Part shown: piece after piece, positions 1-64,000 of the stretch
Layout: each line of letters opens with the position of its first letter
Numbering within the stretch: the stretch's first letter is position 1
Assembly (NCBI GenBank): GCA_963732325.1
Contig: CAVSYZ010000003.1
Span: 31,079 to 95,078, forward strand
Length of the DNA: 64,000 nucleotides
Origin: an uncultured Acidobacteriota bacterium
GTDB taxonomy: Bacteria; Acidobacteriota; Terriglobia; Acidiferrales; UBA7541
Direction of reading: 5' to 3'
Position numbers and translations under genes: made by a program
The notes under the pieces: model-generated
What the model was told of the DNA's origin: nothing
Database searches by the model: none
Seen by the model: the letters and a program-made list of their open reading frames with translations, nothing else

Positions 1-1334
<1,334 letters not shown>

Positions 1335-1352
1335 GCGAAATTTGGCCCCGTG

Positions 1353-1823
1353 CTACCAGCGATAGTGGGCGAACGCTTTGTTCGCTTCCGCCATGCGGTG
1401 CACGTCCTCCTTTTTCTTAACCGCTCCGCCGCGTCCGTTTGCGGCGTCCATGATCTCTTCCGCCAGCTTGTCCGTCATCGTCTTGCCGCTGCGCGTGCGC
1501 GAATACAGCACCAGCCAGTGAATTGCCAGCGACTGCCGGCGAAACGGATTTACTTCCACCGGAACCTGGTAGTTCGCGCCGCCTACGCGCCGCGTTTTCA
1601 CTTCCAGCACCGGTTTGCAATTCTCAATCGCCTTCTTGAACAGCTTGAAGGAATCGTCGTTCGTCTTCTTCGCCACCTGATCCATGGCGTTATAGAAAAT
1701 CGACTGCGCCGTGGCGCGCTTGCCGTCGTACATCATGCTGGAAATGAACTTCTGCACCAGGTCGCTTCCGAAAACCGGATCCCCTGGAATCTTGCGGCGT
1801 AGTACCCATCCTTTACGTGGCAT
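1353..1823 (-). CDS. rpsG: 30S ribosomal protein S7
   Basis: 156 aa, [44 protein letters not shown]...[16 protein letters not shown] is a typical S7. It lies between rpsL and fusA. Confidence 0.97.
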
Positions 1824-1835
1824 CGTTCCGCTCTC

Positions 1836-2219
1836 CTACTTCTGTGCGGCTTTAGGCCGCTTGGCGCCGTACTTCGAGCGCGCTTGTTTTCGATTTTCAA
1901 CGCCTGCTGCATCCAATGTCCCGCGCACGATGTGATAACGCACGCCCGGCAGATCCTTCACGCGGCCGCCGCGCACCAATACGATAGAGTGTTCCTGCAA
2001 ATTGTGGCCAATGCCGGGAATGTACGTGGTGACTTCAGCGCTGTTCGTCAGGCGGGCGCGCGCCACCTTGCGCAGCGCGGAGTTCGGCTTCTTCGGTGTC
2101 TGAGTGTAAACACGAACGCACACTCCGCGCTTCTCAGGACATCCATCCAACGCGGGTGACTTGGTCTTCACCCGGATCTTCTCCCGGCCGTTACGCACGA
2201 GCTGTGAAAACGTCGGCAC
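1836..2219 (-). CDS. rpsL: 30S ribosomal protein S12
   Basis: The track ORF 1836..2351 is over-extended. S12 homology begins at [14 protein letters not shown]... (GTG at 2219-2217), preceded by AGGGGGAAAG as [17 protein letters not shown] and [13 protein letters not shown] motifs are present. Confidence 0.93.
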
Positions 2220-2562
2220 GCTTTCCCCCTGTTCCCCAAAAAACTCGCTTCGAAAAACTCGCCAGTTGAAAAACTTCGCGCAAATTTCCGCGCACGGCAA
2301 ATAAGCCCGCGCAGAATTCGGCGAGTGAATGATGCGGAAAAGGCGCCACACCCGAAGGAATTACCAGGTACTCCGCGAAAACGAGTCACCCCAAGGAGTG
2401 AACTGCATCTTCTACTAATCTGCGGAGAGGCTCACACGGCTTTGCGGGGCTGGCGCCCCATTTCGGCCGCTCTTTCTTGCCCCGTTCCGTCGCTCTTTGT
2501 TCCGGGGCACGAAAGACTTCCCTAATCACCACTGGGTCCAATGACCCTCAGACAACCGAGGA

Positions 2563-2591
2563 AGTATAAGAGAATCAATGGGTCTTGTCAA
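2563..2591 (-). promoter_or_regulatory. Predicted sigma70 promoter of the rpsL-rpsG-fusA operon
   Basis: Minus strand reads TTGACA (2591-2586), a 17-nt spacer, then TATACT (2568-2563), which is near consensus. This implies a leader of about 336 nt before the rpsL GTG. Confidence 0.5.
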
Positions 2592-3006
2592 CTCGATTCC
2601 ATCCAAAAAATAAATCCGCCAGGTTGGCCTATCCCTTGCTCCCCACAGCTTGCACTTCTGCCGATCCTCAGCGCACCCGCCTCGCCAGCTAGTCGAAAAT
2701 TTTCATCTTCGATTTCTCGGCTCCGCCGCAAAATCGCCCCCGTCACGCCGTCTCAAAATGGGAAATATGGGCCAGTCCAGCGAATTAAACGGCTATCCGG
2801 CAGATTACAAGGTGCTTACATCAACCTCGCCGCCTCAACGCGACGCCGTGCCCGTACCGCGTCGCTACCGCTCCCGCGGTTCTCCCGCGCCAGATCCGAC
2901 TGCAAGCCGTTTCATCATTGCCTACGCCACCAAGCCCTGCCGCTTTACCCCACCCAACAACGCACCTACACTGCCTACGTCTAAGTAATTCCCACAGGGA
3001 GTACCG

Positions 3007-6000
3007 ATGAAGAGATTTTACATCGCTGCACTCTGCGCGCTTCTGTTCTCAGTTGCAGCTTCGGCGCAACAGCCCGACACAGACAAGTGGCGCAAGATTC
3101 CTCTAACCACAAATCCAACTCCGCATAAATCTCCACCCCCTGCTCCAAAGCCACCACCAGCCGACTACTCCCAGGAACCCTTCGTCATCGAGCAGTACCA
3201 CACCAGCGCGCGTTTTGAAAACGATGGCACCAGTGAACGCGATCTCGCCGTCCGCGTCCGCGTGCAAAGCGATGCCGGCGTGCAACAACTCGGCGAACTT
3301 GTCTTTGGTTACAACTCCGCGAATGAAGTAATGGACGTCCGCTTCGTGCGCGTGAAAAAGAAAGACGGCTCAGTCGTCACCGCCTCAGCCGACGCAGTGA
3401 AAGACATGACCGCCAGTGTCGCCCGCGATGCTCCCGAATACACCGACTACAAGGAAAAGCACGTCACCGTGCCCTCGCTCCATGCCGGCGACACCATCGA
3501 GTACGAAATCGCAACGCGCACCGTCACCGCGCTCGCGCCCGGAAATTTCTGGTTCGACTACGCCTTCGTCAAAGATGCGATCGTTCTCGACGAGCGTCTC
3601 GACGTCAATCTCCCGGCGGGCCGCGTGCACTATTTCCGCGTCGCGGCGCACCTGCAAGACGTGATCGACTACGCGGGCGATCGCGAAATTCACCACTGGC
3701 AGCACGCCAATCTCACGCGCCCATCCGAATCCCAGAAAACCAAGAATAAATCGCTGCCGCCCGCGGAACCTACGCCCGACGTGCAATTCACCACCTTCAC
3801 CTCGTGGGCTCAAGTCGCCGACTGGTACGCCAATCTTGAAAAAGGCCGCAGCGACCCCACCCCCGAAATCCGCATCAAGACTCAAGAGTTGATTCAAGGC
3901 CGCGCCACCGAGCTCGAAAAAATTGCCGCGCTCTACGATTACGTCGCAAAAAATATTCGCTACGTCAGCCTTTCCTTCGGCCTCGGCCGTTACCAGCCGC
4001 ATTCCGCCGCCGATGTTTTCAAAAATCAATACGGCGATTGCAAGGACAAGCACACTCTGCTCGCAGCCATGCTGCAAGCCGCGAACATCCCTTCCGACGC
4101 GGTCTTGATCCCCTTCGCGCGCAAACTCGATCTCGACGTTCCCTCGCCTTCGCAATTCGATCACATGATCACCGCCGTCCCCATCGGCGACGAATTAATC
4201 TGGATGGATTCCACCGCCGAAGTCGCGCCCTTCCGCCTGCTCTCCCCTCCGCTGCGCAGTAAGTCCGCTCTGCTCGTCGAACCCGATGGCGCCGGCAAAA
4301 TTGTCCAAACTCCGGTGGATCCCCCGTTCCTCTCCACGCAGCACGTCGAAATCGAAGCGCATGTAAACGATCTCGGCAAGCTAACCGCCACGCTGCGCTA
4401 TTTCCTCCGCGGCGACAACGAGTACGCTCTGCGCGTCGCGTTCCGCCGCACGCCTGAAACGCAATGGAAAGAACTTGGCCAGACCATCGCCGCGCTCGAT
4501 GGCATCAAAGGCGAAATCACCAATGTAAAACCGAGCGATCCCTCCGACACTGAAAAACCCTTCGAGCTCGATCTCGATTTCGCGCAAGCAAATTACCTCG
4601 ACTGGTCCAGCAAAAAATCCAAAGTCGGCGTCCCGCTCCTCGCCATCGGCTTGCCGGACGCGAACGAAGATTCCGCCGACCCTATCCATCTCGGCAGCCC
4701 GCTCGACGTCAACATGGACCTGAGAATGACGCTGCCCGACAATTTCTCGGCGCGCGCTCCGGTCGCTGTCTCGGTCGAACGCGACTACGCCGACTTTAAA
4801 TCCATCTATCATTTCGAAAACCACACGCTCACCGCGCAACGCTCCTTGAATTTCAAAATGCGCGAGCTCCCCGCCACGCGCGTCAGTGATTACCTCGCGT
4901 TCTCCCGCGCCGTCGAATCCGACGAAACCCAGCTACTCACCGTAGAAAATTCCACCACCGGCGCGCCCACCATTCCCACCACTGTCAGCGCCGACGAACT
5001 CCTCGAAGCCGGAATCGCCGCGCTCAACGCCGGAAATGTTCGCGAAGCCATTCCGCTGCTACAACACGCCGTCGAGATTGATCCTAAAAGCAAGCAGGGC
5101 TGGAACGATCTCGGCCTCGCCTACTTGCGCCTCGGCCAATTCGACGATGCCGCCGCCGCATTCCAGAAACAAATTTCGGCCAATCCCTACGACGAACACG
5201 TTTACAACTACCTTGGCCTCACGCTGCAGCAGCAGCAGAAATTTCCCGAAGCCGCCGACGCCTTCCGCAAACAGATCGCAGTAAATCCGCTCGATCCCGT
5301 AGCCCACGCCGCCCTGGGCGCGCTTTTCCTCGCGCAGCACAAATACTCGGAAGCCATTCCGGAACTCGACAAAGCCACCGTCCTCGCTCCAGACAACGCC
5401 GAACTTGAGGTCAGCCTCGGCCAGGCCCTCCTCAACACCGGAGAAAAAGATAAAGCGCTGGAAGCATTCGAAAAAGGTGTGGAACTATCGCAAACGCCCG
5501 TGGTGTGGAACAACGTCGCGTTCGCTCTCGCGGAGCACAATCTAGAACTCGACAAAGCCGCGCAATACGCGGAATCCGCAATCGCTGCCACCACCGCAAA
5601 TCTTCGCAATATCGTGCTCTCGCGCCTCTCGCTCGACGATCTCAATCAGGTCGCGAGCATCGGCGTTTACTGGGACACGCTCGGCTGGATCAATTTCCGC
5701 AAAGGCGATCTCGACCAGGCCGAACGTTACATCCGTGCCGCCTGGCTGCTCAATCAGCATGGCGAAGTCGGCGACCATCTCGCGCAAATCTATGAAAAAC
5801 GCGGAGACAAGCAACAAGCCGCCCGCATGTACGCCGAAGCCATCGCCGCCGCGCATTCCGTCCCCGAAACGCGCGCGCGCCTGATTGTTCTGCTCGGTGG
5901 CAACGCCGGAATTGACGAACTCGTCGCGAAAAATAAACCTGAGCTTACGAAATCTCGCGTTTTCCCAGCAGGAGATCTCTTGAAACAAAACGCCCGCGCC

Positions 6001-6243
6001 GATTTCTTCGTCCTGCTCTCACCCGGCGCAAGAAATCCGAAAGTCGAAGCAGTAAAATTCGTCAGCGGGAGTCAGGACCTGCGCCCGTTCGCAGAAAAAC
6101 TGCGCGCCCTGGAGTTCGGCCCCATGTTTCCCGACGCCTCGCCCGCAAAACTAGTCCGCCGCGGCACCCTGGCGTGCGCAGCCACAACAGGAAGCTGCAC
6201 CTTCACCCTGGCGCTCCCCGAAGACGTCCGCATCTTGAATTAA
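3007..6243 (+). CDS. Secreted DUF3857/transglutaminase-like domain protein with C-terminal TPR repeats
   Basis: 1078 aa with signal peptide MKRFYIAALCALLFSVAASAQQ. Transglutaminase-core motif QYGDCKDKHTLLAAML. The C-terminal third contains repeated TPR-like units (GWNDLGLAYLRLGQFDDAAAAFQKQI, YNYLGLTLQQQQKFPEAADAFRKQI, and others). Confidence 0.8.
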   Translation: MKRFYIAALCALLFSVAASAQQPDTDKWRKIPLTTNPTPHKSPPPAPKPPPADYSQEPFVIEQYHTSARFENDGTSERDLAVRVRVQSDAGVQQLGELVFGYNSANEVMDVRFVRVKKKDGSVVTASADAVKDMTASVARDAPEYTDYKEKHVTVPSLHAGDTIEYEIATRTVTALAPGNFWFDYAFVKDAIVLDERLDVNLPAGRVHYFRVAAHLQDVIDYAGDREIHHWQHANLTRPSESQKTKNKSLPPAEPTPDVQFTTFTSWAQVADWYANLEKGRSDPTPEIRIKTQELIQGRATELEKIAALYDYVAKNIRYVSLSFGLGRYQPHSAADVFKNQYGDCKDKHTLLAAMLQAANIPSDAVLIPFARKLDLDVPSPSQFDHMITAVPIGDELIWMDSTAEVAPFRLLSPPLRSKSALLVEPDGAGKIVQTPVDPPFLSTQHVEIEAHVNDLGKLTATLRYFLRGDNEYALRVAFRRTPETQWKELGQTIAALDGIKGEITNVKPSDPSDTEKPFELDLDFAQANYLDWSSKKSKVGVPLLAIGLPDANEDSADPIHLGSPLDVNMDLRMTLPDNFSARAPVAVSVERDYADFKSIYHFENHTLTAQRSLNFKMRELPATRVSDYLAFSRAVESDETQLLTVENSTTGAPTIPTTVSADELLEAGIAALNAGNVREAIPLLQHAVEIDPKSKQGWNDLGLAYLRLGQFDDAAAAFQKQISANPYDEHVYNYLGLTLQQQQKFPEAADAFRKQIAVNPLDPVAHAALGALFLAQHKYSEAIPELDKATVLAPDNAELEVSLGQALLNTGEKDKALEAFEKGVELSQTPVVWNNVAFALAEHNLELDKAAQYAESAIAATTANLRNIVLSRLSLDDLNQVASIGVYWDTLGWINFRKGDLDQAERYIRAAWLLNQHGEVGDHLAQIYEKRGDKQQAARMYAEAIAAAHSVPETRARLIVLLGGNAGIDELVAKNKPELTKSRVFPAGDLLKQNARADFFVLLSPGARNPKVEAVKFVSGSQDLRPFAEKLRALEFGPMFPDASPAKLVRRGTLACAATTGSCTFTLALPEDVRILN

Positions 6244-6308
6244 AACGCAGCGCCGCTGCATGGGAACGCCAATCTTCCGATTAGCGTTATTGCTTTGGAC
6301 TTTGGTTT

Positions 6309-6352
6309 TGTAGCGGCCGCCTGCTTTTTTAGGCGGGCGTCGTTGACTTTGA
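6309..6352. repeat. REP-like hairpin repeat, family 1 (GTAGCGGC-hairpin-CTTTGACTT), copy 1
   Basis: tgtagcggccgcctgcttttttaggcgggcgtcgttgactttga, with stem GCCGCCT/AGGCGG(G)C. It sits between convergent genes. The same element occurs at 11965, 18808 and 18868. Confidence 0.75.
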
Positions 6353-6436
6353 CCTCGATTTCTTCTCTGCAGAAATTCCAGATGAGGAATAAACGACAAC
6401 CAGGCAATCTCACAACTTCACCAAAAAAAACGCGCC

Positions 6437-7012
6437 CTACTTAATCTCCATCACTTCCTTCTCTTTCGCCGCCGACAAATCCTCGATCTTCTTAGTCTCC
6501 GAATGTGTCACCTTCTCCAACTCATCCAGCGATCTCTTCCGCTCATCCTCGCTGATCTTTTTTTCCTTCTCCAATTTCTCCACGCCTTCCTTGATGTCCC
6601 GCCGTATATTCCGTATCGCAGTCCGGTGATTTTCCAGCACCTTGTGAATGTGCTTCACCATGTCTTTGCGCCGGTCCTCGGTCAAAGCCGGAATCGGCAC
6701 GCGCACGACTTTCCCGTCATTCGTAGGATTCAATCCCAGATCCGTCAACCGTATCGCCTTGTCAATCAGTGCCACGGCCCCCGGATCCCATGGCGAAATC
6801 ACAATCGTCGAAGCGTCCGGCACATTCAACGTCCCCAGCTGATTGATCGGCATCGGCGTGCCGTGATAATCCACGCGCACGTGATCCAGCAGCGCCGTGT
6901 TCGCGCGCCCCGTGCGCACGCTCCCCAGCTCCTTGCGGAAATCTTCCACGGCTTTTTCCATGCGCGTTTTGGCTTGCGCCAATGCGTCTTTACTAGTGGC
7001 AATCACAGTCAT
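6437..7012 (-). CDS. frr: Ribosome recycling factor
   Basis: Homology starts at MTVIATSKDALAQAKTRMEKAVEDFRKELGSVRTGRAN (ATG 7012-7010). The track start at 7069 would overlap the pyrH stop. Conserved rpsB-tsf-pyrH-frr order. Confidence 0.93.
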   Translation of the reverse strand: MTVIATSKDALAQAKTRMEKAVEDFRKELGSVRTGRANTALLDHVRVDYHGTPMPINQLGTLNVPDASTIVISPWDPGAVALIDKAIRLTDLGLNPTNDGKVVRVPIPALTEDRRKDMVKHIHKVLENHRTAIRNIRRDIKEGVEKLEKEKKISEDERKRSLDELEKVTHSETKKIEDLSAAKEKEVMEIK

Positions 7013-7040
7013 CGAAAAGTTCGCCTCCGCTCTTCGTCTT

Positions 7041-7922
7041 TCACGCCATCGTGACCACTGAGCCGACACGCTCGCCCAGCACCACGCGCTTCAGATTCCC
7101 CGGAACAGTCATATTGAACACGACGATCGGCATTTGGTTGTCCATGCACAGCGAAATCGCCGTCGCGTCCATCACCGAAAGCCCTTTTTGCAGCACGTCC
7201 AGGTAGGTGATCGTCTCGAATTTCGTCGCGCCCTTCACTTTTTCAGGGTCCGCGTCATACACGCCGTCCACACGAGTAGCCTTCAGAATTACCTGCGCCT
7301 TGATTTCCATCGCGCGCAACGCCGCCGCCGTGTCCGTCGAAAAATAGGGATTCCCGGTGCCAGCCGCGAAAATCACTACGCGGCCCTTCTCCAGATGCCG
7401 CGTCGCCCGCCGCCGGATAAACGGCTCCGCCACCTGGTGCATTTCAATCGCGCTGAGTAACCGCGTGTGACAACCTGCTTTTTCCAGCGCGTCCAGCATC
7501 GCGAGGCCATTGATCACCGTCGCCAGCATGCCCATGTAATCGCCGGTCGCGCGGTCAATCGCCAATTCCTTCTGCCGCGTGCCGCGAAAAAAATTTCCGC
7601 CGCCCACCACGATCGCCACCTGCACGCCCAAGTCGCAAATCTCTTTCACCTCATGCGCCATTCCCTGGATCGTCTCGGCGTGAATTCCGGATTCCTGCGG
7701 CCCCGCCAGCGATTCTCCGGAAAGTTTCAAAACGAGCCGCTGATAAACCGGCCCGCCATTCGGGGCGGCAATTTCTGTCACAGAAGTCTGTATCGAAGAC
7801 TTTCCCCTGGAATCGCTGCTCGCCGGCGCCTTCTGTCCCTTGCTTCGTGCGGCTTTTTTGGTCACGGATGAGCCAGCCCCTCTGGCCGCGCGTATTTTAG
7901 CAGAGAATCCCCGCAACCTCAC
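7041..7922 (-). CDS. pyrH: UMP kinase (start uncertain; conserved core begins near 7760)
   Basis: [15 protein letters not shown]...[10 protein letters not shown]...[20 protein letters not shown]...[20 protein letters not shown] matches PyrH. The first ~50 codons of the track ORF are low-complexity (K/S/A-rich). An alternative GTG lies at 7781. Confidence 0.85.
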
Positions 7923-7997
7923 ACAACGTTGCTCTTACGCGCATAGATGTCGCCTTCGTCATGGCCGCTTCGCCCTGGGCGTCAACAAATAGCGGTC

Positions 7998-8026
7998 TGT
8001 AGGGATGGGTCTCAGACACACCCGCC
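7998..8026. repeat. Degenerate copy of palindromic repeat family 2
   Basis: tgtagggatgggtctcagacacacccgcc resembles tgtaggggcgggtctcagacccgcccc at 9947-9973. It lies in the tsf-pyrH intergenic region. Confidence 0.45.
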
Positions 8027-8046
8027 GTTCGCCGGCCCATCCGCGC

Positions 8047-8075
8047 AAAAAAAATCCGCCGCAAGACGCGGCGGA
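8047..8075 (-). terminator. Intrinsic terminator downstream of tsf
   Basis: Minus strand reads TCCGCCGC-gtctt-GCGGCGGA followed by TTTTTTTT. It lies about 30 nt after the tsf stop. Confidence 0.8.
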
Positions 8076-8103
8076 CCGTGAAACCCTCCACATCACACAA
8101 TAA

Positions 8104-8799
8104 CTACGCGCTCGGCACCGGCACAGGGGCCTCAGGTTCAGCACCAGCCGCTGGCCGTTGTCCCGCCCCATCCATCTCTCCCACCTTGAATCTCGAAAAA
8201 CGGCGCACCGCAATATTCTCCCCGATCTTCGCGATCGTGTGGTCAATCAGCTCCTTCACCGTCAGCCCCTCATCCTTGATGAAGTGCTGCTCGTACAAGC
8301 AATTCTCTTCGTAAAATTTTTCCATCTTTCCGCTGACGATCTTCTCGACCACCGCTTCCGGCTTGCCCGTCGCCTTGGCCTGTTCCTTGTAAATTTCCCG
8401 CTCGCGGTCCAGCGTTTCCTGGGTCACGTCCTCGCGCCGCAGAAAACGCGGATCGAGCGCCGCAATATGCATCGCCACGTCATGGCACAAACGCTGAAAA
8501 TCATCCGTGCGCGCCACGAAATCGCTCTCGCAGTTCACTTCGATCAATACGCCGATTTTCCCGCCCGCGTGAATGTAGCAACTCACCAATCCCTCGGACG
8601 TCGCTCGCTGCGCCTTCTTCGCGGCCGTCGCCTGCCCTTTCTTGCGCAGCAGATCAATCGCCCGCTCGATGTCACCAGTTGCTTCAACCAGCGCTTCGCG
8701 GCATGCCGCGAAACCCACGCCGGTGCGATCGCGCAGTTCCTTCACCTGCTGCGCCGAAATATTCGGTTTTCCGTCTGCCGTTGCCATAATTGTACTCAA
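8104..8799 (-). CDS. tsf: Elongation factor Ts
   Basis: 231 aa. [42 protein letters not shown] (UBA-like N-terminus) followed by [18 protein letters not shown]. The start may instead be the second Met at 8787. Confidence 0.93.
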
Positions 8800-8890
8800 T
8801 TCCTTTTTATGATTTGGGGACGCACTCTGTGCACGGCTGGACCGCCCCGCTCAACTCCAGCGATTGCAAATGAAAGTGCGAGGACCGCTG

Positions 8891-9775
8891 CTATCGAGGC
8901 TGCGTCTCGTCTTCGGTCGGCACGGCTGCAGCGGCTGCTTCTTCGGCCGCCACCACATCGCCCGGCTCCCCTTCCACGAAATCGCCTTCCTGTTTCTCGT
9001 AAACTTCGTAGGCGCTGGTGTCCACGTAATCCACGCCTTCTTCGCCGCTGCCTTCAATCGCCTTCTGATCGGCGATCTGCGTCTGCTCGAAGGACTGGTG
9101 GCCCACGATCACCGCATCCGAAATCTTCGAAGTGAACAGGCGAATCGCGCGCAACGCATCATCGTTGCCCGGAATCACCCAATCCACCAGATCCGGATCG
9201 CAGTTCGTATCCACAATCGCCACCACCGGAATGCCCATGCGGCGCGCTTCGTGCACCGCGATCAGCTCCGCGTTCGGATCAATCACAAACAGCGCATCCG
9301 GAAGCGTGGTCATATTCTCCACGCCGGAAAAATTTTGCTTCAAATGTTTCAGCTCGCGTTCCAGCCGCGCCGCTTCCTTCTTGGAAAACTGCGCCATCCG
9401 CCCGTCTTCCACCATGCCCTTCAGCAGCTTCAATCGCTTGATGGATTTCTGCAGCGTCACCCAGTTTGTCATGGTGCCACCCAGCCAGCGGTGGTTCACG
9501 TAGAACATGCCGCAGCGGTTCGCTTCTTCAGCGATGGCTTCCTGCGCCTGGCGCTTCGTCCCGAGAAAAAGAACTCGTTTGCCTTGTCCCGCCAGCTCGG
9601 CCACGTAGCGCGCGGCGTCGCGGAACATCTTCAAGGTCTTCTGCAGGTCAATAATGTGGATTCCATTGCGTTCCCCGAAAATATATTCCTTCATCTTCGG
9701 GTTCCAGCGGCGCGTCTGGTGGCCAAAATGAACTCCAGCCTCCAGCAGTTCTTTCATCGTAATTTCGACTCCCAA
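8891..9775 (-). CDS. rpsB: 30S ribosomal protein S2
   Basis: [41 protein letters not shown] is a classic S2 N-terminus. Acidic C-terminal tail. Upstream of tsf. Confidence 0.96.
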
Positions 9776-9950
9776 AGTTCCTCCTCTCGTGAAGGGATGC
9801 TTATTTCCCCGCGACCCGCGTGCGATCGCTAAGGCAGCATCCTTTTTTGCCGGTCCCTTCCCGGCCGTGAATTAATCAAGCCCCAATTCCTCGAAGCCTG
9901 ATCCGAACCCAACCGTTACTGCTTACCGACACTTCCAATCGCGGACTGTA

Positions 9951-9973
9951 GGGGCGGGTCTCAGACCCGCCCC
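9951..9973. repeat. Perfect 23-nt palindrome, repeat family 2 (GGGGCGGGTCTCAGACCCGCCCC)
   Basis: It lies 10 nt downstream of the rpsI stop and has no U-tract. The reverse-complement copy is at 46209-46231. Confidence 0.8.
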
Positions 9974-9982
9974 TGCCGCAAT

Positions 9983-10429
9983 CTACCGCTTGCTGAACTG
10001 GAATCTCCGTCGCGCGCCCTTCTGCCCGTACTTCTTGCGTTCCTTCATGCGCGGATCCCGCGTCAAAAATCCATTCTTGCGCAGCGCCGGGCGCAATTCC
10101 GGGTTCAACCTCGAAAGCGCGCGCGAAAGACCCATGCGCACCGCTCCAGATTGCCCGCCCACGCCGCCGCCCTTCACAATGCACTTTACTTCCACCTGGT
10201 CCAGCATCTGCGTGAACTTCAGCGGCTCCACCGCCGCCGTATTCCACGCCACGTTGCGGAAATATTCATCCACCGGCCGGCCATTCACCGTGAACCGCGC
10301 CGCGCCCTGTTTGATATACACGCGCGCGATGGATTCCCGCCGGCGCCCCGTGCCATAAAATTGTTTTGCTGTTCCTTCCAGTGAACTTGCACCTGAACTC
10401 AAAGTTCCTCCTAATTTTCCCGAGCGCAC
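9983..10429 (-). CDS. rpsI: 30S ribosomal protein S9 (start approximate)
   Basis: FYGTGRRRESIARVYIKQG...GGGVGGQSGAVRMGLSRAL...RDPRMKERKKYGQKGARRRFQFSKR. Downstream of rplM. Confidence 0.9.
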   Translation of the reverse strand: MRSGKLGGTLSSGASSLEGTAKQFYGTGRRRESIARVYIKQGAARFTVNGRPVDEYFRNVAWNTAAVEPLKFTQMLDQVEVKCIVKGGGVGGQSGAVRMGLSRALSRLNPELRPALRKNGFLTRDPRMKERKKYGQKGARRRFQFSKR

Positions 10430-10519
10430 TCCGTAAACGGAGCGCCGCCAAGGACAAGCCTGAATCGTCCCTGCGGACTAATCCGCGGAACGGTTTTTTT
10501 TCGGTTCCCGTGAACGAGG

Positions 10520-10969
10520 TTACAGCGAGAGTGGCTGAGGCTTTTGTCCGGTGTGGCGGGCGAGGCCTTCACTTCCGGCATAAACACGCAGCTTCTTTGC
10601 TCGACGCGCGCGCAGCTTGTTCTTCGGCAGCATTCCCAGCACCGCCTCGCGCACAACCTCTTCCGGCCGGCGTTGCAGCAACGTGCGGATCGGCACTTCC
10701 TTCAGTCCGCCCGGCCAGCCGCTGTGATGACGATACAACTTCTGATCGATCTTGTTGCCCGTCAACTTCACCTTCTCCGCGTTCACCACTACCACATGAT
10801 CTCCGCAATCCAGATGCGGCGTGTACGTCGGCTTATCTTTCCCAATCAGCAAACGCGCAATCCGCGTCGCCAGCCGCCCCAACACCACTCCCTCGGCGTC
10901 TATCACGAACCAGTTCTTCCCCACCATCAACTCTTCGGCCTCGCGGCCTCTTGGAATATACGTCGGCAT
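10520..10969 (-). CDS. rplM: 50S ribosomal protein L13
   Basis: MPTYIPRGREAEELMVGKNWFVIDAEGVVLGRLATRIARLLIGKDKPTYTPHLDCGDHVVVVNA. The track start at 11005 falls inside the predicted promoter, so the ATG at 10969 is preferred. Confidence 0.92.
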   Translation of the reverse strand: MPTYIPRGREAEELMVGKNWFVIDAEGVVLGRLATRIARLLIGKDKPTYTPHLDCGDHVVVVNAEKVKLTGNKIDQKLYRHHSGWPGGLKEVPIRTLLQRRPEEVVREAVLGMLPKNKLRARRAKKLRVYAGSEGLARHTGQKPQPLSL

Positions 10970-11007
10970 CTCTGCAGTCACACCTTTCCGTCTAAGGAGA
11001 AACAATG

Positions 11008-11036
11008 AGTCTAAAGTACGTCGCCATTTATGTCAA
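11008..11036 (-). promoter_or_regulatory. Predicted sigma70 promoter of rplM-rpsI
   Basis: Minus strand reads TTGACA (11036-11031), a 17-nt spacer, then TAGACT (11013-11008). Confidence 0.45.
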
Positions 11037-11152
11037 CGAGGACTAGCACACGAGGGAAAAAGAGGCAGGTCACAAAGCGCAACACAACGAAGTCAGCGGC
11101 GGACCACCGTAGGCGGCCCGCCACCTTGCAAAGCGAAACGCAGGAACTAAAC

Positions 11153-11725
11153 CTACGAAGTAGTCGTCGCCGCCGCGCCGCGATTCGCGCGTGAAAACGC
11201 CTTGCTGCTTTCCTCGGCCACCGCGTCGCCGGTCTTGTCAATCTCGATCGAGCCCTTAAAGTAAGCTCCGTCTTCGATCGAAATCCGCGCCGTGGTCAAA
11301 TCGCCCACCACCGACCCGTCCTTCTTGATCTCAATTCGGTCGCGCGCGCGCAGATTGCCCTTCACGTTGCCGTAAACCACCACTTCGCGGGCAATCACAT
11401 CCGCCGTAACCTTCGCGCTCGCTCCCACCGTCAGCTTGCGGTCCTCCAGCTGAACCAATCCCTCGACCGTGCCATCAATCAGCAAATCCTCATTCCCGGT
11501 GATCTCGCCCTTTACATGCAGGCTTGAACCCAGCCGTGCCGTGTTGCCCGAACTCGTGCTCGGATACGTCGAATCAATCGGTGCCATCGTTTTTGCCTCC
11601 CCAGGAACTGCCGGTGCGTTTGCACTCGGAATGGTTGGTCTAGCTGGTTGCGCTTGCTGAGACGGTTGCGGCTGCTGCGGGACCGCCTTCTTCCCCGGAG
11701 CCTCCGGTTTCTTGTCTCCCCACAT
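11153..11725 (-). CDS. Bactofilin-family cytoskeletal protein with Pro/Gln-rich N-terminus
   Basis: The core LHVKGEITGNEDLLIDGTVEGLVQLEDRKLTVGASAKVTADVIAREVVVYGNVKGNLRARDRIEIKKDGSVVGDLTTARISIEDGAYFKGSIEI matches the bactofilin (DUF583) beta-helix repeat pattern. Confidence 0.85.
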   Translation of the reverse strand: MWGDKKPEAPGKKAVPQQPQPSQQAQPARPTIPSANAPAVPGEAKTMAPIDSTYPSTSSGNTARLGSSLHVKGEITGNEDLLIDGTVEGLVQLEDRKLTVGASAKVTADVIAREVVVYGNVKGNLRARDRIEIKKDGSVVGDLTTARISIEDGAYFKGSIEIDKTGDAVAEESSKAFSRANRGAAATTTS

Positions 11726-11964
11726 TTACCCTCCTACCTAGGACCCAATTTCGCCCTACGACGAACAATATCGCTAATAAGGACCGGGGTCTTTGAATGT
11801 AGTCCCGCCCGTGAGCTATGCCAAATCCAAAATGGAACAAGTGTGCCCGGCGAGATAACTCCACCGGTCAAGCTGGGGAACTGCATCCTAAAACTTTAAA
11901 CCACAAACCGCAAGCGCGATTTGTCTCGGCGTATCTTTCGGCAAGTCGCCGCAGATTTTGACTC

Positions 11965-12002
11965 TGTAGCGGCTGCCTTTAGGCGGGCGTCTTTGACTTT
12001 GG
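11965..12002. repeat. REP-like hairpin repeat, family 1, copy 2
   Basis: tgtagcggctgcctttaggcgggcgtctttgactttgg, located downstream of the lexA stop. Confidence 0.75.
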
Positions 12003-12039
12003 TTTGGCCTACGGGTTCATCGCAACCCTCTGGCCGATA

Positions 12040-12663
12040 CTAATATTTGCGCAACACTCCCACAACCCGCCCCTGAATCTTCACGTCCGTGCCCTGCACC
12101 ACAATCGGCGCCATCGTCGAATTCGCCGGCTGCAAACGCACTTTCCCGCCCGGTTCGCGGTAGAACCTCTTCACGGTGGCGTCATCTTCACCCACCAGCG
12201 CCACCACAATCTCTCCTGGGTTCGCCACCTGCGTCTGCTCCACCACGATGTAATCCCCGTCCAATATATGATCCTCGCGCATGGATTCGCCCTTCACCTG
12301 CAGCACAAACGTATTCTGCCCGCGCGCAAAATCAGCCAGCGAAATCGTCTCATTCGTCTCCACCGCTTCCAAAGGACGTCCCGCCGCAATCCGCCCGGCC
12401 AGCGGCAGCTCGATCACGTGGCGGTCCAGCACCTGCTCGCGAATCGGCTTCGGCAGTTGCACCACCTCAATCGAACGGCTCTGGTTATACCCGCGCCGTA
12501 TGTAGCCCTTCTTCTCCAGCGTCGAAAGATGCTTGTGCACCGTCGCCAGCGACGTCAGCTTCAGCGCGTGCGCAATTTCCTCAAAACTGGGCGAATACCC
12601 ATTCTTGTTGATAAATCCCACCAGGTAATTCAGTACTTCTTTCTGCCTCTTCGTCAGCGCCAT
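12040..12663 (-). CDS. lexA: LexA repressor (S24 autopeptidase)
   Basis: 207 aa. N-terminal wHTH (LTKRQKEVLNYLVGFINKNGYSPSFEEIAHAL), cleavage-site region LAGRIAAGRP, catalytic Ser in VKGESM and Lys in TVKRF. Confidence 0.95.
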   Translation of the reverse strand: MALTKRQKEVLNYLVGFINKNGYSPSFEEIAHALKLTSLATVHKHLSTLEKKGYIRRGYNQSRSIEVVQLPKPIREQVLDRHVIELPLAGRIAAGRPLEAVETNETISLADFARGQNTFVLQVKGESMREDHILDGDYIVVEQTQVANPGEIVVALVGEDDATVKRFYREPGGKVRLQPANSTMAPIVVQGTDVKIQGRVVGVLRKY

Positions 12664-12697
12664 TTCACTCCCCTCTGGGCCCAGCGTGAAGCCTACA

Positions 12698-12721
12698 CAC
12701 TAGGCGAACCAAAAGCGAAAG
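12698..12721 (-). promoter_or_regulatory. Candidate LexA operator (SOS box) upstream of lexA
   Basis: In gene sense it reads CTTTCGCTTTTGGTTCGCCTAGTG, 35 nt upstream of the lexA ATG. 18 of 24 positions are invariant with copies at 31339-31362 (recA) and 38068-38091 (helicase-nuclease). The core is the direct repeat TTCGC-N6-TTCGC. Confidence 0.6.
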
Positions 12722-12966
12722 TCAATGGTACTCTGGGACAGGTTCGGGCCAGCTTCCCGCAACCTGACTTACCGCGATGGGCACTGTCCTCCGCTGTGAA
12801 TAAAAGTCGAGCCGTTCACGCCGCACCCCGGCATGTTTATAAGCAGGAATCCTCCGTCGCCGTCGCGAAGGTTCTTTGCAACCCTCTGCTGTAAACTTTT
12901 CCGTACCGGCGATTCTTTGCCGAATCTCAAACACGATTCACACCCTTCGCAAGGGAGCGTGTCCAC

Positions 12967-13794
12967 TTGAAGCGCACTTTTCACATCGCTGCACTGTTAT
13001 CCCTTGTCGCCTTCAGCGGCGCCCGATTCTCCGTGTCTGCGCAGAACTCGCCACCCAGCCACCCAGACGGCATCTTTACGCCCACAATATCCATAGTCAC
13101 ATCCATCGATAAAACCGGCCGCCCAATGACAGTCGAGTCGCGCCAACTGGAACCACGCCTCACTCAATCCATCGTCGCGGGAAATCCCACAGGCGACAGC
13201 TACGTCATACATTTCCCCCAGGGCGACGCCGGCGACCCCTGCATCTACAGTGGCACGGCCCGTTATCTGATCGAGGGAGGCGGCACGCTCACGTTTCAAA
13301 TCCTCGCCGATTGCGGAAAATTGCGGCGTGGATATAACTATATGATTTGCAGGTTGGATCCGAATTTCCGCTGCAGCGAAGCTCCCTGGTGGTATTTCCG
13401 CGACCGCACCTACGTCATCTCGAAGCAGGGCGTCGCCGTAAATGGTTCCGCGCCCGTGCCTTGGCAAAATCCAGCGGAAGCTCCGGAACTACTCCAGAAA
13501 ATGTCCGAGAAGATCAAAGCGCTGAACGAACACTACAGCCAGCTCACGGCCACCAATACCGTCCACGGTCGCTCCATTTCCTGCCGCGAATACCATCCGG
13601 AAACGAAGTCCTACCACGTCTGGGAATTTCCCACGTATTGCCTGATCAAAAGCGCCTGCGATGGGATGCCCAACCTCGACTCCATGCGCGATGGCGACCC
13701 AATTGACTGGAATTCACCCGCAGGAACCTTCGTAAAAAGACAAAGTAAAGCCACAGACTTCTCAAACTGGCTCTGCTGGATCAAATCCCAATAA
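12967..13794 (+). CDS. Hypothetical secreted Cys-rich protein
   Basis: 275 aa, TTG start, signal peptide MKRTFHIAALLSLVAFSGARFSVSAQ. Ten Cys residues in the mature part. I recognise no family. Confidence 0.6.
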   Translation: MKRTFHIAALLSLVAFSGARFSVSAQNSPPSHPDGIFTPTISIVTSIDKTGRPMTVESRQLEPRLTQSIVAGNPTGDSYVIHFPQGDAGDPCIYSGTARYLIEGGGTLTFQILADCGKLRRGYNYMICRLDPNFRCSEAPWWYFRDRTYVISKQGVAVNGSAPVPWQNPAEAPELLQKMSEKIKALNEHYSQLTATNTVHGRSISCREYHPETKSYHVWEFPTYCLIKSACDGMPNLDSMRDGDPIDWNSPAGTFVKRQSKATDFSNWLCWIKSQ

Positions 13795-13943
13795 GACTAG
13801 AAGTACTTTGCTTTTGCTGCGCCGATCCTTTCCGCGCGCCCCTCGTTACCATAAGTACTTAAAAACAAATTCAACCTGCTGATATCCGCAATTTGTAATA
13901 TGCTCCACGCTCACGGAAGATAAAATTTTCAGGAGCCGCCTTC

Positions 13944-14708
13944 ATGAAACCCGCCCGTATCCTTGTGCTCGTCGCGCTAAGCGTCTTTGCAGCCTCCTCA
14001 TCCTTCACACAGACGCAAAAGCCGCTCACCAACGCAGACGTCATTAACATGACCGCGCAGGGGTTCGACGCCACGCTGATCGTGAAGGATATTCAATCCA
14101 GCAGCACGGATTTCGACACGTCCACCCAAGCGCTCATCAATCTTAAAAATGCCGGCGTAGATAAATCCGTATTAGAAGCCATGCTCGCCGCACAATCAGC
14201 GAAACCCTCGGGCGCTGTAGAAGCGGTTCGTGGCGGGGCATCAACGGACCCGTCCCAGCCGGTTTGCGGCGCGAACAACGGCTGCCTGCTGAAAGAAGGG
14301 GTGCAGGTTCCTCTGAAGTTCGCTGCGGATCTCAACTCAAAAACTGCTCACGAAGGCGACCCCGTAGAATTCCTGCTCGACGAGGACTTAAAAGTCGGAA
14401 CTTCAATCGTCGTCCCGAAAGGATCCCACGCCGTGGCCACCGTAACCGACGCTAAGAAGGCCGGGATGATGGGAAGGCCAGGAGAACTCAGTGTTCAAAT
14501 GCAATACCTGGTGGCCGGCAGCAATCACGTCCACATTCGCGGTACCAAAGGGCGAGAGGGAGACAGCAAAACCGGAGCAACCGTGGCACTGACCGTCTTG
14601 TTCGGCCCCATCGGCCTTATCAAGCACGGCAAGAATGTAGATATCCCCGCCGGAACCGCGCTCACGGCCTACGTAGATCAGGACATCTGGCTCGCACCAA
14701 TCAACTGA
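13944..14708 (+). CDS. Hypothetical secreted protein
   Basis: 254 aa, signal peptide MKPARILVLVALSVFAASSSFTQTQ. The N-terminal LTNADVINMTAQGFDATLIVKDIQSS...ALINLKNAGVDKSVLEAM motif pair is common in acidobacterial exported proteins. The family is not identified. Confidence 0.6.
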   Translation: MKPARILVLVALSVFAASSSFTQTQKPLTNADVINMTAQGFDATLIVKDIQSSSTDFDTSTQALINLKNAGVDKSVLEAMLAAQSAKPSGAVEAVRGGASTDPSQPVCGANNGCLLKEGVQVPLKFAADLNSKTAHEGDPVEFLLDEDLKVGTSIVVPKGSHAVATVTDAKKAGMMGRPGELSVQMQYLVAGSNHVHIRGTKGREGDSKTGATVALTVLFGPIGLIKHGKNVDIPAGTALTAYVDQDIWLAPIN

Positions 14709-14729
14709 CTCGACGAGCAGTCAACGTCG

Positions 14730-15542
14730 CTATCGCCCTCCGCCGATTTCCAGTATCGTACCAGTCGTGTACGAAGCCGCCGCTGAAAGCAGCCAAAGTA
14801 CACCCTGTGCTACCTCGAGCGCCGTACCCGGACGTCCCATCGGAATCGAAGGTGCCAAACGCTCCAAACGATCCGGTACGCCATTCGCCGCGTGAAGCTC
14901 GGTTTCAATTAATCCAGGCGCCACAGCGTTGACGCGAATCCCTTCACTCGCCACTTCTCGCGCCAACCCGATCGTAAAGCTATCGATCGCCCCTTTCGAC
15001 GCCGCATAGTGCACCCATTCCCCAGCGCCACCCGTCCTCGCGGCCAGCGAGGAAATGTTTACGATGGAACCGCCCGCGCCACCGTGCCGCACCGACATCC
15101 GCCGAACCGCTTCGCGCGAACACAATATCGTGCCGGCGACATTCGTCGCCAAGACCTGCGTGATTGCCTGCGCTGTCACTGCATCGACACGGTGCAAGCC
15201 ACCCGTCACGCCCGCGTTATTCACAAGCCCTCCGATCTGCCCGAGTTCGCGCACCGCCGTCTCGAACATTAGAAGAATTTCCTCCTCACGGCTAACGTCT
15301 CCGTGGATCGCGACCGCTCGCCCGCCCCCCGCCACAATCTCCCGAACCACCTCTTCGGCCCCAGCCCGATTCGTCGAAAAATTAACAGCGACCGCGAAAC
15401 CGTTCGCGCCAACTAACCTGGCAATGGCCGCTCCGATTCCGCGGCTCGCCCCAGTCACAATTACCGCTCCACCGTTTTGCTGGCCCTGGGTTTGTTTCGA
15501 CGCCTCTGTATTTTGAATCGTGGGATTCATCATTGTTAGCAT
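14730..15542 (-). CDS. SDR-family oxidoreductase
   Basis: VIVTGASRGIGAAIA (TGxxxGxG), NNAGV, and YAASKGAID (YxxxK). The track N-terminus was trimmed to MLTMMNPT. Confidence 0.85.
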   Translation of the reverse strand: MLTMMNPTIQNTEASKQTQGQQNGGAVIVTGASRGIGAAIARLVGANGFAVAVNFSTNRAGAEEVVREIVAGGGRAVAIHGDVSREEEILLMFETAVRELGQIGGLVNNAGVTGGLHRVDAVTAQAITQVLATNVAGTILCSREAVRRMSVRHGGAGGSIVNISSLAARTGGAGEWVHYAASKGAIDSFTIGLAREVASEGIRVNAVAPGLIETELHAANGVPDRLERLAPSIPMGRPGTALEVAQGVLWLLSAAASYTTGTILEIGGGR

Positions 15543-15719
15543 TCTAGCCGAACGAGCACGCCAGCGCCGTAGGTGCGGCATAAGTTAGCCCAGGCCGGAA
15601 GGCCTGGGAAAATTCGCAAAAATAAATCGCAGCGCCGTAGGTGCGGAACAAGCTTCGCTTCGCCCGCGCCTGCAAACGCTCGTCGGCAAATCAATTGTCG
15701 CCAGAAATCGGAAACGTTG

Positions 15720-16400
15720 TCAGCTACCCGCCAACGCTTCCCGCTTCCGCCTGTATCGCATCAACAACAATATCGCCGTCACCGCCGCTGCCACCCCAAT
15801 CGTCACGTACAACGCCACCTCACCATGCGCCACCACCACCGCAAATATCTTCCGCCCGTATACCGCTCCCAAATATCCAAGGATGCTGTACCGCACTAAC
15901 CGCCCCACCGTCATCGCTACCAGAAATTTCTTCTGCGAATACTGCAAGGCTCCCGCCGCAATCACAAATGGCACCATCGGCATCGGCGGCGGCAGCAGCG
16001 CCGGCAGCGCGATGGCTCCGAATCCCCACCGCTCAAACACGCGCACCACCTTCTTCGCGTTCCGCTTGGAGAGTCTGTCGTTCAGCGCTTTCTCCCCGCG
16101 ATTCCGGGCCAGCCGGTACGTCACGTAAGCGCCAATCACCGACCCTACCGTCGCCATCGCCGCGTAATAAGGCCACCAGTTCCGTTGATGCGCCGATAGC
16201 ACGATCGTCATCGCATCCATGCTGCCAGGCACAGGAATCACCGAGCTGTCAATCAACCCCAGCAGAATCAACCCCGGCCCGCCCAGTGTCAAAAACCAAT
16301 GCCTCACCACATGCGCGGTAGTGGGCGCGGCCATCGCCGATTTTCCGAAGTCGAATTTCATCGCAACGCCGCTCCCCGCCGCCCTCTCACTCAACGCCAT
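15720..16400 (-). CDS. DedA/YqaA-family (VTT domain) membrane protein
   Basis: 226 aa polytopic protein. GPGLILLGLIDSSVIPVPGSMDAMTIVL...ERWGFGAIALPALLPPPMPMVPFVIAAGAL resembles YqaA/COG1238. Confidence 0.7.
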   Translation of the reverse strand: MALSERAAGSGVAMKFDFGKSAMAAPTTAHVVRHWFLTLGGPGLILLGLIDSSVIPVPGSMDAMTIVLSAHQRNWWPYYAAMATVGSVIGAYVTYRLARNRGEKALNDRLSKRNAKKVVRVFERWGFGAIALPALLPPPMPMVPFVIAAGALQYSQKKFLVAMTVGRLVRYSILGYLGAVYGRKIFAVVVAHGEVALYVTIGVAAAVTAILLLMRYRRKREALAGS

Positions 16401-16948
16401 GACCTATCACCAGGACGCTGCCGCACTCGCCAAGGTTCCCCAGAAATTCCGGCCCCGCTGCCATGCCTATCTTGCCATGTAGACATCCCAACTCTTACGA
16501 AACATCATCTTAGTGTGTACAGGGCAAACTCACGCTCATTGTGGTAGCCTATTATCGGACTTGGGCACTCTGTCTTCGGAGTTATGCGAGAAGAAGCGAA
16601 CCCGCGCAACCCTTTGCGCCGCGCAGTTGACTACGGCGCCTCACAAACTCGCATTAGTTTTTCCCGTTCTGGTTTCCGCCAAGCCATCGTCGCCCCACCC
16701 TCTGCTTCACGCAAGCTTCCCATCCTAAAATCGTCAAAATCCGTTCTGCGACCGACATTTCTATTCCGTACAAATGGAGCAAGTGAAATCTCGACAAATC
16801 CCGTAACTCGTTCAGTACCAACAAAACTGCCATTTCTATTCAATACTTTTGGAGCCGTACTCAACCATCGCCGCCCCTGCATTTCGCGTCCCACAACCGG
16901 GGTTTTCGGGCGATTCTTTTCATCCACTACCGCGAGGGCCATTTAGGA

Positions 16949-18802
16949 ATGTCTACAACTATCTCTGAAATCCTAGGTCGCAAGCGAGAAACTATCGACA
17001 AGGCGGTCATCCGCTTCTGCGGTGACTCCGGTGACGGCATGCAAATCACCGGCAGCCAGTTTACCAATACCGTCGCCCTCTACGGCAACGACCTCGCCAC
17101 CTTCCCGGACTACCCCGCCGAAATCCGCGCCCCCGCCGGCACTTTGCCTGGTGTCAGCGGCTTCCAGGTCCATTTCTCCTCAAGCAACGTGTACACGCCC
17201 GGAGACAGCGTGGACGTACTGATCGCCATGAATCCCGCCGCGCTGAAAATGAACCTGGCGGACTTGAAAACGAACGGCATCCTCATCGTCAATTCCGATG
17301 ACTTTGGCGAAAGCGATCTGCGCAAGGCGCAAATCACCGTCAGCCCTCTCGAGGATCATTCGCTCGATGGCTATCGTCTTTTTGCTGTTCAACTCACCAA
17401 GCTCACCCGCGCCGCGCTAAAAGATGTCGGCCTGGACGCGAAGAGCATGGATCGCTGCAAGAATTTCTTCGCGCTGGGGATGTGTTACTGGCTTTACAAC
17501 CGTTCCATGGAGCCTACCCTCCGCTATCTAGACGACAAATTCAAGAGCAAGCCGCAGCTGGTAACCGCCAATAAACTGGCCATGCAGGCGGGCTATAGTT
17601 TCTGCGAAGCCACCGAGGCATTTCAGATCAGCTACGAAATTCCTCCGGCCAAGTTGTCACCCGGCACCTATCGCAATATCAGCGGCAACGCCGCGCTCGC
17701 GCTCGGATTCGTCGCCGCCTCGCAGCAGGCCGGAATCCCGCTATTCCTCGGCTCGTATCCCATCACACCGGCTTCCGACATTCTTCACGAACTCTCGATG
17801 TACAAGGACTTCGGCGTAACCACTTTCCAGGCCGAAGACGAAATCGCCGCCGTCTCTTCCGCCATCGGCGCCTCTTACACCGGCGCGCTGGCCATCACCA
17901 CCACATCCGGCCCCGGCATGGCGCTGAAAACCGAAGCGATTGGGCTGGCTGTTGCCGTCGAATTGCCGCTGGTGATTTGCGATATTCAGCGTGGCGGCCC
18001 ATCCACCGGACTTCCCACTAAAACCGAACAAGCCGATCTTCTCCAGGCCCTATACGGACGCAATTCCGAAGCTCCTGTCCCGGTGCTCGCTCCTTCTTCT
18101 CCCGGTGATTGTTTCTGGATTGCTATCGAAGCCAGCCGTATCGCCATCAAATACATGGTGCCCGTGATTATTCTCTCAGACGGCTACCTGGCTAACGGCG
18201 CGGAACCCTGGAAAGTTCCCACGGTTGCCGAGCTGCCGCAGATTCCCGTCGTCTTCGAAACGAATCCTGAAGGCTTTCTCCCGTACAAGCGCAATCCTTC
18301 CACCCTCGCGCGCCCCTGGGCTATTCCCGGCACTCCCGGCCTGGAACATCGCGTCGGCGGCATAGAAAAGCAGGACGTCACGGGCAACATCAACTATGAG
18401 CCGCTGAACCACGAACACATGGTTCGCACTCGCGCCGAAAAAGTTGAAGGCATCGCGCAAGATATTCCCGAAATCGTTCCCGAAGGCGATCAGTCCGGCG
18501 ACTTGCTAATCGTCGCCTGGGGCTCTACGGCCGGACCAATCACCGCCGCGATGAAACCCATGCGCGAAAAAGGCCATCGCATCGGCCACGTCCATCTGCG
18601 CTATCTGAATCCCCTGCCGCGCAATCTAGGCGACATTCTGAAGCGCTACAAAAAAGTTCTCGTCCCGGAAATGAACATGGGCCAGCTGTCCATGATCCTG
18701 CGCGCAAAATTCTTGGTAGACGCCGAAAGCTACGGCAAGATCCAGGGCAAGCCCTTCAAGCAATCAGAAATCGAAGCAAAAATCGAAGAGCTGCTCGACT
18801 AG
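16949..18802 (+). CDS. korA: 2-oxoacid:ferredoxin oxidoreductase, alpha(/gamma) subunit (2-oxoglutarate type likely)
   Basis: 617 aa. IRFCGDSGDGMQITGSQFTNT...FPDYPAEIRAPAGTLPGVSGFQVHF (gamma-like), then SYPITPASDILHEL and the TTSGPGMALK alpha domain. Confidence 0.85.
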   Translation: MSTTISEILGRKRETIDKAVIRFCGDSGDGMQITGSQFTNTVALYGNDLATFPDYPAEIRAPAGTLPGVSGFQVHFSSSNVYTPGDSVDVLIAMNPAALKMNLADLKTNGILIVNSDDFGESDLRKAQITVSPLEDHSLDGYRLFAVQLTKLTRAALKDVGLDAKSMDRCKNFFALGMCYWLYNRSMEPTLRYLDDKFKSKPQLVTANKLAMQAGYSFCEATEAFQISYEIPPAKLSPGTYRNISGNAALALGFVAASQQAGIPLFLGSYPITPASDILHELSMYKDFGVTTFQAEDEIAAVSSAIGASYTGALAITTTSGPGMALKTEAIGLAVAVELPLVICDIQRGGPSTGLPTKTEQADLLQALYGRNSEAPVPVLAPSSPGDCFWIAIEASRIAIKYMVPVIILSDGYLANGAEPWKVPTVAELPQIPVVFETNPEGFLPYKRNPSTLARPWAIPGTPGLEHRVGGIEKQDVTGNINYEPLNHEHMVRTRAEKVEGIAQDIPEIVPEGDQSGDLLIVAWGSTAGPITAAMKPMREKGHRIGHVHLRYLNPLPRNLGDILKRYKKVLVPEMNMGQLSMILRAKFLVDAESYGKIQGKPFKQSEIEAKIEELLD

Positions 18803-18807
18803 TTTTT

Positions 18808-18843
18808 CGTAGCGGCGGTCTTTAGACCGCCAGCCTTTGACTT
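18808..18843. repeat. REP-like hairpin repeat, family 1, copy 3 (korA-korB spacer)
   Basis: cgtagcggcggtctttagaccgccagcctttgactt, with a perfect 8-bp stem GGCGGTCT/AGACCGCC. Confidence 0.75.
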
Positions 18844-18867
18844 GTTTTTTGAGTTTGTGTTTGAATT

Positions 18868-18901
18868 TGTAGCGGCCGCCTTCAGGCGGGCGCCTTTGGG
18901 G
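18868..18901. repeat. REP-like hairpin repeat, family 1, copy 4 (korA-korB spacer)
   Basis: tgtagcggccgccttcaggcgggcgcctttgggg, in tandem with copy 3 and ending 10 nt before the korB ATG. Confidence 0.75.
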
Positions 18902-18911
18902 TGATCGAAAA

Positions 18912-19940
18912 ATGACCACGGCCACATTGCCGGTTTACACAAAAAAAGATTTCCAAACCGACCAGGAAATCCGCTGGTGCCCAGGCTGCGGCGACTACGC
19001 CATCCTCGCCGCCGTCCAGGCCGTCTTCGCCGAACTCGGCGTCCCCCGCGAAAAATTCGTCTTCATCTCCGGCATCGGCTGCTCCAGCCGCTTCCCGTAT
19101 TACATGAACACCTTCGGTTTCCACACCATCCACGGCCGCGCGCCCGCCATCGCCACCGGCGTAAAACTAATCCGTCCCGATCTCGACGTTTGGGTGGCTA
19201 CCGGCGACGGCGACTCGCTCTCCATCGGCGGCAACCACACCATTCACATGCTGCGCCGCAACGTCGGCCTCAAAGTCCTGATGTTCAACAATAAAATTTA
19301 CGGCCTCACCAAAGGCCAATACTCGCCCACCTCCGAAGTCGGTAAAAAGGCCAAGTCCACCCCCTTCGGTTCCGTGGATCGCCCGTTCAGCCCGCTCTCG
19401 CTCGCTCTGGGTTCCGAAGCCACCTTCATCGCGCGCTCCGTGGACGTCTTCCAGCAGCACCTGAAAGAAACCCTCAGAAAAGCCGCGGCGCATCAAGGTT
19501 CCGCCTACATCGAAATCCTGCAAAACTGCAATATTTTCAACGACGGAGCCTGGGAAACCATCACCGAAAAAGAAGCCCGCAGTGAACAAGTAGTCCAACT
19601 CGACCATGGCAAGCCCCTAATCTTCGGCAAGAATCGCAACAAAGGAATTCGCCTGGTAGGCCTGGATCTCGAAGTAGTCGCCCTGGGAAATGGCATCACC
19701 GAAAAAGATTTGCTGGTCCACGATGAACACAATCCAAATCCCGTCTATGCCTTCGCCCTTTCGCGCATGGATTCGATGCCCGGATTCCCCACTCCCATCG
19801 GCGTCCTCCGCGCCCTGCAAGGCGTTCCGCGCTACGAAGACCTGATCCAACAGCAAATCCGCGACGTGATCGCCAAAAAAGGCAAAGGCGACCTCGCCAA
19901 ACTCCTCCGCGCCGGAGACACCTGGGAACTGAAACAGTAA
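18912..19940 (+). CDS. korB: 2-oxoacid:ferredoxin oxidoreductase, beta subunit (TPP-binding)
   Basis: 342 aa. IRWCPGCGDYAILAAVQ and GIGCSSRFPYYMNTFGFHTIHGRAPAIATG...GDGDSLSIGGNH. Confidence 0.88.
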   Translation: MTTATLPVYTKKDFQTDQEIRWCPGCGDYAILAAVQAVFAELGVPREKFVFISGIGCSSRFPYYMNTFGFHTIHGRAPAIATGVKLIRPDLDVWVATGDGDSLSIGGNHTIHMLRRNVGLKVLMFNNKIYGLTKGQYSPTSEVGKKAKSTPFGSVDRPFSPLSLALGSEATFIARSVDVFQQHLKETLRKAAAHQGSAYIEILQNCNIFNDGAWETITEKEARSEQVVQLDHGKPLIFGKNRNKGIRLVGLDLEVVALGNGITEKDLLVHDEHNPNPVYAFALSRMDSMPGFPTPIGVLRALQGVPRYEDLIQQQIRDVIAKKGKGDLAKLLRAGDTWELKQ

Positions 19941-19959
19941 GCGGCCTGGTTCGCCGCCG

Positions 19960-21090
19960 TTATCGGATTTTTCTTTTTTTCCCGGTTGGATCGATCGGCG
20001 ACGAAGCCGTTTTCCAATCCACGCCAGCGGGCCTCTTCCCCACTCCCGCAACATACAAAACTCCTTCCGTCACTCCATCAATCCTCAAATCGCGATCAAT
20101 CTTCGAATCCGCCATCGCCATCGTGCAAAACGGCGCAAGCCCCAGCCAAGTCGCGACCAAACAAAACGTCTGGCACAAATGTCCCGCCTCCGCGAGCACC
20201 ACGCGATATGCCCGAGGATAGCGATACTTCCACTGCGTCCGCGTGAACACTCCGGTCATAAACACAAACGCAGCTGCTTCGGAAAACCACCGCTGCCCGA
20301 TCACATAATCCGACATCCGATCACGCGTCATCCCGCGCCTCAGCAATTCCAACCGGTGTCGCGTCGCATCGTAGTGATAAATCCCCGGAGAAATTCCTTC
20401 CACGTCCCGTGCCACCACATAAGCCTCAATCGGATGCAAAGCTCCGCCCGATGGAGAAGTCTTCACCGCGAATCGCCCGAGCGGTGGCACCGAAACCCAC
20501 TCGCGCACTCCCCATGTCAATCCCAGCAGCGTCGCCAAATCTGCAAGCGCAACTTTCCCTGCCGCAAATCTTCGCCACGTTCTCCGCGCCGTGAGCACGC
20601 GCGCGAATTCGCCCTCCATGCGCGGCGCAGGCAATACGGTCTGCGCGGCTCGCGCATAGTGTTTCACCGGCACAGGCATCGTCTCCTTCTGCGTCAACCC
20701 CTCCATGTAATGGCCGATTCTCACCAGGTCAGCTTCAAACGGAAGATCACGCCCCGTGAAGTGAAAAAACCCCGCGGCAGGATTCCAATCTTTCCACGCG
20801 TCCATCGCGCGTTCGGCGGCTTGAGACTTGCGGTCGGAGCGTTGCAGCAGCGAATGGCGCGCCAGTTCTTTAATCGCTTCGCGCAATGACGAAGCAGAAT
20901 ATTGCGGGAAGTGACGGAGAAGCGCCTCTGCAGAACGCCAGCGGCCGAAGAAGTCCAGTACTTCTGTCGCGATCGGCGCGGCTGTTGCGCCATCACCTGT
21001 CGCGTAGTTCTCGAAGATCAGTTCCGCATCGTTCCAGTAGGAAACCAAGAATGGAGACCGCCGGAACAGCACCTTTTTCGCTTTGGCCAT
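19960..21090 (-). CDS. SagB/ThcOx-type (nitroreductase-fold) dehydrogenase with PqqD/RRE-like N-terminal domain
   Basis: 376 aa. C-terminal half: RRTWRRFAAGKVALADLATLLGLTWGV, PSGGALHPIEAYVVARDVEGISPGIYHYD, LAEAGHLCQ (SagB-type pattern). N-terminal ~95 aa: LFRRSPFLVSYWNDAELIFENYATGDGATAAPIATEVLDFFGRWRSAEALLRHF..LREAIKELARHSLL fits the strand-strand-strand-helix-helix-helix PqqD-like pattern. Confidence 0.8.
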   Translation of the reverse strand: MAKAKKVLFRRSPFLVSYWNDAELIFENYATGDGATAAPIATEVLDFFGRWRSAEALLRHFPQYSASSLREAIKELARHSLLQRSDRKSQAAERAMDAWKDWNPAAGFFHFTGRDLPFEADLVRIGHYMEGLTQKETMPVPVKHYARAAQTVLPAPRMEGEFARVLTARRTWRRFAAGKVALADLATLLGLTWGVREWVSVPPLGRFAVKTSPSGGALHPIEAYVVARDVEGISPGIYHYDATRHRLELLRRGMTRDRMSDYVIGQRWFSEAAAFVFMTGVFTRTQWKYRYPRAYRVVLAEAGHLCQTFCLVATWLGLAPFCTMAMADSKIDRDLRIDGVTEGVLYVAGVGKRPAGVDWKTASSPIDPTGKKRKIR

Positions 21091-21144
21091 GCCAGATGCA
21101 ACGAGTCAAGGCGCGGAAGAGTTTATCGCGCTCACCGGAAAGCG

Positions 21145-21357
21145 TTACTTCGATTTGGTCCTGAACGTCTGCCCGTAGTGCAAGGTTGGTCGGCAGACAA
21201 CTCCAATGATCCCCTGCGCTCGCCTAAGGCTCCGCAAATTCAGATCAATCCTCTTCAGATCGGCCTTGACGACCTTGCTGCGCAACGCGCGCAGCTTTTT
21301 CTCGGCCTTGTCGATTTCCCTGGTAATGCTCTTCAACGTGAATTTAACGTTAGCCAT
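21145..21357 (-). CDS. Small basic peptide A (70 aa), candidate precursor peptide
   Basis: MANVKFTLKSITREIDKAEKKLRALRSKVVKADLKRIDLNLRSLRRAQGIIGVVCRPTLHYGQTFRTKSK. ATG is preceded by GGGAGGAG. Paralog of peptide B. It lies 54 nt upstream of the SagB-like gene. The track ORF 21145..21492 is over-extended. Confidence 0.65.
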   Translation of the reverse strand: MANVKFTLKSITREIDKAEKKLRALRSKVVKADLKRIDLNLRSLRRAQGIIGVVCRPTLHYGQTFRTKSK

Positions 21358-21413
21358 TCCGTTCTCCTCCCGAGCGGTGCTTCCTATTCGGTGACCAGCC
21401 CATGACCGCGCCT

Positions 21414-21653
21414 CTAGGTGCGACTCGCGGCCGAACGGCTCGACGTGGATTTGGTCCGGAAATATTGCCCGTAGTGGAAGATCGGCGGACAAATGTGCAC
21501 GAGGATCGCGCGCGCTTCCTTGAGGCCGCGCAAGTTCAAATCAATCTTCTTCACGTCGGCCTTGTCGACTTTTGGGCGCAGAGCACGCAGCTTTTTCTCC
21601 GCCTTCTCGATATCCCTGGTAATGTTCTTCAGCGTGAAGCTGATTTTGGCCAT
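21414..21653 (-). CDS. Small basic peptide B (79 aa), candidate precursor peptide
   Basis: MAKISFTLKNITRDIEKAEKKLRALRPKVDKADVKKIDLNLRGLKEARAILVHICPPIFHYGQYFRTKSTSSRSAASRT. ATG is preceded by TGAGGAG. 46 of 70 aligned positions are identical to peptide A. Confidence 0.65.
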   Translation of the reverse strand: MAKISFTLKNITRDIEKAEKKLRALRPKVDKADVKKIDLNLRGLKEARAILVHICPPIFHYGQYFRTKSTSSRSAASRT

Positions 21654-21736
21654 ACGATTCTCCTCAAGCAACGAACTGCGACCTTCATTAATTGGTAAAC
21701 TCGGCCGATTCCGGAAGAAGTACGGGGAACCGCGAA

Positions 21737-21765
21737 AGTGTAGTTCACGCCCGTCACAGCGTCAA
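21737..21765 (-). promoter_or_regulatory. Predicted sigma70 promoter of the peptide-peptide-SagB operon
   Basis: Minus strand reads TTGACG (21765-21760), a 17-nt spacer, then TACACT (21742-21737). This gives a leader of about 77 nt before peptide B. Confidence 0.45.
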
Positions 21766-21862
21766 GAAAGATTGCACCGCAACTCTATTCTTGGAATCAG
21801 GCTGGCGCTCGCTCCAAATTGAGCATCGAGGTTTGCAGTGCGTGCGCCAAAACTTCTCGCGT

Positions 21863-24286
21863 CTAACGCTGCGCATTTCCATTTTCCGGCGCGTAAGGCA
21901 ATCCGATTCGCCGCACCAGCGCCGCAAATCGCGGATCGGAATGTAAGCTGGCAAATCGCGGATGCACGGCAAGGTTGATCAGCCGAACCGAGCGTTCGTC
22001 GTATGCTTTCTCCATCCACTGGAACGCTTCGTCGTTCTGGTCCAAACCCACGTAAACGAGTGCGATGCTGTAAGGCGAAACATATTGCCGCGAAGACAGC
22101 TGCAGGAGGTCGTCCAAAATCCCCAGCGCCTCAACTTTCTTTCCTGCCACGGCGTAGGCGTTCCCCAGCTCGGCCTTGAATGAAGTCTCGTTTCCAGAAA
22201 GCGCCAGCGCCTGCTGCAATTCTCGCAGCGCACTCGCATATTCGCGCTGCGCCAAATATGCCTGCCCGAGACATCCGTGAGCGACCGCGAAGCTGGGATC
22301 CATCGCTACAGTCTTCTGCGCTTGCGCGACAGCCTCGTCGTTCCTGCCGGCAAGATAATAGACCCAGGACAGGTTGGCGTTGATTATCAGCGAGCGCGGG
22401 TCCAGTTCTTGCGCCAGCTTCATTTCCGAAATCGCTTCGTCGCTTCTGCCCGCGGATGCCAGCGCCAGCGCATACCAGTGGTGACTATTCGCATCACCCG
22501 GATTCAACTCAATCGCGCGCTTGAATTCATCCAGCACACCGGGCCATTCCAGCCGGTAAGCACGGATCTGTCCCAGCACGGCGTGTGCGGAAGCCAGATT
22601 GTCGTCCAACTGCAACGCCTTCACCGCCGCAGCTTCGGCCTCTGGCAGCACTTGCGAGGACGGCACATCCTTGTAATCCGCCGCCAGCGTCAGCGCTCCT
22701 GCTAGCCCCGCATACGACGGCGCATATGTAGGATCGAGCTGAATTGCCTGGCGATAATCAGAGACGGCTTGCGTCACACTCTCGCCGGTGCGTTTCGCAA
22801 CGTAGTAATTCCCTTGCAGGTACGCGTCATACGCGGCTGGAACCACTGTGCGCGTTTTCGCCAGGCGCTCTTGCTCTGGCTCGGTCAGCTGAATCTGAAT
22901 TTGCGTGACGATGTCGCGCGCCACATCGCTTTGCAGCGCCAAAATATCCGTGACGGTGCGTTCGTAACTATGCGCCCAAAGATTCTGGCCTGTTTGCGGC
23001 TGCACCAATTCGGCGGAAATGCGCACGCGATCGTCGGACCGCAGCACCGAGCCTTCCACGAGCGCGTCGACTCCCAATTCTTGCGCGATCTGCGCGGGGC
23101 TCTCGTGCTTGTCCTTGTATTGCATTACCGATGTGCGCGAGATCACCCGCAATTTCTTGATCTGCGAAAGCTCGGTGATCAGCGCGTCGCACATTCCATC
23201 CGCGAAATAATCCTGCTTGGGGTCGCCCGTTAGATTTTCCAGCGGCAGCACGGCCAAGGACTGAATGGACGTCGCGCCCACGGCCGGCGAGCCGCGCCAC
23301 TTCACCTCGACGAGCTTCCACACAAACGCCGTGATCAGCAGTAACGCCGCCACAGCCGATGCGGCCAGCACCGCGCGGCCGAAGCGCGAGTGACGGGCTG
23401 CTGGCGGCACCAGGATCGCGGACGGTTGAATCGCGCTCGCCGGAATCACAGCCGAATTCGTGCGCAAGGCCTCTAATGCTGCGCGAATTTCGCTCGCGTG
23501 CTGATAACGCTGTGCCGGCTCCTTCGCCAAGCAGTGCTCGATCACCGAACGCAATCCCAGCGGCACGTTTTCCCGCAACGGCGGCGGTGAATCGTGCAGA
23601 ATCATCGAGCTCAATTCGTACGAAGTTCTTCCGCGGAACGGCCGCTTGCCGTTCGCCATTTCATACAGCACCACGCCCAGCGCCCACACATCGCTGCGCG
23701 CATCCGCCGGCTCGCCGCGAAATAACTCCGGCGCCATGTAATGCATCGTCCCCACAATCGCGCCTTCCGAGGTGAGCGTACTGATGGATTGCGTCTGGAG
23801 CGTGATCTCGCCGGGAGTCATGTGCTTCGCCAGGCCGAAATCGAGCACCTTGATGCGGCCTCCGGGCATCACGATGACGTTCGGAGTTTTCAAATCACGG
23901 TGAATCACACCGCGTTCGTGCGCGTGCGCCATGGCGTCCGCGATTTGCTCGCCGTAGCGAATCACCGTCTCGACGGGCAGCCCATCTTCCGGGATTTGTT
24001 CCGCCAGAGAACGCCCGCTGACGAATTCCATGACGATGTAGCTTTTGCCGGCCTCTTCGCCGACGTCGTAAATCGTGCAAATATTGGGATGGTTCAGCGC
24101 GGAAGCGGTGCGCGCCTCGCGAATCAAAAGCGCGCGCGCGTTTTCGTCGTGATTGAGTTCGTCAGGCAGGAATTTCAGAGCAACATCGCGGTTCAGCCGG
24201 TCATCATGCGCGCGATAGACCACGCCCATCCCACCGGCGCCGACTTTTTCGACGATTCGGTAATGCGAGACGGTCTGGTCGCTCAC
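21863..24286 (-). CDS. Ser/Thr protein kinase with TM segment, periplasmic-type linker domain and C-terminal TPR repeats
   Basis: Kinase motifs GAGGMGVVYRA, VALKFL, HRDLKTPNV, DFGLAK, APE. TM segment AVLAASAVAALLLITAFVW. TPR-like repeats at the C-terminus. GTG at 24286 is preferred because the track ATG (24352) lies upstream of the predicted promoter. Confidence 0.88.
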   Translation of the reverse strand: MSDQTVSHYRIVEKVGAGGMGVVYRAHDDRLNRDVALKFLPDELNHDENARALLIREARTASALNHPNICTIYDVGEEAGKSYIVMEFVSGRSLAEQIPEDGLPVETVIRYGEQIADAMAHAHERGVIHRDLKTPNVIVMPGGRIKVLDFGLAKHMTPGEITLQTQSISTLTSEGAIVGTMHYMAPELFRGEPADARSDVWALGVVLYEMANGKRPFRGRTSYELSSMILHDSPPPLRENVPLGLRSVIEHCLAKEPAQRYQHASEIRAALEALRTNSAVIPASAIQPSAILVPPAARHSRFGRAVLAASAVAALLLITAFVWKLVEVKWRGSPAVGATSIQSLAVLPLENLTGDPKQDYFADGMCDALITELSQIKKLRVISRTSVMQYKDKHESPAQIAQELGVDALVEGSVLRSDDRVRISAELVQPQTGQNLWAHSYERTVTDILALQSDVARDIVTQIQIQLTEPEQERLAKTRTVVPAAYDAYLQGNYYVAKRTGESVTQAVSDYRQAIQLDPTYAPSYAGLAGALTLAADYKDVPSSQVLPEAEAAAVKALQLDDNLASAHAVLGQIRAYRLEWPGVLDEFKRAIELNPGDANSHHWYALALASAGRSDEAISEMKLAQELDPRSLIINANLSWVYYLAGRNDEAVAQAQKTVAMDPSFAVAHGCLGQAYLAQREYASALRELQQALALSGNETSFKAELGNAYAVAGKKVEALGILDDLLQLSSRQYVSPYSIALVYVGLDQNDEAFQWMEKAYDERSVRLINLAVHPRFASLHSDPRFAALVRRIGLPYAPENGNAQR

Positions 24287-24309
24287 GTGTGGACAACGCT
24301 CAAGCGAGC

Positions 24310-24339
24310 ATCTTAGGCCGCAGCAGAAACCCAAGTCAA
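24310..24339 (-). promoter_or_regulatory. Predicted promoter of kinase 1 (paralogous to the 27118-27146 promoter)
   Basis: Minus strand reads cgTTGACTtg, an 18-nt spacer, then TAAGATg. The same cgTTGACTtg...ccTAAGATg framework occurs upstream of kinase 2. Confidence 0.45.
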
Positions 24340-24616
24340 CGCGGAAGCCCAACGCGGTTTCGCGTTCTTGGCAGGTTCTAACTGGCGAATTCGCTTATTC
24401 TAAACCTGAACAACGCCCGGTGCTGCACGTTGAGGCGAAACCTCTGATCAGCGAGGTTACGGCAGGGACGAAATTCACTTGGAGCACAAGTGTGGTCTCG
24501 CGACCCACCAAGCAAGTCAATTTGATTGGAGAAAAATGCACAATTCGTCAGCATCCAAAACCGTGCGGCGCATTGGCCATGGATTGTGAGCACGACCCTA
24601 GGTGACCGGGCCGAAC

Positions 24617-27109
24617 CTATAGCGGGAGGCCGAGCTTCTGCAATAGCGCGGGCCAGCGCGAGTCGGACTTCAGGTGGTCAAGCGCTGGGAAGCGAATGAC
24701 CGCGGTGATTTCGTCGTCCCGATCCGCTAAGGCTTTTTCGAGATTCTCGAACGCCTTGTCGTGATTTCCTGTCAGAGCATAGGCAACGGCAGCGTTCGCG
24801 GGCATCTTACCGTCGCTAATAGCATCCATGAATTCAGCATAACCTTTCGCGTCCGGGGTCCACGAACGCGTGGACAGCGCGTCGCCCGGCGGACCCGCTT
24901 TCTGCAACGTGCTCACGGCCTCGGCAAACCGGCCCTGCGTGGCCTGCATCTGAGATAGATAGAAGAGGCCCGGACCAAAGCCAGGGTCACGCTGGAAGAT
25001 CTGATCGAACTGGTCTTGGGCTTGGGGATACTGGTGAGCGTCCATCAGGCTGAGAGCGTAGTTCGTCTTGACGATCGCCGCGAGCGGATCGAGAGCCAGC
25101 GCGAGGCGGAACTGCTGGAGCGCTTCTTCGAGTTGGTTCATCGGCATCAGATAATTGAACGCATAAAAATAATGAGCGTTCGCGTTATTTGGACTCAGTT
25201 CGATCGCGCGGCGAAACTCCAGCCCCACAGCGCTCCATTTCCAAGCGGCGGCCAGCGCATTGCCACGCGCCACGTGCGCGTCAGAGCTGGAATCGTCCAG
25301 CTCGATCGCTTTTTGGGAGGCTTGATCCGCTAATGCCAAGGATTGGTCTGGCGGAATCAAGCGGCCGTAACCCGCGGCGACCACATAGCTATTCGCAAGC
25401 CCTGCCCAGGCCAGCGCGTAATTCGGATCGGCGGCGACCGCCTGGCGGAATAACTCGACACTCTTGAGGATTCCCGGTTTCGTGCGCCCGTACAATTGCT
25501 GCTGCGCCTCAAGGTAGAGGCGATAGGCGTCGGGGTTCGTGGTGCCGGCGCTGCCCATTTTTACCTCAGCGCTGCCGGTCGCATTTACGCGTAATTTCTT
25601 CGCGACGTCGCGGGTAATGTCACTCTGCACCTGCGTGACGTCAGCCATCTTGCGTTCGTAGTGGTTGCCCCACATTTCCGAGCCGTCGGCGGTGCTGACG
25701 AGGTCCGCTTGCACTGCGACTGTATCGCCGTGCTGTGTGACACGACCCATCAGCACCGAGCCGACGTTGAGGTCCTTGCCGATTTGTTGCGGGTCATCTT
25801 CCTTGCCCTTGAAGCGGAAGACGGTGCTGCGCGCCATCACTTTGACGTCGGGCAGTTGCGAAAGCGTGCCGATCAGGCTTTCGGTGAGGCCGTCGCTTAG
25901 ATATTCGTTGCTGGGATCTGAGGTGGCGTTCACGAATGGCAGCACGGCGATGGAATTGACTTTTTCGGCGGGCGAGCGGCCGTGCAGGAAGTAATAGCCG
26001 CCGGCGATGACGAGAGCGAGCGCTGCAGCGACAGCGCCGCCGATCCAAAGTTTGCGCGACGCGCCGACATGCACAGCGGGCACCGTCGTGGAACCGGAGG
26101 ATGGTTGCGTTGGCGATGTGGCACTGGCGGCGCTAGCACCAGCCGCTGCAGACACACTACCCGATAAGGCGGTAGACGCATCGCTGACGTGCGTCGAGCG
26201 CCCGGAATCCTGTTCGCGCTTCAGCCGCGCGAGGTCCGCGCGAACGTCGGCGGCGGTCTGATAGCGCAGGTTACGGTCCTTCTCCAATGCCTTGTTAATG
26301 ATGCGCTCGAGCTCCGCCGGCGTTTCGGGATTCAGCCGCACGGGAGCCGCCACCGCGCCATCCAGGATCGCTTTGAAAATCACGCCGGAGGTTTCGCCGC
26401 GGAAAGGCAGCGCACCGGTGGCCATTTCGTAGAGCACGGCGCCGAAGGAGAAAAGGTCGGAGCGACAATCGAGTTCCTTGCCGCGAACCTGCTCGGGCGA
26501 CATGTAAGCAACGGTGCCCATGGTGCTGCCGGGGCTGGTGAGATGCTCGGCGGAGGCACCCAAGGTGGCGCCCTCGGTGGTGTCCACGGGCATTTTGGAG
26601 GCGGAAGAGCCCGCGGCGGTGAAGGTTACCTTGGCGAGACCAAAATCAAGAATTTTGGCGTGGCCGCGTTTGGTGACAAAAATATTCGCGGGCTTGATGT
26701 CGCGGTGAATGATGTGTTCGGCGTGCGCAGCGTCGAGCGCATCGGCGATTTCGATAGCGAGAGTGAGGAGGTCTTCGATATCCACGGGGCGGCCGTTGAT
26801 GCGGTGCTTAAGCGTCTGCCCATCGAGAAATTCCATGGCGATGAAGGCGTGGCCATCCTGCTCGCCGATATCGTAAATCGTGCAGATGTTGGGATGGTTC
26901 AGGGCGGAGGCGGCTTGGGCTTCACGCTGGAATCGCGCGAGAGCCTGCGGATCGCCGGCGACGTCCTCCGGCAGAAATTTCAGTGCGACGAAGCGCTTCA
27001 GGCGCGAGTCTTCGGCCTTGTAAACGACACCCATGCCTCCGCCGCCGAGCTTTTCGATGATGCGGTAGTGTGAGAAGGCCTGCCCGATTGGAGACGGCGT
27101 GTCCAGCAT
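24617..27109 (-). CDS. Ser/Thr protein kinase with TM segment and C-terminal TPR repeats (paralog of 21863..24286)
   Basis: 830 aa. [37 protein letters not shown] segment [24 protein letters not shown]-like C-terminus. Confidence 0.9.
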
Positions 27110-27117
27110 GTGGGCAC

Positions 27118-27146
27118 ATCTTAGGTGGGAGGAAGAAGCAAGTCAA
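27118..27146 (-). promoter_or_regulatory. Predicted promoter of kinase 2; geometry implies a leaderless or near-leaderless mRNA
   Basis: Minus strand reads TTGACT (27146-27141), a 17-nt spacer, then TAAGAT (27123-27118). Only 8 nt (gtgcccac) separate the -10 from the ATG at 27109, and there is no SD. Confidence 0.45.
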
Positions 27147-27253
27147 CGAAGAGAGGTGGTGGTGGCCCAAGCCTTCTCGTCGCCGCACGCCGTAATCTGC
27201 GCGGCGGATCGCCGCTGCAGTCGGATCACGCTATCGTCGCGCCTATTAGACGC

Positions 27254-28570
27254 TTAGTTCGCTGGAACCGCAGGGGAGGGGGACGGCAAAGCGGTTGGCG
27301 GCGAATTCTTGGCGACGGTTGGGGACTGCTGCGACGGCAGTGGCGGCATCAGCGCCAGCGCGTGGTCGCGCATCGCGGCGAATTCGTTCCAGTCGTGTTT
27401 CGAAACCGGATCCGACGGCGGCAGCGGCAAGCGCTCGAAATTCAGAAATTCTGTGCCGTGCTGGATGCGGAAATCCAAGTGCGGGCCGGTCGCGAGGCCG
27501 GTCATGCCGACCAGGCCAATCCGCTGGCCCTGCTGGACGCGCTCGCCGGAATGTACCAGCACGCGCGAGAGATGCATGTAGTAGGTGGTGTAACCATTGC
27601 TGTGCTGAATCTCAATCAGGTTACCCGCGCCGCCCTTTCTACCGGCGAAAATCACGCGGCCATCGCCGATCGTTTGCACAGGCGTGCCCGTGGGCGCGGC
27701 ATAATCAATTCCTAGGTGCGGCCGGTATTCTTTCAGAATGGGATGGTAGCGATGCTGGCTGAAGTGGGAAGTGATCACCGCGGCGAATTTCAGCGGCGAA
27801 TGCAGAAACGCCTTCTTCATAGACTTCCCTTCCGGCGTGTAATACGCAGGCTCGCCATTGGGCCCATGAAACAAGACCGCGCGGTAAGAATGAGGGCCAT
27901 TGTTGTACTCCGCCGCGAGGATGCGGCCGTAGGAAGCGACTTCTCCGCTCTCGAGCGTTTTCTTTTCCACGACAACGCGGAAAGTATCGCCTGGCCGCGG
28001 ATCGGTGTAGAAATCCAAGTCCCAGCCGAATATTTGCGCCAGACGCATGGCCAGTTCTGGCCTCTCTCCCGCGTCCAGCACGGCATTGAAGAGCGAGCCG
28101 TTCACTTGGCCGACGACGCCCACTTCCTCGGTTTCCGACGGGATGGTCTGCAGTTCGGCGTGAAAATCATCCCCTTGCGGCCGTATGTAAAGGACACGAT
28201 CAGCGTCAATGCGGTAACGCACTTCGCGCACGTCGCCCAGAGCCGAGCGGCCCACCACGAAACTGTTGCCCGCGCGCAGATGGCGCAGATCGAAAACCGA
28301 TTGCGCGGCAGCGATCATGCGCGCGGCGGCGTTCGCCGTGAACCCCATGCTCTGCAGGAAAGCTGGAAACGGCTGGCGCGCCGGGACTACCGCTTCGCTG
28401 AACAGCACCAGCTGCTCCTGCATGCGATGCGCATCTTCGCGCGAAGGAGACGGCTGCGTCATGATTTGGTAATCGGAGGCGGATGTGCGCAGGTAATTCA
28501 CGCCGACGACGCCCGTCACAGCAACGGCGACCAGCAAAATGCAGATTAGAACCTTGAGTGTTGTTCCCAT
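27254..28570 (-). CDS. M23-family metallopeptidase (LytM-like) with N-terminal membrane anchor
   Basis: HLGIDYAAPTGTPV (HxxxD), HSNGYTTYYMHLS, and GMTGLATGPHLDFRI (HxH-type) motifs. N-terminal TM segment. Confidence 0.88.
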   Translation of the reverse strand: MGTTLKVLICILLVAVAVTGVVGVNYLRTSASDYQIMTQPSPSREDAHRMQEQLVLFSEAVVPARQPFPAFLQSMGFTANAAARMIAAAQSVFDLRHLRAGNSFVVGRSALGDVREVRYRIDADRVLYIRPQGDDFHAELQTIPSETEEVGVVGQVNGSLFNAVLDAGERPELAMRLAQIFGWDLDFYTDPRPGDTFRVVVEKKTLESGEVASYGRILAAEYNNGPHSYRAVLFHGPNGEPAYYTPEGKSMKKAFLHSPLKFAAVITSHFSQHRYHPILKEYRPHLGIDYAAPTGTPVQTIGDGRVIFAGRKGGAGNLIEIQHSNGYTTYYMHLSRVLVHSGERVQQGQRIGLVGMTGLATGPHLDFRIQHGTEFLNFERLPLPPSDPVSKHDWNEFAAMRDHALALMPPLPSQQSPTVAKNSPPTALPSPSPAVPAN

Positions 28571-28771
28571 AATTCCCTACCGCGAATAGTTTACGAAGAT
28601 GGGAGCATAACGCAATGCGCTGCGGGGCAGGAAGTGAAATGCTGCGACTTTGTTCATCGGGTAACAGGCGAGATTGGGGCTGCGGAGCGTGAATCCAAAA
28701 GCTGTGCACCGCAGAGACGCAGAGAAAACCTAAAACGGCAGAACCAGTCAGACGTCTGACGATACCGAAAA

Positions 28772-29869
28772 TTAGTGCGAGGCGCCCGCAGCGGTGGTGT
28801 ACGGCGCACGGCGCGCGGATTCGGCGAAATAATTTCGTTCGCGCAGGCCGTGATAAATGCGTCCGGCGATTTCGGAAGCGTGCGGACCGCTCACCGCGCG
28901 GCTGCCTCCGCGAATCAGAACCACGAGCACGATTTTCGGATGCGCCTGGTCGGCATAGGAAACAAACCAGCCAAGGCGTCCGCCGAGCGATTCGTCATTG
29001 CATGTGCCGGTTTTACCGAGAGCCTGCTCGCCATCTGGATCGTAGCTTTGCTTCGCCGTGCCGTACATCACGGCAGCCAGCATGCCTTCGCGCAAATCCG
29101 GGAGCAGCGGCGCGATGTCAAGTTGCTGGCGCACGCGCGGCTGAAAATTCTGGCGCGCTTCTTCGCTGCGCGGATATTGCAAGTAATACTGCGTGCCGCC
29201 GTTCGCGAGTGTGGCGACCAGCGAAGCGAGCTGCAGCGGCGTGAGACGGATGCCTTCGCCAAAACTGGACATGCGCGCGACGCCGCCATAGGCCGGAGGA
29301 ACGGAAGGCACCAGGCCAGGCTGTTCCTCGGGGATTTCGTAGCCGGCGCGATCGCCCAAGCCAACCAACTTCGCGTACTGGTGGACCCGCGGGAAACCGA
29401 GGCGCGTGCCGACCTGTTCGAAATAAACATTATTGGAATGCGCCATTGCTTCGGTGAGGTCCATATAGCGGCGATGGCCCACTTGGAGCATGGTGTCGCG
29501 AGTGATGACACCTTCCTGCAATCCAGCGAGAGCGATCACGGGCTTGATCGTCGAACACGGTTCGAAGCCCGAGGAAAATGCCATTTTCTGATTGACGATG
29601 GTGAGGATGCGGCCGGTGGACGGGTCCATTGCGAGCACGGAGCCGTTAGCGTGGCCCAAGGCGCTTACAGCTACCTGGCGAATTACCGGATCATCGTACG
29701 CGGAGTTGTCATCCTTGGTCGGATCGCCGTACGCCGAAATGCCGGACTTTTTGTGGCGCGTGCGGGTCGTGGAACTGTTAGGCGTTGCCGCGGACGCGAC
29801 TGCAAACGTGCCCGCGAGAAACAGGCAAATGACCGGGACAAATTGTCTGAAGGCTGGGCTAGGTTGCAT
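28772..29869 (-). CDS. Penicillin-binding transpeptidase-domain protein (class D beta-lactamase/BlaR-sensor-like size)
   Basis: Signal peptide, then SxxK (CSTIKP), SxN (HSNN) and KTG (GKTGT) motifs. 365 aa with a single domain. Confidence 0.8.
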   Translation of the reverse strand: MQPSPAFRQFVPVICLFLAGTFAVASAATPNSSTTRTRHKKSGISAYGDPTKDDNSAYDDPVIRQVAVSALGHANGSVLAMDPSTGRILTIVNQKMAFSSGFEPCSTIKPVIALAGLQEGVITRDTMLQVGHRRYMDLTEAMAHSNNVYFEQVGTRLGFPRVHQYAKLVGLGDRAGYEIPEEQPGLVPSVPPAYGGVARMSSFGEGIRLTPLQLASLVATLANGGTQYYLQYPRSEEARQNFQPRVRQQLDIAPLLPDLREGMLAAVMYGTAKQSYDPDGEQALGKTGTCNDESLGGRLGWFVSYADQAHPKIVLVVLIRGGSRAVSGPHASEIAGRIYHGLRERNYFAESARRAPYTTAAGASH

Positions 29870-30100
29870 CGAGTCCTGTATCGGCCCGCGAAGCGCGTAC
29901 GTAAGCCGAGTGAATCCAGTTTACGGAAGGAACGCAGGGAAGTGCAACTGTTAAGGAGGGCAACGTTCCTGCCCGGCATCGCTGGACCGTGGGACAGATG
30001 TGTAACGTCGAAGGAAAGCTTCGCGCAGTGCGAGGCGGCAATAGGCCGCCCCGCGTCCGACGCGAAACTCTTGTGGCCTCTGAAACCGCCGCTAGACTGG

Positions 30101-31228
30101 CTAACGGCCCGCGCGACCCTGCGAGGAAGCGGTGGCTGCGGCTGCTTTCGGTGGCTGCTTAGCTGCGTCTGCTGCGGCCAACTTTTGCGCTTCGGCCGAG
30201 GGCTTACCGTTTCCGTCGGCTGGAACGGCTGGATGCGCGAGCAAGCCGAGCGCCTTGCGCAGGTCGTGCTCGATCTTGCCGCGGATGTCCGTGTTTTCTT
30301 TCAGGAAAACTCGGGCGTTATCGCGGCCTTGGCCCAGGCGTTCGCTCTTGTATGAAATCCAGGTGCCGGATTTTTCGAGCAGGCCGTTGCTGACTCCCAC
30401 GTCGATCAAATCGCCTTCGCGCGAGACGCCTTCGCCGTAAATGATATCGAACTCGGCTTCGCGGAACGGTGCAGCAACTTTGTTCTTTACGATCTTCGCG
30501 CGGGTGCGCGAGCCGATGACGCGGTCGCCTTCTTTAATGGATTGAATGCGCCGTATATCCACGCGAATCGAAGCGTAAAACTTCAGCGCGCGCCCACCCG
30601 TGGTGGTTTCCGGGTTGCCGAACATCACGCCGATCTTCTCGCGGATCTGGTTGATGAAAATCAGGCAGGTCTTTGATTTCGAGACGATGGCGGTGAGCTT
30701 GCGCAGTGCTTGCGACATCAAGCGCGCCTGCAGGCCCATCTGCGCGTCGCCCATATCGCCTTCGAGTTCAGCGCGCGGCACCAAGGCTGCCACCGAGTCC
30801 ACCACAATAATGTCCACGGCGTTCGAGCGGATCAGCGCTTCGGCGATTTCGAGCGCCTGTTCGCCGTTGTCCGGCTGCGATACCAGTAGGTTGTCCACGT
30901 CCACACCCAACTTGCGCGCGTAGGAAGGATCCAGCGCATGTTCGGCGTCAATGAATGCTGCCTGGCCGCCGAGCTTTTGCGCCTCGGCAATCACGTGCAG
31001 AGTGAGGGTGGTCTTGCCGCCGGATTCCGGGCCGTACACTTCGATCACGCGTCCGCGCGGGAAGCCGCCCACGCCGAGCGCGGCGTCAATGGAGATCGAG
31101 CCGGTGGGGATCACGTTCACGGGAACCAGAACGTCCTTGTTCCCCAGGCGCATGATGGAGCCTTTGCCGTACTGCTTTTCAATCTGCGAGATTGCCAAAT
31201 CCAGGTTTTTTGACTTTTCGTCGTTCAC
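30101..31228 (-). CDS. recA: Recombinase RecA (with Ala/Lys/Pro-rich C-terminal tail)
   Basis: GTG start with GAGGTGG as [14 protein letters not shown], Walker [28 protein letters not shown], and L2-region sequences. Confidence 0.97.
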
Positions 31229-31338
31229 AGTGCCACCTCAAGAGGACTTTCTGTTTTGGTCTTAGCTGGAGACCGAGGCGGAGTGAGTTTAACACTGAGT
31301 GCCCGTTCCCGGCTCGGCCATTTCGAGAGTCATAATAT

Positions 31339-31362
31339 CACTAGGCGAACAAAAAGCAAAAG
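31339..31362 (-). promoter_or_regulatory. Candidate LexA operator (SOS box) upstream of recA
   Basis: In gene sense it reads CTTTTGCTTTTTGTTCGCCTAGTG, immediately followed by aTATTAT (a -10-like element). TTGCTT inside the box lies 16 nt upstream of it (-35-like). It is about 110 nt upstream of the recA GTG. Confidence 0.6.
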
Positions 31363-31393
31363 GTATTTTGGGCGCGATTGCCAGATGACTTTC

Positions 31394-31408
31394 GCCTGAA
31401 TATCAGGC
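31394..31408 (+). promoter_or_regulatory. Inverted repeat upstream of the vapB-like gene (possible antitoxin operator)
   Basis: GCCTGA-ata-TCAGGC, 27 nt upstream of the antitoxin ATG. Confidence 0.35.
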
Positions 31409-31434
31409 AAAATGAAATACGGGCGAGGGCGATC

Positions 31435-31719
31435 ATGGAATCGGCAAAAGTCGGTAAACGCGGCGCGATTATCGTGCCTGCAAAGTTGCGCAAGCGCTTC
31501 GGAATCAAAGAAGGAACCATGGTCATTGCCGAAGAACGTGAAGATGGAATACTCATTCGCCCGGCGGTCGTTATGCCGGTGGAACGCTATAGTCCGGAGC
31601 GCAAGGCGGAGTTCCTGCTCTCCACGTCTACGACGGCGCAGGATTACGAGCGCGCCCGGAAAGAAGTGAAAAAACTCGGTATCGATCCGGATGCGATCCG
31701 CCACAGGCGTCCACAATAG
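31435..31719 (+). CDS. AbrB/SpoVT-fold antitoxin (VapB-like)
   Basis: MESAKVGKRGAIIVPAKLRKRFGIKEGTMVIAEEREDGILIRP is a SpoVT/AbrB swapped-hairpin motif. The stop codon abuts the ATG of the PIN gene. Confidence 0.8.
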   Translation: MESAKVGKRGAIIVPAKLRKRFGIKEGTMVIAEEREDGILIRPAVVMPVERYSPERKAEFLLSTSTTAQDYERARKEVKKLGIDPDAIRHRRPQ

Positions 31720-32112
31720 ATGGACCGGCTGTTCCTGGACGCGAACGTGCTGTTCTCGGCGGCATATCGCCCTGACGCCGGCCTCTTAAGCCTCTGGAAA
31801 CTGAAAAACGTCACGCTGTGTTCTTCCCGGTACGCTGTCGAAGAGGCGCGGTTCAACCTTGATGATGACGACCAGCGTGCTCGGCTGGAAACAGTCTCAC
31901 AGCACCTTCATTTATTCGAGGCGGCCGCGCGCGATTTGCCGAGTGGTATTTCCCTTCCGGAGAAGGACGTCCCGATTTTGCTGGCGGCTATGGAAGCACG
32001 CGCTTCACACCTTTTGACCGGCGATGTGCGCCATTTCGGGTTTCATTTTGGGAGTCGGATCGCGGGCATTTTAATTCTGCTTCCCGGCGAATACCTGCGG
32101 GCGCGCACTTAG
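31720..32112 (+). CDS. PIN-domain toxin (VapC-like)
   Basis: MDRLFLDANVLFSAAY... and ...DVPILLAAMEARASHLLTGDVRHF carry the acidic residues expected in a PIN fold. 130 aa. Confidence 0.8.
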   Translation: MDRLFLDANVLFSAAYRPDAGLLSLWKLKNVTLCSSRYAVEEARFNLDDDDQRARLETVSQHLHLFEAAARDLPSGISLPEKDVPILLAAMEARASHLLTGDVRHFGFHFGSRIAGILILLPGEYLRART

Positions 32113-32146
32113 TGGCTGCTATATCGCAGGCAGCGGTGAGCGTCGT

Positions 32147-33004
32147 TCAATACTTGTAAAAGCCGCGGCCGGATTTGCGGCCTAGCCAGCCGGCGGCTAC
32201 GTATTTGCGCAACAGTGGGCAGGCGCGATATTTGGGATCGCCGAACCCGGTCTGCAGCACTTCGAGGATATTCACGCAGACGTCCAGACCGATGAAATCC
32301 GCGAGTTCCAGCGGGCCCATTGGGTGGTTCATGCCCATTTTCATCACGGCGTCTACTGCTTCGGGAGTGGCGACGCCTTCCATCACGGCGAAGGCGGCTT
32401 CATTGATCAGCGGCATCAGGACGCGATTCGAAACGAAGCCCGGCGCGTCGTTCACCGCCACGGGTTTTTTCTCGAGCTTCTCGCACAGCAGCGTTGTGGT
32501 CTGAAAAGTATCGTCGCTGGTGGCCAAGCCGCGAATCACTTCCACCAGCGCCATTATCGGCACAGGATTCATGAAGTGCATGCCGATAAATTTATCCGGG
32601 CGCGATGTTTGCGCTGCCAGTTGTGTAATAGAAATTGAAGATGTGTTGCTCGCGAGGATCACCCCGGGCTTGAGGGCTGCGTCCACATCCTTCAGCAGGC
32701 GGATTTTCAGTTCAAGCTGTTCGGGGACGGCTTCAATGGCGAAATCGGCGCCCGCCAGCGCGGAGACCTCGGTAGTAGGCTGGATGCGCGAGAGGGTGAG
32801 CGGCTTATCGGCTGCGGCGATTTTTTCCTTCTTCACTTCACGATCGAGGTTCTTGCCGATGGTTTCCAGGCCGCGTTCGAGGAAGCGCGCTTCGACGTCC
32901 CGCAAAATCACACTGTATCCAGCGCGCGCAAAAACGTGCGCGATGCCGTTGCCCATCGTCCCGGCGCCCAGCACTGCGACAGTCTTAATTTGATCGAGTG
33001 ACAT
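32147..33004 (-). CDS. hbd: 3-hydroxybutyryl-CoA dehydrogenase
   Basis: VAVLGAGTMGNGIAHVFA (Rossmann), NTSSISIT, FIGMHFMNPVP, GFVSNRVL. The track N-terminus (61 aa, R/S/L-rich) was trimmed to MSLDQIKT at 33004. Confidence 0.9.
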   Translation of the reverse strand: MSLDQIKTVAVLGAGTMGNGIAHVFARAGYSVILRDVEARFLERGLETIGKNLDREVKKEKIAAADKPLTLSRIQPTTEVSALAGADFAIEAVPEQLELKIRLLKDVDAALKPGVILASNTSSISITQLAAQTSRPDKFIGMHFMNPVPIMALVEVIRGLATSDDTFQTTTLLCEKLEKKPVAVNDAPGFVSNRVLMPLINEAAFAVMEGVATPEAVDAVMKMGMNHPMGPLELADFIGLDVCVNILEVLQTGFGDPKYRACPLLRKYVAAGWLGRKSGRGFYKY

Positions 33005-33071
33005 AGGTGCTGATGATAATGGAAGTTGAGGAGTTAAAGAAAGCAAAGGAAGGGGAGGAAGTTGCGGCGTT

Positions 33072-33851
33072 TCAAGCAGGGCTACGCTCGCGGCGAAGGC
33101 TCGACGGCTTCGACGCGAGCGCGAGCCAAGCGACCAGCGTAGCGAGTTTCTCGTCCTGCGACCACGGAGGGCCAAGGGAACGGCCAAGCTCCGCCATGCG
33201 GCGGGTTAGGTCGTTCCGCCGCAGGCGCAGCATTTCCGGCGCCTCGTCACGGAGTTCGCGTTCCTTTGCGGTCTTGCTCGGGAGGTCGCAGCGGGCGCAG
33301 GCGTGGAGCAGCGCTTCGCGAAAGAGTTCGCCATCGGCGGTGTGAATCAGTGCGTGTGACGCCAGAATATCCGGCAAGTTTGGCAGCGGCCTTCCCGACG
33401 CGAGAACCAAACCGCTACGCCTAAGAAGGTAGCCCTGCGTCTGCAGACTTTCCTGGAGTTCGCGGACCGCGCGATAGGCGAGGCTTCGCGCTTGAGTCTG
33501 GACGCCGGCGACAAAGGCGCGGGCTTCGTCGAGTGGCATATTCTTCGCGGTATGGTAAGGCTGCCGAAAGCGGTAGGTGAAAGTTTCGACCAAGTGAATT
33601 CGCTGCCGCGCCAAAACGCAGGGCGCGCCTTTGGAGACACACAGCGCGACCAGCGCAGTCCAACCAGAGTGGGCGCGGAATCCGAGCGCTGCCGATTTCA
33701 AAAGGCCTCCGTAGCGACGAAGTGCCGTGACATCACGGAGAACGTCGAGGGGTAAAGAAAACATAGGAGGTGGAGCAACGTCAAGCGTTGGCGGACTTAG
33801 ATCGGGGACGATTTGCGTTTGGTTCGTTCGCCGCGCTTCTGCCATCAGCAT
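33072..33851 (-). CDS. Hypothetical protein (start uncertain)
   Basis: 259-aa ORF in an operon-like position between merR and hbd. GFRAHSGWTALVAL...LIHTADGELFREALLHA. I recognise no family. An alternative ATG lies at 33764. Confidence 0.5.
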   Translation of the reverse strand: MLMAEARRTNQTQIVPDLSPPTLDVAPPPMFSLPLDVLRDVTALRRYGGLLKSAALGFRAHSGWTALVALCVSKGAPCVLARQRIHLVETFTYRFRQPYHTAKNMPLDEARAFVAGVQTQARSLAYRAVRELQESLQTQGYLLRRSGLVLASGRPLPNLPDILASHALIHTADGELFREALLHACARCDLPSKTAKERELRDEAPEMLRLRRNDLTRRMAELGRSLGPPWSQDEKLATLVAWLALASKPSSLRRERSPA

Positions 33852-33864
33852 TTCGGCTGCTAGC

Positions 33865-34275
33865 TCAATCGCGGTCCCCCCTGATTTTTTTGAGATTCTC
33901 GCTGAGGCTGAGGCGCTGAACGCAATCTTGCAGCGATGCGCAGTGGCAGCGGAGCAAGTGCTGGAAAAGGGATTTCAAGCGCAGCGAGCGTTCGATGGTC
34001 CGCTCTGCCTCCGTTATCTTGTGAGCCGCCAGTTTTCTCCAGCGGGGCCCGACCGGAGAATTGTCTCGCAAGCCGCTCAAAAAGATTTTGATCTCCGCAA
34101 GCGTGAATCCCATGTCGCCTGCGAAACGGATGAGCAGCACGCGGTGAACGGCTTCCGCGGGATATCTGCGTTGCCCTCCTGCGCGGTGCGCCGGCGCGAG
34201 CAGGCTTATCCGTTCGTAGTAGCGAATTGCCGAAGCGCTGAGGCCAGTACGTTCAGCAAGCTCTCCAATTTTCAT
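33865..34275 (-). CDS. MerR-family transcriptional regulator with C-terminal CxC-x5-C motif
   Basis: MKIGELAERTGLSASAIRYYERISLL (MerR HTH), a coiled-coil region, then LLRCHCASLQDC. The track start was trimmed to 34275. Confidence 0.88.
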   Translation of the reverse strand: MKIGELAERTGLSASAIRYYERISLLAPAHRAGGQRRYPAEAVHRVLLIRFAGDMGFTLAEIKIFLSGLRDNSPVGPRWRKLAAHKITEAERTIERSLRLKSLFQHLLRCHCASLQDCVQRLSLSENLKKIRGDRD

Positions 34276-34310
34276 TTTTCCCTCGATGCCATTAGACCGC
34301 AAATTAGGGC

Positions 34311-34341
34311 TTGACTTAAAGTTGACTTCAACTTTTAGCAT
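34311..34341 (+). promoter_or_regulatory. MerR-type promoter/operator: -35 TTGACT, 19-bp spacer carrying a perfect dyad, -10 TAGCAT
   Basis: TTGACT-TAAAGTTGACTTCAACTTT-TAGCAT. The dyad AAAGTTGA-ct-TCAACTTT is centred in the over-long 19-bp spacer, the MerR-family hallmark. It sits 39 nt upstream of the 34380 ORF and is divergent from merR. Confidence 0.7.
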
Positions 34342-34379
34342 GCACGAGTGGTTGACGACAAATCAAAAGGAGCAAACAC

Positions 34380-34838
34380 ATGAACAAGAAACGATTCACG
34401 GGGATGAACAAGGGCAGGGCCGCTGCTGGCGCGTTGGCGCTGCTGCTGGCGGCTAGCGGCGCAGGCGGCGGATCGCTGCAGGCTTCGCCGGCTGCGGCCG
34501 GCGCGACGCAGCAAACGAATGCGGAGGGCAAGTTCTACTGCAATGTAAAAGCGCTCACTCCCGCCGAACGCGCGCGGCACCAGCGTGTGACGGAAAAACT
34601 GATCGCAGCCCGGAAGCAGATTGTGGAGACGCCGCGAGGCTACGAGTTTCAATACAGCCCGTCGGATGTTTCTGTTGCAGAGCTGGCGGATTGGGTGACG
34701 ACCGAAGAAAAATGCTGCCCCTTCTTTTATTTTCACATTGATCTGGAACGCGAAGGCACCCTCGTGTGCCTGGGCCTCACTGGCGAGGAAGGAATCAAAG
34801 CATTCATCCAGACGGAGTTTCAAGTACCCGTGAAATAG
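34380..34838 (+). CDS. Small exported protein with vicinal-cysteine motif (EEKCCPFFYF)
   Basis: 152 aa. N-terminal signal-like AAAGALALLLAASGAGGG. AAGGAG SD lies 8 nt upstream. It is driven by the MerR-type promoter. Confidence 0.65.
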   Translation: MNKKRFTGMNKGRAAAGALALLLAASGAGGGSLQASPAAAGATQQTNAEGKFYCNVKALTPAERARHQRVTEKLIAARKQIVETPRGYEFQYSPSDVSVAELADWVTTEEKCCPFFYFHIDLEREGTLVCLGLTGEEGIKAFIQTEFQVPVK

Positions 34839-34960
34839 CGGCACGGCGGGACGGAGCTAGCCGGCAGGACTTCGCCCGGTGAGGTGCTGCCGTCTCGCGG
34901 CGTGGTGTTGCAAGAACGCGGCAGAGATTCAGCGCGGCGGGGGCTGCGATGTGGCCGGGG

Positions 34961-35614
34961 TTAAGACGCGTCGATGACCTGGCGAATCATTTCTTGCGCG
35001 CGTTTTTGTGACGCGGGCGTGACCCGAATTCGCAGCTGGCCTCCGGAATCGCTGGTTGCGGTGCCGATGCCGATGTTGGTGAGACAGGTGACCAGATTTT
35101 CTCTGGTTGTGGCGTCCTGGCCGGACCAGACCTCGACGGTCGCATCCTCTGGATCGAAATCGTCGGGAACGGAATCGGGCGGAACGTCGGAAGCGTCGAA
35201 TTCGTCTTCGCTCTCCGGTGATTCCGGCAGGGGCGCATTCGAATGTAGCGGCGCTTCGTCTGAATCTTCGGGCGCGGTTTCACGGCGGCGAGCTGCAGTT
35301 TCCAGCGCCGCGGTGGCCGGTTGATGATCACGCGTATGAGTAAAGATTGCGAACACTTGGCGAGACCAGCCGGGCAAGGAACCGACTTTGTCGGCCCGCG
35401 CGTGGTACCGAATTTTCGCAGTTTCGAGCGCGTCAATGATTCCGTCTCGAATTGGCGCGTCCGTACCAGTCCAGAGCAGTTCGGCCGCGCCTGCAACTTC
35501 AGGCTTGTTGGAATGAATTCTCGTTTCTTCGAGACGCTCCACGAGCGCGACGTCGCAATCGGAGCAACGCGTGAAACCGGGCCGGTACTCGGCTCTGCAC
35601 TCAGGGCAAAACAT
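34961..35614 (-). CDS. Hypothetical zinc-ribbon protein with acidic linker
   Basis: N-terminal CPECRAEY...CSDC zinc ribbon. Two small alpha/beta modules are separated by a D/E/P-rich linker. Confidence 0.55.
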
Positions 35615-35674
35615 GGGTTTACGTGCGCTCCAAAATTTCCTGGAACAAACTCACGAGCCGACGGGACGCTGGCG

Positions 35675-36859
35675 CTACGGAAGTTCGATCGCGAGCGCGA
35701 CGGCGTTGCCGCCGCCGAGGCAGAGGGCTGCAATGCCGCGCTTTAAATTGCGGCGCTGCAATTCGTACAGCAGCGTGAGCAGGACGCGGGCGCCGGATGC
35801 GCCGATGGGATGGCCCAACGCTACCGCGCCGCCATTAACGTTTACCTTTTCGGGATTGAGCTTCAGCACGCGAGTTACGGCGATGGCCGCCACCGCGAAG
35901 GCTTCGTTCAGTTCATACAGGTCCACGTCTTTGTCGCGATCCCAGCCGGTCTTCTGAAGAAGTTTTTCGACGGCTTCCACCGGCGCCATCATCACCCACT
36001 TCGGTTCGACGCCGCTGACGGCTTGCGCGACGATGCGCGCCATAGGCTGCTTACCGAAGCGCGCCGCATTTTTTTCGCTCGTGACGATCACGGCGGCGGC
36101 GCCGTCGTTTGTTCCCGGGGCGTTCCCGGCCGTTACTGTGCCGTCTTTTTTGAACGCGGGCTTCAGCTTGGCGAGAATTTCCAGCGAAGTGTCCTCGCGC
36201 GGCGATTCGTCCATCTTGATAATGATCGGATCGCCCTTCTTCTGCGGGATTTCCACGGGCACGATCTGCGCGCTGAAGAAACAGGATTTCATCGCGCGAA
36301 TCGCCTTCTGATGACTTTCGAACGCGAACTGATCCTGTTCCTCGCGCGAAATTTTATATTTTTCTGCAACCAGCTCGCCGGTTACGCCCATGTGGAAATT
36401 TTCGTACACGTCCCACAGGCCGTCGTTGATCATGGAATCGATCATTTCCTGATTGCCAAGGCGGAAGCCGCTGCGTGCGCCTTTCAGCAGATACGGGCAA
36501 TTGGACATGGACTCCATGCCGCCAGCGACGACCACTTCCGATTCGCCCAGCTGCACCGCTTGCGCCGCGAGGCCGACGGCCTTCAAACCGGAGCCGCAAA
36601 CTTTGTTGATGGTCATTGCCGCGACGCGCGGATCGAGGCCGCCGCGCAACGCCGCCTGGCGCGCCGGGTTCTGGCCCAGCCCCGCCTGCACAACGTTGCC
36701 CAGGATCGCTTCGTCCACTTGATTCGGCTCGATGCCGGCGCGGCGCACTACTTCGGCGACGACTTTCGCGCCGAGTTCCGTCGCAGAGAGCGGCGCGAGC
36801 CCGCCCATGAATTTTCCGATGGGCGTGCGCACGGCGCTTAAAATGACAGGTCGTTCCAT
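35675..36859 (-). CDS. Acetyl-CoA C-acetyltransferase (thiolase II)
   Basis: [17 protein letters not shown], active-site [40 protein letters not shown]. Trimmed from the track start 36898. Confidence 0.93.
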
Positions 36860-36980
36860 GATGATTGCTCCTTCGGGCTTCGTCGGTCGGAAATACAAGT
36901 ATAAGGGGCGCGCCAGACGCGGTCAATTTTGCGAACGTCCGCACTCTGGTAGCGCACCAGCGCAGCGCGCACCCGACGGC

Positions 36981-37379
36981 CTATGCAAAATTCAGCTGCC
37001 AGGAAACGCCGTAGCGGTCGTTGACCCAAGCGAACATCCGACTAAATCCGTATTCGCCGATCGGCATGTGCGCGTTGCCGCCAGCGACGAGGGCTCCGTA
37101 CAGTCTGCGAATTTCTTGTTCCGATTCACATTCGACGAAAAACGAGAACGCGGGCGTAAATGAAAAATCATGCTTCACCGTGCTGTCGGTGCACATAACG
37201 GTCTGGTTTCCAATTCGAAAGCTTGCTTTCATCACCGAGCCTTCGACTCCGGGCCCATTCGAGCCATGGCGAACGATGCTTAACACCTCGGCGCCATAAA
37301 ACAGAGAAACGTAGAAGTTCATCGCTTCCTCGGCTTTGCCTGCAAACATCAGAAAAGGCCGAATTTTTGAGTCTGTCAT
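36981..37379 (-). CDS. VOC-superfamily protein (PhnB-like / 3-demethylubiquinone methyltransferase-like domain)
   Basis: MTDSKIRPFLMFAGKAEEAMNFYVSLF...FSFFVECESEQEIRRLYGAL...DRYGVSWQL. Confidence 0.75.
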   Translation of the reverse strand: MTDSKIRPFLMFAGKAEEAMNFYVSLFYGAEVLSIVRHGSNGPGVEGSVMKASFRIGNQTVMCTDSTVKHDFSFTPAFSFFVECESEQEIRRLYGALVAGGNAHMPIGEYGFSRMFAWVNDRYGVSWQLNFA

Positions 37380-37455
37380 CGATCTCCTCCCTTCAACCGA
37401 CTCATGAATCAAAGCTGCACGCAAACTGGCGAAATGTTCGGTCGTGAATCAGCGT

Positions 37456-38013
37456 CTACCGCGGTGCGCCTTGCCACTCTTCCGCCAGGATCGCGTAGAG
37501 GTACGTATCGCGCCATTCACCCTTCTCCATGGCGTTTTTCAGAAATAACGCCTCGCGGCGCATGCCGAGTTTTTCCATCACGCGATATGAGGCGCGATTT
37601 CGCTCGTGGCAGGTGGCCCAGATGCGGTGCAGCTTCAATTCGTTGAAAGCAACGTTGAGAACGGCGCGAGCGGCTTCGGTCATGTAGCCGTGACCCCAAT
37701 ATTTCCGATTCAACACGTAACCGAAGTCGCCGGTACGGTTCGCTTCGTCGCTGATACGAAGATCGATTGAGCCGATCAGCCGGCGTTCACTTTCCAGTTC
37801 AATCGCGAGACCTACGTTGGGGCGCGGCCACTGCATCTGCGCTGCGAGGGCACGCTTGAGAAATTCGCGGGTTGCTTCACGCGTGTTGGGCCCCCAAATC
37901 ATCAGGCGCGCCACGTCGGGATCGGACGCATAGTCGTGCACGTCCGTTTCATCCTCCGCGCGTATCTCGCGCAGCAGCAGGCGTTCGGTCTTGATCGGAA
38001 ACCAGCGATTCAT
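37456..38013 (-). CDS. GNAT-family N-acetyltransferase (RimJ/RimL-like)
   Basis: TERLLLREIRAEDETDVHDYASDP...NRKYWGHGYMTEAARAVLNVAF...LHRIWATCHERNRASYRVMEKLGM. Confidence 0.85.
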   Translation of the reverse strand: MNRWFPIKTERLLLREIRAEDETDVHDYASDPDVARLMIWGPNTREATREFLKRALAAQMQWPRPNVGLAIELESERRLIGSIDLRISDEANRTGDFGYVLNRKYWGHGYMTEAARAVLNVAFNELKLHRIWATCHERNRASYRVMEKLGMRREALFLKNAMEKGEWRDTYLYAILAEEWQGAPR

Positions 38014-38067
38014 TTCCCTATCATAGCGAATGGCGGAGCCGGGCGACAGGGCGCGCAGAATCGCCGG

Positions 38068-38091
38068 CTTTCGCTTTCTATTCGCCTACGG
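38068..38091 (+). promoter_or_regulatory. Candidate LexA operator (SOS box) upstream of the helicase-nuclease gene
   Basis: CTTTCGCTTTCTATTCGCCTACGG, in the same orientation relative to its gene as the lexA and recA copies. A TAAGAT -10-like element lies at 38102-38107. Confidence 0.55.
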
Positions 38092-38129
38092 AAAACTCTG
38101 TTAAGATAGTTGTGCGAGAATTACACGCC

Positions 38130-41100
38130 ATGAAAGCCAACGAAAATCTGGAGCGAAACGCCGGCCTGAATCCTGGCCAGCGCGCGGCGGTGGAGCACGG
38201 TGATGGCCCGCTGCTGGTGGTGGCAGGCGCTGGCACGGGCAAGACGCGTGTAATCATCGAGCGGATTCGCAATCTGCTGGAGACCAATCCGGATTTGGCC
38301 GGCGAGAGCATTTTGGGGCTCACGTTCACCGACAAAGCCGCCGGGCAGATGAAGTACCGCGTAGTGAAAGCGATCGGTGAACGCGCGGAGGGCGTGTGGC
38401 TGAGTACCTTCCACAAATTTTGCCTGGAAAAAATCCTGCAGGCGACGAATCCGGATTCGCAGCCGCTGGATGAAATTGATCACAAGATTTTGCTGCGGCG
38501 GCATATCGGCGAGCTGGACCTGAAACATTTTCGCAGGCTGCAGGATCCGGGCGAATTCATCAGCGACTTCGTGAAATTCTTTTCGCGCTGCCAGGACGAA
38601 CTGGTGACGCCGGAAGATTACGAGCGATTCGTCACGGGCCTGCGCAAGAAACATGAGGCTGGGAAGAAATTGATGGAGGCCGACGCGCTGCAAATCGCGG
38701 AGGATGAAGTGGCGCGGCAGGAGGAACTGGCGCGAGTGTATCGCATCAGCGAACGCCTACTGCGCGCGCGCAACTTGCTGACATTCGGCGAACAACTGAT
38801 GCATGCGGTACAGATGTTGCGCAGCGACCGTGCCCTGCTGCAGCAGATGCACGAGCAGTATCGCTACATTCTGGTGGACGAGTTTCAGGACACCAACATC
38901 GCGCAGCTCGAACTGCTGTGGATGCTGGCAGGCGAACGGCGCAACATCGTGGCGGTGGGTGACGACGACCAGGCGATTTATCGGTTCCGCGGCGCGTCCT
39001 TTGGCAGCTTCACGATTTTCCTCAAACGATTTTGCGGCGTCACTGACGCGAAGCTCGGTCCCGCCACTAAGAAATTCCTGGTTTCGCTTTCGCAGAATTA
39101 TCGTTCGACGCAGCGTATTCTGCGCGTGGCCGGCGAAGTGATCCGGCACAACGAAAAATCACCGCTGCTGCCGCCCAAAGCGCTCACCACCGAAAATCGC
39201 GAAGGCGAAAAAATACGCATCGCGGAATTTGGCATGCCCGAGGAAGAGGCCCACTGGGTCGCTTCCGAAATCGAACGGCTGCACGCGGCGGGTGCACCCT
39301 GGCGCCATTTCGCCGTGCTGTACCGCAAACATACGCACCGCGAAAAGCTGGTGGATGAATTGCGCCGGCGCGAAATCCCATTTGTGATTCGCAAATTATC
39401 AATTCTATCCAGCACTCTGGTGCGCGATCTGCTCGCGTGGCTGCGGCTGATCGTGGTGCCGGGAGACAACGTGGCTTGCGCGCGCGTGCTGGCCGCGCCG
39501 TACTGGGGACTGGAACCGCGCGACCTGGTGCGCCTGGCGGAGCGCGCCGAAAAAAATCACCGCCGGCCCCTTAGTGACGAACTGGAAACGGCGCAGAATG
39601 AAGCGCCCTTCAACCAGCGCGGGCGGCTCGGAGAGCTGGTGCAGTTGCTAAACCAACTGCGCCAAAGCTCGAAGCGTTCCAGCGCGACGGAATTGCTGGA
39701 CGAGCTGATCGCCGCGCTGGCCCTGGCGCCGCTGCCTTCGGATCAGGATCGCTACTACCTCGATCGCTTCGTGAAGTTCGTGAAGGAGTGGGAGCGCAAG
39801 AGCGAAGAAAAACAGCTGCGGCATTTCATCGAATACCTCGCCTATTTTTACGAAGCGGGCGGCGACATAGCGCTCGAAGAAGAAATTTCCGACGATGCAG
39901 TGCAGTTGATGACCGTCCATTCGGCGAAGGGCCTGGAATTCCCACACGTTTTCATCCTGCGCGTTTCCAAGAACGATTTCCCTTCCGGCCCGCGCAAAGT
40001 AGTTTTCGAATTTCCACCGGAGATGATGAAGGAAGAGCAGCCCAAGGGCGATTTCCAAATTCAGGAAGAGCGCCGGCTTTTTTACGTGGCGTTGACGCGC
40101 GCGGAACGGCAGTTGACGCTTTCGACGCTCGTGAACAAACGCAAGAAGCCTTCTCCGTTTCTCGACGACTTCCTGACCAACGCGAAGATCAAAACGCTGG
40201 ACACGCATCAGCTCTCGCCCCAAGTGCGCGTACCGCCTGCCGTGGAGACGGCCGGACCTGAAGCCGATTCGAGCGATCCGACGCAACTTTTTCCTCCCGG
40301 CAGCGAAGCATCCAAGGCGTATTCGCGCGTGGCGCTATGGGCCAAAGCATTTCATCCGCCGCGCCCCGAGCCGCTGCAATTGAGCGCTTCGGCGATTGAC
40401 GCCTACGACCGCTGCCCGATGCGCTACATGTTCCAGTACGTGTGGGGAATTCGCGGTGGTGCGCACGCCATGGCGACGTTCGGGAACGTGATGCATCGCA
40501 CCATCAAGGAATTCGTCGCGGAGTACGCCAAGCGAAAGAAGGTTCCGTTCGAAGAGGTGTGCGCGATATACGACCGCGAGTGGTGCGCCGCCGGATTCAT
40601 CGATGAGTATCACGAAGAGGAATATCGGAAGGCGGGACGCGAACAGCTCGAAGTGTTTCATCGCAGCTATTGCAGCGCGCCGGCCGAGGTGCTGCATCAG
40701 GAAAAAACATTCGAGCTGCCGCTGGAGCATGACGTGATCGTCACTGGGCGGATGGACCAGGTGAACCGCATCGAAGGAAACCAGGTCGAAATTATTGACT
40801 ACAAAACCGGCAGGCCGAAAGACGTGAAGGCCGCGGCGAAAGATTTGCAGCTCGGCGTGTACGCGCTGGCGGCGGAAAAAGTGTTCGACCTCGATCCGGT
40901 GCGCCTGGTGTTCTACAACCTGATGACCAATGAGGCGGTGGCCGCGACGCGCGACGCCAAAGCGCTGAGAGAGACCAAGGAGAAAATCGCGGAAGTGGCC
41001 GACCTGATTCGCGCCCGCGAATTTCCCGCGAAGCCGGGCTTTGGCTGCGGATTCTGCGATTACAAACCGCTGTGCCCCGCCCACGAGCAGTTGATTTCGA

Positions 41101-41150
41101 TCCGGCTGGCGCAGCAGCCAGCGGGCACGAATGAAAATTCAGATTCCTAG
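38130..41150 (+). CDS. UvrD/PcrA-type SF1 helicase fused to a C-terminal PD-(D/E)XK (Cas4/AddB-like, 4-Cys) nuclease domain
   Basis: LNPGQRAAVEHGDGPLLVVAGAGTGKT (Walker A), ILVDEFQDTN, YRFRGA, QNYRS, VHSAKGLEFPHVFI, LFYVALTRA. C-terminus: CPMRYMF...GRMDQV..IIDYKTG...GFGCGFCDYKPLCP. The start could instead be the GTG at 38112. Confidence 0.88.
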   Translation: MKANENLERNAGLNPGQRAAVEHGDGPLLVVAGAGTGKTRVIIERIRNLLETNPDLAGESILGLTFTDKAAGQMKYRVVKAIGERAEGVWLSTFHKFCLEKILQATNPDSQPLDEIDHKILLRRHIGELDLKHFRRLQDPGEFISDFVKFFSRCQDELVTPEDYERFVTGLRKKHEAGKKLMEADALQIAEDEVARQEELARVYRISERLLRARNLLTFGEQLMHAVQMLRSDRALLQQMHEQYRYILVDEFQDTNIAQLELLWMLAGERRNIVAVGDDDQAIYRFRGASFGSFTIFLKRFCGVTDAKLGPATKKFLVSLSQNYRSTQRILRVAGEVIRHNEKSPLLPPKALTTENREGEKIRIAEFGMPEEEAHWVASEIERLHAAGAPWRHFAVLYRKHTHREKLVDELRRREIPFVIRKLSILSSTLVRDLLAWLRLIVVPGDNVACARVLAAPYWGLEPRDLVRLAERAEKNHRRPLSDELETAQNEAPFNQRGRLGELVQLLNQLRQSSKRSSATELLDELIAALALAPLPSDQDRYYLDRFVKFVKEWERKSEEKQLRHFIEYLAYFYEAGGDIALEEEISDDAVQLMTVHSAKGLEFPHVFILRVSKNDFPSGPRKVVFEFPPEMMKEEQPKGDFQIQEERRLFYVALTRAERQLTLSTLVNKRKKPSPFLDDFLTNAKIKTLDTHQLSPQVRVPPAVETAGPEADSSDPTQLFPPGSEASKAYSRVALWAKAFHPPRPEPLQLSASAIDAYDRCPMRYMFQYVWGIRGGAHAMATFGNVMHRTIKEFVAEYAKRKKVPFEEVCAIYDREWCAAGFIDEYHEEEYRKAGREQLEVFHRSYCSAPAEVLHQEKTFELPLEHDVIVTGRMDQVNRIEGNQVEIIDYKTGRPKDVKAAAKDLQLGVYALAAEKVFDLDPVRLVFYNLMTNEAVAATRDAKALRETKEKIAEVADLIRAREFPAKPGFGCGFCDYKPLCPAHEQLISIRLAQQPAGTNENSDS

Positions 41151-41192
41151 CAGCGCTTGCGATGACGCGTTGTGTGAAAATCGGCATCGCGC

Positions 41193-41233
41193 AAAAAAAA
41201 CGGGGCGTCGCGATTTCTCGTGACGCCCCGTTT
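41193..41233. terminator. Bidirectional intrinsic terminator-like hairpin
   Basis: AAAAAAAA-CGGGGCGTC-(12-nt loop)-GACGCCCCG-TTTCATCT. The minus-strand U-tract is strong (8 U) and the plus-strand one is weaker. It lies between the convergent helicase and VWA genes. Confidence 0.65.
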
Positions 41234-41458
41234 CATCTCCCGATTGGGCTTTTCTGCCTGACCAAGCCCGGGATGTTCCGCGCATGAACTACTGTGGAAC
41301 TTCTCCCCGCGATTCAGCGGCGCCGCAAATTTCACAGCGCGCTTGATTCGCTTCGTCAATCTATAAAGGCCGCCGCCGTTGAAGTCAAGCGGAAAAACTT
41401 TTGCGTGAACGCAATTTATGAAATAGCGGCGCCCCACAAAACGCCGCGCGCAAAAAAA

Positions 41459-42643
41459 TTAATGCAATCCGCTTTGGTAATAACCCTGGCGCGCGGTTAC
41501 GTCCAGGTCCGGGCGGCGCACGCGCACTTCGATGCTATGAAAATCTTTGCTGCGATCCGTGTCTTGCGGCTGGAACGTGATGGTGTACTGATTGCGCGCC
41601 TGTTCGGCGACGGAAGCGTACAGATTTTCCAGTCCGCGATCCTTGCCCGCGTAAAAAGTATCGCCGCCGGTGGAGGTGGCATATCTCTCGAGGCGTGTGC
41701 TTTCCTTCTGGCCAAGCGCGTGGCCCACTGAAATAGAATAAACGGAAACATCGGACTTCTGCAGAAGTTGCAAAGTCTGGTCCAGCGTGTGTTCGTTGCT
41801 GTGGGAATTATTTCCATCCGAAATCAGGAAAATAATTTTGCGACGATCGCGCCCACGGCTCTTGAGCATCTCGCCCGCCGCGTACACGGCGTCGTCCATG
41901 TCCTTATCCTGTTTTTGCTGCTGCACGCCGAGCGTCGTCGGCGCTCCCGTCTCCAGCGAACGTCCGTTGGCAGTGGCGCCAGACGTCAATGGCCCTCCGA
42001 CCGGCGAGCCGGGATAATGAGAATGGAGGTCCAGGCGCTTGAGTTGCGTGAAGAGGAGATCGTTGTTGAAAGAAAATTCCGATACGGTGTGGGGAAATTG
42101 ATCGTAGGTTACCAGCGCCACTTCATCGTTAGGCCCGAATCCACCGGAGATTGCAGTCAAGCTTTTTTGCACTTGGTCGGCAGATTTGATCGAGAGATCG
42201 TCATCAATCAACACGACGGCGGAGAGCGGGTACGGGTCGGAGGTAAAGTAAACAATTTGCTGTTCAACGTTGTCGCAGAACACGCGGAACTCGTCCTTTT
42301 GCAAATCGCCGATCAGCTGCCCGTCGCGATTTTTCACGGTTACTGGAACGATCACCAGGTTCGTGCGGATCTTGATCGTCCCGCGTGTATCCGCCCCTTG
42401 CTTGGGATTCTGCTGCTGCGCCGGAGGTGGCGCCGCTGGTTGCGACTGCCCGGTCTGCGGCTGCGGCGTCTGTACCGGCGGAGCTTGTGGCGGAGCGCTG
42501 GGCTGCGCGGGCGGCGCTGTCTGCCCCGGCTGCACCGGAGGCTTAGATCCCTGCTGCTGCGAACCCGGGCCGGTGGGTTGCCGAGCCCCCGCAAGAGCGC
42601 CGAAAAGTAATACAATACCCAGCGTCGAAATCAATCGGGTCAT
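41459..42643 (-). CDS. Secreted VWA-domain protein, VWFA-related acidobacterial-domain type (paralog 1)
   Basis: Signal peptide, P/Q-rich linker, IKIRTNLVIVPVTVKNRDGQLIGDLQKDEFRVFCDNVEQQIVYF, VWA core, and a C-terminal FHSIEVRVRRPDLDVTARQGYY signature shared by all three paralogs. Confidence 0.85.
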   Translation of the reverse strand: MTRLISTLGIVLLFGALAGARQPTGPGSQQQGSKPPVQPGQTAPPAQPSAPPQAPPVQTPQPQTGQSQPAAPPPAQQQNPKQGADTRGTIKIRTNLVIVPVTVKNRDGQLIGDLQKDEFRVFCDNVEQQIVYFTSDPYPLSAVVLIDDDLSIKSADQVQKSLTAISGGFGPNDEVALVTYDQFPHTVSEFSFNNDLLFTQLKRLDLHSHYPGSPVGGPLTSGATANGRSLETGAPTTLGVQQQKQDKDMDDAVYAAGEMLKSRGRDRRKIIFLISDGNNSHSNEHTLDQTLQLLQKSDVSVYSISVGHALGQKESTRLERYATSTGGDTFYAGKDRGLENLYASVAEQARNQYTITFQPQDTDRSKDFHSIEVRVRRPDLDVTARQGYYQSGLH

Positions 42644-42778
42644 CAGAGATTCTCGTTTCGGCCGAACGGCGCCATTTTAAAATCGTGTGCTCATCTCGCA
42701 GCGGGCACTTTCCGGAAACATCCGCTGGCGCGCTGGGTGCATCGTATCAAACGCTACCGGCTATAGGGAGATTATACA

Positions 42779-43828
42779 ATGCGGCTGACCAGCCTCGCGG
42801 CGGGCTTTTTCACACTAGCACTGGCGGGATACGTAGGCGTTACGACGGAAGCGCCTGCAAAGGGTGCGGCGCAGCCGGCTCCGCACGCGCGGGCCAACCA
42901 GCCAGCGGGCCAACCATTCACTCAACAGAATCCGCAGCAGGATCAGGGGCAGGGTCCTCTGAAAGTTCAAACCAACGTCGTCAACGTGTTCGCCACGGTG
43001 CGCAACAAGCAGCACGGCATCGTCAACGACCTGAACAAGGAAGATTTCAAGATCACCGAGGACGGAGTCGACCAAAAGGTGGAGTTTTTCTCGAAGGAAG
43101 TAAACATGCCGATCACACTGGGCATGCTGATTGACACCAGCGCCAGCATGGACCGGATGATTGACGCGGAACACGATGCCGCATCGCGATTCCTGCGGGA
43201 GGTGATGCGTCCGAAAGACGAAGCGATGGTGATTACTTTCGACTTCGACGTGGACCTGGTCGCTGATTTCACGCAAGACACTTCCGTGCTCGCCAGTGCC
43301 ATTCGCAGCACCCGCGTGAATTCGGTGGGTGGAGGCGGCGTGGTGACGCCCGGCACATTTCCGGGGGGCACTAATGCCGGCGGCACGGACCTCTACGACG
43401 CAGTGTATCTGGCCTGCCACGACCAGCTGGCCACCGAGGCGGGACGCAAGGGTGTGATCATTTTGACTGACGCGGAAGACACCGGGAGCAAATTGCGCAT
43501 GCAGGACGCGATCGAGGCCGCCCAGCGCTCGGACGCCGTAATTCACGTGCTGCTAATTTCGGATCGCATGGCGACATTCGGAACAGGACCCGGCGTGGCG
43601 CACCGCATGGCGGAAGACACCGGCGGGCGCGTGATTGACGTGCACAATGAAAAGTCGCTGGAAAAGGCATTCGACGAACTTTCCGAAGAATTGCGTTCGC
43701 AGTATGTGCTGGGCTATTACCCCACCAACATCAAGCGCGACGGCACGTTCCGCAAGATCCAGGTGACTGTGGCGCGTCCTGATGTGAAGATTCTGGCGCG
43801 TAAGGGATATTACGCGCCGTTCAAGTAG
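42779..43828 (+). CDS. Secreted VWA-domain protein, VWFA-related acidobacterial-domain type (paralog 2)
   Basis: LKVQTNVVNVFATVRNKQHGIVNDLNKEDFKITEDGVDQKVEFF, DTSASM (MIDAS-like), and FRKIQVTVARPDVKILARKGYY. Confidence 0.87.
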   Translation: MRLTSLAAGFFTLALAGYVGVTTEAPAKGAAQPAPHARANQPAGQPFTQQNPQQDQGQGPLKVQTNVVNVFATVRNKQHGIVNDLNKEDFKITEDGVDQKVEFFSKEVNMPITLGMLIDTSASMDRMIDAEHDAASRFLREVMRPKDEAMVITFDFDVDLVADFTQDTSVLASAIRSTRVNSVGGGGVVTPGTFPGGTNAGGTDLYDAVYLACHDQLATEAGRKGVIILTDAEDTGSKLRMQDAIEAAQRSDAVIHVLLISDRMATFGTGPGVAHRMAEDTGGRVIDVHNEKSLEKAFDELSEELRSQYVLGYYPTNIKRDGTFRKIQVTVARPDVKILARKGYYAPFK

Positions 43829-44001
43829 CCGGCGGTTTTCGGTACTTCGTGAGTGGTTTGAATTTACTGCGGAGGCGCAGAGAAAACCGCGACAGTCCGG
43901 GAGCGCGGGAGAGATCCTTCGGCCGGCTTGAAACAAAGACGCCGCCCTTAGGATGACGATGCTCGTCGCATCGTCAGAGAAAATCACGAACGTGAGCAGG
44001 G

Positions 44002-45111
44002 TTACTTGCCCGGCGACGGTGGTACGGTAGGCGACGTAGCGTAATAGCCTTTGCGGGTGCGCACGTTCAGGCCCTTGCGATCCGTCTGCACTTCGATCTT
44101 GCGATATTTCCCCGTGGATTGCGGATTCGAAGGCGAATACGCGATGAAATACTGGCTGCGAAGTTCCGTGCCAATGTCCACGAACGATTGCGCCAGATCG
44201 TCTACCTTATAAGGATAGAAAACCCGCCCGCCGCTCTGATCCGCAAATTCTTCCAGAACTTTGTCGCCGCCTTCCACGTGCATCTTGTGCGGCTTGTCGC
44301 CGTCAATGGCCAGCCAGTCGGTATTGGTGCTGACGCAATAAATCGCGGCCTCGGCACGGATGGCTGCTTCCACGGATTCACTCAGCGCGTGATCGCTTAG
44401 ATTGTCGTCACCGTCGCTGATGACGACCAGCACCCGGCGCACTTCGGGATTCGGTCCCTTGGGCAGCGGAGGATTGGAAAGCTTTTCAGCGGCGCGATAA
44501 ATGGCGTCGTCCAGCGCCGTGCCACCACCGGCGCGCTGTTTGCGAATTGCATCGGAGAGCAGCGCGAGGTCGCCCGTGAAATCCTGAATGACTTCCGGCT
44601 CGTTGTCGAAAGTCATCAGGAACGCCAGGTCCTTGTTTCTGCGGATCACGTGCTGCAGAAAATCGTTGGCCGCTTCCTTTTCGAATTCCAGGCGCGGACG
44701 GATGCTATTGGAAGTATCCAGCAGGATGCCGATGCGCAACGGCAGGTCGGTGTCGCGTCCAAAGTAGCGAATTTCCTGCGGTGTGCCGTCTTCCAGGACT
44801 TTGAAATCACCCTGATCCAGGTCGGTGACGAATTCGTGACGGCGATCCATCACGGTGGCGACGAGGTGCACTAGTCCCGTGGTGGAAGTGATCGGCGGGG
44901 TAGTCGCTTGAGGTGACGCGGGCTTCGCGGGACTCTGTTCCGGGTTCTGCGCCGGCGCGTCGCTGGAGCTAGCCGGGGGACGGGGAGGTGGCGGCGCTTG
45001 CGACGGAGTTTGTTGCGCTCGGGAGGCGTCGGGGAAAATCAGGAACAGCGCCGACAGCAGCAGTATTAAACGCAGGGCCATCGTGCGCAGTGGTCTCACG
45101 CGAATTATCAT
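44002..45111 (-). CDS. Secreted VWA-domain protein, VWFA-related acidobacterial-domain type (paralog 3)
   Basis: LVHLVATVMDRRHEFVTDLDQGDFKVLEDGTPQEIRYF, DTSNSI, and YRKIEVQTDRKGLNVRTRKGYY. The ATG overlaps the rluD stop (ATGA). Confidence 0.87.
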   Translation of the reverse strand: MIIRVRPLRTMALRLILLLSALFLIFPDASRAQQTPSQAPPPPRPPASSSDAPAQNPEQSPAKPASPQATTPPITSTTGLVHLVATVMDRRHEFVTDLDQGDFKVLEDGTPQEIRYFGRDTDLPLRIGILLDTSNSIRPRLEFEKEAANDFLQHVIRRNKDLAFLMTFDNEPEVIQDFTGDLALLSDAIRKQRAGGGTALDDAIYRAAEKLSNPPLPKGPNPEVRRVLVVISDGDDNLSDHALSESVEAAIRAEAAIYCVSTNTDWLAIDGDKPHKMHVEGGDKVLEEFADQSGGRVFYPYKVDDLAQSFVDIGTELRSQYFIAYSPSNPQSTGKYRKIEVQTDRKGLNVRTRKGYYATSPTVPPSPGK

Positions 45112-46157
45112 AGGTAATCCCGCAATGCGGCGTCAATCCCGCCCGGAGCAGATTTCGTGAGCGAGCCGAGAGTCCTGAGGTACGTCAGCAACTCCTGCGG
45201 CAGCGGCGCGCGAAATTCCATGCGCTGGCCCGTGCGGGGATGTTCTAGTGCGATGCGCGCGGCATGCAGAAAGTTGCGTCCCAGGGAAGGTAACTGCTCG
45301 CGCCCGATGGATTCCTGATGCGGCGCTCCGTAGAGAGTGTCGCCGACAACGGGCAGAGCGAGCGCGGAAAAATGCACGCGGATCTGGTGCGTGCGACCGG
45401 TGTGCAGGTCCGCTTCGATCAGTGAAAATGCGCCGAGGCGCAGAAGCAGCCGCCAATCGGTGCGCGCTTCGCGGCCTTCGCTGCGGCGGGCGGTCATGCG
45501 CGAACGGCGGCGCAAATCGCGCGCTACCGGCAATTCGATGCGCCCCTTGTCACCCTTGGCGTTGCCGTGTAAAAGCGTCAGGTAGGTTTTCTGCACGCGG
45601 CGCGCGCGAAATTCTTCCACCAGCTTCAGATGAGCCGCGTCGTTGCGCGCGATCACCATCGCTCCGGACGTTCCTTTGTCGAGGCGATGCACGATTCCTG
45701 GGCGCAGCGGGCCGCCGACGCTGGAGACGCCTTTTTCCACGCCAAAGCGATGCAGCAGCGCGGCGACCATCGTGCCGGTATCCGCGCCCGCGCCGGGATG
45801 CACGATCATTCCAGCTGGCTTGTTAACAATCGCGATATCTTCGTCCTCGTAAAGAATGTTGAGGGGGATATTTTCCGGTTCCACGCCGGGCAGCGGAGGC
45901 GCGGGAATTTCCACGGTGATGGTTTCACCCGATTCGAGGTGATGCGAGGGTTTCTTGGCGATGCCGCTGACGCGCACGCGCCCTTCGTCGATCAGCGACT
46001 GCACGTGCGTGCGGCTCACGTCTGGAAATTGCGCGGCCAGAAAGCGGTCCAGGCGCTGGCCGGCGTCTTCTTCGGACACCACAAATTCATGGTGACGGAG
46101 CGAGTCGTCTGGCGCGTCGAAATTGTCGTCGGTTTCGGTGTCAGAATAATTGTGCAT
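45108..46157 (-). CDS. rluD: 23S rRNA pseudouridine synthase, RluA family (RluD-like) with S4 domain
   Basis: GQRLDRFLAAQFPDVSRTHVQSLIDEGRVRVSG (S4 domain), HRLDKGTSGAMVIA (catalytic Asp), HTGRTHQIRVH. Confidence 0.9.
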   Translation of the reverse strand: MHNYSDTETDDNFDAPDDSLRHHEFVVSEEDAGQRLDRFLAAQFPDVSRTHVQSLIDEGRVRVSGIAKKPSHHLESGETITVEIPAPPLPGVEPENIPLNILYEDEDIAIVNKPAGMIVHPGAGADTGTMVAALLHRFGVEKGVSSVGGPLRPGIVHRLDKGTSGAMVIARNDAAHLKLVEEFRARRVQKTYLTLLHGNAKGDKGRIELPVARDLRRRSRMTARRSEGREARTDWRLLLRLGAFSLIEADLHTGRTHQIRVHFSALALPVVGDTLYGAPHQESIGREQLPSLGRNFLHAARIALEHPRTGQRMEFRAPLPQELLTYLRTLGSLTKSAPGGIDAALRDYL

Positions 46158-46208
46158 GAAGGGATTCGTTGGTTCCGTCAGGAATTCTCGCGCGCGATTG
46201 GTTTCACA

Positions 46209-46231
46209 GGGGCGGGTCTGAGACCCGCCCC
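46209..46231. repeat. Perfect 23-nt palindrome, repeat family 2 (reverse orientation)
   Basis: GGGGCGGGTCTGAGACCCGCCCC is the exact reverse complement of 9951-9973. It lies between the lgt stop and the rluD start. Confidence 0.8.
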
Positions 46232-46284
46232 TAAAGATTCACACAGGAGCGGCGCGGAAAGATATCAGTTAAGCTTGCCCAACC

Positions 46285-47109
46285 CTAATCGCCGGCTGCG
46301 GCGCGCGCTGCCGTCACCGGCTGAATCGGCGCCTTGCCTTGCAGCCCGCGCCACCACAGAAACGCGCCCGTCAGAATCAACACCAGGCTCGTGACCTGCA
46401 TCAGCGAAACGTTGTCATGAAACATCATAGTGCGGCCGGGATCGCCTCGAAAGAATTCGATAATGCCGCGCTCCGTGCCGTACAGCAGCAGGTAAGTCCC
46501 GAAAATTTCGCCCACGAAGCGCTGCCGCTTGCCCAGCCACATCAAAAAAAGGAAATTCAGGAATTCCAACCCCGCTTCGTATAGCTGCGTCGGATGAAGA
46601 TGCACTCCCAGCGGGGTGCCGGCCAGCCGCTCGGCCATGGGATTCTTGAACACGACGCTCCACGCCACTGCGGTCGGCTTGCCGTAGCAGCAACCCGCCG
46701 CGAAACATCCGAGGCGTCCAATAGCGTGGCCGATGGGCAGCGCGGCTGCGCAAGTATCGAGCGTGGGCAGCAGCGCCATCTTTTGGAAATGGGTGTAGAG
46801 CAATATCGTTAGCACGCCGCCGACGACGCCGCCGTAAAAAGTGCCGCCGGATTGAAAGGTGGCGACGCTGAAAATCTCGCGCGGATTCGCCATGTAAAAA
46901 TCCCACGCGCTCAGAATCAGCCAGATTTTCGCCACCAACAGCGCTACCAGGACGAAATAAATCCCCATATTCCAAAGCTTGTCGGGATCGATGCCGGCGC
47001 GGGGCGCCTGGCGGCGGCCGTACCACAAACTGATCAGCACGCCCGTCGCGACGAGCACACCATAGGAATAAATCGGTATGCCAAAAAAATTGAATAGTAT
47101 CGGATGCAT
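46285..47109 (-). CDS. lgt: Prolipoprotein diacylglyceryl transferase
   Basis: MHPILFNFFGIPIYSYGVLVATGVLISLWYG...GRLGCFAAGCCYGKPT...HPTQLYE. Confidence 0.93.
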   Translation of the reverse strand: MHPILFNFFGIPIYSYGVLVATGVLISLWYGRRQAPRAGIDPDKLWNMGIYFVLVALLVAKIWLILSAWDFYMANPREIFSVATFQSGGTFYGGVVGGVLTILLYTHFQKMALLPTLDTCAAALPIGHAIGRLGCFAAGCCYGKPTAVAWSVVFKNPMAERLAGTPLGVHLHPTQLYEAGLEFLNFLFLMWLGKRQRFVGEIFGTYLLLYGTERGIIEFFRGDPGRTMMFHDNVSLMQVTSLVLILTGAFLWWRGLQGKAPIQPVTAARAAAGD

Positions 47110-47111
47110 GC

Positions 47112-47621
47112 CTATGCCGGCTCCTGATTAGGATGCGCCTGCTCGCGAAAGAGTTCCAGCACCACCAGCGCGGCGCCGAGCACGATGGCGGAATCCGCAA
47201 GATTGAATGTGTACCAGTGATGCGCGCCGATGTGGAAGTCAATGAAGTCGGTGACGCTGTGGCGCAGGAAACGGTCCGCCACATTTCCCAGTGCCCCGCC
47301 CAATATGAGCGCGAGGCCGCACTCCCCCAAACGCCCGCCCGCGCGGCCCGTCGCGAGCAACCACAGCAACATGGCGATTACGGCCACGGAAAAAGCGATC
47401 AGCAACGGACCTCTCCAGGGATTTTCGGAATCGGCGAACAGGCCGAACGCGACTCCGGGATTGGTGGTGTGCACCAGATTCAACAGGCCCGGTATCACGA
47501 CGCGCAGCGAGCCTACCGCCGTATGTTTTTCCACCGCGTGCTTGCTGAATTGGTCCGCTGCCAGCGCGCCCAGCGAAATGATTCCCAGCGCGAGGCCACG
47601 AAAACGCGAGGAGACGGGCAT
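47112..47621 (-). CDS. lspA: Lipoprotein signal peptidase (signal peptidase II)
   Basis: NPGVAFGLF, GGALGNVADR, FNLADSAI. The ATG overlaps the ileS stop (TGATG). Confidence 0.93.
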   Translation of the reverse strand: MPVSSRFRGLALGIISLGALAADQFSKHAVEKHTAVGSLRVVIPGLLNLVHTTNPGVAFGLFADSENPWRGPLLIAFSVAVIAMLLWLLATGRAGGRLGECGLALILGGALGNVADRFLRHSVTDFIDFHIGAHHWYTFNLADSAIVLGAALVVLELFREQAHPNQEPA

Positions 47622-50485
47622 CAGGATTGCTTACTCGGCGTAGGCAGGCTGCCATCACATTCAATTTCATTCAGCGCAGCGACGCAGCGCTCGCACACCG
47701 CTGGATAGTCTGTGTTTTCTCCGACGTGAGTGGAATAATTCCAGCAGCGCTCACATTTTTTCCCGTGCGCGCGCTCCACGTGAATCTGCAAGCCTTCGAT
47801 GGCGGTCGGCGGCGCGCCCTGTGCTGCGCCGTCTGCGATTTCCACTTGCGACACGATGAACAGGCCCGGTAAAAACGCCGCATACTTATGCAACAGCGCC
47901 GCTAAATCTGTGTTCGCCGCAATCGTGACGCGCGCTTCGAGCCCGGAAGTGATCGTCTTCGCGGCGCGCACTGGCTCCAGCGCCTTCAACACCTCTTCGC
48001 GGACTTGCAGCAGGCGATCCCAGTTTTTCGCACGCGCGCCGTCAAGCACGCGTTCCAGTTCCGCCGCGACAGGGAAACTAGCCATATGCACGCTGGCTGG
48101 CTCCGCAGCAGCACGCGGCAAATGTTTCCACACTTCTTCCGCCGTAAAAACGGTGATGGGTGCGATCAGCCGCAACAAAGTGCTGGCGATGCGATACACA
48201 ACGGTCTGCGCCGAACGCCGCCCGCGACTTTTCGGTGCGAACGTGTACAGGCGATCTTTCAGCACGTCAAAATAAAACGAGCTGAGGTCCACCGTGCAGA
48301 AATCATGCAGCGCGTGGTACACGCGATGAAATTCGAAATTGTCGTACCATTCGCGGCATTCGCGCGCCAGGGCGCCCGTGCGCCGCAGCATCCACGCGTC
48401 CATTTCCAGCAGGTCCGCATCGGCCACAGAATCGCGCGCCGGATCAAAATCGTAGAGGTTGCTGAGCGCGAAGCGAAAAGTGTTGCGGATTTTGCGATAG
48501 GCTTCCGCCAGCTGCGTCATCATCGCTTCGGAGATGCGCACGTCCGCGGTGTAGTCCTGCGAGACGACCCAAATTCGTAGGAGATCCGCGCCCCACTTCG
48601 CACAGATTTCCGCGGGATAGATGGCGTTGCCGAGGGACTTGGACATCGGCGCGCCTTTTTCGTCGAGCGTCCAGCCGTGTGTCACTACTTCACGATACGG
48701 CGCACCGCCGCGCGTGCCGATGCCCACCAGCAGCGAACTCTGGAACCACCCGCGATACTGGTCCGGTCCTTCGAGATAAACGTCGGCCGGCCAGCGCTGA
48801 TTGTCGCGCGTCAGCACCGCCAGATGCGTCGAGCCGGATTCGAACCACACATCCAGAATATCCGTTTCTTTCCGCCACTCGCCGTGGGAGCAAGAACACT
48901 TGGTTCCTGGCGGCAGCAACTCCTCGGCCGTGCGCGTGAACCACACGTCCGCGCCTTCGCGTTCGAAAAACGGCAGCACGTGGCGAAGCGCGACGGGATC
49001 TTTCAGTTGCAGTCCGCAGGCATCGCAATAAAAAACGATCAGCGGCACGCCCCAGAAACGCTGCCGCGAAATGCACCAGTCCGGACGCCCGGCGATCATC
49101 TCGCGCATGCGTTCGCGACCCCATGCCGGGAGCCATTTCACTTTCTCGATTTCTTCCAGCGCGCGCGGGCGCAGAGCCGGAGCTTTCGGCGCAGGAATCG
49201 CGGCCGAACCGAAGTCCATCTGGATGAACCACTGTTCGGTGGCGCGGAAGATCACCGGATTGTGGCAGCGCCAGCAATGCGGATAGCTGTGTGTGATTTT
49301 CTTTTCGCCTACCAGCATGTCGCGTTTCTTGAGCAGTTCAATGACGATGGGATTCGCTTCGAAGACCGTCCTGCCCTTGTACTCCGGCAGGCCCTCGATG
49401 AATCGTCCGTCGTCGTCCTGCGGCGCGTAGGATTCCAGCCCGTATTTCTGGCCGGTGCGGAAGTCGTCCGCGCCGTGCCCGGGAGCGGTGTGGACGATGC
49501 CGCTGCCTTGGTCGAGCGTCACATAATCCGCAAGAACGCCGGGAGACTGCGTATCCAGAAACGGATGCTGAAATTTTATGCCTTCGAAGTCCGAGCCTTT
49601 CCACTTGCCATGCACTTCGTGAACTTCGATGTGCAGTTCGGTTTCAAGCGCATTTACGCGTTCTTTGGCCAGCAGCAATTTTCCCGCGGAGGTATCTGCC
49701 ACGACGTACTCATACTCCGGATGAAATGCCAGCGCGCGGTTCGCTGGCAAAGTCCAAGGCGTGGTGGTCCAAATCAAAGCGCTGACGTCGTCATCCAGTC
49801 CCAGGGTTTTCGTTTTCTCGCCAGCAACGACCGGAAATCGAACCCAGATGGAAGGGCTGGTGTGATCCTCATATTCCACTTCCGCTTCAGCCAGCGCCGT
49901 GCGGTCAAAGATGCACCAATACACCGGCTTCAGCCCGCGATAAACGTAGCCTTTCTCGTAGAAATCGAGAAATGCGCCCGCAATCGAAGCCTCATCGCGC
50001 GCATCCATCGTGAGATATGGCCGGTCCCACTGCCCCAGAACTCCCAAGCGCTTGAATTCAATCTTGTGCTTCTCGACAAACCCGGCGGCGAATTGGCGGC
50101 ACATGCGGCGAAATTCCGCGGCCGGCACCTTGCTGGTTTTCCCGCCCAGCTCTTTTTCCACTTTCGTCTCGATGGGCAAGCCGTGGCAATCCCACCCTGG
50201 AATGTAAGGCGCGCGAAATCCGGACATGGTCTTGGATTTCACGATCATGTCCTTCACGACCTTATTCAATCCCGTGCCCAGATGGATTTCGCCCGTGGGA
50301 TATGGCGGGCCATCGTGCAGCACAAATAGCGGCGCATCCGCGCGCGATTCCAGAATGCGGTAATACAACCCCTGAGCCTCCCAGGCAGCGAGCTGCTCCG
50401 GCTCGCGCTCGGGCAGCTTGGCTTTCATGGGGAAATCCGTCTTAGGAAGATTCAGCGTGCTTTTCAGGTCCACAGGTTTAGCCAT
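47621..50485 (-). CDS. ileS: Isoleucine--tRNA ligase
   Basis: MAKPVDLKSTLNLPKTDFPMKAKL, HDGPPYPTGEIHLGT (HIGH), KMSKSLGN (KMSKS), C-terminal CERCWNY...CERC zinc motif. The track start 50662 was trimmed by 59 non-homologous codons. Confidence 0.95.
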   Translation of the reverse strand: MAKPVDLKSTLNLPKTDFPMKAKLPEREPEQLAAWEAQGLYYRILESRADAPLFVLHDGPPYPTGEIHLGTGLNKVVKDMIVKSKTMSGFRAPYIPGWDCHGLPIETKVEKELGGKTSKVPAAEFRRMCRQFAAGFVEKHKIEFKRLGVLGQWDRPYLTMDARDEASIAGAFLDFYEKGYVYRGLKPVYWCIFDRTALAEAEVEYEDHTSPSIWVRFPVVAGEKTKTLGLDDDVSALIWTTTPWTLPANRALAFHPEYEYVVADTSAGKLLLAKERVNALETELHIEVHEVHGKWKGSDFEGIKFQHPFLDTQSPGVLADYVTLDQGSGIVHTAPGHGADDFRTGQKYGLESYAPQDDDGRFIEGLPEYKGRTVFEANPIVIELLKKRDMLVGEKKITHSYPHCWRCHNPVIFRATEQWFIQMDFGSAAIPAPKAPALRPRALEEIEKVKWLPAWGRERMREMIAGRPDWCISRQRFWGVPLIVFYCDACGLQLKDPVALRHVLPFFEREGADVWFTRTAEELLPPGTKCSCSHGEWRKETDILDVWFESGSTHLAVLTRDNQRWPADVYLEGPDQYRGWFQSSLLVGIGTRGGAPYREVVTHGWTLDEKGAPMSKSLGNAIYPAEICAKWGADLLRIWVVSQDYTADVRISEAMMTQLAEAYRKIRNTFRFALSNLYDFDPARDSVADADLLEMDAWMLRRTGALARECREWYDNFEFHRVYHALHDFCTVDLSSFYFDVLKDRLYTFAPKSRGRRSAQTVVYRIASTLLRLIAPITVFTAEEVWKHLPRAAAEPASVHMASFPVAAELERVLDGARAKNWDRLLQVREEVLKALEPVRAAKTITSGLEARVTIAANTDLAALLHKYAAFLPGLFIVSQVEIADGAAQGAPPTAIEGLQIHVERAHGKKCERCWNYSTHVGENTDYPAVCERCVAALNEIECDGSLPTPSKQS

Positions 50486-50726
50486 CTCTAGGGGTTCGGA
50501 AGCCTTTCTATCTTGCGAGATAGAGTTGCGCGCGGGGCAGCTGAAACACCTGGCTCCTTGACAGCTCGAGCGGAGCATAGTTGTGAGTTGCTGCACAACG
50601 AAACTTGCAACTCGTATGTTACAATGCTTTTTGTATGGTGTCAGCCGCGCCCGGCCAGACATCCTTTTTCGTGGCGGCGCGTCTAAGGTTACATAGGACT
50701 CCGGCAGGAGACACCAGGCAGCTCAG

Positions 50727-51923
50727 ATGGCAGACATTCCAACGCCAATCACCGATACAAGCGGCACCAAGGCGGAACCGACCCTTCAGATCGGTCGCTA
50801 CAAGTCTCCCGTCGCGGATTCCGAGCTACGCAGTTTCTTTTCCAACGTTAGGGATTTCCTCTTCGAACGCCCTGTAAACACGAAGGGGATGAAGGCCACG
50901 GTATTCAACACTCCCGGATTTGGCGAAAGCCTGCGCGACAACCTGAGCGAGTTTTTGGCGCCGGCGCCGAAGGGCCCGGTGAATTCCGACCTGCTGGTCA
51001 ATTGGAATGCCGGGTTCGGCGGTTTCTGGCAGAACTTGCGCGACATCATCTCGCCGCCGAAGCTGGCGCCGCTGAAGACCACAAGCCAGCCCGTCGCGGT
51101 GCCCGAGCTGTGGTCGAAGAACACGCAATTTACGCGCGTGCAGGCGCTGTCTTTGGCTGTCCACGTCGTAATTCTGGTGCTGATCATCGGGCCGTTGCTG
51201 CTGGTGTTGCCTTCTCCTTCGACAACCAAAGCCAATTCGCAGGTTGATGTCATCGCAATTTCGCCGTTTTTGCCCAAGCTGCCTCCCGGCGCGAAAAAAG
51301 CCGGCGGCGGCGGTGGCGGTGGTGCGCACGATCCATTGCCCGCGAGCCGCGGCAAGCTGCCAAAGTTCGCGATGACGCAATTCACTCCGCCGAAAGTGGT
51401 CACGAATCCGAACGCGCGCCTGGCAATGACTCCCACGGTTCTGGGTCCACCAGAACTGAAGCTGCCCAGCCCAAACATGAACAACTGGGGCGACCCGCTT
51501 TCGAAAGTAATCAATGATTCGAACGGCCCCGGCAGCGGCAATGGCATCGGCTCCGGAAACGGCACGGGAGTGGGGAGCGGCGAGGGCGGTGGCGTGGGTC
51601 CCGGATCAGGCGGTGGTACTGGCGGCGGCGTCTTCAACGCCGGCACAGGCGGCTACGGCTACCCAGCTTGTATTTATTGCCCGCAGGCGCAATATTCCGA
51701 CGAAGCTGTAAAAGCAAAATATCAGGGCACGGTCACGCTGGTCGCGGTGATCACGGCGGAAGGTAAAGCCACTGATATTCAGGTGCTCAAGGGCCTCGGC
51801 CTGGGTCTCGACGAAAAAGCCATCGAAGCGGTGCGCACTTGGAGGTTCCGGCCCGCCGCTGGACCAAATGGCCGGCCCGCGCCGGTGCGTCAAACCATCG
51901 AAGTAACTTTCCACCTCTACTGA
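50727..51923 (+). CDS. TonB-family energy transducer (long Gly-rich linker)
   Basis: TM segment ALSLAVHVVILVLIIGPLLLV, a G-rich spacer, and a C-terminal TonB domain YSDEAVKAKYQGTVTLVAVITAEGKATDIQVLKGLGLGLDEKAIEAVRTWRFRPA. Confidence 0.85.
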   Translation: MADIPTPITDTSGTKAEPTLQIGRYKSPVADSELRSFFSNVRDFLFERPVNTKGMKATVFNTPGFGESLRDNLSEFLAPAPKGPVNSDLLVNWNAGFGGFWQNLRDIISPPKLAPLKTTSQPVAVPELWSKNTQFTRVQALSLAVHVVILVLIIGPLLLVLPSPSTTKANSQVDVIAISPFLPKLPPGAKKAGGGGGGGAHDPLPASRGKLPKFAMTQFTPPKVVTNPNARLAMTPTVLGPPELKLPSPNMNNWGDPLSKVINDSNGPGSGNGIGSGNGTGVGSGEGGGVGPGSGGGTGGGVFNAGTGGYGYPACIYCPQAQYSDEAVKAKYQGTVTLVAVITAEGKATDIQVLKGLGLGLDEKAIEAVRTWRFRPAAGPNGRPAPVRQTIEVTFHLY

Positions 51924-52008
51924 TCCCTTCTCGTCCGCAATATTGGTTCGCACCCAGGCGTTTACCTTCACGACCATCCCGTATCTGCGCATCAGCGCAT
52001 CTGCTACG

Positions 52009-52887
52009 ATGGGCGCTATGAAAATTTATTCCAGGATTTCAGTCTCCACGCTTTCTGTGCTCTTCCTCGTTGCGGGCGTGATGGCGAAAGCTCCGCGTGC
52101 GGCCGCGCAGACTGGCTCGGTGCAATTTGTAGCGCGCGTCACACCTTCGGGCGGAGAAGACGAACCCGTGCGCACCCTTCCCTTCTATTTGCTGAGCAAA
52201 AGTTACGCCGATATTGAGAAGGAAGCTGAAGCCGCTTCGCCCGCTGCAAATCAGGATAAATTCATAGACGCGCTGGACGTTTCCAAGGAACTGAAAGCAT
52301 GGATGAAGACCAACCACCGCGTCAGTCTCTCCGGCGAAGACTTCACCAAAATGCTCAAAGCGGACGACATCATGAACGTTCCGGAATTTTTCGCTGCATA
52401 CACGGAGAGAATGGTCGGCGACCACACCGCGGGTTTCCCCACGCCAAAATACAAGATCGAGGACCGCACCAAGGATCCTGCCAAGTACGATCGCCTGGTA
52501 ATCGAATACCACGATGCCATCCGCGCGTTCGTTATCGCCGACCCCGGCAGCAAGGATGGCCTGGACCTGGGCTTGGAAGAGGTGAACCCCGGCCACAAGT
52601 GGGACATGGTGAAGGCCAAGAACGCAGCGGAATTGAACCGCGAAACCGCGGATCTGGCGCGCGGAAAATATCTGGTGGCTCGCGCCGAGACGGATATGCA
52701 AGGCCAGGGCGCTCTGCGTGGCATTCCTCCTGGAAATTACTGGCTCGGCACGCTGAATATCGAAGCCGTCGCGGGCGACGCGCGCGAACGCTGGGACGTG
52801 CCGGTAACCGTCCGCGCCGGCCAACCGAGCTACCTCACCCTCACCAACATCAACGCTGTAAAACCAGCACACACCGTGGCGCCCTGA
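52009..52887 (+). CDS. Hypothetical secreted protein
   Basis: Signal peptide MGAMKIYSRISVSTLSVLFLVAGVMAKAPRAAAQ. The C-terminal beta-rich segment GNYWLGTLNIEAVAGDARERWDVPVTVRAG resembles carboxypeptidase-regulatory-like folds. The family is not identified. Confidence 0.55.
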   Translation: MGAMKIYSRISVSTLSVLFLVAGVMAKAPRAAAQTGSVQFVARVTPSGGEDEPVRTLPFYLLSKSYADIEKEAEAASPAANQDKFIDALDVSKELKAWMKTNHRVSLSGEDFTKMLKADDIMNVPEFFAAYTERMVGDHTAGFPTPKYKIEDRTKDPAKYDRLVIEYHDAIRAFVIADPGSKDGLDLGLEEVNPGHKWDMVKAKNAAELNRETADLARGKYLVARAETDMQGQGALRGIPPGNYWLGTLNIEAVAGDARERWDVPVTVRAGQPSYLTLTNINAVKPAHTVAP

Positions 52888-52900
52888 CACCAGGCATCTT

Positions 52901-53512
52901 ATGACGGACGCCGCGAGCATCGCTCGATGGATTCAGGAACTCGCAAGCTCGGACGCGCGGCTCAAGGCCGAGTCTGGCATGCGGCTCTACCTCGCGGGCG
53001 TCAGCCTTTGCACGCCGCTGCTGACTCGTTGGGTTTCCGATCCGGAATTCCGCGAATTGACCTTGCCGGGCAAGCCGTCTGGCGCGACGCACGCCCACTT
53101 CGGGCCATCCGCCATCGTCGTCGGCATCGCCGTGCAACCCGATACGTTCCAGAAAATTCGCGCGGCCAATAATTCTCCGCGGCTCGCGCAGGTGCCCACA
53201 GATCAGGATGCCCAGGAATTCGAGCTGCACCTGGATGCCTCCATCGAATTCGATATTCTCACTACGCGCGAGCCCGGGGGGCCCGGCGCGATTTCGCGCT
53301 TCCTGCAGAAGTTCGGCGAAGGCATTCAGCAGGTCGAAATCTATGTTCGCGATGTGGATCGCGCGACGGAGATCCTGCGCACGCGATTCGCGCTGTCGCC
53401 CCTCTATCCCGCCACGCGCCCCGGCGCCGACGGCACTCGCGTCAATTTCTTTCTGGCGACCGGGCCCGACGCGAAAAAAGTTCTCATCGAACTGGTAGAA
53501 GCCGCCCGCTAG
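52901..53512 (+). CDS. Hypothetical protein with VOC/glyoxalase-like C-terminal module
   Basis: 203 aa. FLQKFGEGIQQVEIYVRDVDRATEIL...GTRVNFFL resembles VOC-family motifs. This is a weak call. Confidence 0.45.
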   Translation: MTDAASIARWIQELASSDARLKAESGMRLYLAGVSLCTPLLTRWVSDPEFRELTLPGKPSGATHAHFGPSAIVVGIAVQPDTFQKIRAANNSPRLAQVPTDQDAQEFELHLDASIEFDILTTREPGGPGAISRFLQKFGEGIQQVEIYVRDVDRATEILRTRFALSPLYPATRPGADGTRVNFFLATGPDAKKVLIELVEAAR

Positions 53513-53674
53513 ATTGGCGCTCTTCTCCGCGCTGGCGTCATCCGCCAAGTCAATCCATCGCATCCATTCGGGCGATGGCCCCTTGTGACCTGCCAATCAT
53601 TTGTGCGTGATACAATGCGCGAACGCCTAAATTTCGCCCTTATTCCGCGTCTATTTCATGCGAGGAGCCACACG

Positions 53675-54205
53675 ATGCCATTCGTAAACGAGATCGAAGA
53701 GGCCCAGGCAGACGAACGACTGCGCGAGCTATACGGAAAAATTGAACAAAACCTGGGATTTTTACCGCACTATTTCAAGACGCTCGGCGCCAAGCCGGCA
53801 GTGATCGAAGCGCAATTGCAGATGAGCGCCGCGGTCATGGGCGACAGCGCGCTCTCCACGATCGTGAAAGAACAGATCGGCCTGGTAGTAAGCGGCATCA
53901 ATTCTTCCACGTACTGCGTGATGTTTCACATGGAGTTGCTGCGGCGCTTCGGCGTGGATAAGGCTTTGGCGCGCAAACTCACTGCCGACTATGAAAATGC
54001 CGCGGTGGATTCCAAAGTGAAGGTGCTGTTTCGCTTCGCGGACAAATTGACGCGCCATCCGGATGACATCGAAGAATCCGATACCGACGCCGTGAAACAA
54101 GCCGGCTGGGACGACGCGGCCGTGCGCGAAACGGTCCTCACTGTCGCGTATTTCAACTATATCAACCGCGTTTCGCTGGGACTGGGGCTGGTCACGGATT
54201 TCTGA
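53675..54205 (+). CDS. Carboxymuconolactone decarboxylase/AhpD-like family protein
   Basis: MPFVNEIEEAQADERLRELYGKI...LPHYFKTLGAKP...IGLVVSGINSSTYCVMFH...AGWDDAAVRETVLTVAYFNYINR. Trimmed from the track start 53585. Confidence 0.8.
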   Translation: MPFVNEIEEAQADERLRELYGKIEQNLGFLPHYFKTLGAKPAVIEAQLQMSAAVMGDSALSTIVKEQIGLVVSGINSSTYCVMFHMELLRRFGVDKALARKLTADYENAAVDSKVKVLFRFADKLTRHPDDIEESDTDAVKQAGWDDAAVRETVLTVAYFNYINRVSLGLGLVTDF

Positions 54206-54234
54206 ACGCAACGCACCGCTCAAAAGACTGGCTG

Positions 54235-56910
54235 CTATTCCCCGCTCTGCTCGATCAATTTGGCCACCAGAGCGGTCCAGCCGGTCTGATGGCTCGCGCC
54301 CAATCCCGCGCCAGTATCGCCGTTGAAATACTCGTAGAACAGAATCAGGTCGCGCCAGAACGGATCCTTCTGAAATAATTCCACATCGCCGTACACCGCG
54401 CGCCGCCCATCTTTCTGCAGAAAGATATGCGAAAGCCGGCGCGAAACTTCCTGGGCTACTTCCCAGAGCGCCTTCTGCTGCCCGGACCCAGTGGGACATT
54501 CCACCTTGAATCCATCGCCGTAATAGTGATGCACGCGCTGCAACGATTCGATCAGCAGGAAATTCAGCGGGAACCACACCGGCCCACGCCAGTTGGAATT
54601 ACCGCCGAACAAATCGCCCGTTGATTCGGCGGGCTCGTAATCCACCGCCTGTGAAACTCCGTTCACATTCAGGACGAACGGATGGTCCTTGTGATACTTG
54701 GAAAGCGCCCGGACGCCATGCGGCGAAAGAAATTCATTCTCATCCAGAAGGTATTTGTAGATGCGCTCGAGTTTTTTGCGATTCGCAATGCACAAAAACA
54801 CGCGGGCGCCTTTGTCCGTGCGCTGGGACATATCCACGTGCTCCGCAACGTCCGGATTGTGCGCCAGAAACCATTCCATGCGCTTGACGAAATCCGGTAC
54901 CCGCGCCAAATCCTCGGGCTCAAACGTCTCCGCTGCAAACAGCGAGGTCAAGCCGACGATGGACCGAACTTTCATTGGCAAAAGATTGGTGTTTCCCAGA
55001 TGCAGCACGTCGTAATAAAAGCCATCATTCTCGTCCCACAGGCCGATTCCTTCACCGCCGATATCGTTCATCGCCTGCGCGATGTACACAAAGTGCTCGA
55101 AAAATTTGCTGGCCACGTCCTCATACGCCGGGTCGTCGTGCGCCAGTTCCATGGACATCGCCAGCATGTCCAGGCAAAACATGGCCATCCAACTGGTGCC
55201 GTCAGACTGTTCGATGAAATTTCCCGGTCCCAGTGGCGACGACCGGTCGAACACACCGATGTTATCCAGACCCAGGAAACCACCTTCAAACACGTTCTTC
55301 CCTTCCGGATCCTTGCGGTTCACCCACCAGGTGAAATTGAGCAGAAGCTTGTGAAACATCCGCACCAGAAATTTACGATCTTGCTGGCCTTCCACGCGGC
55401 CGGCAATTTTATAAACGCGCCAGGCCGCCCAGGCCAGTACGGGCGGGTTCACGTCGGAAAAATTCCACTCGTACGCGGGAACCTGCCCGCTAGGATTCAT
55501 GTACCACTCGCGATGAAACAAAATCAGCTGCTGCTTCGCGAATTCGGGATCAATCAGCGCCATCGAAACGCAGTGGAACGCCAGATCCCAGGAGGCGTAC
55601 CACGGGTATTCCCAAGTGTCCGGCATGGAAATTACATCGGAATTGTAGAGGTGCGTCCATTCGTGGTTGCGGCCGAAATAGCGGCTCGCGTCCGGCTTCG
55701 GCTGCGTCGAATCTCCCTCCAGCCAGCGGCGGACATCATAGTGGTAGCTTTGTTTGCACCACAGCAGGCCCGCAAACGCTTGACGCTGCACGCGGCGTGC
55801 ATCTTCGCTCAGATTCGGGTCAATGCGCTTTTCGTAAAATTCGTCCGCCTCTTTCTTGCGCAGGTCGAAGATCGCATCAAACGCCGGGCCAAAGAGTTCC
55901 CGCGCCGGAGTGCGATTTTCCGCGATGTTCTGGTCCGTCAGCCGCGCGCGGATCGTCCAGCTTTGGCCCGGCGCGATTTCCGCCGCAAAATGCGCGGCGG
56001 CCTTCGTCCCCGTCATCGCAGGATTCACGGCGCCTTTTTCGCCGTTGATAAGGTACCGGTGGAAAGCGTCCTTGACATACGGAGTCTTGCTCTTCTGCCC
56101 GAACAGCCGCTCCATATTCGTCTCGTTGTCTGTGAAGAGCGGCTCCGGATTTCCTTCGATCACCAGCCAGCGCTGGCTGTAATGGAATTCGGTCAGCTCC
56201 AATAACTCCCCGCCTTCGTATCCCGCCACGCGCGCGGCTTGCGGCGTGTTGTACGGATCGCCCCAGTCCCAGCGATTGCGAAACCACAGCGTAGGCAGCA
56301 GATGCAGCCGCGCCGCTTGGGGACCGCGATTCCATGCGGTAACGCGGATCGCAATATCTTCGAATGTGACTTTCGCGTATTCCACGAAAATGTCGAAGTA
56401 GCGATTCTCCGCGAACACCCCGGTATCAATCAGCTCGTACTCGGGCTGGTGCCGCGTGCGTTTGGCGTTTTCTTCGCGCAGCTGGTCATAAGGGAACGCC
56501 GCGTGCGGATACTTGTAGAGAAATTGCAGATAGGAACTGGTGGGCGTCGCGTCCAGATAGTAGTAATACTCTTTTACGTCCTCGCCGTGATTCCCTTCCG
56601 CGTTGGTCAGACCGAAAAGCCGCTCCTTCAGGATGCGATCTTTTTCGTTCCACATTGCCAGGCCGAAACAGATGTGCTGGTGGCGGTCGCAGAAGCCGGC
56701 GATGCCATCTTCTCCCCAACGATAGGCTCGCGAGCGCGCGTGATCGTGCGGAAAATAATTCCACGCGTCGCCGTTCGCGCTGTAATCCTCGCGCACGGTG
56801 CCCCACTGCCGCTCCGCCAGGTAAGGGCCCCAGCGTTTCCAGTGCGCGTAGCGCTCGGCGCTGGCTCGCAGCCTCTGCTCTTCGGCTGTCAACTCGCGTT
56901 CCATGCTCAT
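54235..56910 (-). CDS. GH63-like glucosidase (MGH1-like glycoside hydrolase family)
   Basis: 891 aa. [49 protein letters not shown]...[23 protein letters not shown] matches the conserved N-terminus of this family, and the C-terminus is consistent with an (alpha/alpha)6 domain. Confidence 0.85.
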
Positions 56911-57289
56911 CCCTTATCGGCCATGTTTGGCACAGTCATGATACCGGGATTCCTGCCAGGCAAAGTGCGACAGACATTATCGGTGGCGTTCAATCCCGAA
57001 GAACTCTACCCGTTGCGGCAGCGTATTGGCAAGCGCGCCGCTTGCACGCATACTCTGCTAGGCGATGCTGCGCTCTCCGGGTTGCAAGCGCCGACTGTCC
57101 AACTGACGCGAGGCGTGCGAGTGGCGCAACGCGCGCTCAATTCGTTATTCTCTGACGGTTCGCCGTGGAGACTCACTTCCGGATGCGGCAATTCTCAATG
57201 GGACGAAAACCATTCACTCGAGCGTAATCACCGAACCCACATCGCAGCCTGCGTCGCGCGCATCCGCAGACTCGCCGCGCCTGGCGCTA

Positions 57290-58933
57290 TTGCTCGTGGC
57301 CGTTGCAGCCACGGCCGTGATCGCGCCCATGTTTTTTCTCGGCAACGCGTCCGGCCACGATTTCCAGTTTCATCTGGCTTCCTGGCTCGATGTTGCCGGC
57401 CAGTGGCGCGAAGGCTTTTTTTTCCCGCGCTGGGCCGAATGGGCTAATTGGGGCTACGGCGAGCCGCGTTTCGTTTTTTATCCTCCCGGCTCCTGGATGC
57501 TCGGCGCGGCTCTCGGCACGCTGCTGCCGTGGAAAATGGCACCAGGAGCATTCATCTGGCTCGCGCTTTTGCTCGCCGGATATTCGATGTGGCGATTCGC
57601 GCGCGAGTGGCTCACGCCTCGCGAGGCCGCAGCTGCCGCAGTCCTCTACGCCGTAAATCCGTATCACCTGATCATTGTGTATTACCGCGCCGATTTCGCC
57701 GAGCTGCTGGCAACCGCGCTGTTTCCGCTGGCACTGTGCGGCATGGTGGGCTTGCTGCGCGAAGGTTGGCGCGGTCTGCATTTCGTCGCTGTTCCGTTCG
57801 TGCTGATCTGGCTGGCGAACGCGCCCGCCGCGGTGCTCGCAACTTACTCGCTGATGTTGCTGTGCTTCGTAGCGTCCATTTTGCGGCGTGGCCGTCGGCC
57901 CCTGCTTCTGGGCGGTGCTTCCATGGCTTCGGGCTTCGGCCTCGCAGCGTTCTATGTTTTTCCAGCGGCTTACGAACAGCGCTGGGTGCAAATTCGTCAG
58001 GTTTTCGCCGATCTCTTGAGCCCGGACCAAAACTTCCTGTTCACGCACGCGATCGATCCCGAATTCCTGTTCTTCAACTGGAAGGTTTCAGGCGCGGCCA
58101 TGGGAGTGATGCTCCTTACCGGCATTGCCGCCGTAATTGTGGCGCGACGCCGCCGGGAGTTTCCGGAGATCTGGTGGATGCTTCTGGTTCTCGGCTCCGC
58201 AGCGGTGTTGCTGATGTTTCCTCCCAGCATGTTTTTGTGGCGCGTGCTGCCGAAGCTGGAATTTGTTCAGTTTCCCTGGCGCTGGCTCGGCGTGCTGGAT
58301 TTCGTGTTCGCGTTTTTTCTCGCCGCGGCACTCGGGCGCGCCAAGCGGCCTTGGCTTGGCGGCCTGGCGATCGCTATTGTTCTGACGACGTTGGCAGCCG
58401 CCCTGGTGTATGACGGCTGGTGGGATAGCGAAGATATTCCGGTCCTCACCAAGTCCATTCAAACCGGCCGCGGCTACGAAGGCACCGACGAATATCAACC
58501 GCTCGGCTGCGATCGCTACGAATTGCCAGGCAGCGACCCCGAAGGCGAAATAATCGGCAGGCCCGCGCCGCGCATTCAGGAGTTCATCGCGGAAACAAAC
58601 GTTCTCAAACCCGCGCCCGAGCGCACCGTGCACATCGAGCGTTGGAACGCAAACGAGAAGCGCCTTACGACGCAGAGCGCAACGCCAGTCACGCTAGCGC
58701 TGCGCCTGCTGAATTATCCAGGATGGCACATACAAGTGGACGGCAAATCCGCTCGGCTTAACGCAGCTCCAGAAACCGCTCAAATGCTGGTAGCGCTTCC
58801 GGAAGGCGCTCATCAAGTCGAAGTGAAGTTCACCAGCACATGGGATCGCATCGCAGGCGCCATAATCTCCGCAATTTTCGCAATCCTGCTCGTCGCATAC
58901 TTGATCTTCATTCGCTTGTCACGCAAATCGTAG
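57290..58933 (+). CDS. Polytopic membrane protein, GT-C-like / COG5617-type domain (start approximate)
   Basis: 547 aa with more than 10 predicted TM segments. N-terminal GHDFQFHLASWLDVAGQWREGFFFPRWAEWANWGYGEPRF motif. TTG start as given in the track. Confidence 0.65.
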   Translation: MLVAVAATAVIAPMFFLGNASGHDFQFHLASWLDVAGQWREGFFFPRWAEWANWGYGEPRFVFYPPGSWMLGAALGTLLPWKMAPGAFIWLALLLAGYSMWRFAREWLTPREAAAAAVLYAVNPYHLIIVYYRADFAELLATALFPLALCGMVGLLREGWRGLHFVAVPFVLIWLANAPAAVLATYSLMLLCFVASILRRGRRPLLLGGASMASGFGLAAFYVFPAAYEQRWVQIRQVFADLLSPDQNFLFTHAIDPEFLFFNWKVSGAAMGVMLLTGIAAVIVARRRREFPEIWWMLLVLGSAAVLLMFPPSMFLWRVLPKLEFVQFPWRWLGVLDFVFAFFLAAALGRAKRPWLGGLAIAIVLTTLAAALVYDGWWDSEDIPVLTKSIQTGRGYEGTDEYQPLGCDRYELPGSDPEGEIIGRPAPRIQEFIAETNVLKPAPERTVHIERWNANEKRLTTQSATPVTLALRLLNYPGWHIQVDGKSARLNAAPETAQMLVALPEGAHQVEVKFTSTWDRIAGAIISAIFAILLVAYLIFIRLSRKS

Positions 58934-58992
58934 GCGCACGGCACGCCGTGCAGGCCATCCACGAACATCGTGGGGAGATTAGTCTGACGGTA

Positions 58993-59021
58993 GGGGCGCC
59001 GCTTGCTGCGCCCCAGCTTTT
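58993..59021 (+). terminator. Intrinsic terminator-like hairpin after the membrane-protein gene
   Basis: GGGGCGC-(8-nt loop)-GCGCCCC followed by agcTTTTc. Its left flank (ggta) resembles repeat family 2. Confidence 0.5.
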
Positions 59022-59067
59022 CGCGATGTCGGACGCGAGATCACGCCGCACTCCGCTCCGCGAACTA

Positions 59068-61521
59068 CTACGATCCCCGGTACAACTCGAACGGCGCCCA
59101 ATAGAATGGCCGACGATAGACGCCGCCGGAATGTAGAAGCGCCAGTTTCGCGTCGCGCAAGGCCGCATCCGGCGGGACACCCTTGCCGATTTCGGAATAC
59201 AGATGGTCCATCAGCTGCGGCGTGGAATTATCGTTCACTTCCCATAGCGCGGCGATCACGCCATGCGCGCCGGCGCGCAAGAATGCCCAGGACAAACCGA
59301 CCAGGCCCTCCCCTGAATAAGTGCGCACGCCCTCGCCGTGGCACGCGGATATCGTGACCAGGTCGGCATGCAGAGGATGCTGAATGATGTCGCGGGCGTA
59401 GAGTTTGTAATCGTCTCCTTGCTTGGAAAGAATTACGGCCGAATCGAGCGGGCTGGTGCGGCTCGCCGTGCCGTGCGCTACAAAATGAATGTTGGAAAAA
59501 TCGGCGGGCTGGCTCTTCAGATACGAATCGGGCGTCGCCTCCGCGCCGGAAAAAACCGTGCGCTCGGCCGCGGGGAAATAATTCTCGATCCCCGTCATTT
59601 CCGCCGCGGCCTGCGGCAATTTCGGAAATTCCGCGTCCGGCGAAACGGGATCGCCCACTAGCAAAAGTTTCTTTGCAGCAGCCGCGTGCCGCGAAGCCCC
59701 AGCCGCCAGCAGCGTCAAAGAATTGGCGTACGATACGTCCACATCCTCAATCCAGTAATGCAATTCCGGCGCAGGCGCCAGCAAAGTCTCGAAATTCAAT
59801 CCATACAGGCTGCCATCCGGCAATATCGTGACCCGCGCCCCCTTCGGAATCATTTTCGCAGCCGGCGCCACCAACAAATCATAAAGCTTCCGCCCCGCCG
59901 CATTCTGCGTCTCCAACACGTCGCGCGACCCCAGCAGCGCCTGCCGGTAAGCCTGCACCAACGGATCAATCTCCTTCGCCGGCGGCAAACTGAAAAGCTG
60001 CACCCGCTCCGGCCTGATCACCCACACATACGAATGTTCTCCTCCCAGCCAGTAGGAGAGAATCGTAGCGTTCAAGCGTTTCGCAATTTGGCGAGGATTG
60101 AAGTCCTTTATTGGAAAGCCGGCGGAAGTGGAGTTGATGCCAAGCCCTTCGGCTAAAGTTCGCGCTCGACTCACTTCGGCCACCTGCAGCGCGTCCTTTG
60201 TTCTCCGATGCGAAACCAGAAAATCGGCATAATCGCCGTAGAGGTCTATCGAATCAGATAGGACTGACAAACGAGAATCTGCCCGCCGCAGCGACGATCG
60301 AGAAGATTCAATCGTCGCCATTGCATTTCGGAACTGTACCTCGGCATCCGCCGCTCGATTTTCGGCCGCAAAGACATTGGCAAGACCCGCTTGCGCATAC
60401 CACAGAAGGGATCGGTCGTCGCTGTCTTCCCGAATCACCGTGAGAAAGTCGGACTCTGCTCGATGGAAGTCCTCTCTTCCCGTTGCGATGTGGGCTTCCG
60501 TGAAAAGCGAATAGAGTTCTGGCAGGCGATCGTCGGTCGCATGTTCCAAAGCCAGCGCTTCGCGATTATGTTGCTCCGCTTCGTCATATCGCTTGCCGGT
60601 AAGGTCCACGACTGCAAGATTGCTCAGGCACACTGCCGTCATGGCCTTGTTCTCTAGTCTTTTCGCGATGTCCAGGGCCTGCTTGAAATTCTGCGCTGCC
60701 GCTGTGTAAGAATGTTGGTCATACTCAATCGAACCGATGTTCATCAGCCAGATCATAATGTCTTTATCCACGTGCAATTCGATCGCAACGGCCTTTGCAT
60801 CCGCAAGCAGGGAAAGAGCTCGCTCGAAATCTCCCATCTTGTAATAACTCCGCGCCAGGTTTCCAGTGACCTTTTCCGTCGCAATTCGGGCTTGGAGATT
60901 ATGAGAAAGATCCAGAGCTTGCATGTTCCAGTCAATTGATTCGTCGAAGCGTTGCTGGGTCATGGAAACGTACCCAAGGCTGCCAAGAGCCTTGAGCATT
61001 AGGAATGTCTGATTTTTCTCTCGGGCAAGTTGGAGGGACTTGCGATAGGCAATTTCAGCGGAAGGAAGGTCACCGCGTGCTACGGCCAAGTTACCGCGGC
61101 TCAAAACGACTTCGCCCATCAGGTCGGACCTGCTCGACTGCGCGAGGCGCTCCGCTTCGTCAACATGCCGATCCGCGTCATCCGATTCCTGCAATGCAGA
61201 GTCGGCAAGGCCTCGCAGAATCTCACGGTGCACAGCGATGTCGCCGCTGCGGAATGCCGCGGGTAATTCCGGATCTAAGAGTTGGAGTGCGTCTCTGTCC
61301 AAGCCGCGCCAAACGAGGACTTCCGCGTCAAGCATCCGAAAACGCAACGCCCAATCTTCGTCGCGCCCGCTGAACCGCTTGTATGCGGCGTCGGATTCGT
61401 TGAACGCGCCCACGAGGTCGCCGTGCTGAAACTTTTGCTGCGCATCTTGGTAAACTGCCGCGGGCTGCCGGGTTAGTGCCGTCCCCCCGCAACCCGAAAC
61501 TCCCAGAACCCAGCACAACAA
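59068..61521 (-). CDS. TPR-repeat CHAT-domain (caspase-like) protease; 5' end ambiguous (track start 61770 is a TTG overlapping the upstream gene by 238 nt)
   Basis: C-terminal CHAT domain: LLLVGDPV...NIHFVAHGTAS (catalytic His) and DLVTISACHGEG (catalytic Cys). There are 8 or more TPR-like repeats in the middle. A hydrophobic N-terminal segment LVLLCWVLGVSGCGG carries a lipobox-like VSGC. Confidence 0.8.
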   Translation of the reverse strand: MLCWVLGVSGCGGTALTRQPAAVYQDAQQKFQHGDLVGAFNESDAAYKRFSGRDEDWALRFRMLDAEVLVWRGLDRDALQLLDPELPAAFRSGDIAVHREILRGLADSALQESDDADRHVDEAERLAQSSRSDLMGEVVLSRGNLAVARGDLPSAEIAYRKSLQLAREKNQTFLMLKALGSLGYVSMTQQRFDESIDWNMQALDLSHNLQARIATEKVTGNLARSYYKMGDFERALSLLADAKAVAIELHVDKDIMIWLMNIGSIEYDQHSYTAAAQNFKQALDIAKRLENKAMTAVCLSNLAVVDLTGKRYDEAEQHNREALALEHATDDRLPELYSLFTEAHIATGREDFHRAESDFLTVIREDSDDRSLLWYAQAGLANVFAAENRAADAEVQFRNAMATIESSRSSLRRADSRLSVLSDSIDLYGDYADFLVSHRRTKDALQVAEVSRARTLAEGLGINSTSAGFPIKDFNPRQIAKRLNATILSYWLGGEHSYVWVIRPERVQLFSLPPAKEIDPLVQAYRQALLGSRDVLETQNAAGRKLYDLLVAPAAKMIPKGARVTILPDGSLYGLNFETLLAPAPELHYWIEDVDVSYANSLTLLAAGASRHAAAAKKLLLVGDPVSPDAEFPKLPQAAAEMTGIENYFPAAERTVFSGAEATPDSYLKSQPADFSNIHFVAHGTASRTSPLDSAVILSKQGDDYKLYARDIIQHPLHADLVTISACHGEGVRTYSGEGLVGLSWAFLRAGAHGVIAALWEVNDNSTPQLMDHLYSEIGKGVPPDAALRDAKLALLHSGGVYRRPFYWAPFELYRGS

Positions 61522-61532
61522 GACTAAATCTA

Positions 61533-62381
61533 TCAGGGAAAAGTAGTGCCACCGCCGCCAGTGGTCGGGCCGACGGTTGCGCCGGCGCTGGGCGATCCCA
61601 GCTCCAGGCGCAGCATGGTCACTTGGCGCTCGTACTGCTGCAGCATCACTTCGCCCAGATAGACTTTGCCGAACTGCGGCACCTCGATCACATTGCCGTA
61701 TACTTTCAGCTCCCCGCAATTGTCCTTGAACTCCCCGCAACACGTCTTGAATCCTTTTACCAGCGAACAAAGTACGATCCCCTTCGACTCCGGGAAGTCA
61801 TCTCCCGCGAACCAGTTATACCGTTCGCGGAGGAAATCCGGTACTTCGAACTTGGGCTTGCCCCATAGAAAAATGGACTGCATGCGATCGCGGTATTGCT
61901 GATCGCCCTTGTACGCTTTCCTGAAAGCTTCGAACGTGCCGAAGCGGTTGAATAAATCGGTGTCCAGTTCCACCTCAATCGGGCAGCCGGCAATCCGCAG
62001 GTTTTCGAAATGGCTGCCGATCGGTGTGATCGTCGGCTCGACGTCAGTTATAAGTTGTTTCGACGCCACACGCGCCACGATGCGGTCCGCCGTAACCATG
62101 TCGAGAATGTTCAAGCCCTCGATCGTGGACGACGCGAGCGTCGTGTAGCTTCCATCCTTTTCATTCCGGCTGCCGGCCACCTCCGTGTGCGCAGCGGTGT
62201 ACGAGATCGTCTCATTCAGGCGAAAATTCTCCCGGCGCGATACCTCGTAGCCGCCTTCTGTCGGCAGCGACGCGCCCGCATGCACATCCAAAACATGCTG
62301 GAACGGCCGGTCAATGCGTCCGCCAAAGCCGTAACCGTGAGCGTTGTAGAGATAAATCTTCTTGATGGGGTCGGTCGGCAT
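61533..62381 (-). CDS. Orphan 282-aa protein (no signal peptide, no TM segment)
   Basis: ATG is preceded by a strong AGGAGG SD. MPTDPIKKIYLYNAHGYGFGGRIDRPF... Cys cluster KTCCGEFKDNCGE and Gly/Thr-rich tail GPTTGGGGTTFP. It sits between the anti-sigma and CHAT genes. I recognise no family. Confidence 0.7.
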   Translation of the reverse strand: MPTDPIKKIYLYNAHGYGFGGRIDRPFQHVLDVHAGASLPTEGGYEVSRRENFRLNETISYTAAHTEVAGSRNEKDGSYTTLASSTIEGLNILDMVTADRIVARVASKQLITDVEPTITPIGSHFENLRIAGCPIEVELDTDLFNRFGTFEAFRKAYKGDQQYRDRMQSIFLWGKPKFEVPDFLRERYNWFAGDDFPESKGIVLCSLVKGFKTCCGEFKDNCGELKVYGNVIEVPQFGKVYLGEVMLQQYERQVTMLRLELGSPSAGATVGPTTGGGGTTFP

Positions 62382-62414
62382 CGGAATTAACCTCCTGCCT
62401 CAGAAATGGATTAT

Positions 62415-63149
62415 TTATTGCGAGACAACAAGTGTGAATGGATAGCGAGCTACTTCGGCGGCACTGCCGGTTGCGCTGCCGTGCGTCCCAAGTCCGCGCA
62501 CAACCAACTCGTGCTTGCCGGGCCCCAAGCTTGAAGATGGAATCAGCAACTGCACGGCATTCTTAGCTTGTTCGGTGGAAATGTTCAAGGAATATTCCGC
62601 CGCGCCGGCGGAATTTACAATTTCATAGATGTACGAGGAGTAATGTTCGTCCGGAGGAATATCAAAATACAAACTGAACGGCTGACCCGGAGCAACCGTC
62701 ACCGTCAACGGCTCACCACCGCGCGAGCCCGCCGTGATCAGTGAGAACGAAGCGAGCGCTTGCGGTGCAGCTGTCGCCAGCGCACCAGCGGACTGCGGCC
62801 CCGCACCCTTGAGCCGCGGAATCACCAAAAAACTTTGGTACGCCACTAGCAGCAACAGCGCTGCGAACACCGGCACCGCGAAGCTCGGCCGCAAGAACGC
62901 GCCGAACCACCCGCTTGCAGCCGGACGCTCTCTCGTCGCACTCACCGGCAGACGGACGGGCGGCGTCACGGGCTCGGATCCCATAGCCGCCCGGCTATTT
63001 TCAACGAACGCCGCCGCCAGGCTCAGCTCTTCCGCGCATTCCGCGCAGCCGAAGAAGTGCTCCTCGTATTGTTCGCGGAGGTCGCTCGGTAGCTCTCCGA
63101 GGACGTACCGCTCAGCGGCTTTCAATTGGATAGCTTGTATGTGTTCCAT
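62415..63149 (-). CDS. zf-HC2 anti-sigma factor, single-pass membrane protein
   Basis: MEHIQAIQLKAAERYVLGELPSDLREQYEEHFFGCAECAEEL (H-x3-C-x2-C), TM segment FAVPVFAALLLLVAYQSFLVI, and a beta-rich extracytoplasmic C-terminus. Confidence 0.85.
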   Translation of the reverse strand: MEHIQAIQLKAAERYVLGELPSDLREQYEEHFFGCAECAEELSLAAAFVENSRAAMGSEPVTPPVRLPVSATRERPAASGWFGAFLRPSFAVPVFAALLLLVAYQSFLVIPRLKGAGPQSAGALATAAPQALASFSLITAGSRGGEPLTVTVAPGQPFSLYFDIPPDEHYSSYIYEIVNSAGAAEYSLNISTEQAKNAVQLLIPSSSLGPGKHELVVRGLGTHGSATGSAAEVARYPFTLVVSQ

Positions 63150-63204
63150 GTATTCCGTCCTACCAGTAGTGACCCAGGACCCCAAATCGTTTCATCCAGC
63201 TTCC

Positions 63205-63864
63205 CTATTGTTTCGCGGTCCGCGGCCCCTCCGCCCCGCTCTTCTCATAGAAAACGCGGAAGTTGTTCTTAGCGCGATGCAGCAACACCCTCAAATAGTC
63301 GCGATCCACACCAAATTCCCTGCAAACCTGGTCTTTCTCCTTTTCTTCCAGGAAGATAGCGCGCAGCAAGCGCCGTTCCTTTTCGGGAAGCTGCTGCAGC
63401 ACCTTCCTCACCTGTTCGCGCGTCTCCTTGCTTACCAGGAAGCCATCCAGATCCAGCACTTGGTCGATGGGTTCCGCTGTATCTTCATCCAGCTGCGTGC
63501 CGTGATTCGAGGATCGGTAAAACTCCTGCAACACATTGTTGCAAACAGAGTTAACGAAGGCCCCGAGCCTTTCCGGCTGCCTGATTCCCGTTTCAGAACT
63601 CATCGCCTTGAATACCCGCAGAAACGTTTCCTGCGCGATATCCTCTACAGCCTGCGACCCGCGCAAGCGTGACCTCAGCTTAATGACCAGCAGTTTTCGG
63701 AAGTAGGCAACGAAGTGCTGCTCCGTCGGGAAGTCCCGTTCCCGGAGACGTTTAAGGTAGGCCTCATCGAAGGAGAAAAATTCCACGCGAGCCTCGAAAG
63801 GGAAGCGAGAGTATATCCTGCCCCGGATGAACTGCGCAATCGAACGCCTGTCCAGGTCTGCCAC
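63205..63864 (-). CDS. ECF-type RNA polymerase sigma-70 family factor
   Basis: Region 2 DIAQETFLRVF and region 4 LPEKERRLLRAIFLEEKEKDQVCREFGVDRDYLRVLLHRAKNNF. Confidence 0.88.
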   Translation of the reverse strand: MADLDRRSIAQFIRGRIYSRFPFEARVEFFSFDEAYLKRLRERDFPTEQHFVAYFRKLLVIKLRSRLRGSQAVEDIAQETFLRVFKAMSSETGIRQPERLGAFVNSVCNNVLQEFYRSSNHGTQLDEDTAEPIDQVLDLDGFLVSKETREQVRKVLQQLPEKERRLLRAIFLEEKEKDQVCREFGVDRDYLRVLLHRAKNNFRVFYEKSGAEGPRTAKQ

Positions 63865-63919
63865 ACCTTAAGGCAGCTCGCGCCCTGCTGCTTGCACCGA
63901 TTAGGCCCTCCACAAAGTA

Positions 63920-63937
63920 TTTCATTCGCGAATGAAA
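63920..63937. promoter_or_regulatory. Perfect 18-nt palindrome upstream of the ECF sigma gene
   Basis: TTTCATTCG|CGAATGAAA, 56-73 nt upstream of the sigma ATG. Confidence 0.4.
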
Positions 63938-64000
63938 CGTTTCGTCGCACGAGCGCACTACTGTGCGTACTTGTACTGAGACTGGATTGGGAGCTCAGAT

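Follow-up and report, generated by a model that had tools for sequence, protein, structure and literature searches.

What is understood of SagB-type dehydrogenases concerns almost exclusively the azoline-to-azole step, which follows the action of a YcaO cyclodehydratase. McbC, SagB and BcerB of the TOMM synthetases work in complex with an E1-like/YcaO cyclodehydratase on cores that are rich in Cys, Ser and Thr; ThcOx, with two RRE-like domains, takes YcaO-made thiazolines as substrates and belongs to cyanobactin clusters with PatA/PatG proteases. The trifolitoxin gene TfxB is a SagB-type gene that is not known to have the sagC/sagD partners. The Acidobacteria are abundant in soil and poorly cultured, and their very large kinase complement and their peptide products are largely unexplained.

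The locus described here lies in an acidobacterial window of 64 kb, i.e., the whole stretch of DNA that was analysed. It joins a SagB-type dehydrogenase gene with genes for two small proteins and for a Hanks-type Ser/Thr kinase, a three-part module that recurs in soil Acidobacteria and is likely to yield a modified peptide through an undescribed chemistry. No description of this three-gene module was found in the literature on SagB, RRE and nitroreductase proteins and on acidobacterial kinases. Overall, the analysis supported the RiPP-like reading that a first-pass annotation of this DNA had proposed, with several corrections that are given below.

Layout of the locus and its dehydrogenase

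All features of the module lie on the minus strand of the window. The promoter-like element upstream of the small ORFs (TTGACG-17 nt-TACACT, 21737..21765) was recognized by a consensus scan and by its conservation. This pair of hexamers occurred once against 0.8 occurrences expected in shuffled sequence, a match that is not significant alone; however, 16 related loci share CTTGAC (-35) and ACTACACT (-10) without variation, while the rest of their intergenic DNA has diverged. Then come small protein 1 (ORF1; 79 aa, CPP-type tail, 21414..21653), with its Shine-Dalgarno sequence GAGGAG at 21665-21660, and small protein 2 (ORF2; 70 aa, CRP-type tail, 21145..21357), with GGAGGAG at 21370-21364. Both were taken from the ORF list and the family alignments, and ORF1 is additionally documented by an HMM match of 1.1e-38. 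The whole RRE-SagB gene (376 aa) occupies 19960..21090, and between its stop and the convergent stop of the 2-oxoacid:ferredoxin oxidoreductase beta gene lies a GC-rich hairpin (19940..19958), a weak match in a terminator-like scan and a possible terminator. The two small ORFs, their Shine-Dalgarno sites, the promoter hexamers and the SagB-type gene are all present where the first-pass annotation had placed them.

The FMN dehydrogenase domain of the 376-aa enzyme (approximately aa 160-355, 20026..20613) was delineated by Pfam, TIGR03605 and PDB profile matches. The score against TIGR03605 was 123.8 bits, above the cutoff of 78.4, and that against the Pfam Nitroreductase family PF00881 (1.4e-15) was 58.3, above the cutoff of 23.5, which confirmed the earlier assignment to the SagB/ThcOx-type nitroreductase fold. 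The PDB profile matches were to 3EO7, ThcOx/CyaGox, McbC and BmdC, and the best fold matches were likewise ThcOx, BmdC, 3EO7 and McbC. The FMN-associated Arg motif reads RRTWRRF (RRxxR; R169 and R173), and both of these arginines are invariant over 46 enzyme homologs of 30-62% identity. Lys288-Tyr289 aligns to K201-Y202 of McbC, a Lys-Tyr pair for which a catalytic role in azoline oxidation has been described (PMC6395948). By these alignments, the enzyme keeps the full catalytic set of the peptide azoline dehydrogenases. Against TIGR04511 (SagB_rel_DH_2) it scored 200.9 bits, below the curated cutoff of 240, and it is not a member of that subfamily.

The N-terminal part of the enzyme had been described as a PqqD-like RRE fused to the FMN domain. 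The AlphaFold model of the whole protein was of modest quality (pLDDT 63.5), and the N-terminal domain was then modelled alone; this model of aa 1-95 reached a pLDDT of 88.5 and showed a beta3-alpha3 fold, with strands at residues 8-11, 15-20, 23-28 and 33-36, followed by helices at 39-47, 54-60 and 66-78. Foldseek matches of this RRE-like domain (aa 8-85, 20836..21069) were almost all RREs, with TMq values of 0.5-0.7, and the list comprised TigE, TbiB1, lasso B1, CteB, the PbtF RRE, TbtB, MibB, TruD, LynD, MccB, ThcOx and PqqD. The case for an RRE rests on the uniformity of this list, because the best E-value was only 6e-4. At the level of sequence profiles no such match was obtained: with the 376-aa protein as query, Pfam at E <= 1 returned no PqqD/RRE, only Nitroreductase and sub-threshold GntR and CNP_C_terminal, and a PDB profile search with aa 1-95 returned one weak match, to a transcriptional regulator (E 0.42). 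Thus, the description is borne out by the predicted fold and the Foldseek matches, and not by a profile match to PqqD/RRE; according to the model, residues 1-85 adopt the fold of a RiPP recognition element. It is to be noted that RRE-like domains can also mediate protein-protein contacts, as that of BmdC does with its NRPS.

A family of small proteins upstream of the dehydrogenase

Alignment confirmed that the two small ORFs are paralogs, as had been claimed, with 66% identity (46/70 residues). ORF1 consists of a leader-like region (aa 1-54), Cys55, the tail PPIFHYGQYFRTKS and a 9-aa extension, while ORF2 consists of a leader-like region of the same extent, Cys55 and the tail RPTLHYGQTFRTKSK. 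A protein identical to ORF2 is encoded on 36 contigs, in MAGs named Candidatus Acidiferrales by NCBI. The first protein search retrieved relatives in 26 protein clusters, and the profile search 123. Together, the family comprises more than 200 unique sequences of 60-90 aa, unannotated and of constant length and layout, viz., a conserved leader-like region of about 54 aa, a single near-invariant Cys and a short tail (median 14 aa). The Cys is present in 220 of 224 unique sequences, so that the single Cys noted earlier in the two paralogs, Cys55 of ORF2, is a family-wide feature; the few members that lack it include L076. An aromatic residue follows the Cys at positions +2 to +14 in 206 of 218 tails, none of the 218 contains a second Cys, and the tails are not rich in Cys, Ser or Thr.

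Family alignments revealed that the leader is conserved throughout, whereas the tail is conserved only inside subfamilies; inside clades, the tails are under strong purifying selection. Such strong conservation within clades is not what antibiotic RiPP clusters typically show. Most members carry a Ser or Thr at the N-terminal strand position. The family therefore presents the pattern of RiPP precursors, i.e., a conserved leader, a variable core and an adjacent modifying enzyme. The leader-plus-core layout of the first-pass annotation holds as a pattern, although the boundary falls at the Cys and not where it had been drawn. Likewise, the hydrophobic middle that it had singled out as divergent does exist, but it is located upstream of the Cys, within the leader-like block that is conserved, and is probably part of the second predicted helix of that block; and HYGQxFRTKS, considered an invariant C-terminus, is conserved in one subfamily and not across the family.

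The possibility that the small ORFs are chance frames, or an untranslated leader of the SagB mRNA, deserves mention in view of their shortness and of the fact that most annotations offer hypothetical proteins only. It is nonetheless hardly credible, in the face of more than 200 unique homologs of the same length and layout, the Shine-Dalgarno sites on both ORFs, protein-level conservation that outlasts the diverged flanking DNA, and an excess of nucleotide differences at the third codon position (848/601/1341 at positions 1/2/3). Because protein homologs were found and this third-position excess is present, the small ORFs can be regarded as real genes, and the notion of chance frames as already refuted at the level of sequence. 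Scans of Pfam, NCBIfam and PHROG and a PDB profile search retrieved no known family for ORF1 or ORF2, and Pfam and NCBIfam scans of 31 diverse members gave scattered coiled-coil-like noise only; hence, a known non-RiPP family, which had been named as a possible objection, was not encountered in these four collections.

Conservation of the neighbourhood was surveyed in 80 loci with 5-kb flanks, in which the enzymes are 48-89% identical. In nearly all of them, a member of the small-protein family is directly upstream of the SagB gene and on the same strand; the arrangement also occurs at 37-46% enzyme identity, and reverse look-ups from the small proteins led to the same arrangement with a SagB gene. 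The conservation of the small ORFs beside SagB homologs, which had been put forward as a check, is thus found directly upstream across Acidobacteriota. Apart from the kinase described below, no gene family recurred in the 5-kb flanks of the 80 loci. A leader protease and an exporter are both absent from the Acidobacterial module in these loci. In distant relatives, a MacB/FtsX gene adjoins the pair (L099), or an MFS_3 transporter is fused or adjacent (L093, L094); these transporters are hints of export in distant branches. The module is set among housekeeping genes (recA, PBP, OFOR), a setting that is atypical of antibiotic RiPP clusters. A defence system was considered and rejected: the PADLOC anti-phage defence models matched neither the SagB protein nor the two small proteins, and gave only generic kinase-domain matches, for the kinase.

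The neighbourhood also bears on a split TOMM-like pathway, in which a YcaO encoded elsewhere in the genome would turn the single Cys to a thiazoline and the SagB enzyme would oxidise it to the thiazole. Such a pathway would suit the fact that the family-wide conserved residue of the substrate-like protein is indeed a Cys, and that the Lys-Tyr pair of the enzyme is the one used for azoline oxidation. However, a search of the 22 largest ORFs of the 64-kb window yielded no YcaO, only the kinase family recurs in the 80 loci with their 5-kb flanks, the tail carries a single Cys and shows no enrichment in Cys, Ser or Thr, and the enzyme falls under the cutoff of TIGR04511, the sole specific SagB-related subfamily model that it matched. 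We therefore consider this pathway distinctly improbable. The cyclodehydratase partners had been reported absent from the whole window; no YcaO was indeed seen, and the statement now covers its 22 largest ORFs. Oxidation of an azoline to an azole by the module enzyme is unlikely because no cyclodehydratase goes with the module, which, together with the single Cys per tail, upholds the earlier view on azole formation.

The linked receptor kinase and the proposed mechanism

The first-pass annotation had described an operon of four parts. All four are present, but the kinase gene upstream, which it had overlooked, is a further conserved gene. This kinase, K1 (21863..24352, minus strand; the exact start codon is uncertain), was identified by Pfam matches to Pkinase (1.8e-53) and TPR families. 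It is about 800 aa long, with a kinase domain at aa 31-284, one transmembrane helix at approximately aa 327-345 (hydrophobic peak AVLAASAVAALLLITAFVW) and an extracytoplasmic region that ends in TPR repeats; in the L102 locus, the ectodomain of the kinase is of the PD40 type instead. In 79 of 80 loci, an ortholog of K1 adjoins the SagB gene, and two gene orders occur, with the kinase either upstream on the same strand or convergent downstream.

Two trivial explanations of this adjacency were rejected. If any acidobacterial kinase would serve, the neighbouring kinase of the window, K2, should do as well; it is only 30-36% identical to the SagB-linked kinases, compared with 40-93% for K1. Conserved synteny fails because the OFOR, VTT and M23 flanks recur in only about 30 of the 80 loci, and because the kinase stays adjacent even when moved to the convergent side. 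The identity of K1 to the SagB-linked kinases drops along with the identity of the SagB proteins, and since the two fall in step, the SagB-linked kinases form an orthologous group distinct from K2. K1 is the third conserved component of the module, and the kinase, small-protein and RRE-SagB genes are tightly co-inherited. With a co-inherited receptor kinase, a signalling role is as likely as an antibiotic one.

These observations bring up a reading in which the module is signalling and not biosynthetic: the receptor kinase would have the small protein as its stable partner or as its phospho-substrate, the RRE-like domain would be a protein dock, the FMN domain a redox sensor or small-molecule enzyme, and the peptide would never be matured. 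Much of the above fits it, in that the kinase is the sole other gene that always accompanies the pair and is of the receptor type, with its transmembrane helix and TPR (or, in L102, PD40) ectodomain; that housekeeping genes surround the module, whose tails experience strong purifying selection; that protease and exporter are absent from the Acidobacterial loci; that most members have a Ser/Thr at the N-terminal strand position; and that in BmdC the partner of the RRE-like domain is a protein and not a leader peptide. On the other hand, against it stand the full catalytic set of the peptide azoline dehydrogenases that the enzyme retains, the RiPP precursor pattern seen in the conserved leader, the subfamily-variable tail and the tandem paralogs with different tails, and the distant relatives that pair the same two genes with exporters and not with a kinase. 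On balance, this reading is possible but doubtful.

The best reading, in our opinion, and one that we hold with moderate confidence, is a RiPP-like pair of substrate and enzyme, coupled to a kinase, in which a dehydrogenation takes place near the Cys; the RiPP assignment itself we infer from sequence. The RRE would dock the conserved N-terminal part of the small protein, the docking site being a beta-strand-like V-[ST]-L-K-x-I segment that precedes a helical hairpin. The FMN domain would then remove two hydrogens from the tail of about 14 residues, at or near the invariant Cys. We would prefer, speculatively, a C-alpha/C-beta dehydrogenation of a tail residue, for instance the conserved aromatic located 2-14 residues after the Cys; an equally speculative alternative is that the enzyme oxidises the Cys itself. 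Addition of the Cys thiol, closing a small thioether ring, may come next. As for the kinase, it may phosphorylate the peptide or the enzyme and in this way gate maturation, or it may sense the product through its outward-facing TPR domain.

In its boldest form, which we consider rather unlikely, the module would be a self-contained circuit of peptide signalling without a described counterpart in bacteria. A flavin dehydrogenase guided by its RRE would install a dehydro residue or a Cys-to-aromatic thioether ring without a cyclodehydratase, a radical SAM enzyme or a dehydratase, and the co-evolving kinase would either sense the matured peptide, as an autocrine ligand-receptor pair with a TPR ectodomain, or gate maturation by phosphorylating the RRE-binding leader strand.

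The pairing of K1 with the module ties a Hanks-type kinase genetically, and tightly, to an enzyme and its substrate of the RiPP-like kind, and to our knowledge no such link was known earlier. Moreover, the RRE-SagB family has hundreds of members that have kept the catalytic residues and the docking domain, and have either lost the YcaO partner or never had it; once its product is solved, the SagB class would thereby gain a new reaction. The module also offers a handle on the kinases and the peptide products of Acidobacteria, and three genes suffice to test it in a heterologous host.

Comparison with known systems

Among described proteins, ThcOx/CyaGox (PDB 5LQ4, 8PZ5) resembles the module enzyme most closely: its SagB-type FMN dehydrogenase likewise carries a fused RRE-type domain at the N-terminus, it gave the best fold match to the whole protein (E 1e-15), and both contain the W-K-Y motif. 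In contrast to ThcOx, the module has one RRE, a kinase partner and another precursor family, and no heterocyclase or protease was found with it. The likeness to McbC, SagB and BcerB of the TOMM synthetases resides in the FMN domain family (TIGR03605) and the aligned catalytic Lys-Tyr (PMC6395948), whereas neither an E1-like/YcaO cyclodehydratase nor a core rich in Cys, Ser and Thr was found in the module. TIGR04511, the "putative peptide maturation dehydrogenase", is the best-scoring specific NCBIfam model, matching aa 66-355 at 3.1e-59; nonetheless, the enzyme stays under its cutoff, and the small proteins match no NCBIfam model.

In cluster OS3 of Pseudomonas sp. Os17 (Os1348-1351), the gene of an 85-aa small protein is near that of a SagB-type dehydrogenase, and the Os17 genome has no homolog of sagA, sagC or sagD (PMC7726476); SagB without YcaO has thus been noticed before. 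That cluster differs in its "Frankia peptide" precursor, its GNAT and HEXXH peptidase partners, its 650-aa dehydrogenase and its lack of a kinase. A precedent for the chemistry only is provided by the cyclodipeptide oxidase AlbA/AlbB, a flavoenzyme of the nitroreductase fold that forms C-alpha/C-beta double bonds in substrates derived from peptides (PMC10557607). It is a weak fold match to the module enzyme, and differs in having two subunits (AlbB, PF19585), filaments, diketopiperazine substrates and no RRE. Lastly, class III/IV lanthipeptide synthetases similarly tie a Ser/Thr kinase fold to a ribosomal peptide with Cys and Ser/Thr. Theirs is a soluble kinase fused to lyase and cyclase domains, whereas K1, a receptor kinase of the membrane, has a TPR ectodomain and contains no lyase or LanC domain.

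Small proteins and their promoter

Two small ORFs and the SagB-type gene were found on the minus strand as described in the first-pass annotation, namely ORF1 (21653-21414, 79 aa) and ORF2 (21357-21145, 70 aa), with GAGGAG and GGAGGAG, respectively, a few bases 5' of the ATG, and the 376-aa SagB-type ORF (21090-19960). At the protein level, the products of ORF1 and ORF2 share 66% identity. ORF1 ends in a 9-residue C-terminal extension, ..KSTSSRSAASRT (21414-21440, minus strand), absent from orthologs such as that of the related locus L026 (..FRSKAK); the CPP-type copy comes first and the CRP-type second, an order that is reversed in L001 and L007.

The small ORFs are genes. In 51 comparisons with orthologs, nucleotide differences at codon positions 1, 2 and 3 numbered 848, 601 and 1341, and 765 of the 1877 differing codons were synonymous. 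Homologs of ORF2 fall into 26 protein clusters, most of them nameless and those with an organism name all from Candidatus Acidiferrales MAGs; an identical protein is encoded on 36 contigs. A profile of 31 diverse members matched 123 clusters, nearly all hypothetical and none carrying a Pfam domain. The ORF1 and ORF2 proteins had no match in Pfam, NCBIfam or PHROG, the 31 members had no consistent match in Pfam or NCBIfam, and the family profile had no meaningful match in the PDB.

The leader-plus-core layout proposed for the window pair indeed holds across the family, with the boundary falling at a Cys. This residue, at position 51-60 in 220 of 224 unique sequences, follows a conserved Lys/Arg-rich region that begins with a V-[ST]-L-K-x-I-like segment. 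Tails after the Cys are 14 residues long at the median and lack a second Cys; an aromatic residue lies within +2 to +14 of the Cys in 206 of 218 tails. The window class, C[RP]P..[YF]GQxF, accounts for 84 tails, C..M[STN]xx[FY] for 85 and CPKGKPxY for 15, while the remaining classes often end in a hydrophobic-Pro motif. Thus the C-terminal HYGQxFRTKS, previously regarded as invariant, is confined to a subfamily.

As a consensus match, the promoter-like TTGACG-17-TACACT (21765-21737, minus strand) is at chance level, with one such match found against 0.8 expected in shuffled sequence. When the DNA between kinase and small ORF was aligned for 16 related loci, however, CTTGAC and ACTACACT proved invariant with their spacing kept, amid scrambled DNA; it is this conservation that upholds the first-pass promoter call. 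A conserved promoter of their own is thus predicted for the small ORFs together with the SagB gene. Parts of the 5' UTR of ORF1 (21680-21736, minus strand), such as TTCGC(G/C)GTTC and CGGAATCGGCC..AGTTT(A/T)CCAAT, are partly conserved in the 16 loci; they sit 3' of the -10 box, the DNA upstream not being conserved, and may act as an operator or as an RNA element in the leader.

A conserved neighbourhood with a kinase

With one genome scanned per species, 571 relatives of the enzyme were found, and the best 80 were analysed as loci. All 80 are from Acidobacteriota (Acidiferrales, Acidoferrum, Vicinamibacteria, Terriglobales and Korobacteraceae), at 48-89% identity. The first-pass annotation had pointed to SagB neighbourhoods as the place to look for co-conserved small ORFs, and a small-protein HMM, run against six-frame ORFs of the 80 loci, indeed placed a 60-90-aa family member immediately 5' of the SagB gene, in the same orientation, in nearly all of them. 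In about 30 it is present as a tandem pair, and some loci carry an extra convergent copy downstream; in L048, L055, L058, L061, L062 and L066 this additional member (about 6130-6610, minus strand, tail CKTAPKMNAFF...) lies directly downstream of the SagB gene. Starting in reverse from distant small proteins led to the same SagB arrangement in different flanking contexts, and on metagenome contigs the pairing was still seen at 37-46% enzyme identity. Two loci look like decay events: in L041 (4742-5128, 5001-6134) a frameshift interrupts the second small ORF about 17 codons in, and SagB is broken up into two ORFs, and in L015 (4311-4694) the first small ORF runs on into an unrelated tail.

When all ORFs of at least 110 aa in the 80 loci were clustered, only one other family proved ubiquitous, a protein of about 800 aa present in 79 of the 80. 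In the window this is K1 (21863-24352, minus strand), which combines a kinase domain of the Hanks type with a single TM helix and, in its C-terminal region, TPR repeats. The order in most loci is kinase, small ORF(s), SagB on a single strand; in about ten the kinase is convergent and directly downstream of SagB. K1 shares 40-93% identity with the SagB-linked kinases over the full length, falling in step with SagB identity, whereas K2, a second Ser/Thr kinase with the same architecture of kinase, TM and TPR directly upstream of K1 (24617-27109, minus strand), shares only 30-36% with them and therefore lies outside the module's orthologous group. Among more distant loci a kinase is again upstream; in L101 and L104 it bears TPR repeats, and in L102 (19-2403) a PD40 (WD40-like) beta-propeller ectodomain takes their place. 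Other neighbours (OFOR, VTT/DedA, M23 peptidase, PBP, RecA) are shared by no more than about 30 close relatives. The conserved unit therefore consists of the kinase, which the first reading missed, one or more small proteins, and RRE-SagB.

The OFOR neighbour, a 2-oxoacid:ferredoxin oxidoreductase of two subunits (617 and 342 aa; 16949-19940, plus strand), converges on the SagB gene with stop codons 19 bp apart and is kept only among close relatives. Unrelated to the module are a 900-aa protein with TPR and CHAT (caspase-like) domains (59068-61770, minus strand) and a 1078-aa protein in which DUF3857 is combined with a transglutaminase core and TPR repeats (3007-6243, plus strand).

The 22 largest ORFs of the 64-kb window are housekeeping or unrelated genes; no YcaO, E1-like, LanB/C, radical SAM or protease candidate was found among them, and none of these families recurs in the 80 loci, in agreement with the absence of YcaO and E1-like partners reported earlier. 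PADLOC returned nothing specific.

The RRE-SagB enzyme

The SagB assignment was borne out by the domain model TIGR03605 (123.8 bits; cutoff 78.4), while the more specific TIGR04511 scored below its cutoff (200.9 against 240); Pfam Nitroreductase matched residues 167-352. A profile of 32 homologs retrieved 3EO7, ThcOx/CyaGox, McbC and BmdC from the PDB, with Lys288-Tyr289 aligned exactly on McbC Lys201-Tyr202, a pair that abstracts the alpha proton as hydride goes to FMN (PMC6395948). Tyr289 and, in an RRxxR motif, R169 and R173 are invariant in 46 homologs of 30-62% identity.

The whole-enzyme model was mediocre (pLDDT 63.5), its top fold matches being ThcOx and BmdC. Residues 1-95 modelled alone (pLDDT 88.5) form four short strands and then three helices, and their Foldseek matches were almost all RREs: TigE, TbiB1 with leader, lasso B1, CteB and the PbtF RRE, as well as TbtB, MibB, TruD, LynD, MccB, ThcOx and PqqD. 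The matches are modest in E-value (best 6e-4); what carries the argument is that the list is so uniform. The proposed RRE is thus favoured by predicted fold, but no sequence model detected it, either in a Pfam scan of the 376 aa or in a PDB profile search of residues 1-95.

Among 1.84 billion representative proteins, 622 matched the enzyme with E below 1e-30, many over residues 8-360, indicating that the RRE-SagB architecture is widespread. In L099 (1972-4311; 41% enzyme identity) the SagB gene is followed by the gene of an exporter, a MacB/FtsX permease, and the two are flanked by a pair of family-type small ORFs. In L093 (6001-8361) and L094 (6001-8353), at 31-35% identity, an MFS_3 transporter is joined to the enzyme as a fusion or comes directly after it, and neither locus showed a kinase; upstream in L093 is a 62-aa protein seemingly with a signal peptide, together with a methyltransferase and a LuxR-like regulator. 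Exporters in these branches are a hint that the product is secreted there.

Proposed function and known systems

The evidence best supports a RiPP-like pair of enzyme and substrate, in which the RRE would dock the conserved leader of the small protein and the FMN domain, catalytically intact by its motifs, would dehydrogenate the short tail close to its Cys. The formation of an azole is unlikely, since no cyclodehydratase was found among the 22 largest ORFs of the window or as a recurrent family in the 80 loci. Nitroreductase-fold cyclodipeptide oxidases introduce C-alpha/C-beta double bonds into peptide-derived substrates (PMC10557607). We conjecture that a dehydro-aromatic tail residue might be trapped by the Cys thiol, which would explain both conserved tail features, the Cys and the aromatic residue. 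The kinase could gate maturation through phosphorylation, or could sense the product via its ectodomain; alternatively, the whole unit could serve as a signalling device, with no maturation of the small protein. Three features favour signalling or physiology over an antibiotic function: the module lies among housekeeping genes, its tails are strongly conserved within clades, and in Acidobacteria it is accompanied by neither a protease nor an exporter.

Searches of Pfam, NCBIfam, PADLOC and the accessible literature gave no description of the precursor family, enzyme subfamily or kinase linkage, and if the chemistry and kinase coupling are as proposed, the module could prove categorically new. 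The fusion itself is already known from ThcOx, an RRE-fused SagB oxidase, and SagB-type genes without sagC and sagD were noted earlier, for instance in cluster OS3 of Pseudomonas sp. Os17 (PMC7726476).

What the first reader, a model, noticed from the sequence alone, without database searches (positions are those of the whole stretch)
59068..63937. Operon of ECF sigma, zf-HC2 anti-sigma, orphan 282-aa protein and TPR-CHAT caspase-like protease
Four co-directional minus-strand genes have short gaps (55 nt, 33 nt, then abutting or overlapping). The sigma/anti-sigma pair is ordinary. The two downstream genes are not: a cytoplasmic-looking 282-aa orphan and an ~820-900-aa TPR-CHAT protease. The orphan has a strong AGGAGG SD, a CCGEFKDNCGE cysteine cluster and a Gly/Thr tail. 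The protease has an intact His (HFVAHG) and Cys (ISACHGEG) dyad. Two established precedents make this combination interesting. In type III-E CRISPR (Craspase), the TPR-CHAT protease Csx29 cleaves Csx30, a protein that controls an ECF-type sigma factor. In bacterial gasdermin operons, a ~240-300-aa effector is activated by an adjacent CHAT/caspase-like protease carrying repeat domains. No cas genes or CRISPR array are present here. This could therefore be a stand-alone proteolysis-gated sigma-factor switch or effector module. My inference is that the 282-aa protein is the best candidate substrate or adaptor.
Basis: partly seen in the sequence, partly recalled or inferred. Interest (0 to 1): 0.7.

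Follow-up and report, generated by a model that had tools for sequence, protein, structure and literature searches.

The report
Sigma switch with exported CHAT protease
This is a four-gene unit conserved across soil Acidobacteriota: a stress-type sigma factor, its membrane anti-sigma factor, a protein of unknown fold (DUF8256) and an exported caspase-like protease that probably cuts the anti-sigma factor from outside the cell membrane, a split form of the only studied system of this kind.

Summary
Four co-directional minus-strand genes exist with gaps of 55 nt and 33 nt and a 238-nt overlap. The order sigma, anti-sigma, 282-aa protein, TPR-CHAT is kept in all 80 species-level genomes examined, down to 35% identity.

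Three points need correcting.
- The 282-aa protein is not an orphan. It belongs to Pfam DUF8256, which has about 1,700 clusters at 50% identity.
- The cysteine cluster is a lineage-specific 21-nt tandem duplication.
- The CHAT protein is an exported lipoprotein. It has an invariant lipobox Cys and an invariant His/Cys dyad.

DUF8256 has no signal peptide, so CHAT cleaving it is topologically unlikely. Its confident AlphaFold model resembles neither gasdermin nor Csx30.

The closest solved relative of the CHAT domain is Myxococcus DdvA, an anti-sigma factor fused to a periplasmic TPR-CHAT. I therefore read the cassette as a split DdvA-like switch. In this reading the lipoprotein protease cuts the anti-sigma factor's disordered periplasmic linker, which licenses intramembrane proteolysis and sigma release. 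This step is inferred, not shown.

DUF8256 is an obligate CHAT partner. Elsewhere it is fused to cytosolic CHAT proteases, once beside a bacterial gasdermin. In this lineage the CHAT gene appears to start at a conserved TTG 78 codons inside DUF8256, in the -1 frame.

Verdict: new variant of a known kind. Interest 0.6.

The parts
63920..63937 (.). Perfect 18-bp palindrome TTTCATTCGCGAATGAAA in the intergenic region upstream of sigma. Candidate operator.
   Evidence: It occurs once in the window. The TTTCA-N8-TGAAA form is kept at the same place in about 12 close relatives.
63810..63840 (-). Conserved promoter-like element ATTGC-N20-TATACT, 24 nt upstream of the sigma start.
   Evidence: TATACT is nearly invariant in about 70 of 73 loci and lies 26-32 nt before the start. 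It occurs once in the 64-kb window against 0.02 expected. In related loci it is found only upstream of sigma.
63205..63786 (-). ECF-type sigma factor, 193 aa, GTG start. The mechanical ORF extends to 63864.
   Evidence: TIGR02937 8.4e-19; Sigma70_r2 and r4_2. The start codon is GTG in 58, TTG in 9 and ATG in 6 of 73 orthologues at the conserved VEFFSFDE motif, with GAGG upstream.
62415..63149 (-). Single-pass zinc-type anti-sigma factor, 244 aa.
- Cytoplasmic three-helix domain with His3, His31, Cys35 and Cys38 (HFFGCAEC at 63036-63059).
- TM helix at about 62826-62888.
- Disordered periplasmic linker at about 62763-62825.
- Ig-like beta-sandwich at about 62424-62753.
   Evidence: The four zinc-ligand residues are invariant in 36 orthologues (they are H15, H43, C47, C50 in ORF numbering). 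The profile hits the RslA anti-sigma factor 3hug_B at 4e-4. AlphaFold gives helices 3-55, TM 88-108, pLDDT<50 for 109-129, and a beta domain 133-242 at pLDDT 85-92. Foldseek finds only generic Ig/cupredoxin-like sandwiches.
61533..62381 (-). DUF8256 protein (Pfam PF26784; passes NCBIfam choice-of-anchor P), 282 aa. It has a strong AGGAGG ribosome-binding site and no signal peptide.
   Evidence: AlphaFold: pLDDT 84.5, pTM 0.83, long beta hairpins plus a helical insert at 142-188. No structural or sequence relative in PDB, BFVD, Pfam or PADLOC.
61710..61751 (-). 21-nt tandem duplication that creates the 'CCGEFKDNCGE' cysteine cluster. Lineage-specific 7-aa insert.
   Evidence: TRF: period 21, 2.0 copies. 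The insert is present only in the window and its closest relative in alignment A1.
61768..61784 (-). Internal translation start for the CHAT gene inside DUF8256, in the -1 frame. AAGGGG lies at 61779-61784 and TTG at 61768-61770.
   Evidence: At the invariant Cys205 codon the -1-frame codon is TTG in 43, GTG in 13, ATG in 2 and CTG in 5 of 63 loci. T precedes this Cys codon in 67% of loci against 29% before other Cys codons (binomial P about 5e-10, treating loci as independent). The Gly201 codon is GGG or GGA in 92% against 42% overall.
61533..61770 (-). 238-nt out-of-frame overlap. It encodes the C-terminal 79 aa of DUF8256 and a 78-aa Arg-rich N-terminal extension of the CHAT precursor.
   Evidence: The -1 frame stays open for 75-134 codons in overlap-type loci. 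The mean is 86.5 codons, against 38 for synonymous shuffles and 33 for the +1 frame. Most loci have no canonical start within 40 codons of the signal peptide.
61489..61536 (-). Lipoprotein signal: hydrophobic core LIDLVLLCWVLGVSG plus the lipobox Cys94 (61489-61491). It starts exactly at the DUF8256 stop codon.
   Evidence: The Cys is invariant in 37 orthologues. Non-overlap loci have ordinary ATG-initiated lipoprotein signals such as MSGLRSQRLALLVLALSLALLWQGC and MATGIRKLKTSLVLSLLLDTGC.
59068..61770 (-). TPR-CHAT lipoprotein precursor, 900 aa. TPR region at about aa 185-540. CHAT domain at aa 624-896 (59083-59901). Catalytic His766 at 59473-59475 and Cys810 at 59341-59343.
   Evidence: Pfam CHAT 3.7e-52; TPR_12, TPR_10 and TPR_MalT. 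The dyad is invariant. The CHAT-domain profile's best PDB hit is 8rot_B/8rw5, a 991-aa chain that I assign to DdvA by length and domain position, at E 5.4e-5. Csx29 scores 0.068 and separase 0.3.

Best explanation
This is an Acidobacteriota-wide ECF sigma signalling cassette. I read it as a split version of the Myxococcus DdvS/DdvA system.

**Shown by computation.**
- The sigma factor (193 aa) is paired with a single-pass zinc-type anti-sigma factor. The anti-sigma factor has a cytoplasmic three-helix domain, one TM helix, a roughly 20-residue disordered periplasmic linker and an Ig-like beta-sandwich.
- The last gene encodes a TPR-CHAT protease with a lipoprotein signal and an invariant His/Cys dyad. 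It therefore sits on the periplasmic side, in the same compartment as the anti-sigma factor's linker and sandwich.
- DUF8256 has no export signal and has the strongest ribosome-binding site of the four genes. It is always encoded immediately before the CHAT gene.
- In this lineage the CHAT gene starts at a weak TTG 78 codons inside DUF8256, in the -1 frame.

**Inferred.**
- A periplasmic or envelope cue sensed by the TPR array activates the CHAT protease.
- The protease acts as a site-1 protease in trans and clips the anti-sigma factor's periplasmic linker or domain.
- An RseP-type site-2 protease then cuts within the membrane. The cytoplasmic remnant is degraded and sigma is released.
- DUF8256 is a dedicated CHAT partner, either regulator or sensor. 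In this cassette it acts on the cytoplasmic side, perhaps on the CHAT precursor's Arg-rich N-extension or on the sigma/anti-sigma complex. Its exact role is unresolved.
For: - **Conserved unit.** Gene order is the same in all 80 kept loci from species-representative genomes, at 35-94% identity, and in three further short metagenome contigs holding more distant DUF8256 members. In the cultured Tunturiibacter empetritectus the anti-sigma gene stays next to DUF8256 and CHAT even though no sigma gene is adjacent.
- **Operon structure.** Gaps are short and there is a single conserved promoter-like element upstream of sigma.
- **Anti-sigma architecture.**
- **CHAT is a lipoprotein with an active dyad.**
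- **Closest solved relative.** The CHAT-domain profile's best PDB hit is 8rot_B/8rw5, which I assign to DdvA, at E 5.4e-5. Csx29 scores 0.068 and separase 0.3.
- **Precedent.** In DdvA a periplasmic TPR-CHAT is proposed to cut the linker next to the TM helix. Removing that domain permits RseP-dependent degradation (PMC11506125).
- **DUF8256-CHAT link independent of sigma.** Fusion proteins P0144, P0387-P0391 and the independently diverged P0414 show it.
- **Internal start.**
Against: - No cleavage has been shown, either here or for DdvA, where autoproteolysis is still a hypothesis.
- The similarity to DdvA is remote (25.8 bits) and limited to the CHAT core.
- The conserved promoter (ATTGC-N19/20-TATACT) lacks the AAC -35 motif usual for ECF-dependent promoters. 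Autoregulation is therefore not evident, and no regulon was identified.
- The model gives no necessary role to DUF8256, although DUF8256 is the most tightly linked component and is predicted to be on the other side of the membrane from the protease.
- One family member (P0232) carries a Tat-like N-extension, which hints at a periplasmic role in at least one lineage.
- The signal-peptide and lipobox call rests on pattern and conservation, not on a dedicated predictor or an experiment.
Confidence: 0.5

Rival explanations
1. Output-module reading. The sigma/anti-sigma pair is an ordinary envelope-stress switch triggered by other proteases. DUF8256 and the CHAT lipoprotein are simply co-transcribed products, for example a periplasmic processing, quality-control or defence protease with a cytoplasmic helper. 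In this reading CHAT does not act on the anti-sigma factor.
For: - DUF8256+CHAT exists as a module without sigma or anti-sigma elsewhere.
- The promoter looks like a housekeeping-sigma promoter rather than an ECF one.
- The anti-sigma periplasmic domain is a generic Ig-like sandwich with no recognisable CHAT docking feature.
Against: - The strict four-gene linkage across deep divergence is hard to explain if the two halves are functionally independent.
- The anti-sigma gene is retained next to DUF8256-CHAT in Tunturiibacter, where sigma is not adjacent.
- The protease and the anti-sigma factor's disordered linker share a compartment.
- The nearest solved CHAT relative is itself part of an anti-sigma factor.
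Confidence: 0.25
2. First reader's reading. DUF8256 is the substrate or effector of the CHAT protease, as Csx30 is for Csx29 or gasdermin is for its protease. Its cleavage either gates the sigma factor or releases a toxic activity.
For: - DUF8256 and CHAT are obligately adjacent.
- Their translation is overlapped.
- DUF8256-CHAT fusions exist, one immediately upstream of a bacterial gasdermin.
- CHAT proteases are the commonest gasdermin activators (bioRxiv 10.1101/2021.06.07.447441).
- One homologue carries a Tat-like signal.
Against: - The predicted compartments differ. CHAT is a lipoprotein and DUF8256 has no signal peptide in the window or in the other members whose N-termini were read, with the exception of P0232.
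- The confident model has no similarity to gasdermin or Csx30.
- In the gasdermin locus DUF8256 is the protease's own N-terminal domain. The effector is a separate, genuine gasdermin.
- PADLOC has no match.
- No DUF8256 was found on viral contigs.
Confidence: 0.12
3. Frameshift-fusion reading. DUF8256 and TPR-CHAT are made as one membrane-spanning polypeptide by programmed -1 ribosomal frameshifting near the DUF8256 stop codon. This would recreate the fused architecture seen elsewhere, with a TM segment between the two parts.
For: - The CHAT frame is -1 relative to DUF8256 in nearly all loci.
- The hydrophobic segment begins exactly at the DUF8256 stop codon.
- Most loci lack a canonical start codon near it.
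- Natural DUF8256-CHAT fusions join at the equivalent point.
Against: - Only 4 of 73 loci have any X XXY YYZ slippery heptamer in the last 80 codons, and never at a conserved position.
- A conserved TTG/GTG start with a purine-rich Shine-Dalgarno-like element 7-9 nt upstream explains the open frame.
- Acidobacteriaceae and Bryobacterales loci have separate genes with ordinary ATG starts.
Confidence: 0.03

Closest known systems
DdvS/DdvA of Myxococcus xanthus: an ECF sigma factor with a transmembrane anti-sigma factor carrying a periplasmic TPR-CHAT domain (PMC11506125; PDB 8rot/8rw5, assigned by me to DdvA)
   Same: - ECF sigma factor.
- Class I zinc-type anti-sigma domain and a single TM helix.
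- A flexible periplasmic linker.
- A TPR-CHAT module with a His/Cys dyad on the periplasmic side.
- It is the best solved match to this CHAT domain.
- Proposed logic: CHAT cleavage, then RseP, then sigma release.
   Different: - Here the TPR-CHAT is a separate lipoprotein, not the anti-sigma factor's own C-terminus.
- The anti-sigma factor has its own Ig-like periplasmic domain.
- A third protein, DUF8256, is obligatory.
- No CBASS or CRISPR genes were seen within the cassette, and its flanks vary between loci.
- The host phylum is Acidobacteriota. DdvA-like fusions were reported only in Myxococcota and one Comamonas.
- Sequence similarity is remote.
Type III-E CRISPR Craspase: Cas7-11 with Csx29 (TPR-CHAT), Csx30, Csx31 and an ECF-like sigma factor (PMC10028731, PMC9729208)
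   Same: A TPR-CHAT protease is genetically linked to an ECF-type sigma factor. The logic is a proteolytic switch.
   Different: - No Cas7-11, Csx30/Csx31 relative or CRISPR array was found.
- The NCBIfam Csx29 model scores 19.7 bits against a cut-off of 300.
- This protease is exported, whereas Craspase is cytoplasmic and RNA-activated.
- DUF8256 does not resemble Csx30.
Bacterial gasdermin operons with CHAT or caspase-like proteases (bioRxiv 10.1101/2021.06.07.447441)
   Same: A CHAT protease is adjacent to a protein of about 250-280 aa. DUF8256 itself occurs as the N-terminal domain of a CHAT protease encoded directly upstream of a genuine bacterial gasdermin (L096).
   Different: - The 282-aa protein here is not a gasdermin.
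- Its CHAT partner is periplasmic.
- No gasdermin gene is present in the cassette.
Canonical regulated intramembrane proteolysis of anti-sigma factors (RseA with DegS and RseP; knowledge of the pathway)
   Same: A single-pass anti-sigma factor holds an ECF sigma factor. A periplasmic site-1 cut is needed before the site-2 protease can act.
   Different: The candidate site-1 protease is a caspase-like Cys protease lipoprotein encoded in the operon, not a DegS-type Ser protease. There is also an additional cytoplasmic DUF8256 component.
ECF54 group, whose gene neighbourhoods contain CHAT, subtilase and carboxypeptidase genes (PMC8999054)
   Same: A genomic association between an ECF sigma factor and a CHAT-domain protein, with proteolytic control proposed.
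   Different: ECF54 is described as lacking an anti-sigma factor. Here a clear zinc-type anti-sigma factor is present. Membership of this sigma factor in any numbered ECF group was not tested.

Membership tests
DdvS/DdvA-type TPR-CHAT anti-sigma system | ECF sigma factor paired with a class I zinc-type anti-sigma domain | tested here: met
   TIGR02937 8e-19. Invariant H/H/C/C motif and a profile hit to RslA 3hug_B at 4e-4. Three-helix N-domain in the model.
DdvS/DdvA-type TPR-CHAT anti-sigma system | TPR-CHAT domain is part of the anti-sigma polypeptide, as its periplasmic C-terminus | tested here: not met
   The anti-sigma factor is 244 aa and ends in an Ig-like sandwich. TPR-CHAT is a separate lipoprotein gene two genes downstream.
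DdvS/DdvA-type TPR-CHAT anti-sigma system | Periplasmic location of the TPR-CHAT, with a conserved His/Cys dyad | tested here: met
   Lipoprotein signal with an invariant Cys, plus invariant His766 and Cys810. Location is predicted, not measured.
DdvS/DdvA-type TPR-CHAT anti-sigma system | CHAT-dependent removal of the periplasmic domain followed by RseP cleavage | not testable with these tools
   Needs biochemistry or genetics. For DdvA only the RseP step is demonstrated.
Type III-E Craspase (Csx29/Csx30) | Association with Cas7-11 (gRAMP), a CRISPR array and Csx30/Csx31 | tested here: not met
   No array in the window. No cas gene was seen in the cassette neighbourhoods whose gene tables were inspected, and those flanks vary between loci. 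DUF8256 matches nothing in PDB, which holds Csx30 complexes.
Type III-E Craspase (Csx29/Csx30) | The protease is a Csx29 orthologue | tested here: not met
   NCBIfam NF041237 scores 19.7 bits against a cut-off of 300. The profile scores E 0.068 against Csx29 chains.
Bacterial gasdermin system | A gasdermin-fold protein next to the protease | tested here: not met
   A high-confidence DUF8256 model has no gasdermin among its Foldseek hits. The profile search against PDB found nothing. By contrast, the true gasdermin in L096 is detected by sequence alone.
Pfam DUF8256 (PF26784) / NCBIfam choice-of-anchor P (NF040603) | Sequence match above the family threshold | tested here: met
   NF040603 scores 37.5 bits against a cut-off of 27, covering residues 16-138. 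All 120 listed homologues, and the called genes in related loci, carry PF26784 on record. PF26784 is not in the local Pfam copy, so the window protein itself was not scored against it.
Bacterial lipoprotein (Lgt/LspA substrate) | N-terminal positively charged region, hydrophobic core, and lipobox ending in an invariant Cys | tested here: met
   A lipobox-like motif is found in 69 of 76 loci. The Cys is invariant in 37 aligned orthologues. Non-overlap loci have textbook signals. No dedicated predictor or experiment was available.
Programmed -1 ribosomal frameshift | A conserved slippery heptamer X XXY YYZ at the frame junction | tested here: not met
   Only 4 of 73 loci have one, at non-conserved positions.

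The most novel reading that the evidence does not exclude
DUF8256 is a previously unrecognised dedicated partner domain of CHAT proteases, acting as a sensor, a securin-like regulator or a pro-domain. The pairing would be ancient. It appears fused in cytosolic proteases, including a gasdermin-activating one, and split in Acidobacteriota. In the split form it would be wired across the inner membrane to an ECF sigma/anti-sigma pair. The cassette would then be a two-sided proteolytic relay. Cytoplasmic DUF8256 and a periplasmic TPR-CHAT lipoprotein would jointly decide the fate of the anti-sigma factor, possibly as an immune or envelope-threat sensor like DdvS/DdvA. The conserved 71-78-codon out-of-frame overlap would set their stoichiometry, or would provide a cytoplasmic Arg-rich handle on the protease precursor.
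Probability: 0.2. Interest if true: 0.8.

Novelty: new variant of a known kind. Interest (0 to 1): 0.6.

Why it matters
DdvA is described as the only characterised anti-sigma factor with a TPR-CHAT module. It is reported to have a narrow distribution, in Myxococcota and one Comamonas. Its key step, CHAT-mediated cleavage, remains unproven, partly because protease and substrate are one polypeptide (PMC11506125).

This cassette shows that the same logic probably exists in hundreds of Acidobacteriota species. Here the protease and the presumed substrate are separate proteins, so trans-cleavage can be tested directly with purified parts. One cultured strain carries the module: Tunturiibacter empetritectus M8UP27.

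The finding also gives a first functional context to a large domain of unknown function, DUF8256. It links that domain to CHAT proteases in general, including one in a gasdermin operon.

Finally, it points to a rare, phylogenetically conserved long same-strand gene overlap with an internal TTG start. Current gene callers miss this start, so the protease's export signal is cut off in public annotations.

Tried and rejected
1. **Gasdermin-, Csx30- or anti-sigma-like fold for the 282-aa protein: rejected.** Foldseek against PDB and BFVD gave nothing at E<=1e-3. The weak top hits were outer-membrane beta-barrels at TM about 0.15, which is not meaningful. The profile search against PDB, Pfam scans of 68 members and PADLOC were all empty.
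2. **CHAT start at the stop-overlapping NTG codon, at the TTG codons just after the DUF8256 stop, or at the ATC at 61596: rejected.** No canonical start is conserved there. Several loci have no canonical start at all between the Cys205-region TTG and the lipobox.
3. **Programmed -1 frameshift: rejected**.
4. **Tat export of CHAT with DUF8256 hitch-hiking: considered and not adopted.** Loci free of the overlap have Sec-type lipoprotein signals without a twin-arginine motif. The Arg-richness in overlap loci is confounded by the Gly-rich codons of the other frame.
5. **Internal sigma-70-type promoter TTCACA-17-AATAAT before DUF8256 (62410-62438): rejected.** It is not above chance and is not conserved beyond close relatives.
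6. **A second copy of the sigma-upstream promoter motif, to define a regulon: none found** in the window or on the divergent side of related loci.
7. **Single-sequence search of CHAT against PDB** returned only TPR proteins. The full-length profile was swamped by TPR hits. A CHAT-domain-only profile was needed.
8. **ECF re-classification paper:** its supplements are not held, so the numbered ECF group could not be assigned.
9. **DUF8256 on viral contigs: none**.

Full report
**What is there**

The window's last 5 kb holds four co-directional minus-strand ORFs.
- The first is an ECF-type sigma factor. It matches TIGR02937 at 8.4e-19 and the Pfam models Sigma70_r2 and r4_2.
- Aligning 18 orthologues shows that conservation begins at VEFFSFDE. 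The codon there is GTG in 58, TTG in 9 and ATG in 6 of 73 loci, and GAGG lies just upstream. The gene is therefore 63205-63786, 193 aa, not the 219-aa mechanical ORF.
- The second gene starts at the invariant Met13 of its ORF, giving 62415-63149 and 244 aa.
- The third gene (61533-62381) has ATG preceded by AGGAGG. This strong ribosome-binding site is kept in nearly all related loci.
- The fourth ORF (59068-61770) carries TPR repeats and a CHAT domain at 3.7e-52.

**The 282-aa protein is not an orphan**

- It passes NCBIfam NF040603, choice-of-anchor P, at 37.5 bits against a cut-off of 27, over residues 16-138.
- It has 688 homologues in the word-indexed search. All those listed carry Pfam PF26784, named DUF8256 in the gene tables.
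- A profile search of 1.84 billion representatives found 1,700 clusters at E<=1e-3. Almost all are stand-alone proteins of 240-300 aa.
- The literature library has no paper mentioning DUF8256.
- The 'CCGEFKDNCGE cysteine cluster' is a 7-aa insert found only in the window's closest clade. It is produced by a 21-nt tandem duplication at 61710-61751. Only Cys205 is invariant.

**The cassette is conserved**

- Scanning one genome per species (GTDB) gave 442 tblastn-confirmed DUF8256 stretches. The 80 best are almost all Acidobacteriota: Acidiferrales/Acidoferrum, other Terriglobia and Bryobacterales. One is a cultured strain, Tunturiibacter empetritectus M8UP27.
- In every locus where the contig allows, the order is sigma, anti-sigma, DUF8256, TPR-CHAT. 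This holds down to 35% DUF8256 identity.
- The same is true for eight metagenomic places and for three short contigs holding more distant DUF8256 members.
- Tunturiibacter is the one variant. Its order is DUF8256, CHAT, anti-sigma, with no sigma gene adjacent.
- Flanking genes differ between loci.
- A divergently transcribed pair lies upstream of sigma in 61 loci: a 149-aa weakly ABM-like protein and a protein of about 90-130 aa. In the window this pair would lie beyond position 64000.
- A promoter-like element, ATTGC-N19/20-TATACT, sits 26-32 nt before the sigma start in about 70 of 73 loci. It occurs once in the window, at 63810-63840, and only upstream of sigma in related loci. It lacks the AAC -35 motif typical of ECF-dependent promoters (my knowledge). 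I cannot say which sigma factor reads it.
- There is no conserved internal promoter or terminator. A single operon is the simplest reading.

**The anti-sigma factor**

- His15, His43, Cys47 and Cys50 (ORF numbering) are invariant. The profile of 36 orthologues hits the zinc-binding anti-sigma factor RslA (3hug_B) at 4e-4.
- AlphaFold on 43 sequences gave a mean pLDDT of 67.7. It shows a three-helix N-domain (3-55), a disordered cytoplasmic linker, a TM helix (88-108), a disordered periplasmic linker (109-129, pLDDT<50) and a confident beta-sandwich (133-242, pLDDT 85-92).
- Foldseek places the sandwich among generic Ig-like and cupredoxin-like domains.

**The CHAT protein is an exported lipoprotein**

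- In the CHAT reading frame, a hydrophobic stretch followed by a lipobox-like G/A/S-Cys begins exactly at the DUF8256 stop codon in the window (LIDLVLLCWVLGVSG|C) and in almost all related loci. A lipobox-like motif is present in 69 of 76 loci.
- The Cys is invariant in 37 aligned orthologues, as are the catalytic His766 and Cys810.
- In Acidobacteriaceae, Bryobacterales and Tunturiibacter loci the gene is separate or barely overlapping. There it starts with ATG and has a textbook lipoprotein signal, for example MSGLRSQRLALLVLALSLALLWQGC or MATGIRKLKTSLVLSLLLDTGC.
- The protease domain is therefore predicted to be on the periplasmic side. That is the same compartment as the anti-sigma factor's linker and sandwich.
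- DUF8256 has no hydrophobic N-terminus in the window or in the members whose N-termini were read. The one exception is P0232, which carries a Tat-like extension (MALTRKQFLDTAGRGALGAAL...).

**Where the CHAT gene starts**

- Most loci have no ATG, GTG or TTG within 40 codons upstream of the hydrophobic core. Many also have none between the DUF8256 stop and the lipobox.
- The CHAT frame is -1 relative to DUF8256. It stays open for 75-134 codons upstream of the stop. The mean is 86.5 codons, against 38 for synonymous-codon shuffles of the same genes and 33 for the +1 frame.
- At the invariant Cys205 codon of DUF8256, the -1-frame codon is TTG in 43, GTG in 13, ATG in 2 and CTG in 5 of 63 loci. 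In the five CTG loci another TTG lies one or ten codons away.
- In 61 loci scored, T precedes this Cys codon in 67% of cases, against 29% before 843 other Cys codons in the same genes. The binomial P is about 5e-10 if loci are treated as independent, which overstates significance.
- The invariant Gly201 codon is GGG or GGA in 92% of loci, against 42% for Gly codons overall. This creates GGAG or AAGGGG 7-9 nt upstream.
- I conclude that the CHAT gene starts at TTG 61770. It overlaps DUF8256 by 238 nt and makes a 900-aa precursor. Its first 78 residues are Arg-rich: the median N-region has 14 K+R against 6 D+E.
- TTG 61719, at the second semi-conserved Cys, is an alternative start.
- Programmed -1 frameshifting is not supported. 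Slippery heptamers occur in only 4 of 73 loci, at varying positions.
- Public gene calls for orthologues give 737, 759 or 814 aa and cut off the signal.

**What DUF8256 looks like and where else it occurs**

- AlphaFold with 68 sequences gave pLDDT 84.5 and pTM 0.83. The model is built from long beta-hairpins with a helical insert at 142-188.
- Foldseek found nothing at E<=1e-3 in PDB or BFVD. No gasdermin or Csx30 chain is among the top hits.
- The profile search against PDB, Pfam scans of 68 members and PADLOC are all negative.
- DUF8256 does occur as the N-terminal domain of cytosolic CHAT-type proteases:
  - P0144 and five related clusters (837-899 aa; His in YFYCHG, Cys in INACHS). P0144 lies beside VirB4/VirB3/TrbC/SSB genes and has no sigma or anti-sigma gene nearby.
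  - The independently diverged P0414 (908 aa; Pfam CHAT and DUF8256 both on record).
- The P0414 gene is followed 25 nt later by a genuine bacterial gasdermin. Bact_GSDM is on record for it, and it matches 8sl0_A at 2.9e-7 and 7n51_A at 4.6e-7.
- The same C-terminal protease module also occurs with HEAT-repeat or other N-terminal domains.
- In gasdermin systems, domains fused to the proteases are thought to couple ligand recognition to cleavage (bioRxiv 10.1101/2021.06.07.447441).
- DUF8256 is therefore best seen as a CHAT-partner module (sensor, regulator or pro-domain), not as an effector.

**Closest known system**

- A CHAT-domain-only profile of 27 orthologues has as its best PDB hit 8rot_B/8rw5, a 991-aa 'CHAT domain-containing protein', at E 5.4e-5. 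I assign this chain to M. xanthus DdvA because its length and the matched region (831-978) fit the published CHAT domain at 702-991.
- Csx29 scores 0.068 and separase 0.3.
- DdvA is a zinc-type anti-sigma factor whose periplasmic part is a TPR-CHAT. The authors propose signal-induced CHAT cleavage of the linker next to the TM helix. They show that DdvA lacking the TPR-CHAT is degraded in an RseP-dependent way. They call DdvA the only characterised anti-sigma factor with a TPR-CHAT, found in Myxococcota and one Comamonas (PMC11506125).
- A review notes CHAT genes near ECF54 sigma factors that lack anti-sigma factors (PMC8999054).
- I found no description of the cassette reported here.

**Most likely mechanism**

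- Shown: the architecture, the topology predictions, the conservation, and the relationship to DdvA.
- Inferred: the TPR-CHAT lipoprotein senses a periplasmic or envelope cue and acts in trans as a site-1 protease on the anti-sigma factor's disordered linker or Ig-like domain. An RseP-type protease then cuts in the membrane and sigma is freed.
- DUF8256 is abundant, to judge from its ribosome-binding site, and is predicted to be cytoplasmic. It is an obligate partner whose role is open. It may act on the protease precursor's Arg-rich N-extension before export, or on the sigma/anti-sigma complex.
- I give this model 0.5.
- Rivals:
  - The sigma pair merely co-transcribes a DUF8256/CHAT output module (0.25).
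The compartment mismatch and the lack of fold similarity weaken it. The fusions and the one Tat-bearing homologue keep it alive.
  - A frameshift fusion (0.03).

**What remains unexplained**

- How a cytoplasmic DUF8256 communicates with a periplasmic protease.
- Why the start codon moved 71-78 codons into DUF8256 in one large lineage.
- Which sigma factor reads the conserved promoter.
- What the regulon is.

**Verdict**

This is a new variant of a known kind: a split, three-component relative of DdvS/DdvA that is widespread in Acidobacteriota. It comes with an unusual conserved gene overlap and a first context for DUF8256. Interest 0.6.

Noticed in passing
window 63920-63937: Perfect 18-bp palindrome TTTCATTCGCGAATGAAA about 135 nt upstream of the sigma start. 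The TTTCA-N8-TGAAA form is kept at the same place in about 12 close relatives. Possible operator for a dimeric regulator in the divergent intergenic region.
   Followed up: partly
L009 3282-4312 and the equivalent place in 61 loci (beyond the window's end at 64000): A divergently transcribed, conserved gene pair lies upstream of sigma: a 149-aa protein with a weak ABM (ferredoxin-like) match at 4.9e-4, and a protein of about 90-130 aa with no family match. The conserved unit may therefore be six genes, and the window cuts it.
   Followed up: partly
L096 816-4334: A DUF8256-CHAT fusion protein (P0414, 908 aa) is encoded 25 nt upstream of a genuine bacterial gasdermin (255 aa; matches PDB 8sl0_A and 7n51_A). 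I found no description of DUF8256 as the N-terminal domain of a gasdermin-associated protease.
   Followed up: partly
L089-L092 (gene at 8001-10670 in L089-L091 and at 1861-4530 in L092) and L095 7001-9667: A second family of DUF8256-CHAT-like fusions (P0144, P0387-P0391). In L089-L091 it lies next to VirB4/VirB3/TrbC/SSB conjugation genes. A small 75-88-aa gene precedes every fusion gene inspected. The same protease module also occurs with HEAT-repeat or other N-terminal domains.
   Followed up: partly
P0232 (JGI 3300043331, 3.3-kb contig, no DNA held): One DUF8256 homologue has a 44-aa N-terminal extension that looks like a Tat signal (MALTRKQFLDTAGRGALGAAL...). It sits in an otherwise normal-looking cassette: a 231-aa gene upstream and a gene of more than 497 aa downstream.
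   Followed up: no
window 61710-61751: A 21-nt tandem duplication inside DUF8256 adds 7 aa and makes the local Cys-rich motif. It also adds codons to the overlapping CHAT N-extension, which shows that both frames tolerate the insert.
   Followed up: yes
window 61549-61564 (minus strand): A small GC-rich hairpin (CCACTGGCGGCGGTGG) lies 14 nt before the DUF8256 stop codon, inside the overlap. Its significance is unknown. Terminator-like sites in the region are not above chance.
   Followed up: no
L010 and L017 (both from assembly DATFZY01, Candidatus Acidoferrum sp. SMAG_U9581): The same metagenome-assembled genome carries two diverged copies of the cassette, at 86% and 64% identity to the window's DUF8256. 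Paralogous cassettes can therefore coexist.
   Followed up: no
L001 9071, L002 3772, L005 8801 (called CHAT gene starts): Public gene calls for orthologous CHAT genes differ by up to 77 aa. They omit or truncate the lipoprotein signal, so automated annotation would label these proteases cytoplasmic.
   Followed up: yes
window 54235-58933: Downstream of the cassette lie a convergent 547-aa multi-pass membrane protein and an 891-aa protein. By position and size these correspond to the PTPS_related and MGH1-like/GH63-like genes next to the cassette in L001. The window proteins themselves were not scanned. L001 additionally has lactate-utilisation (LUD/CCG) genes inserted between the cassette and these two genes, so the cassette boundary sits right after the CHAT stop.
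   Followed up: no
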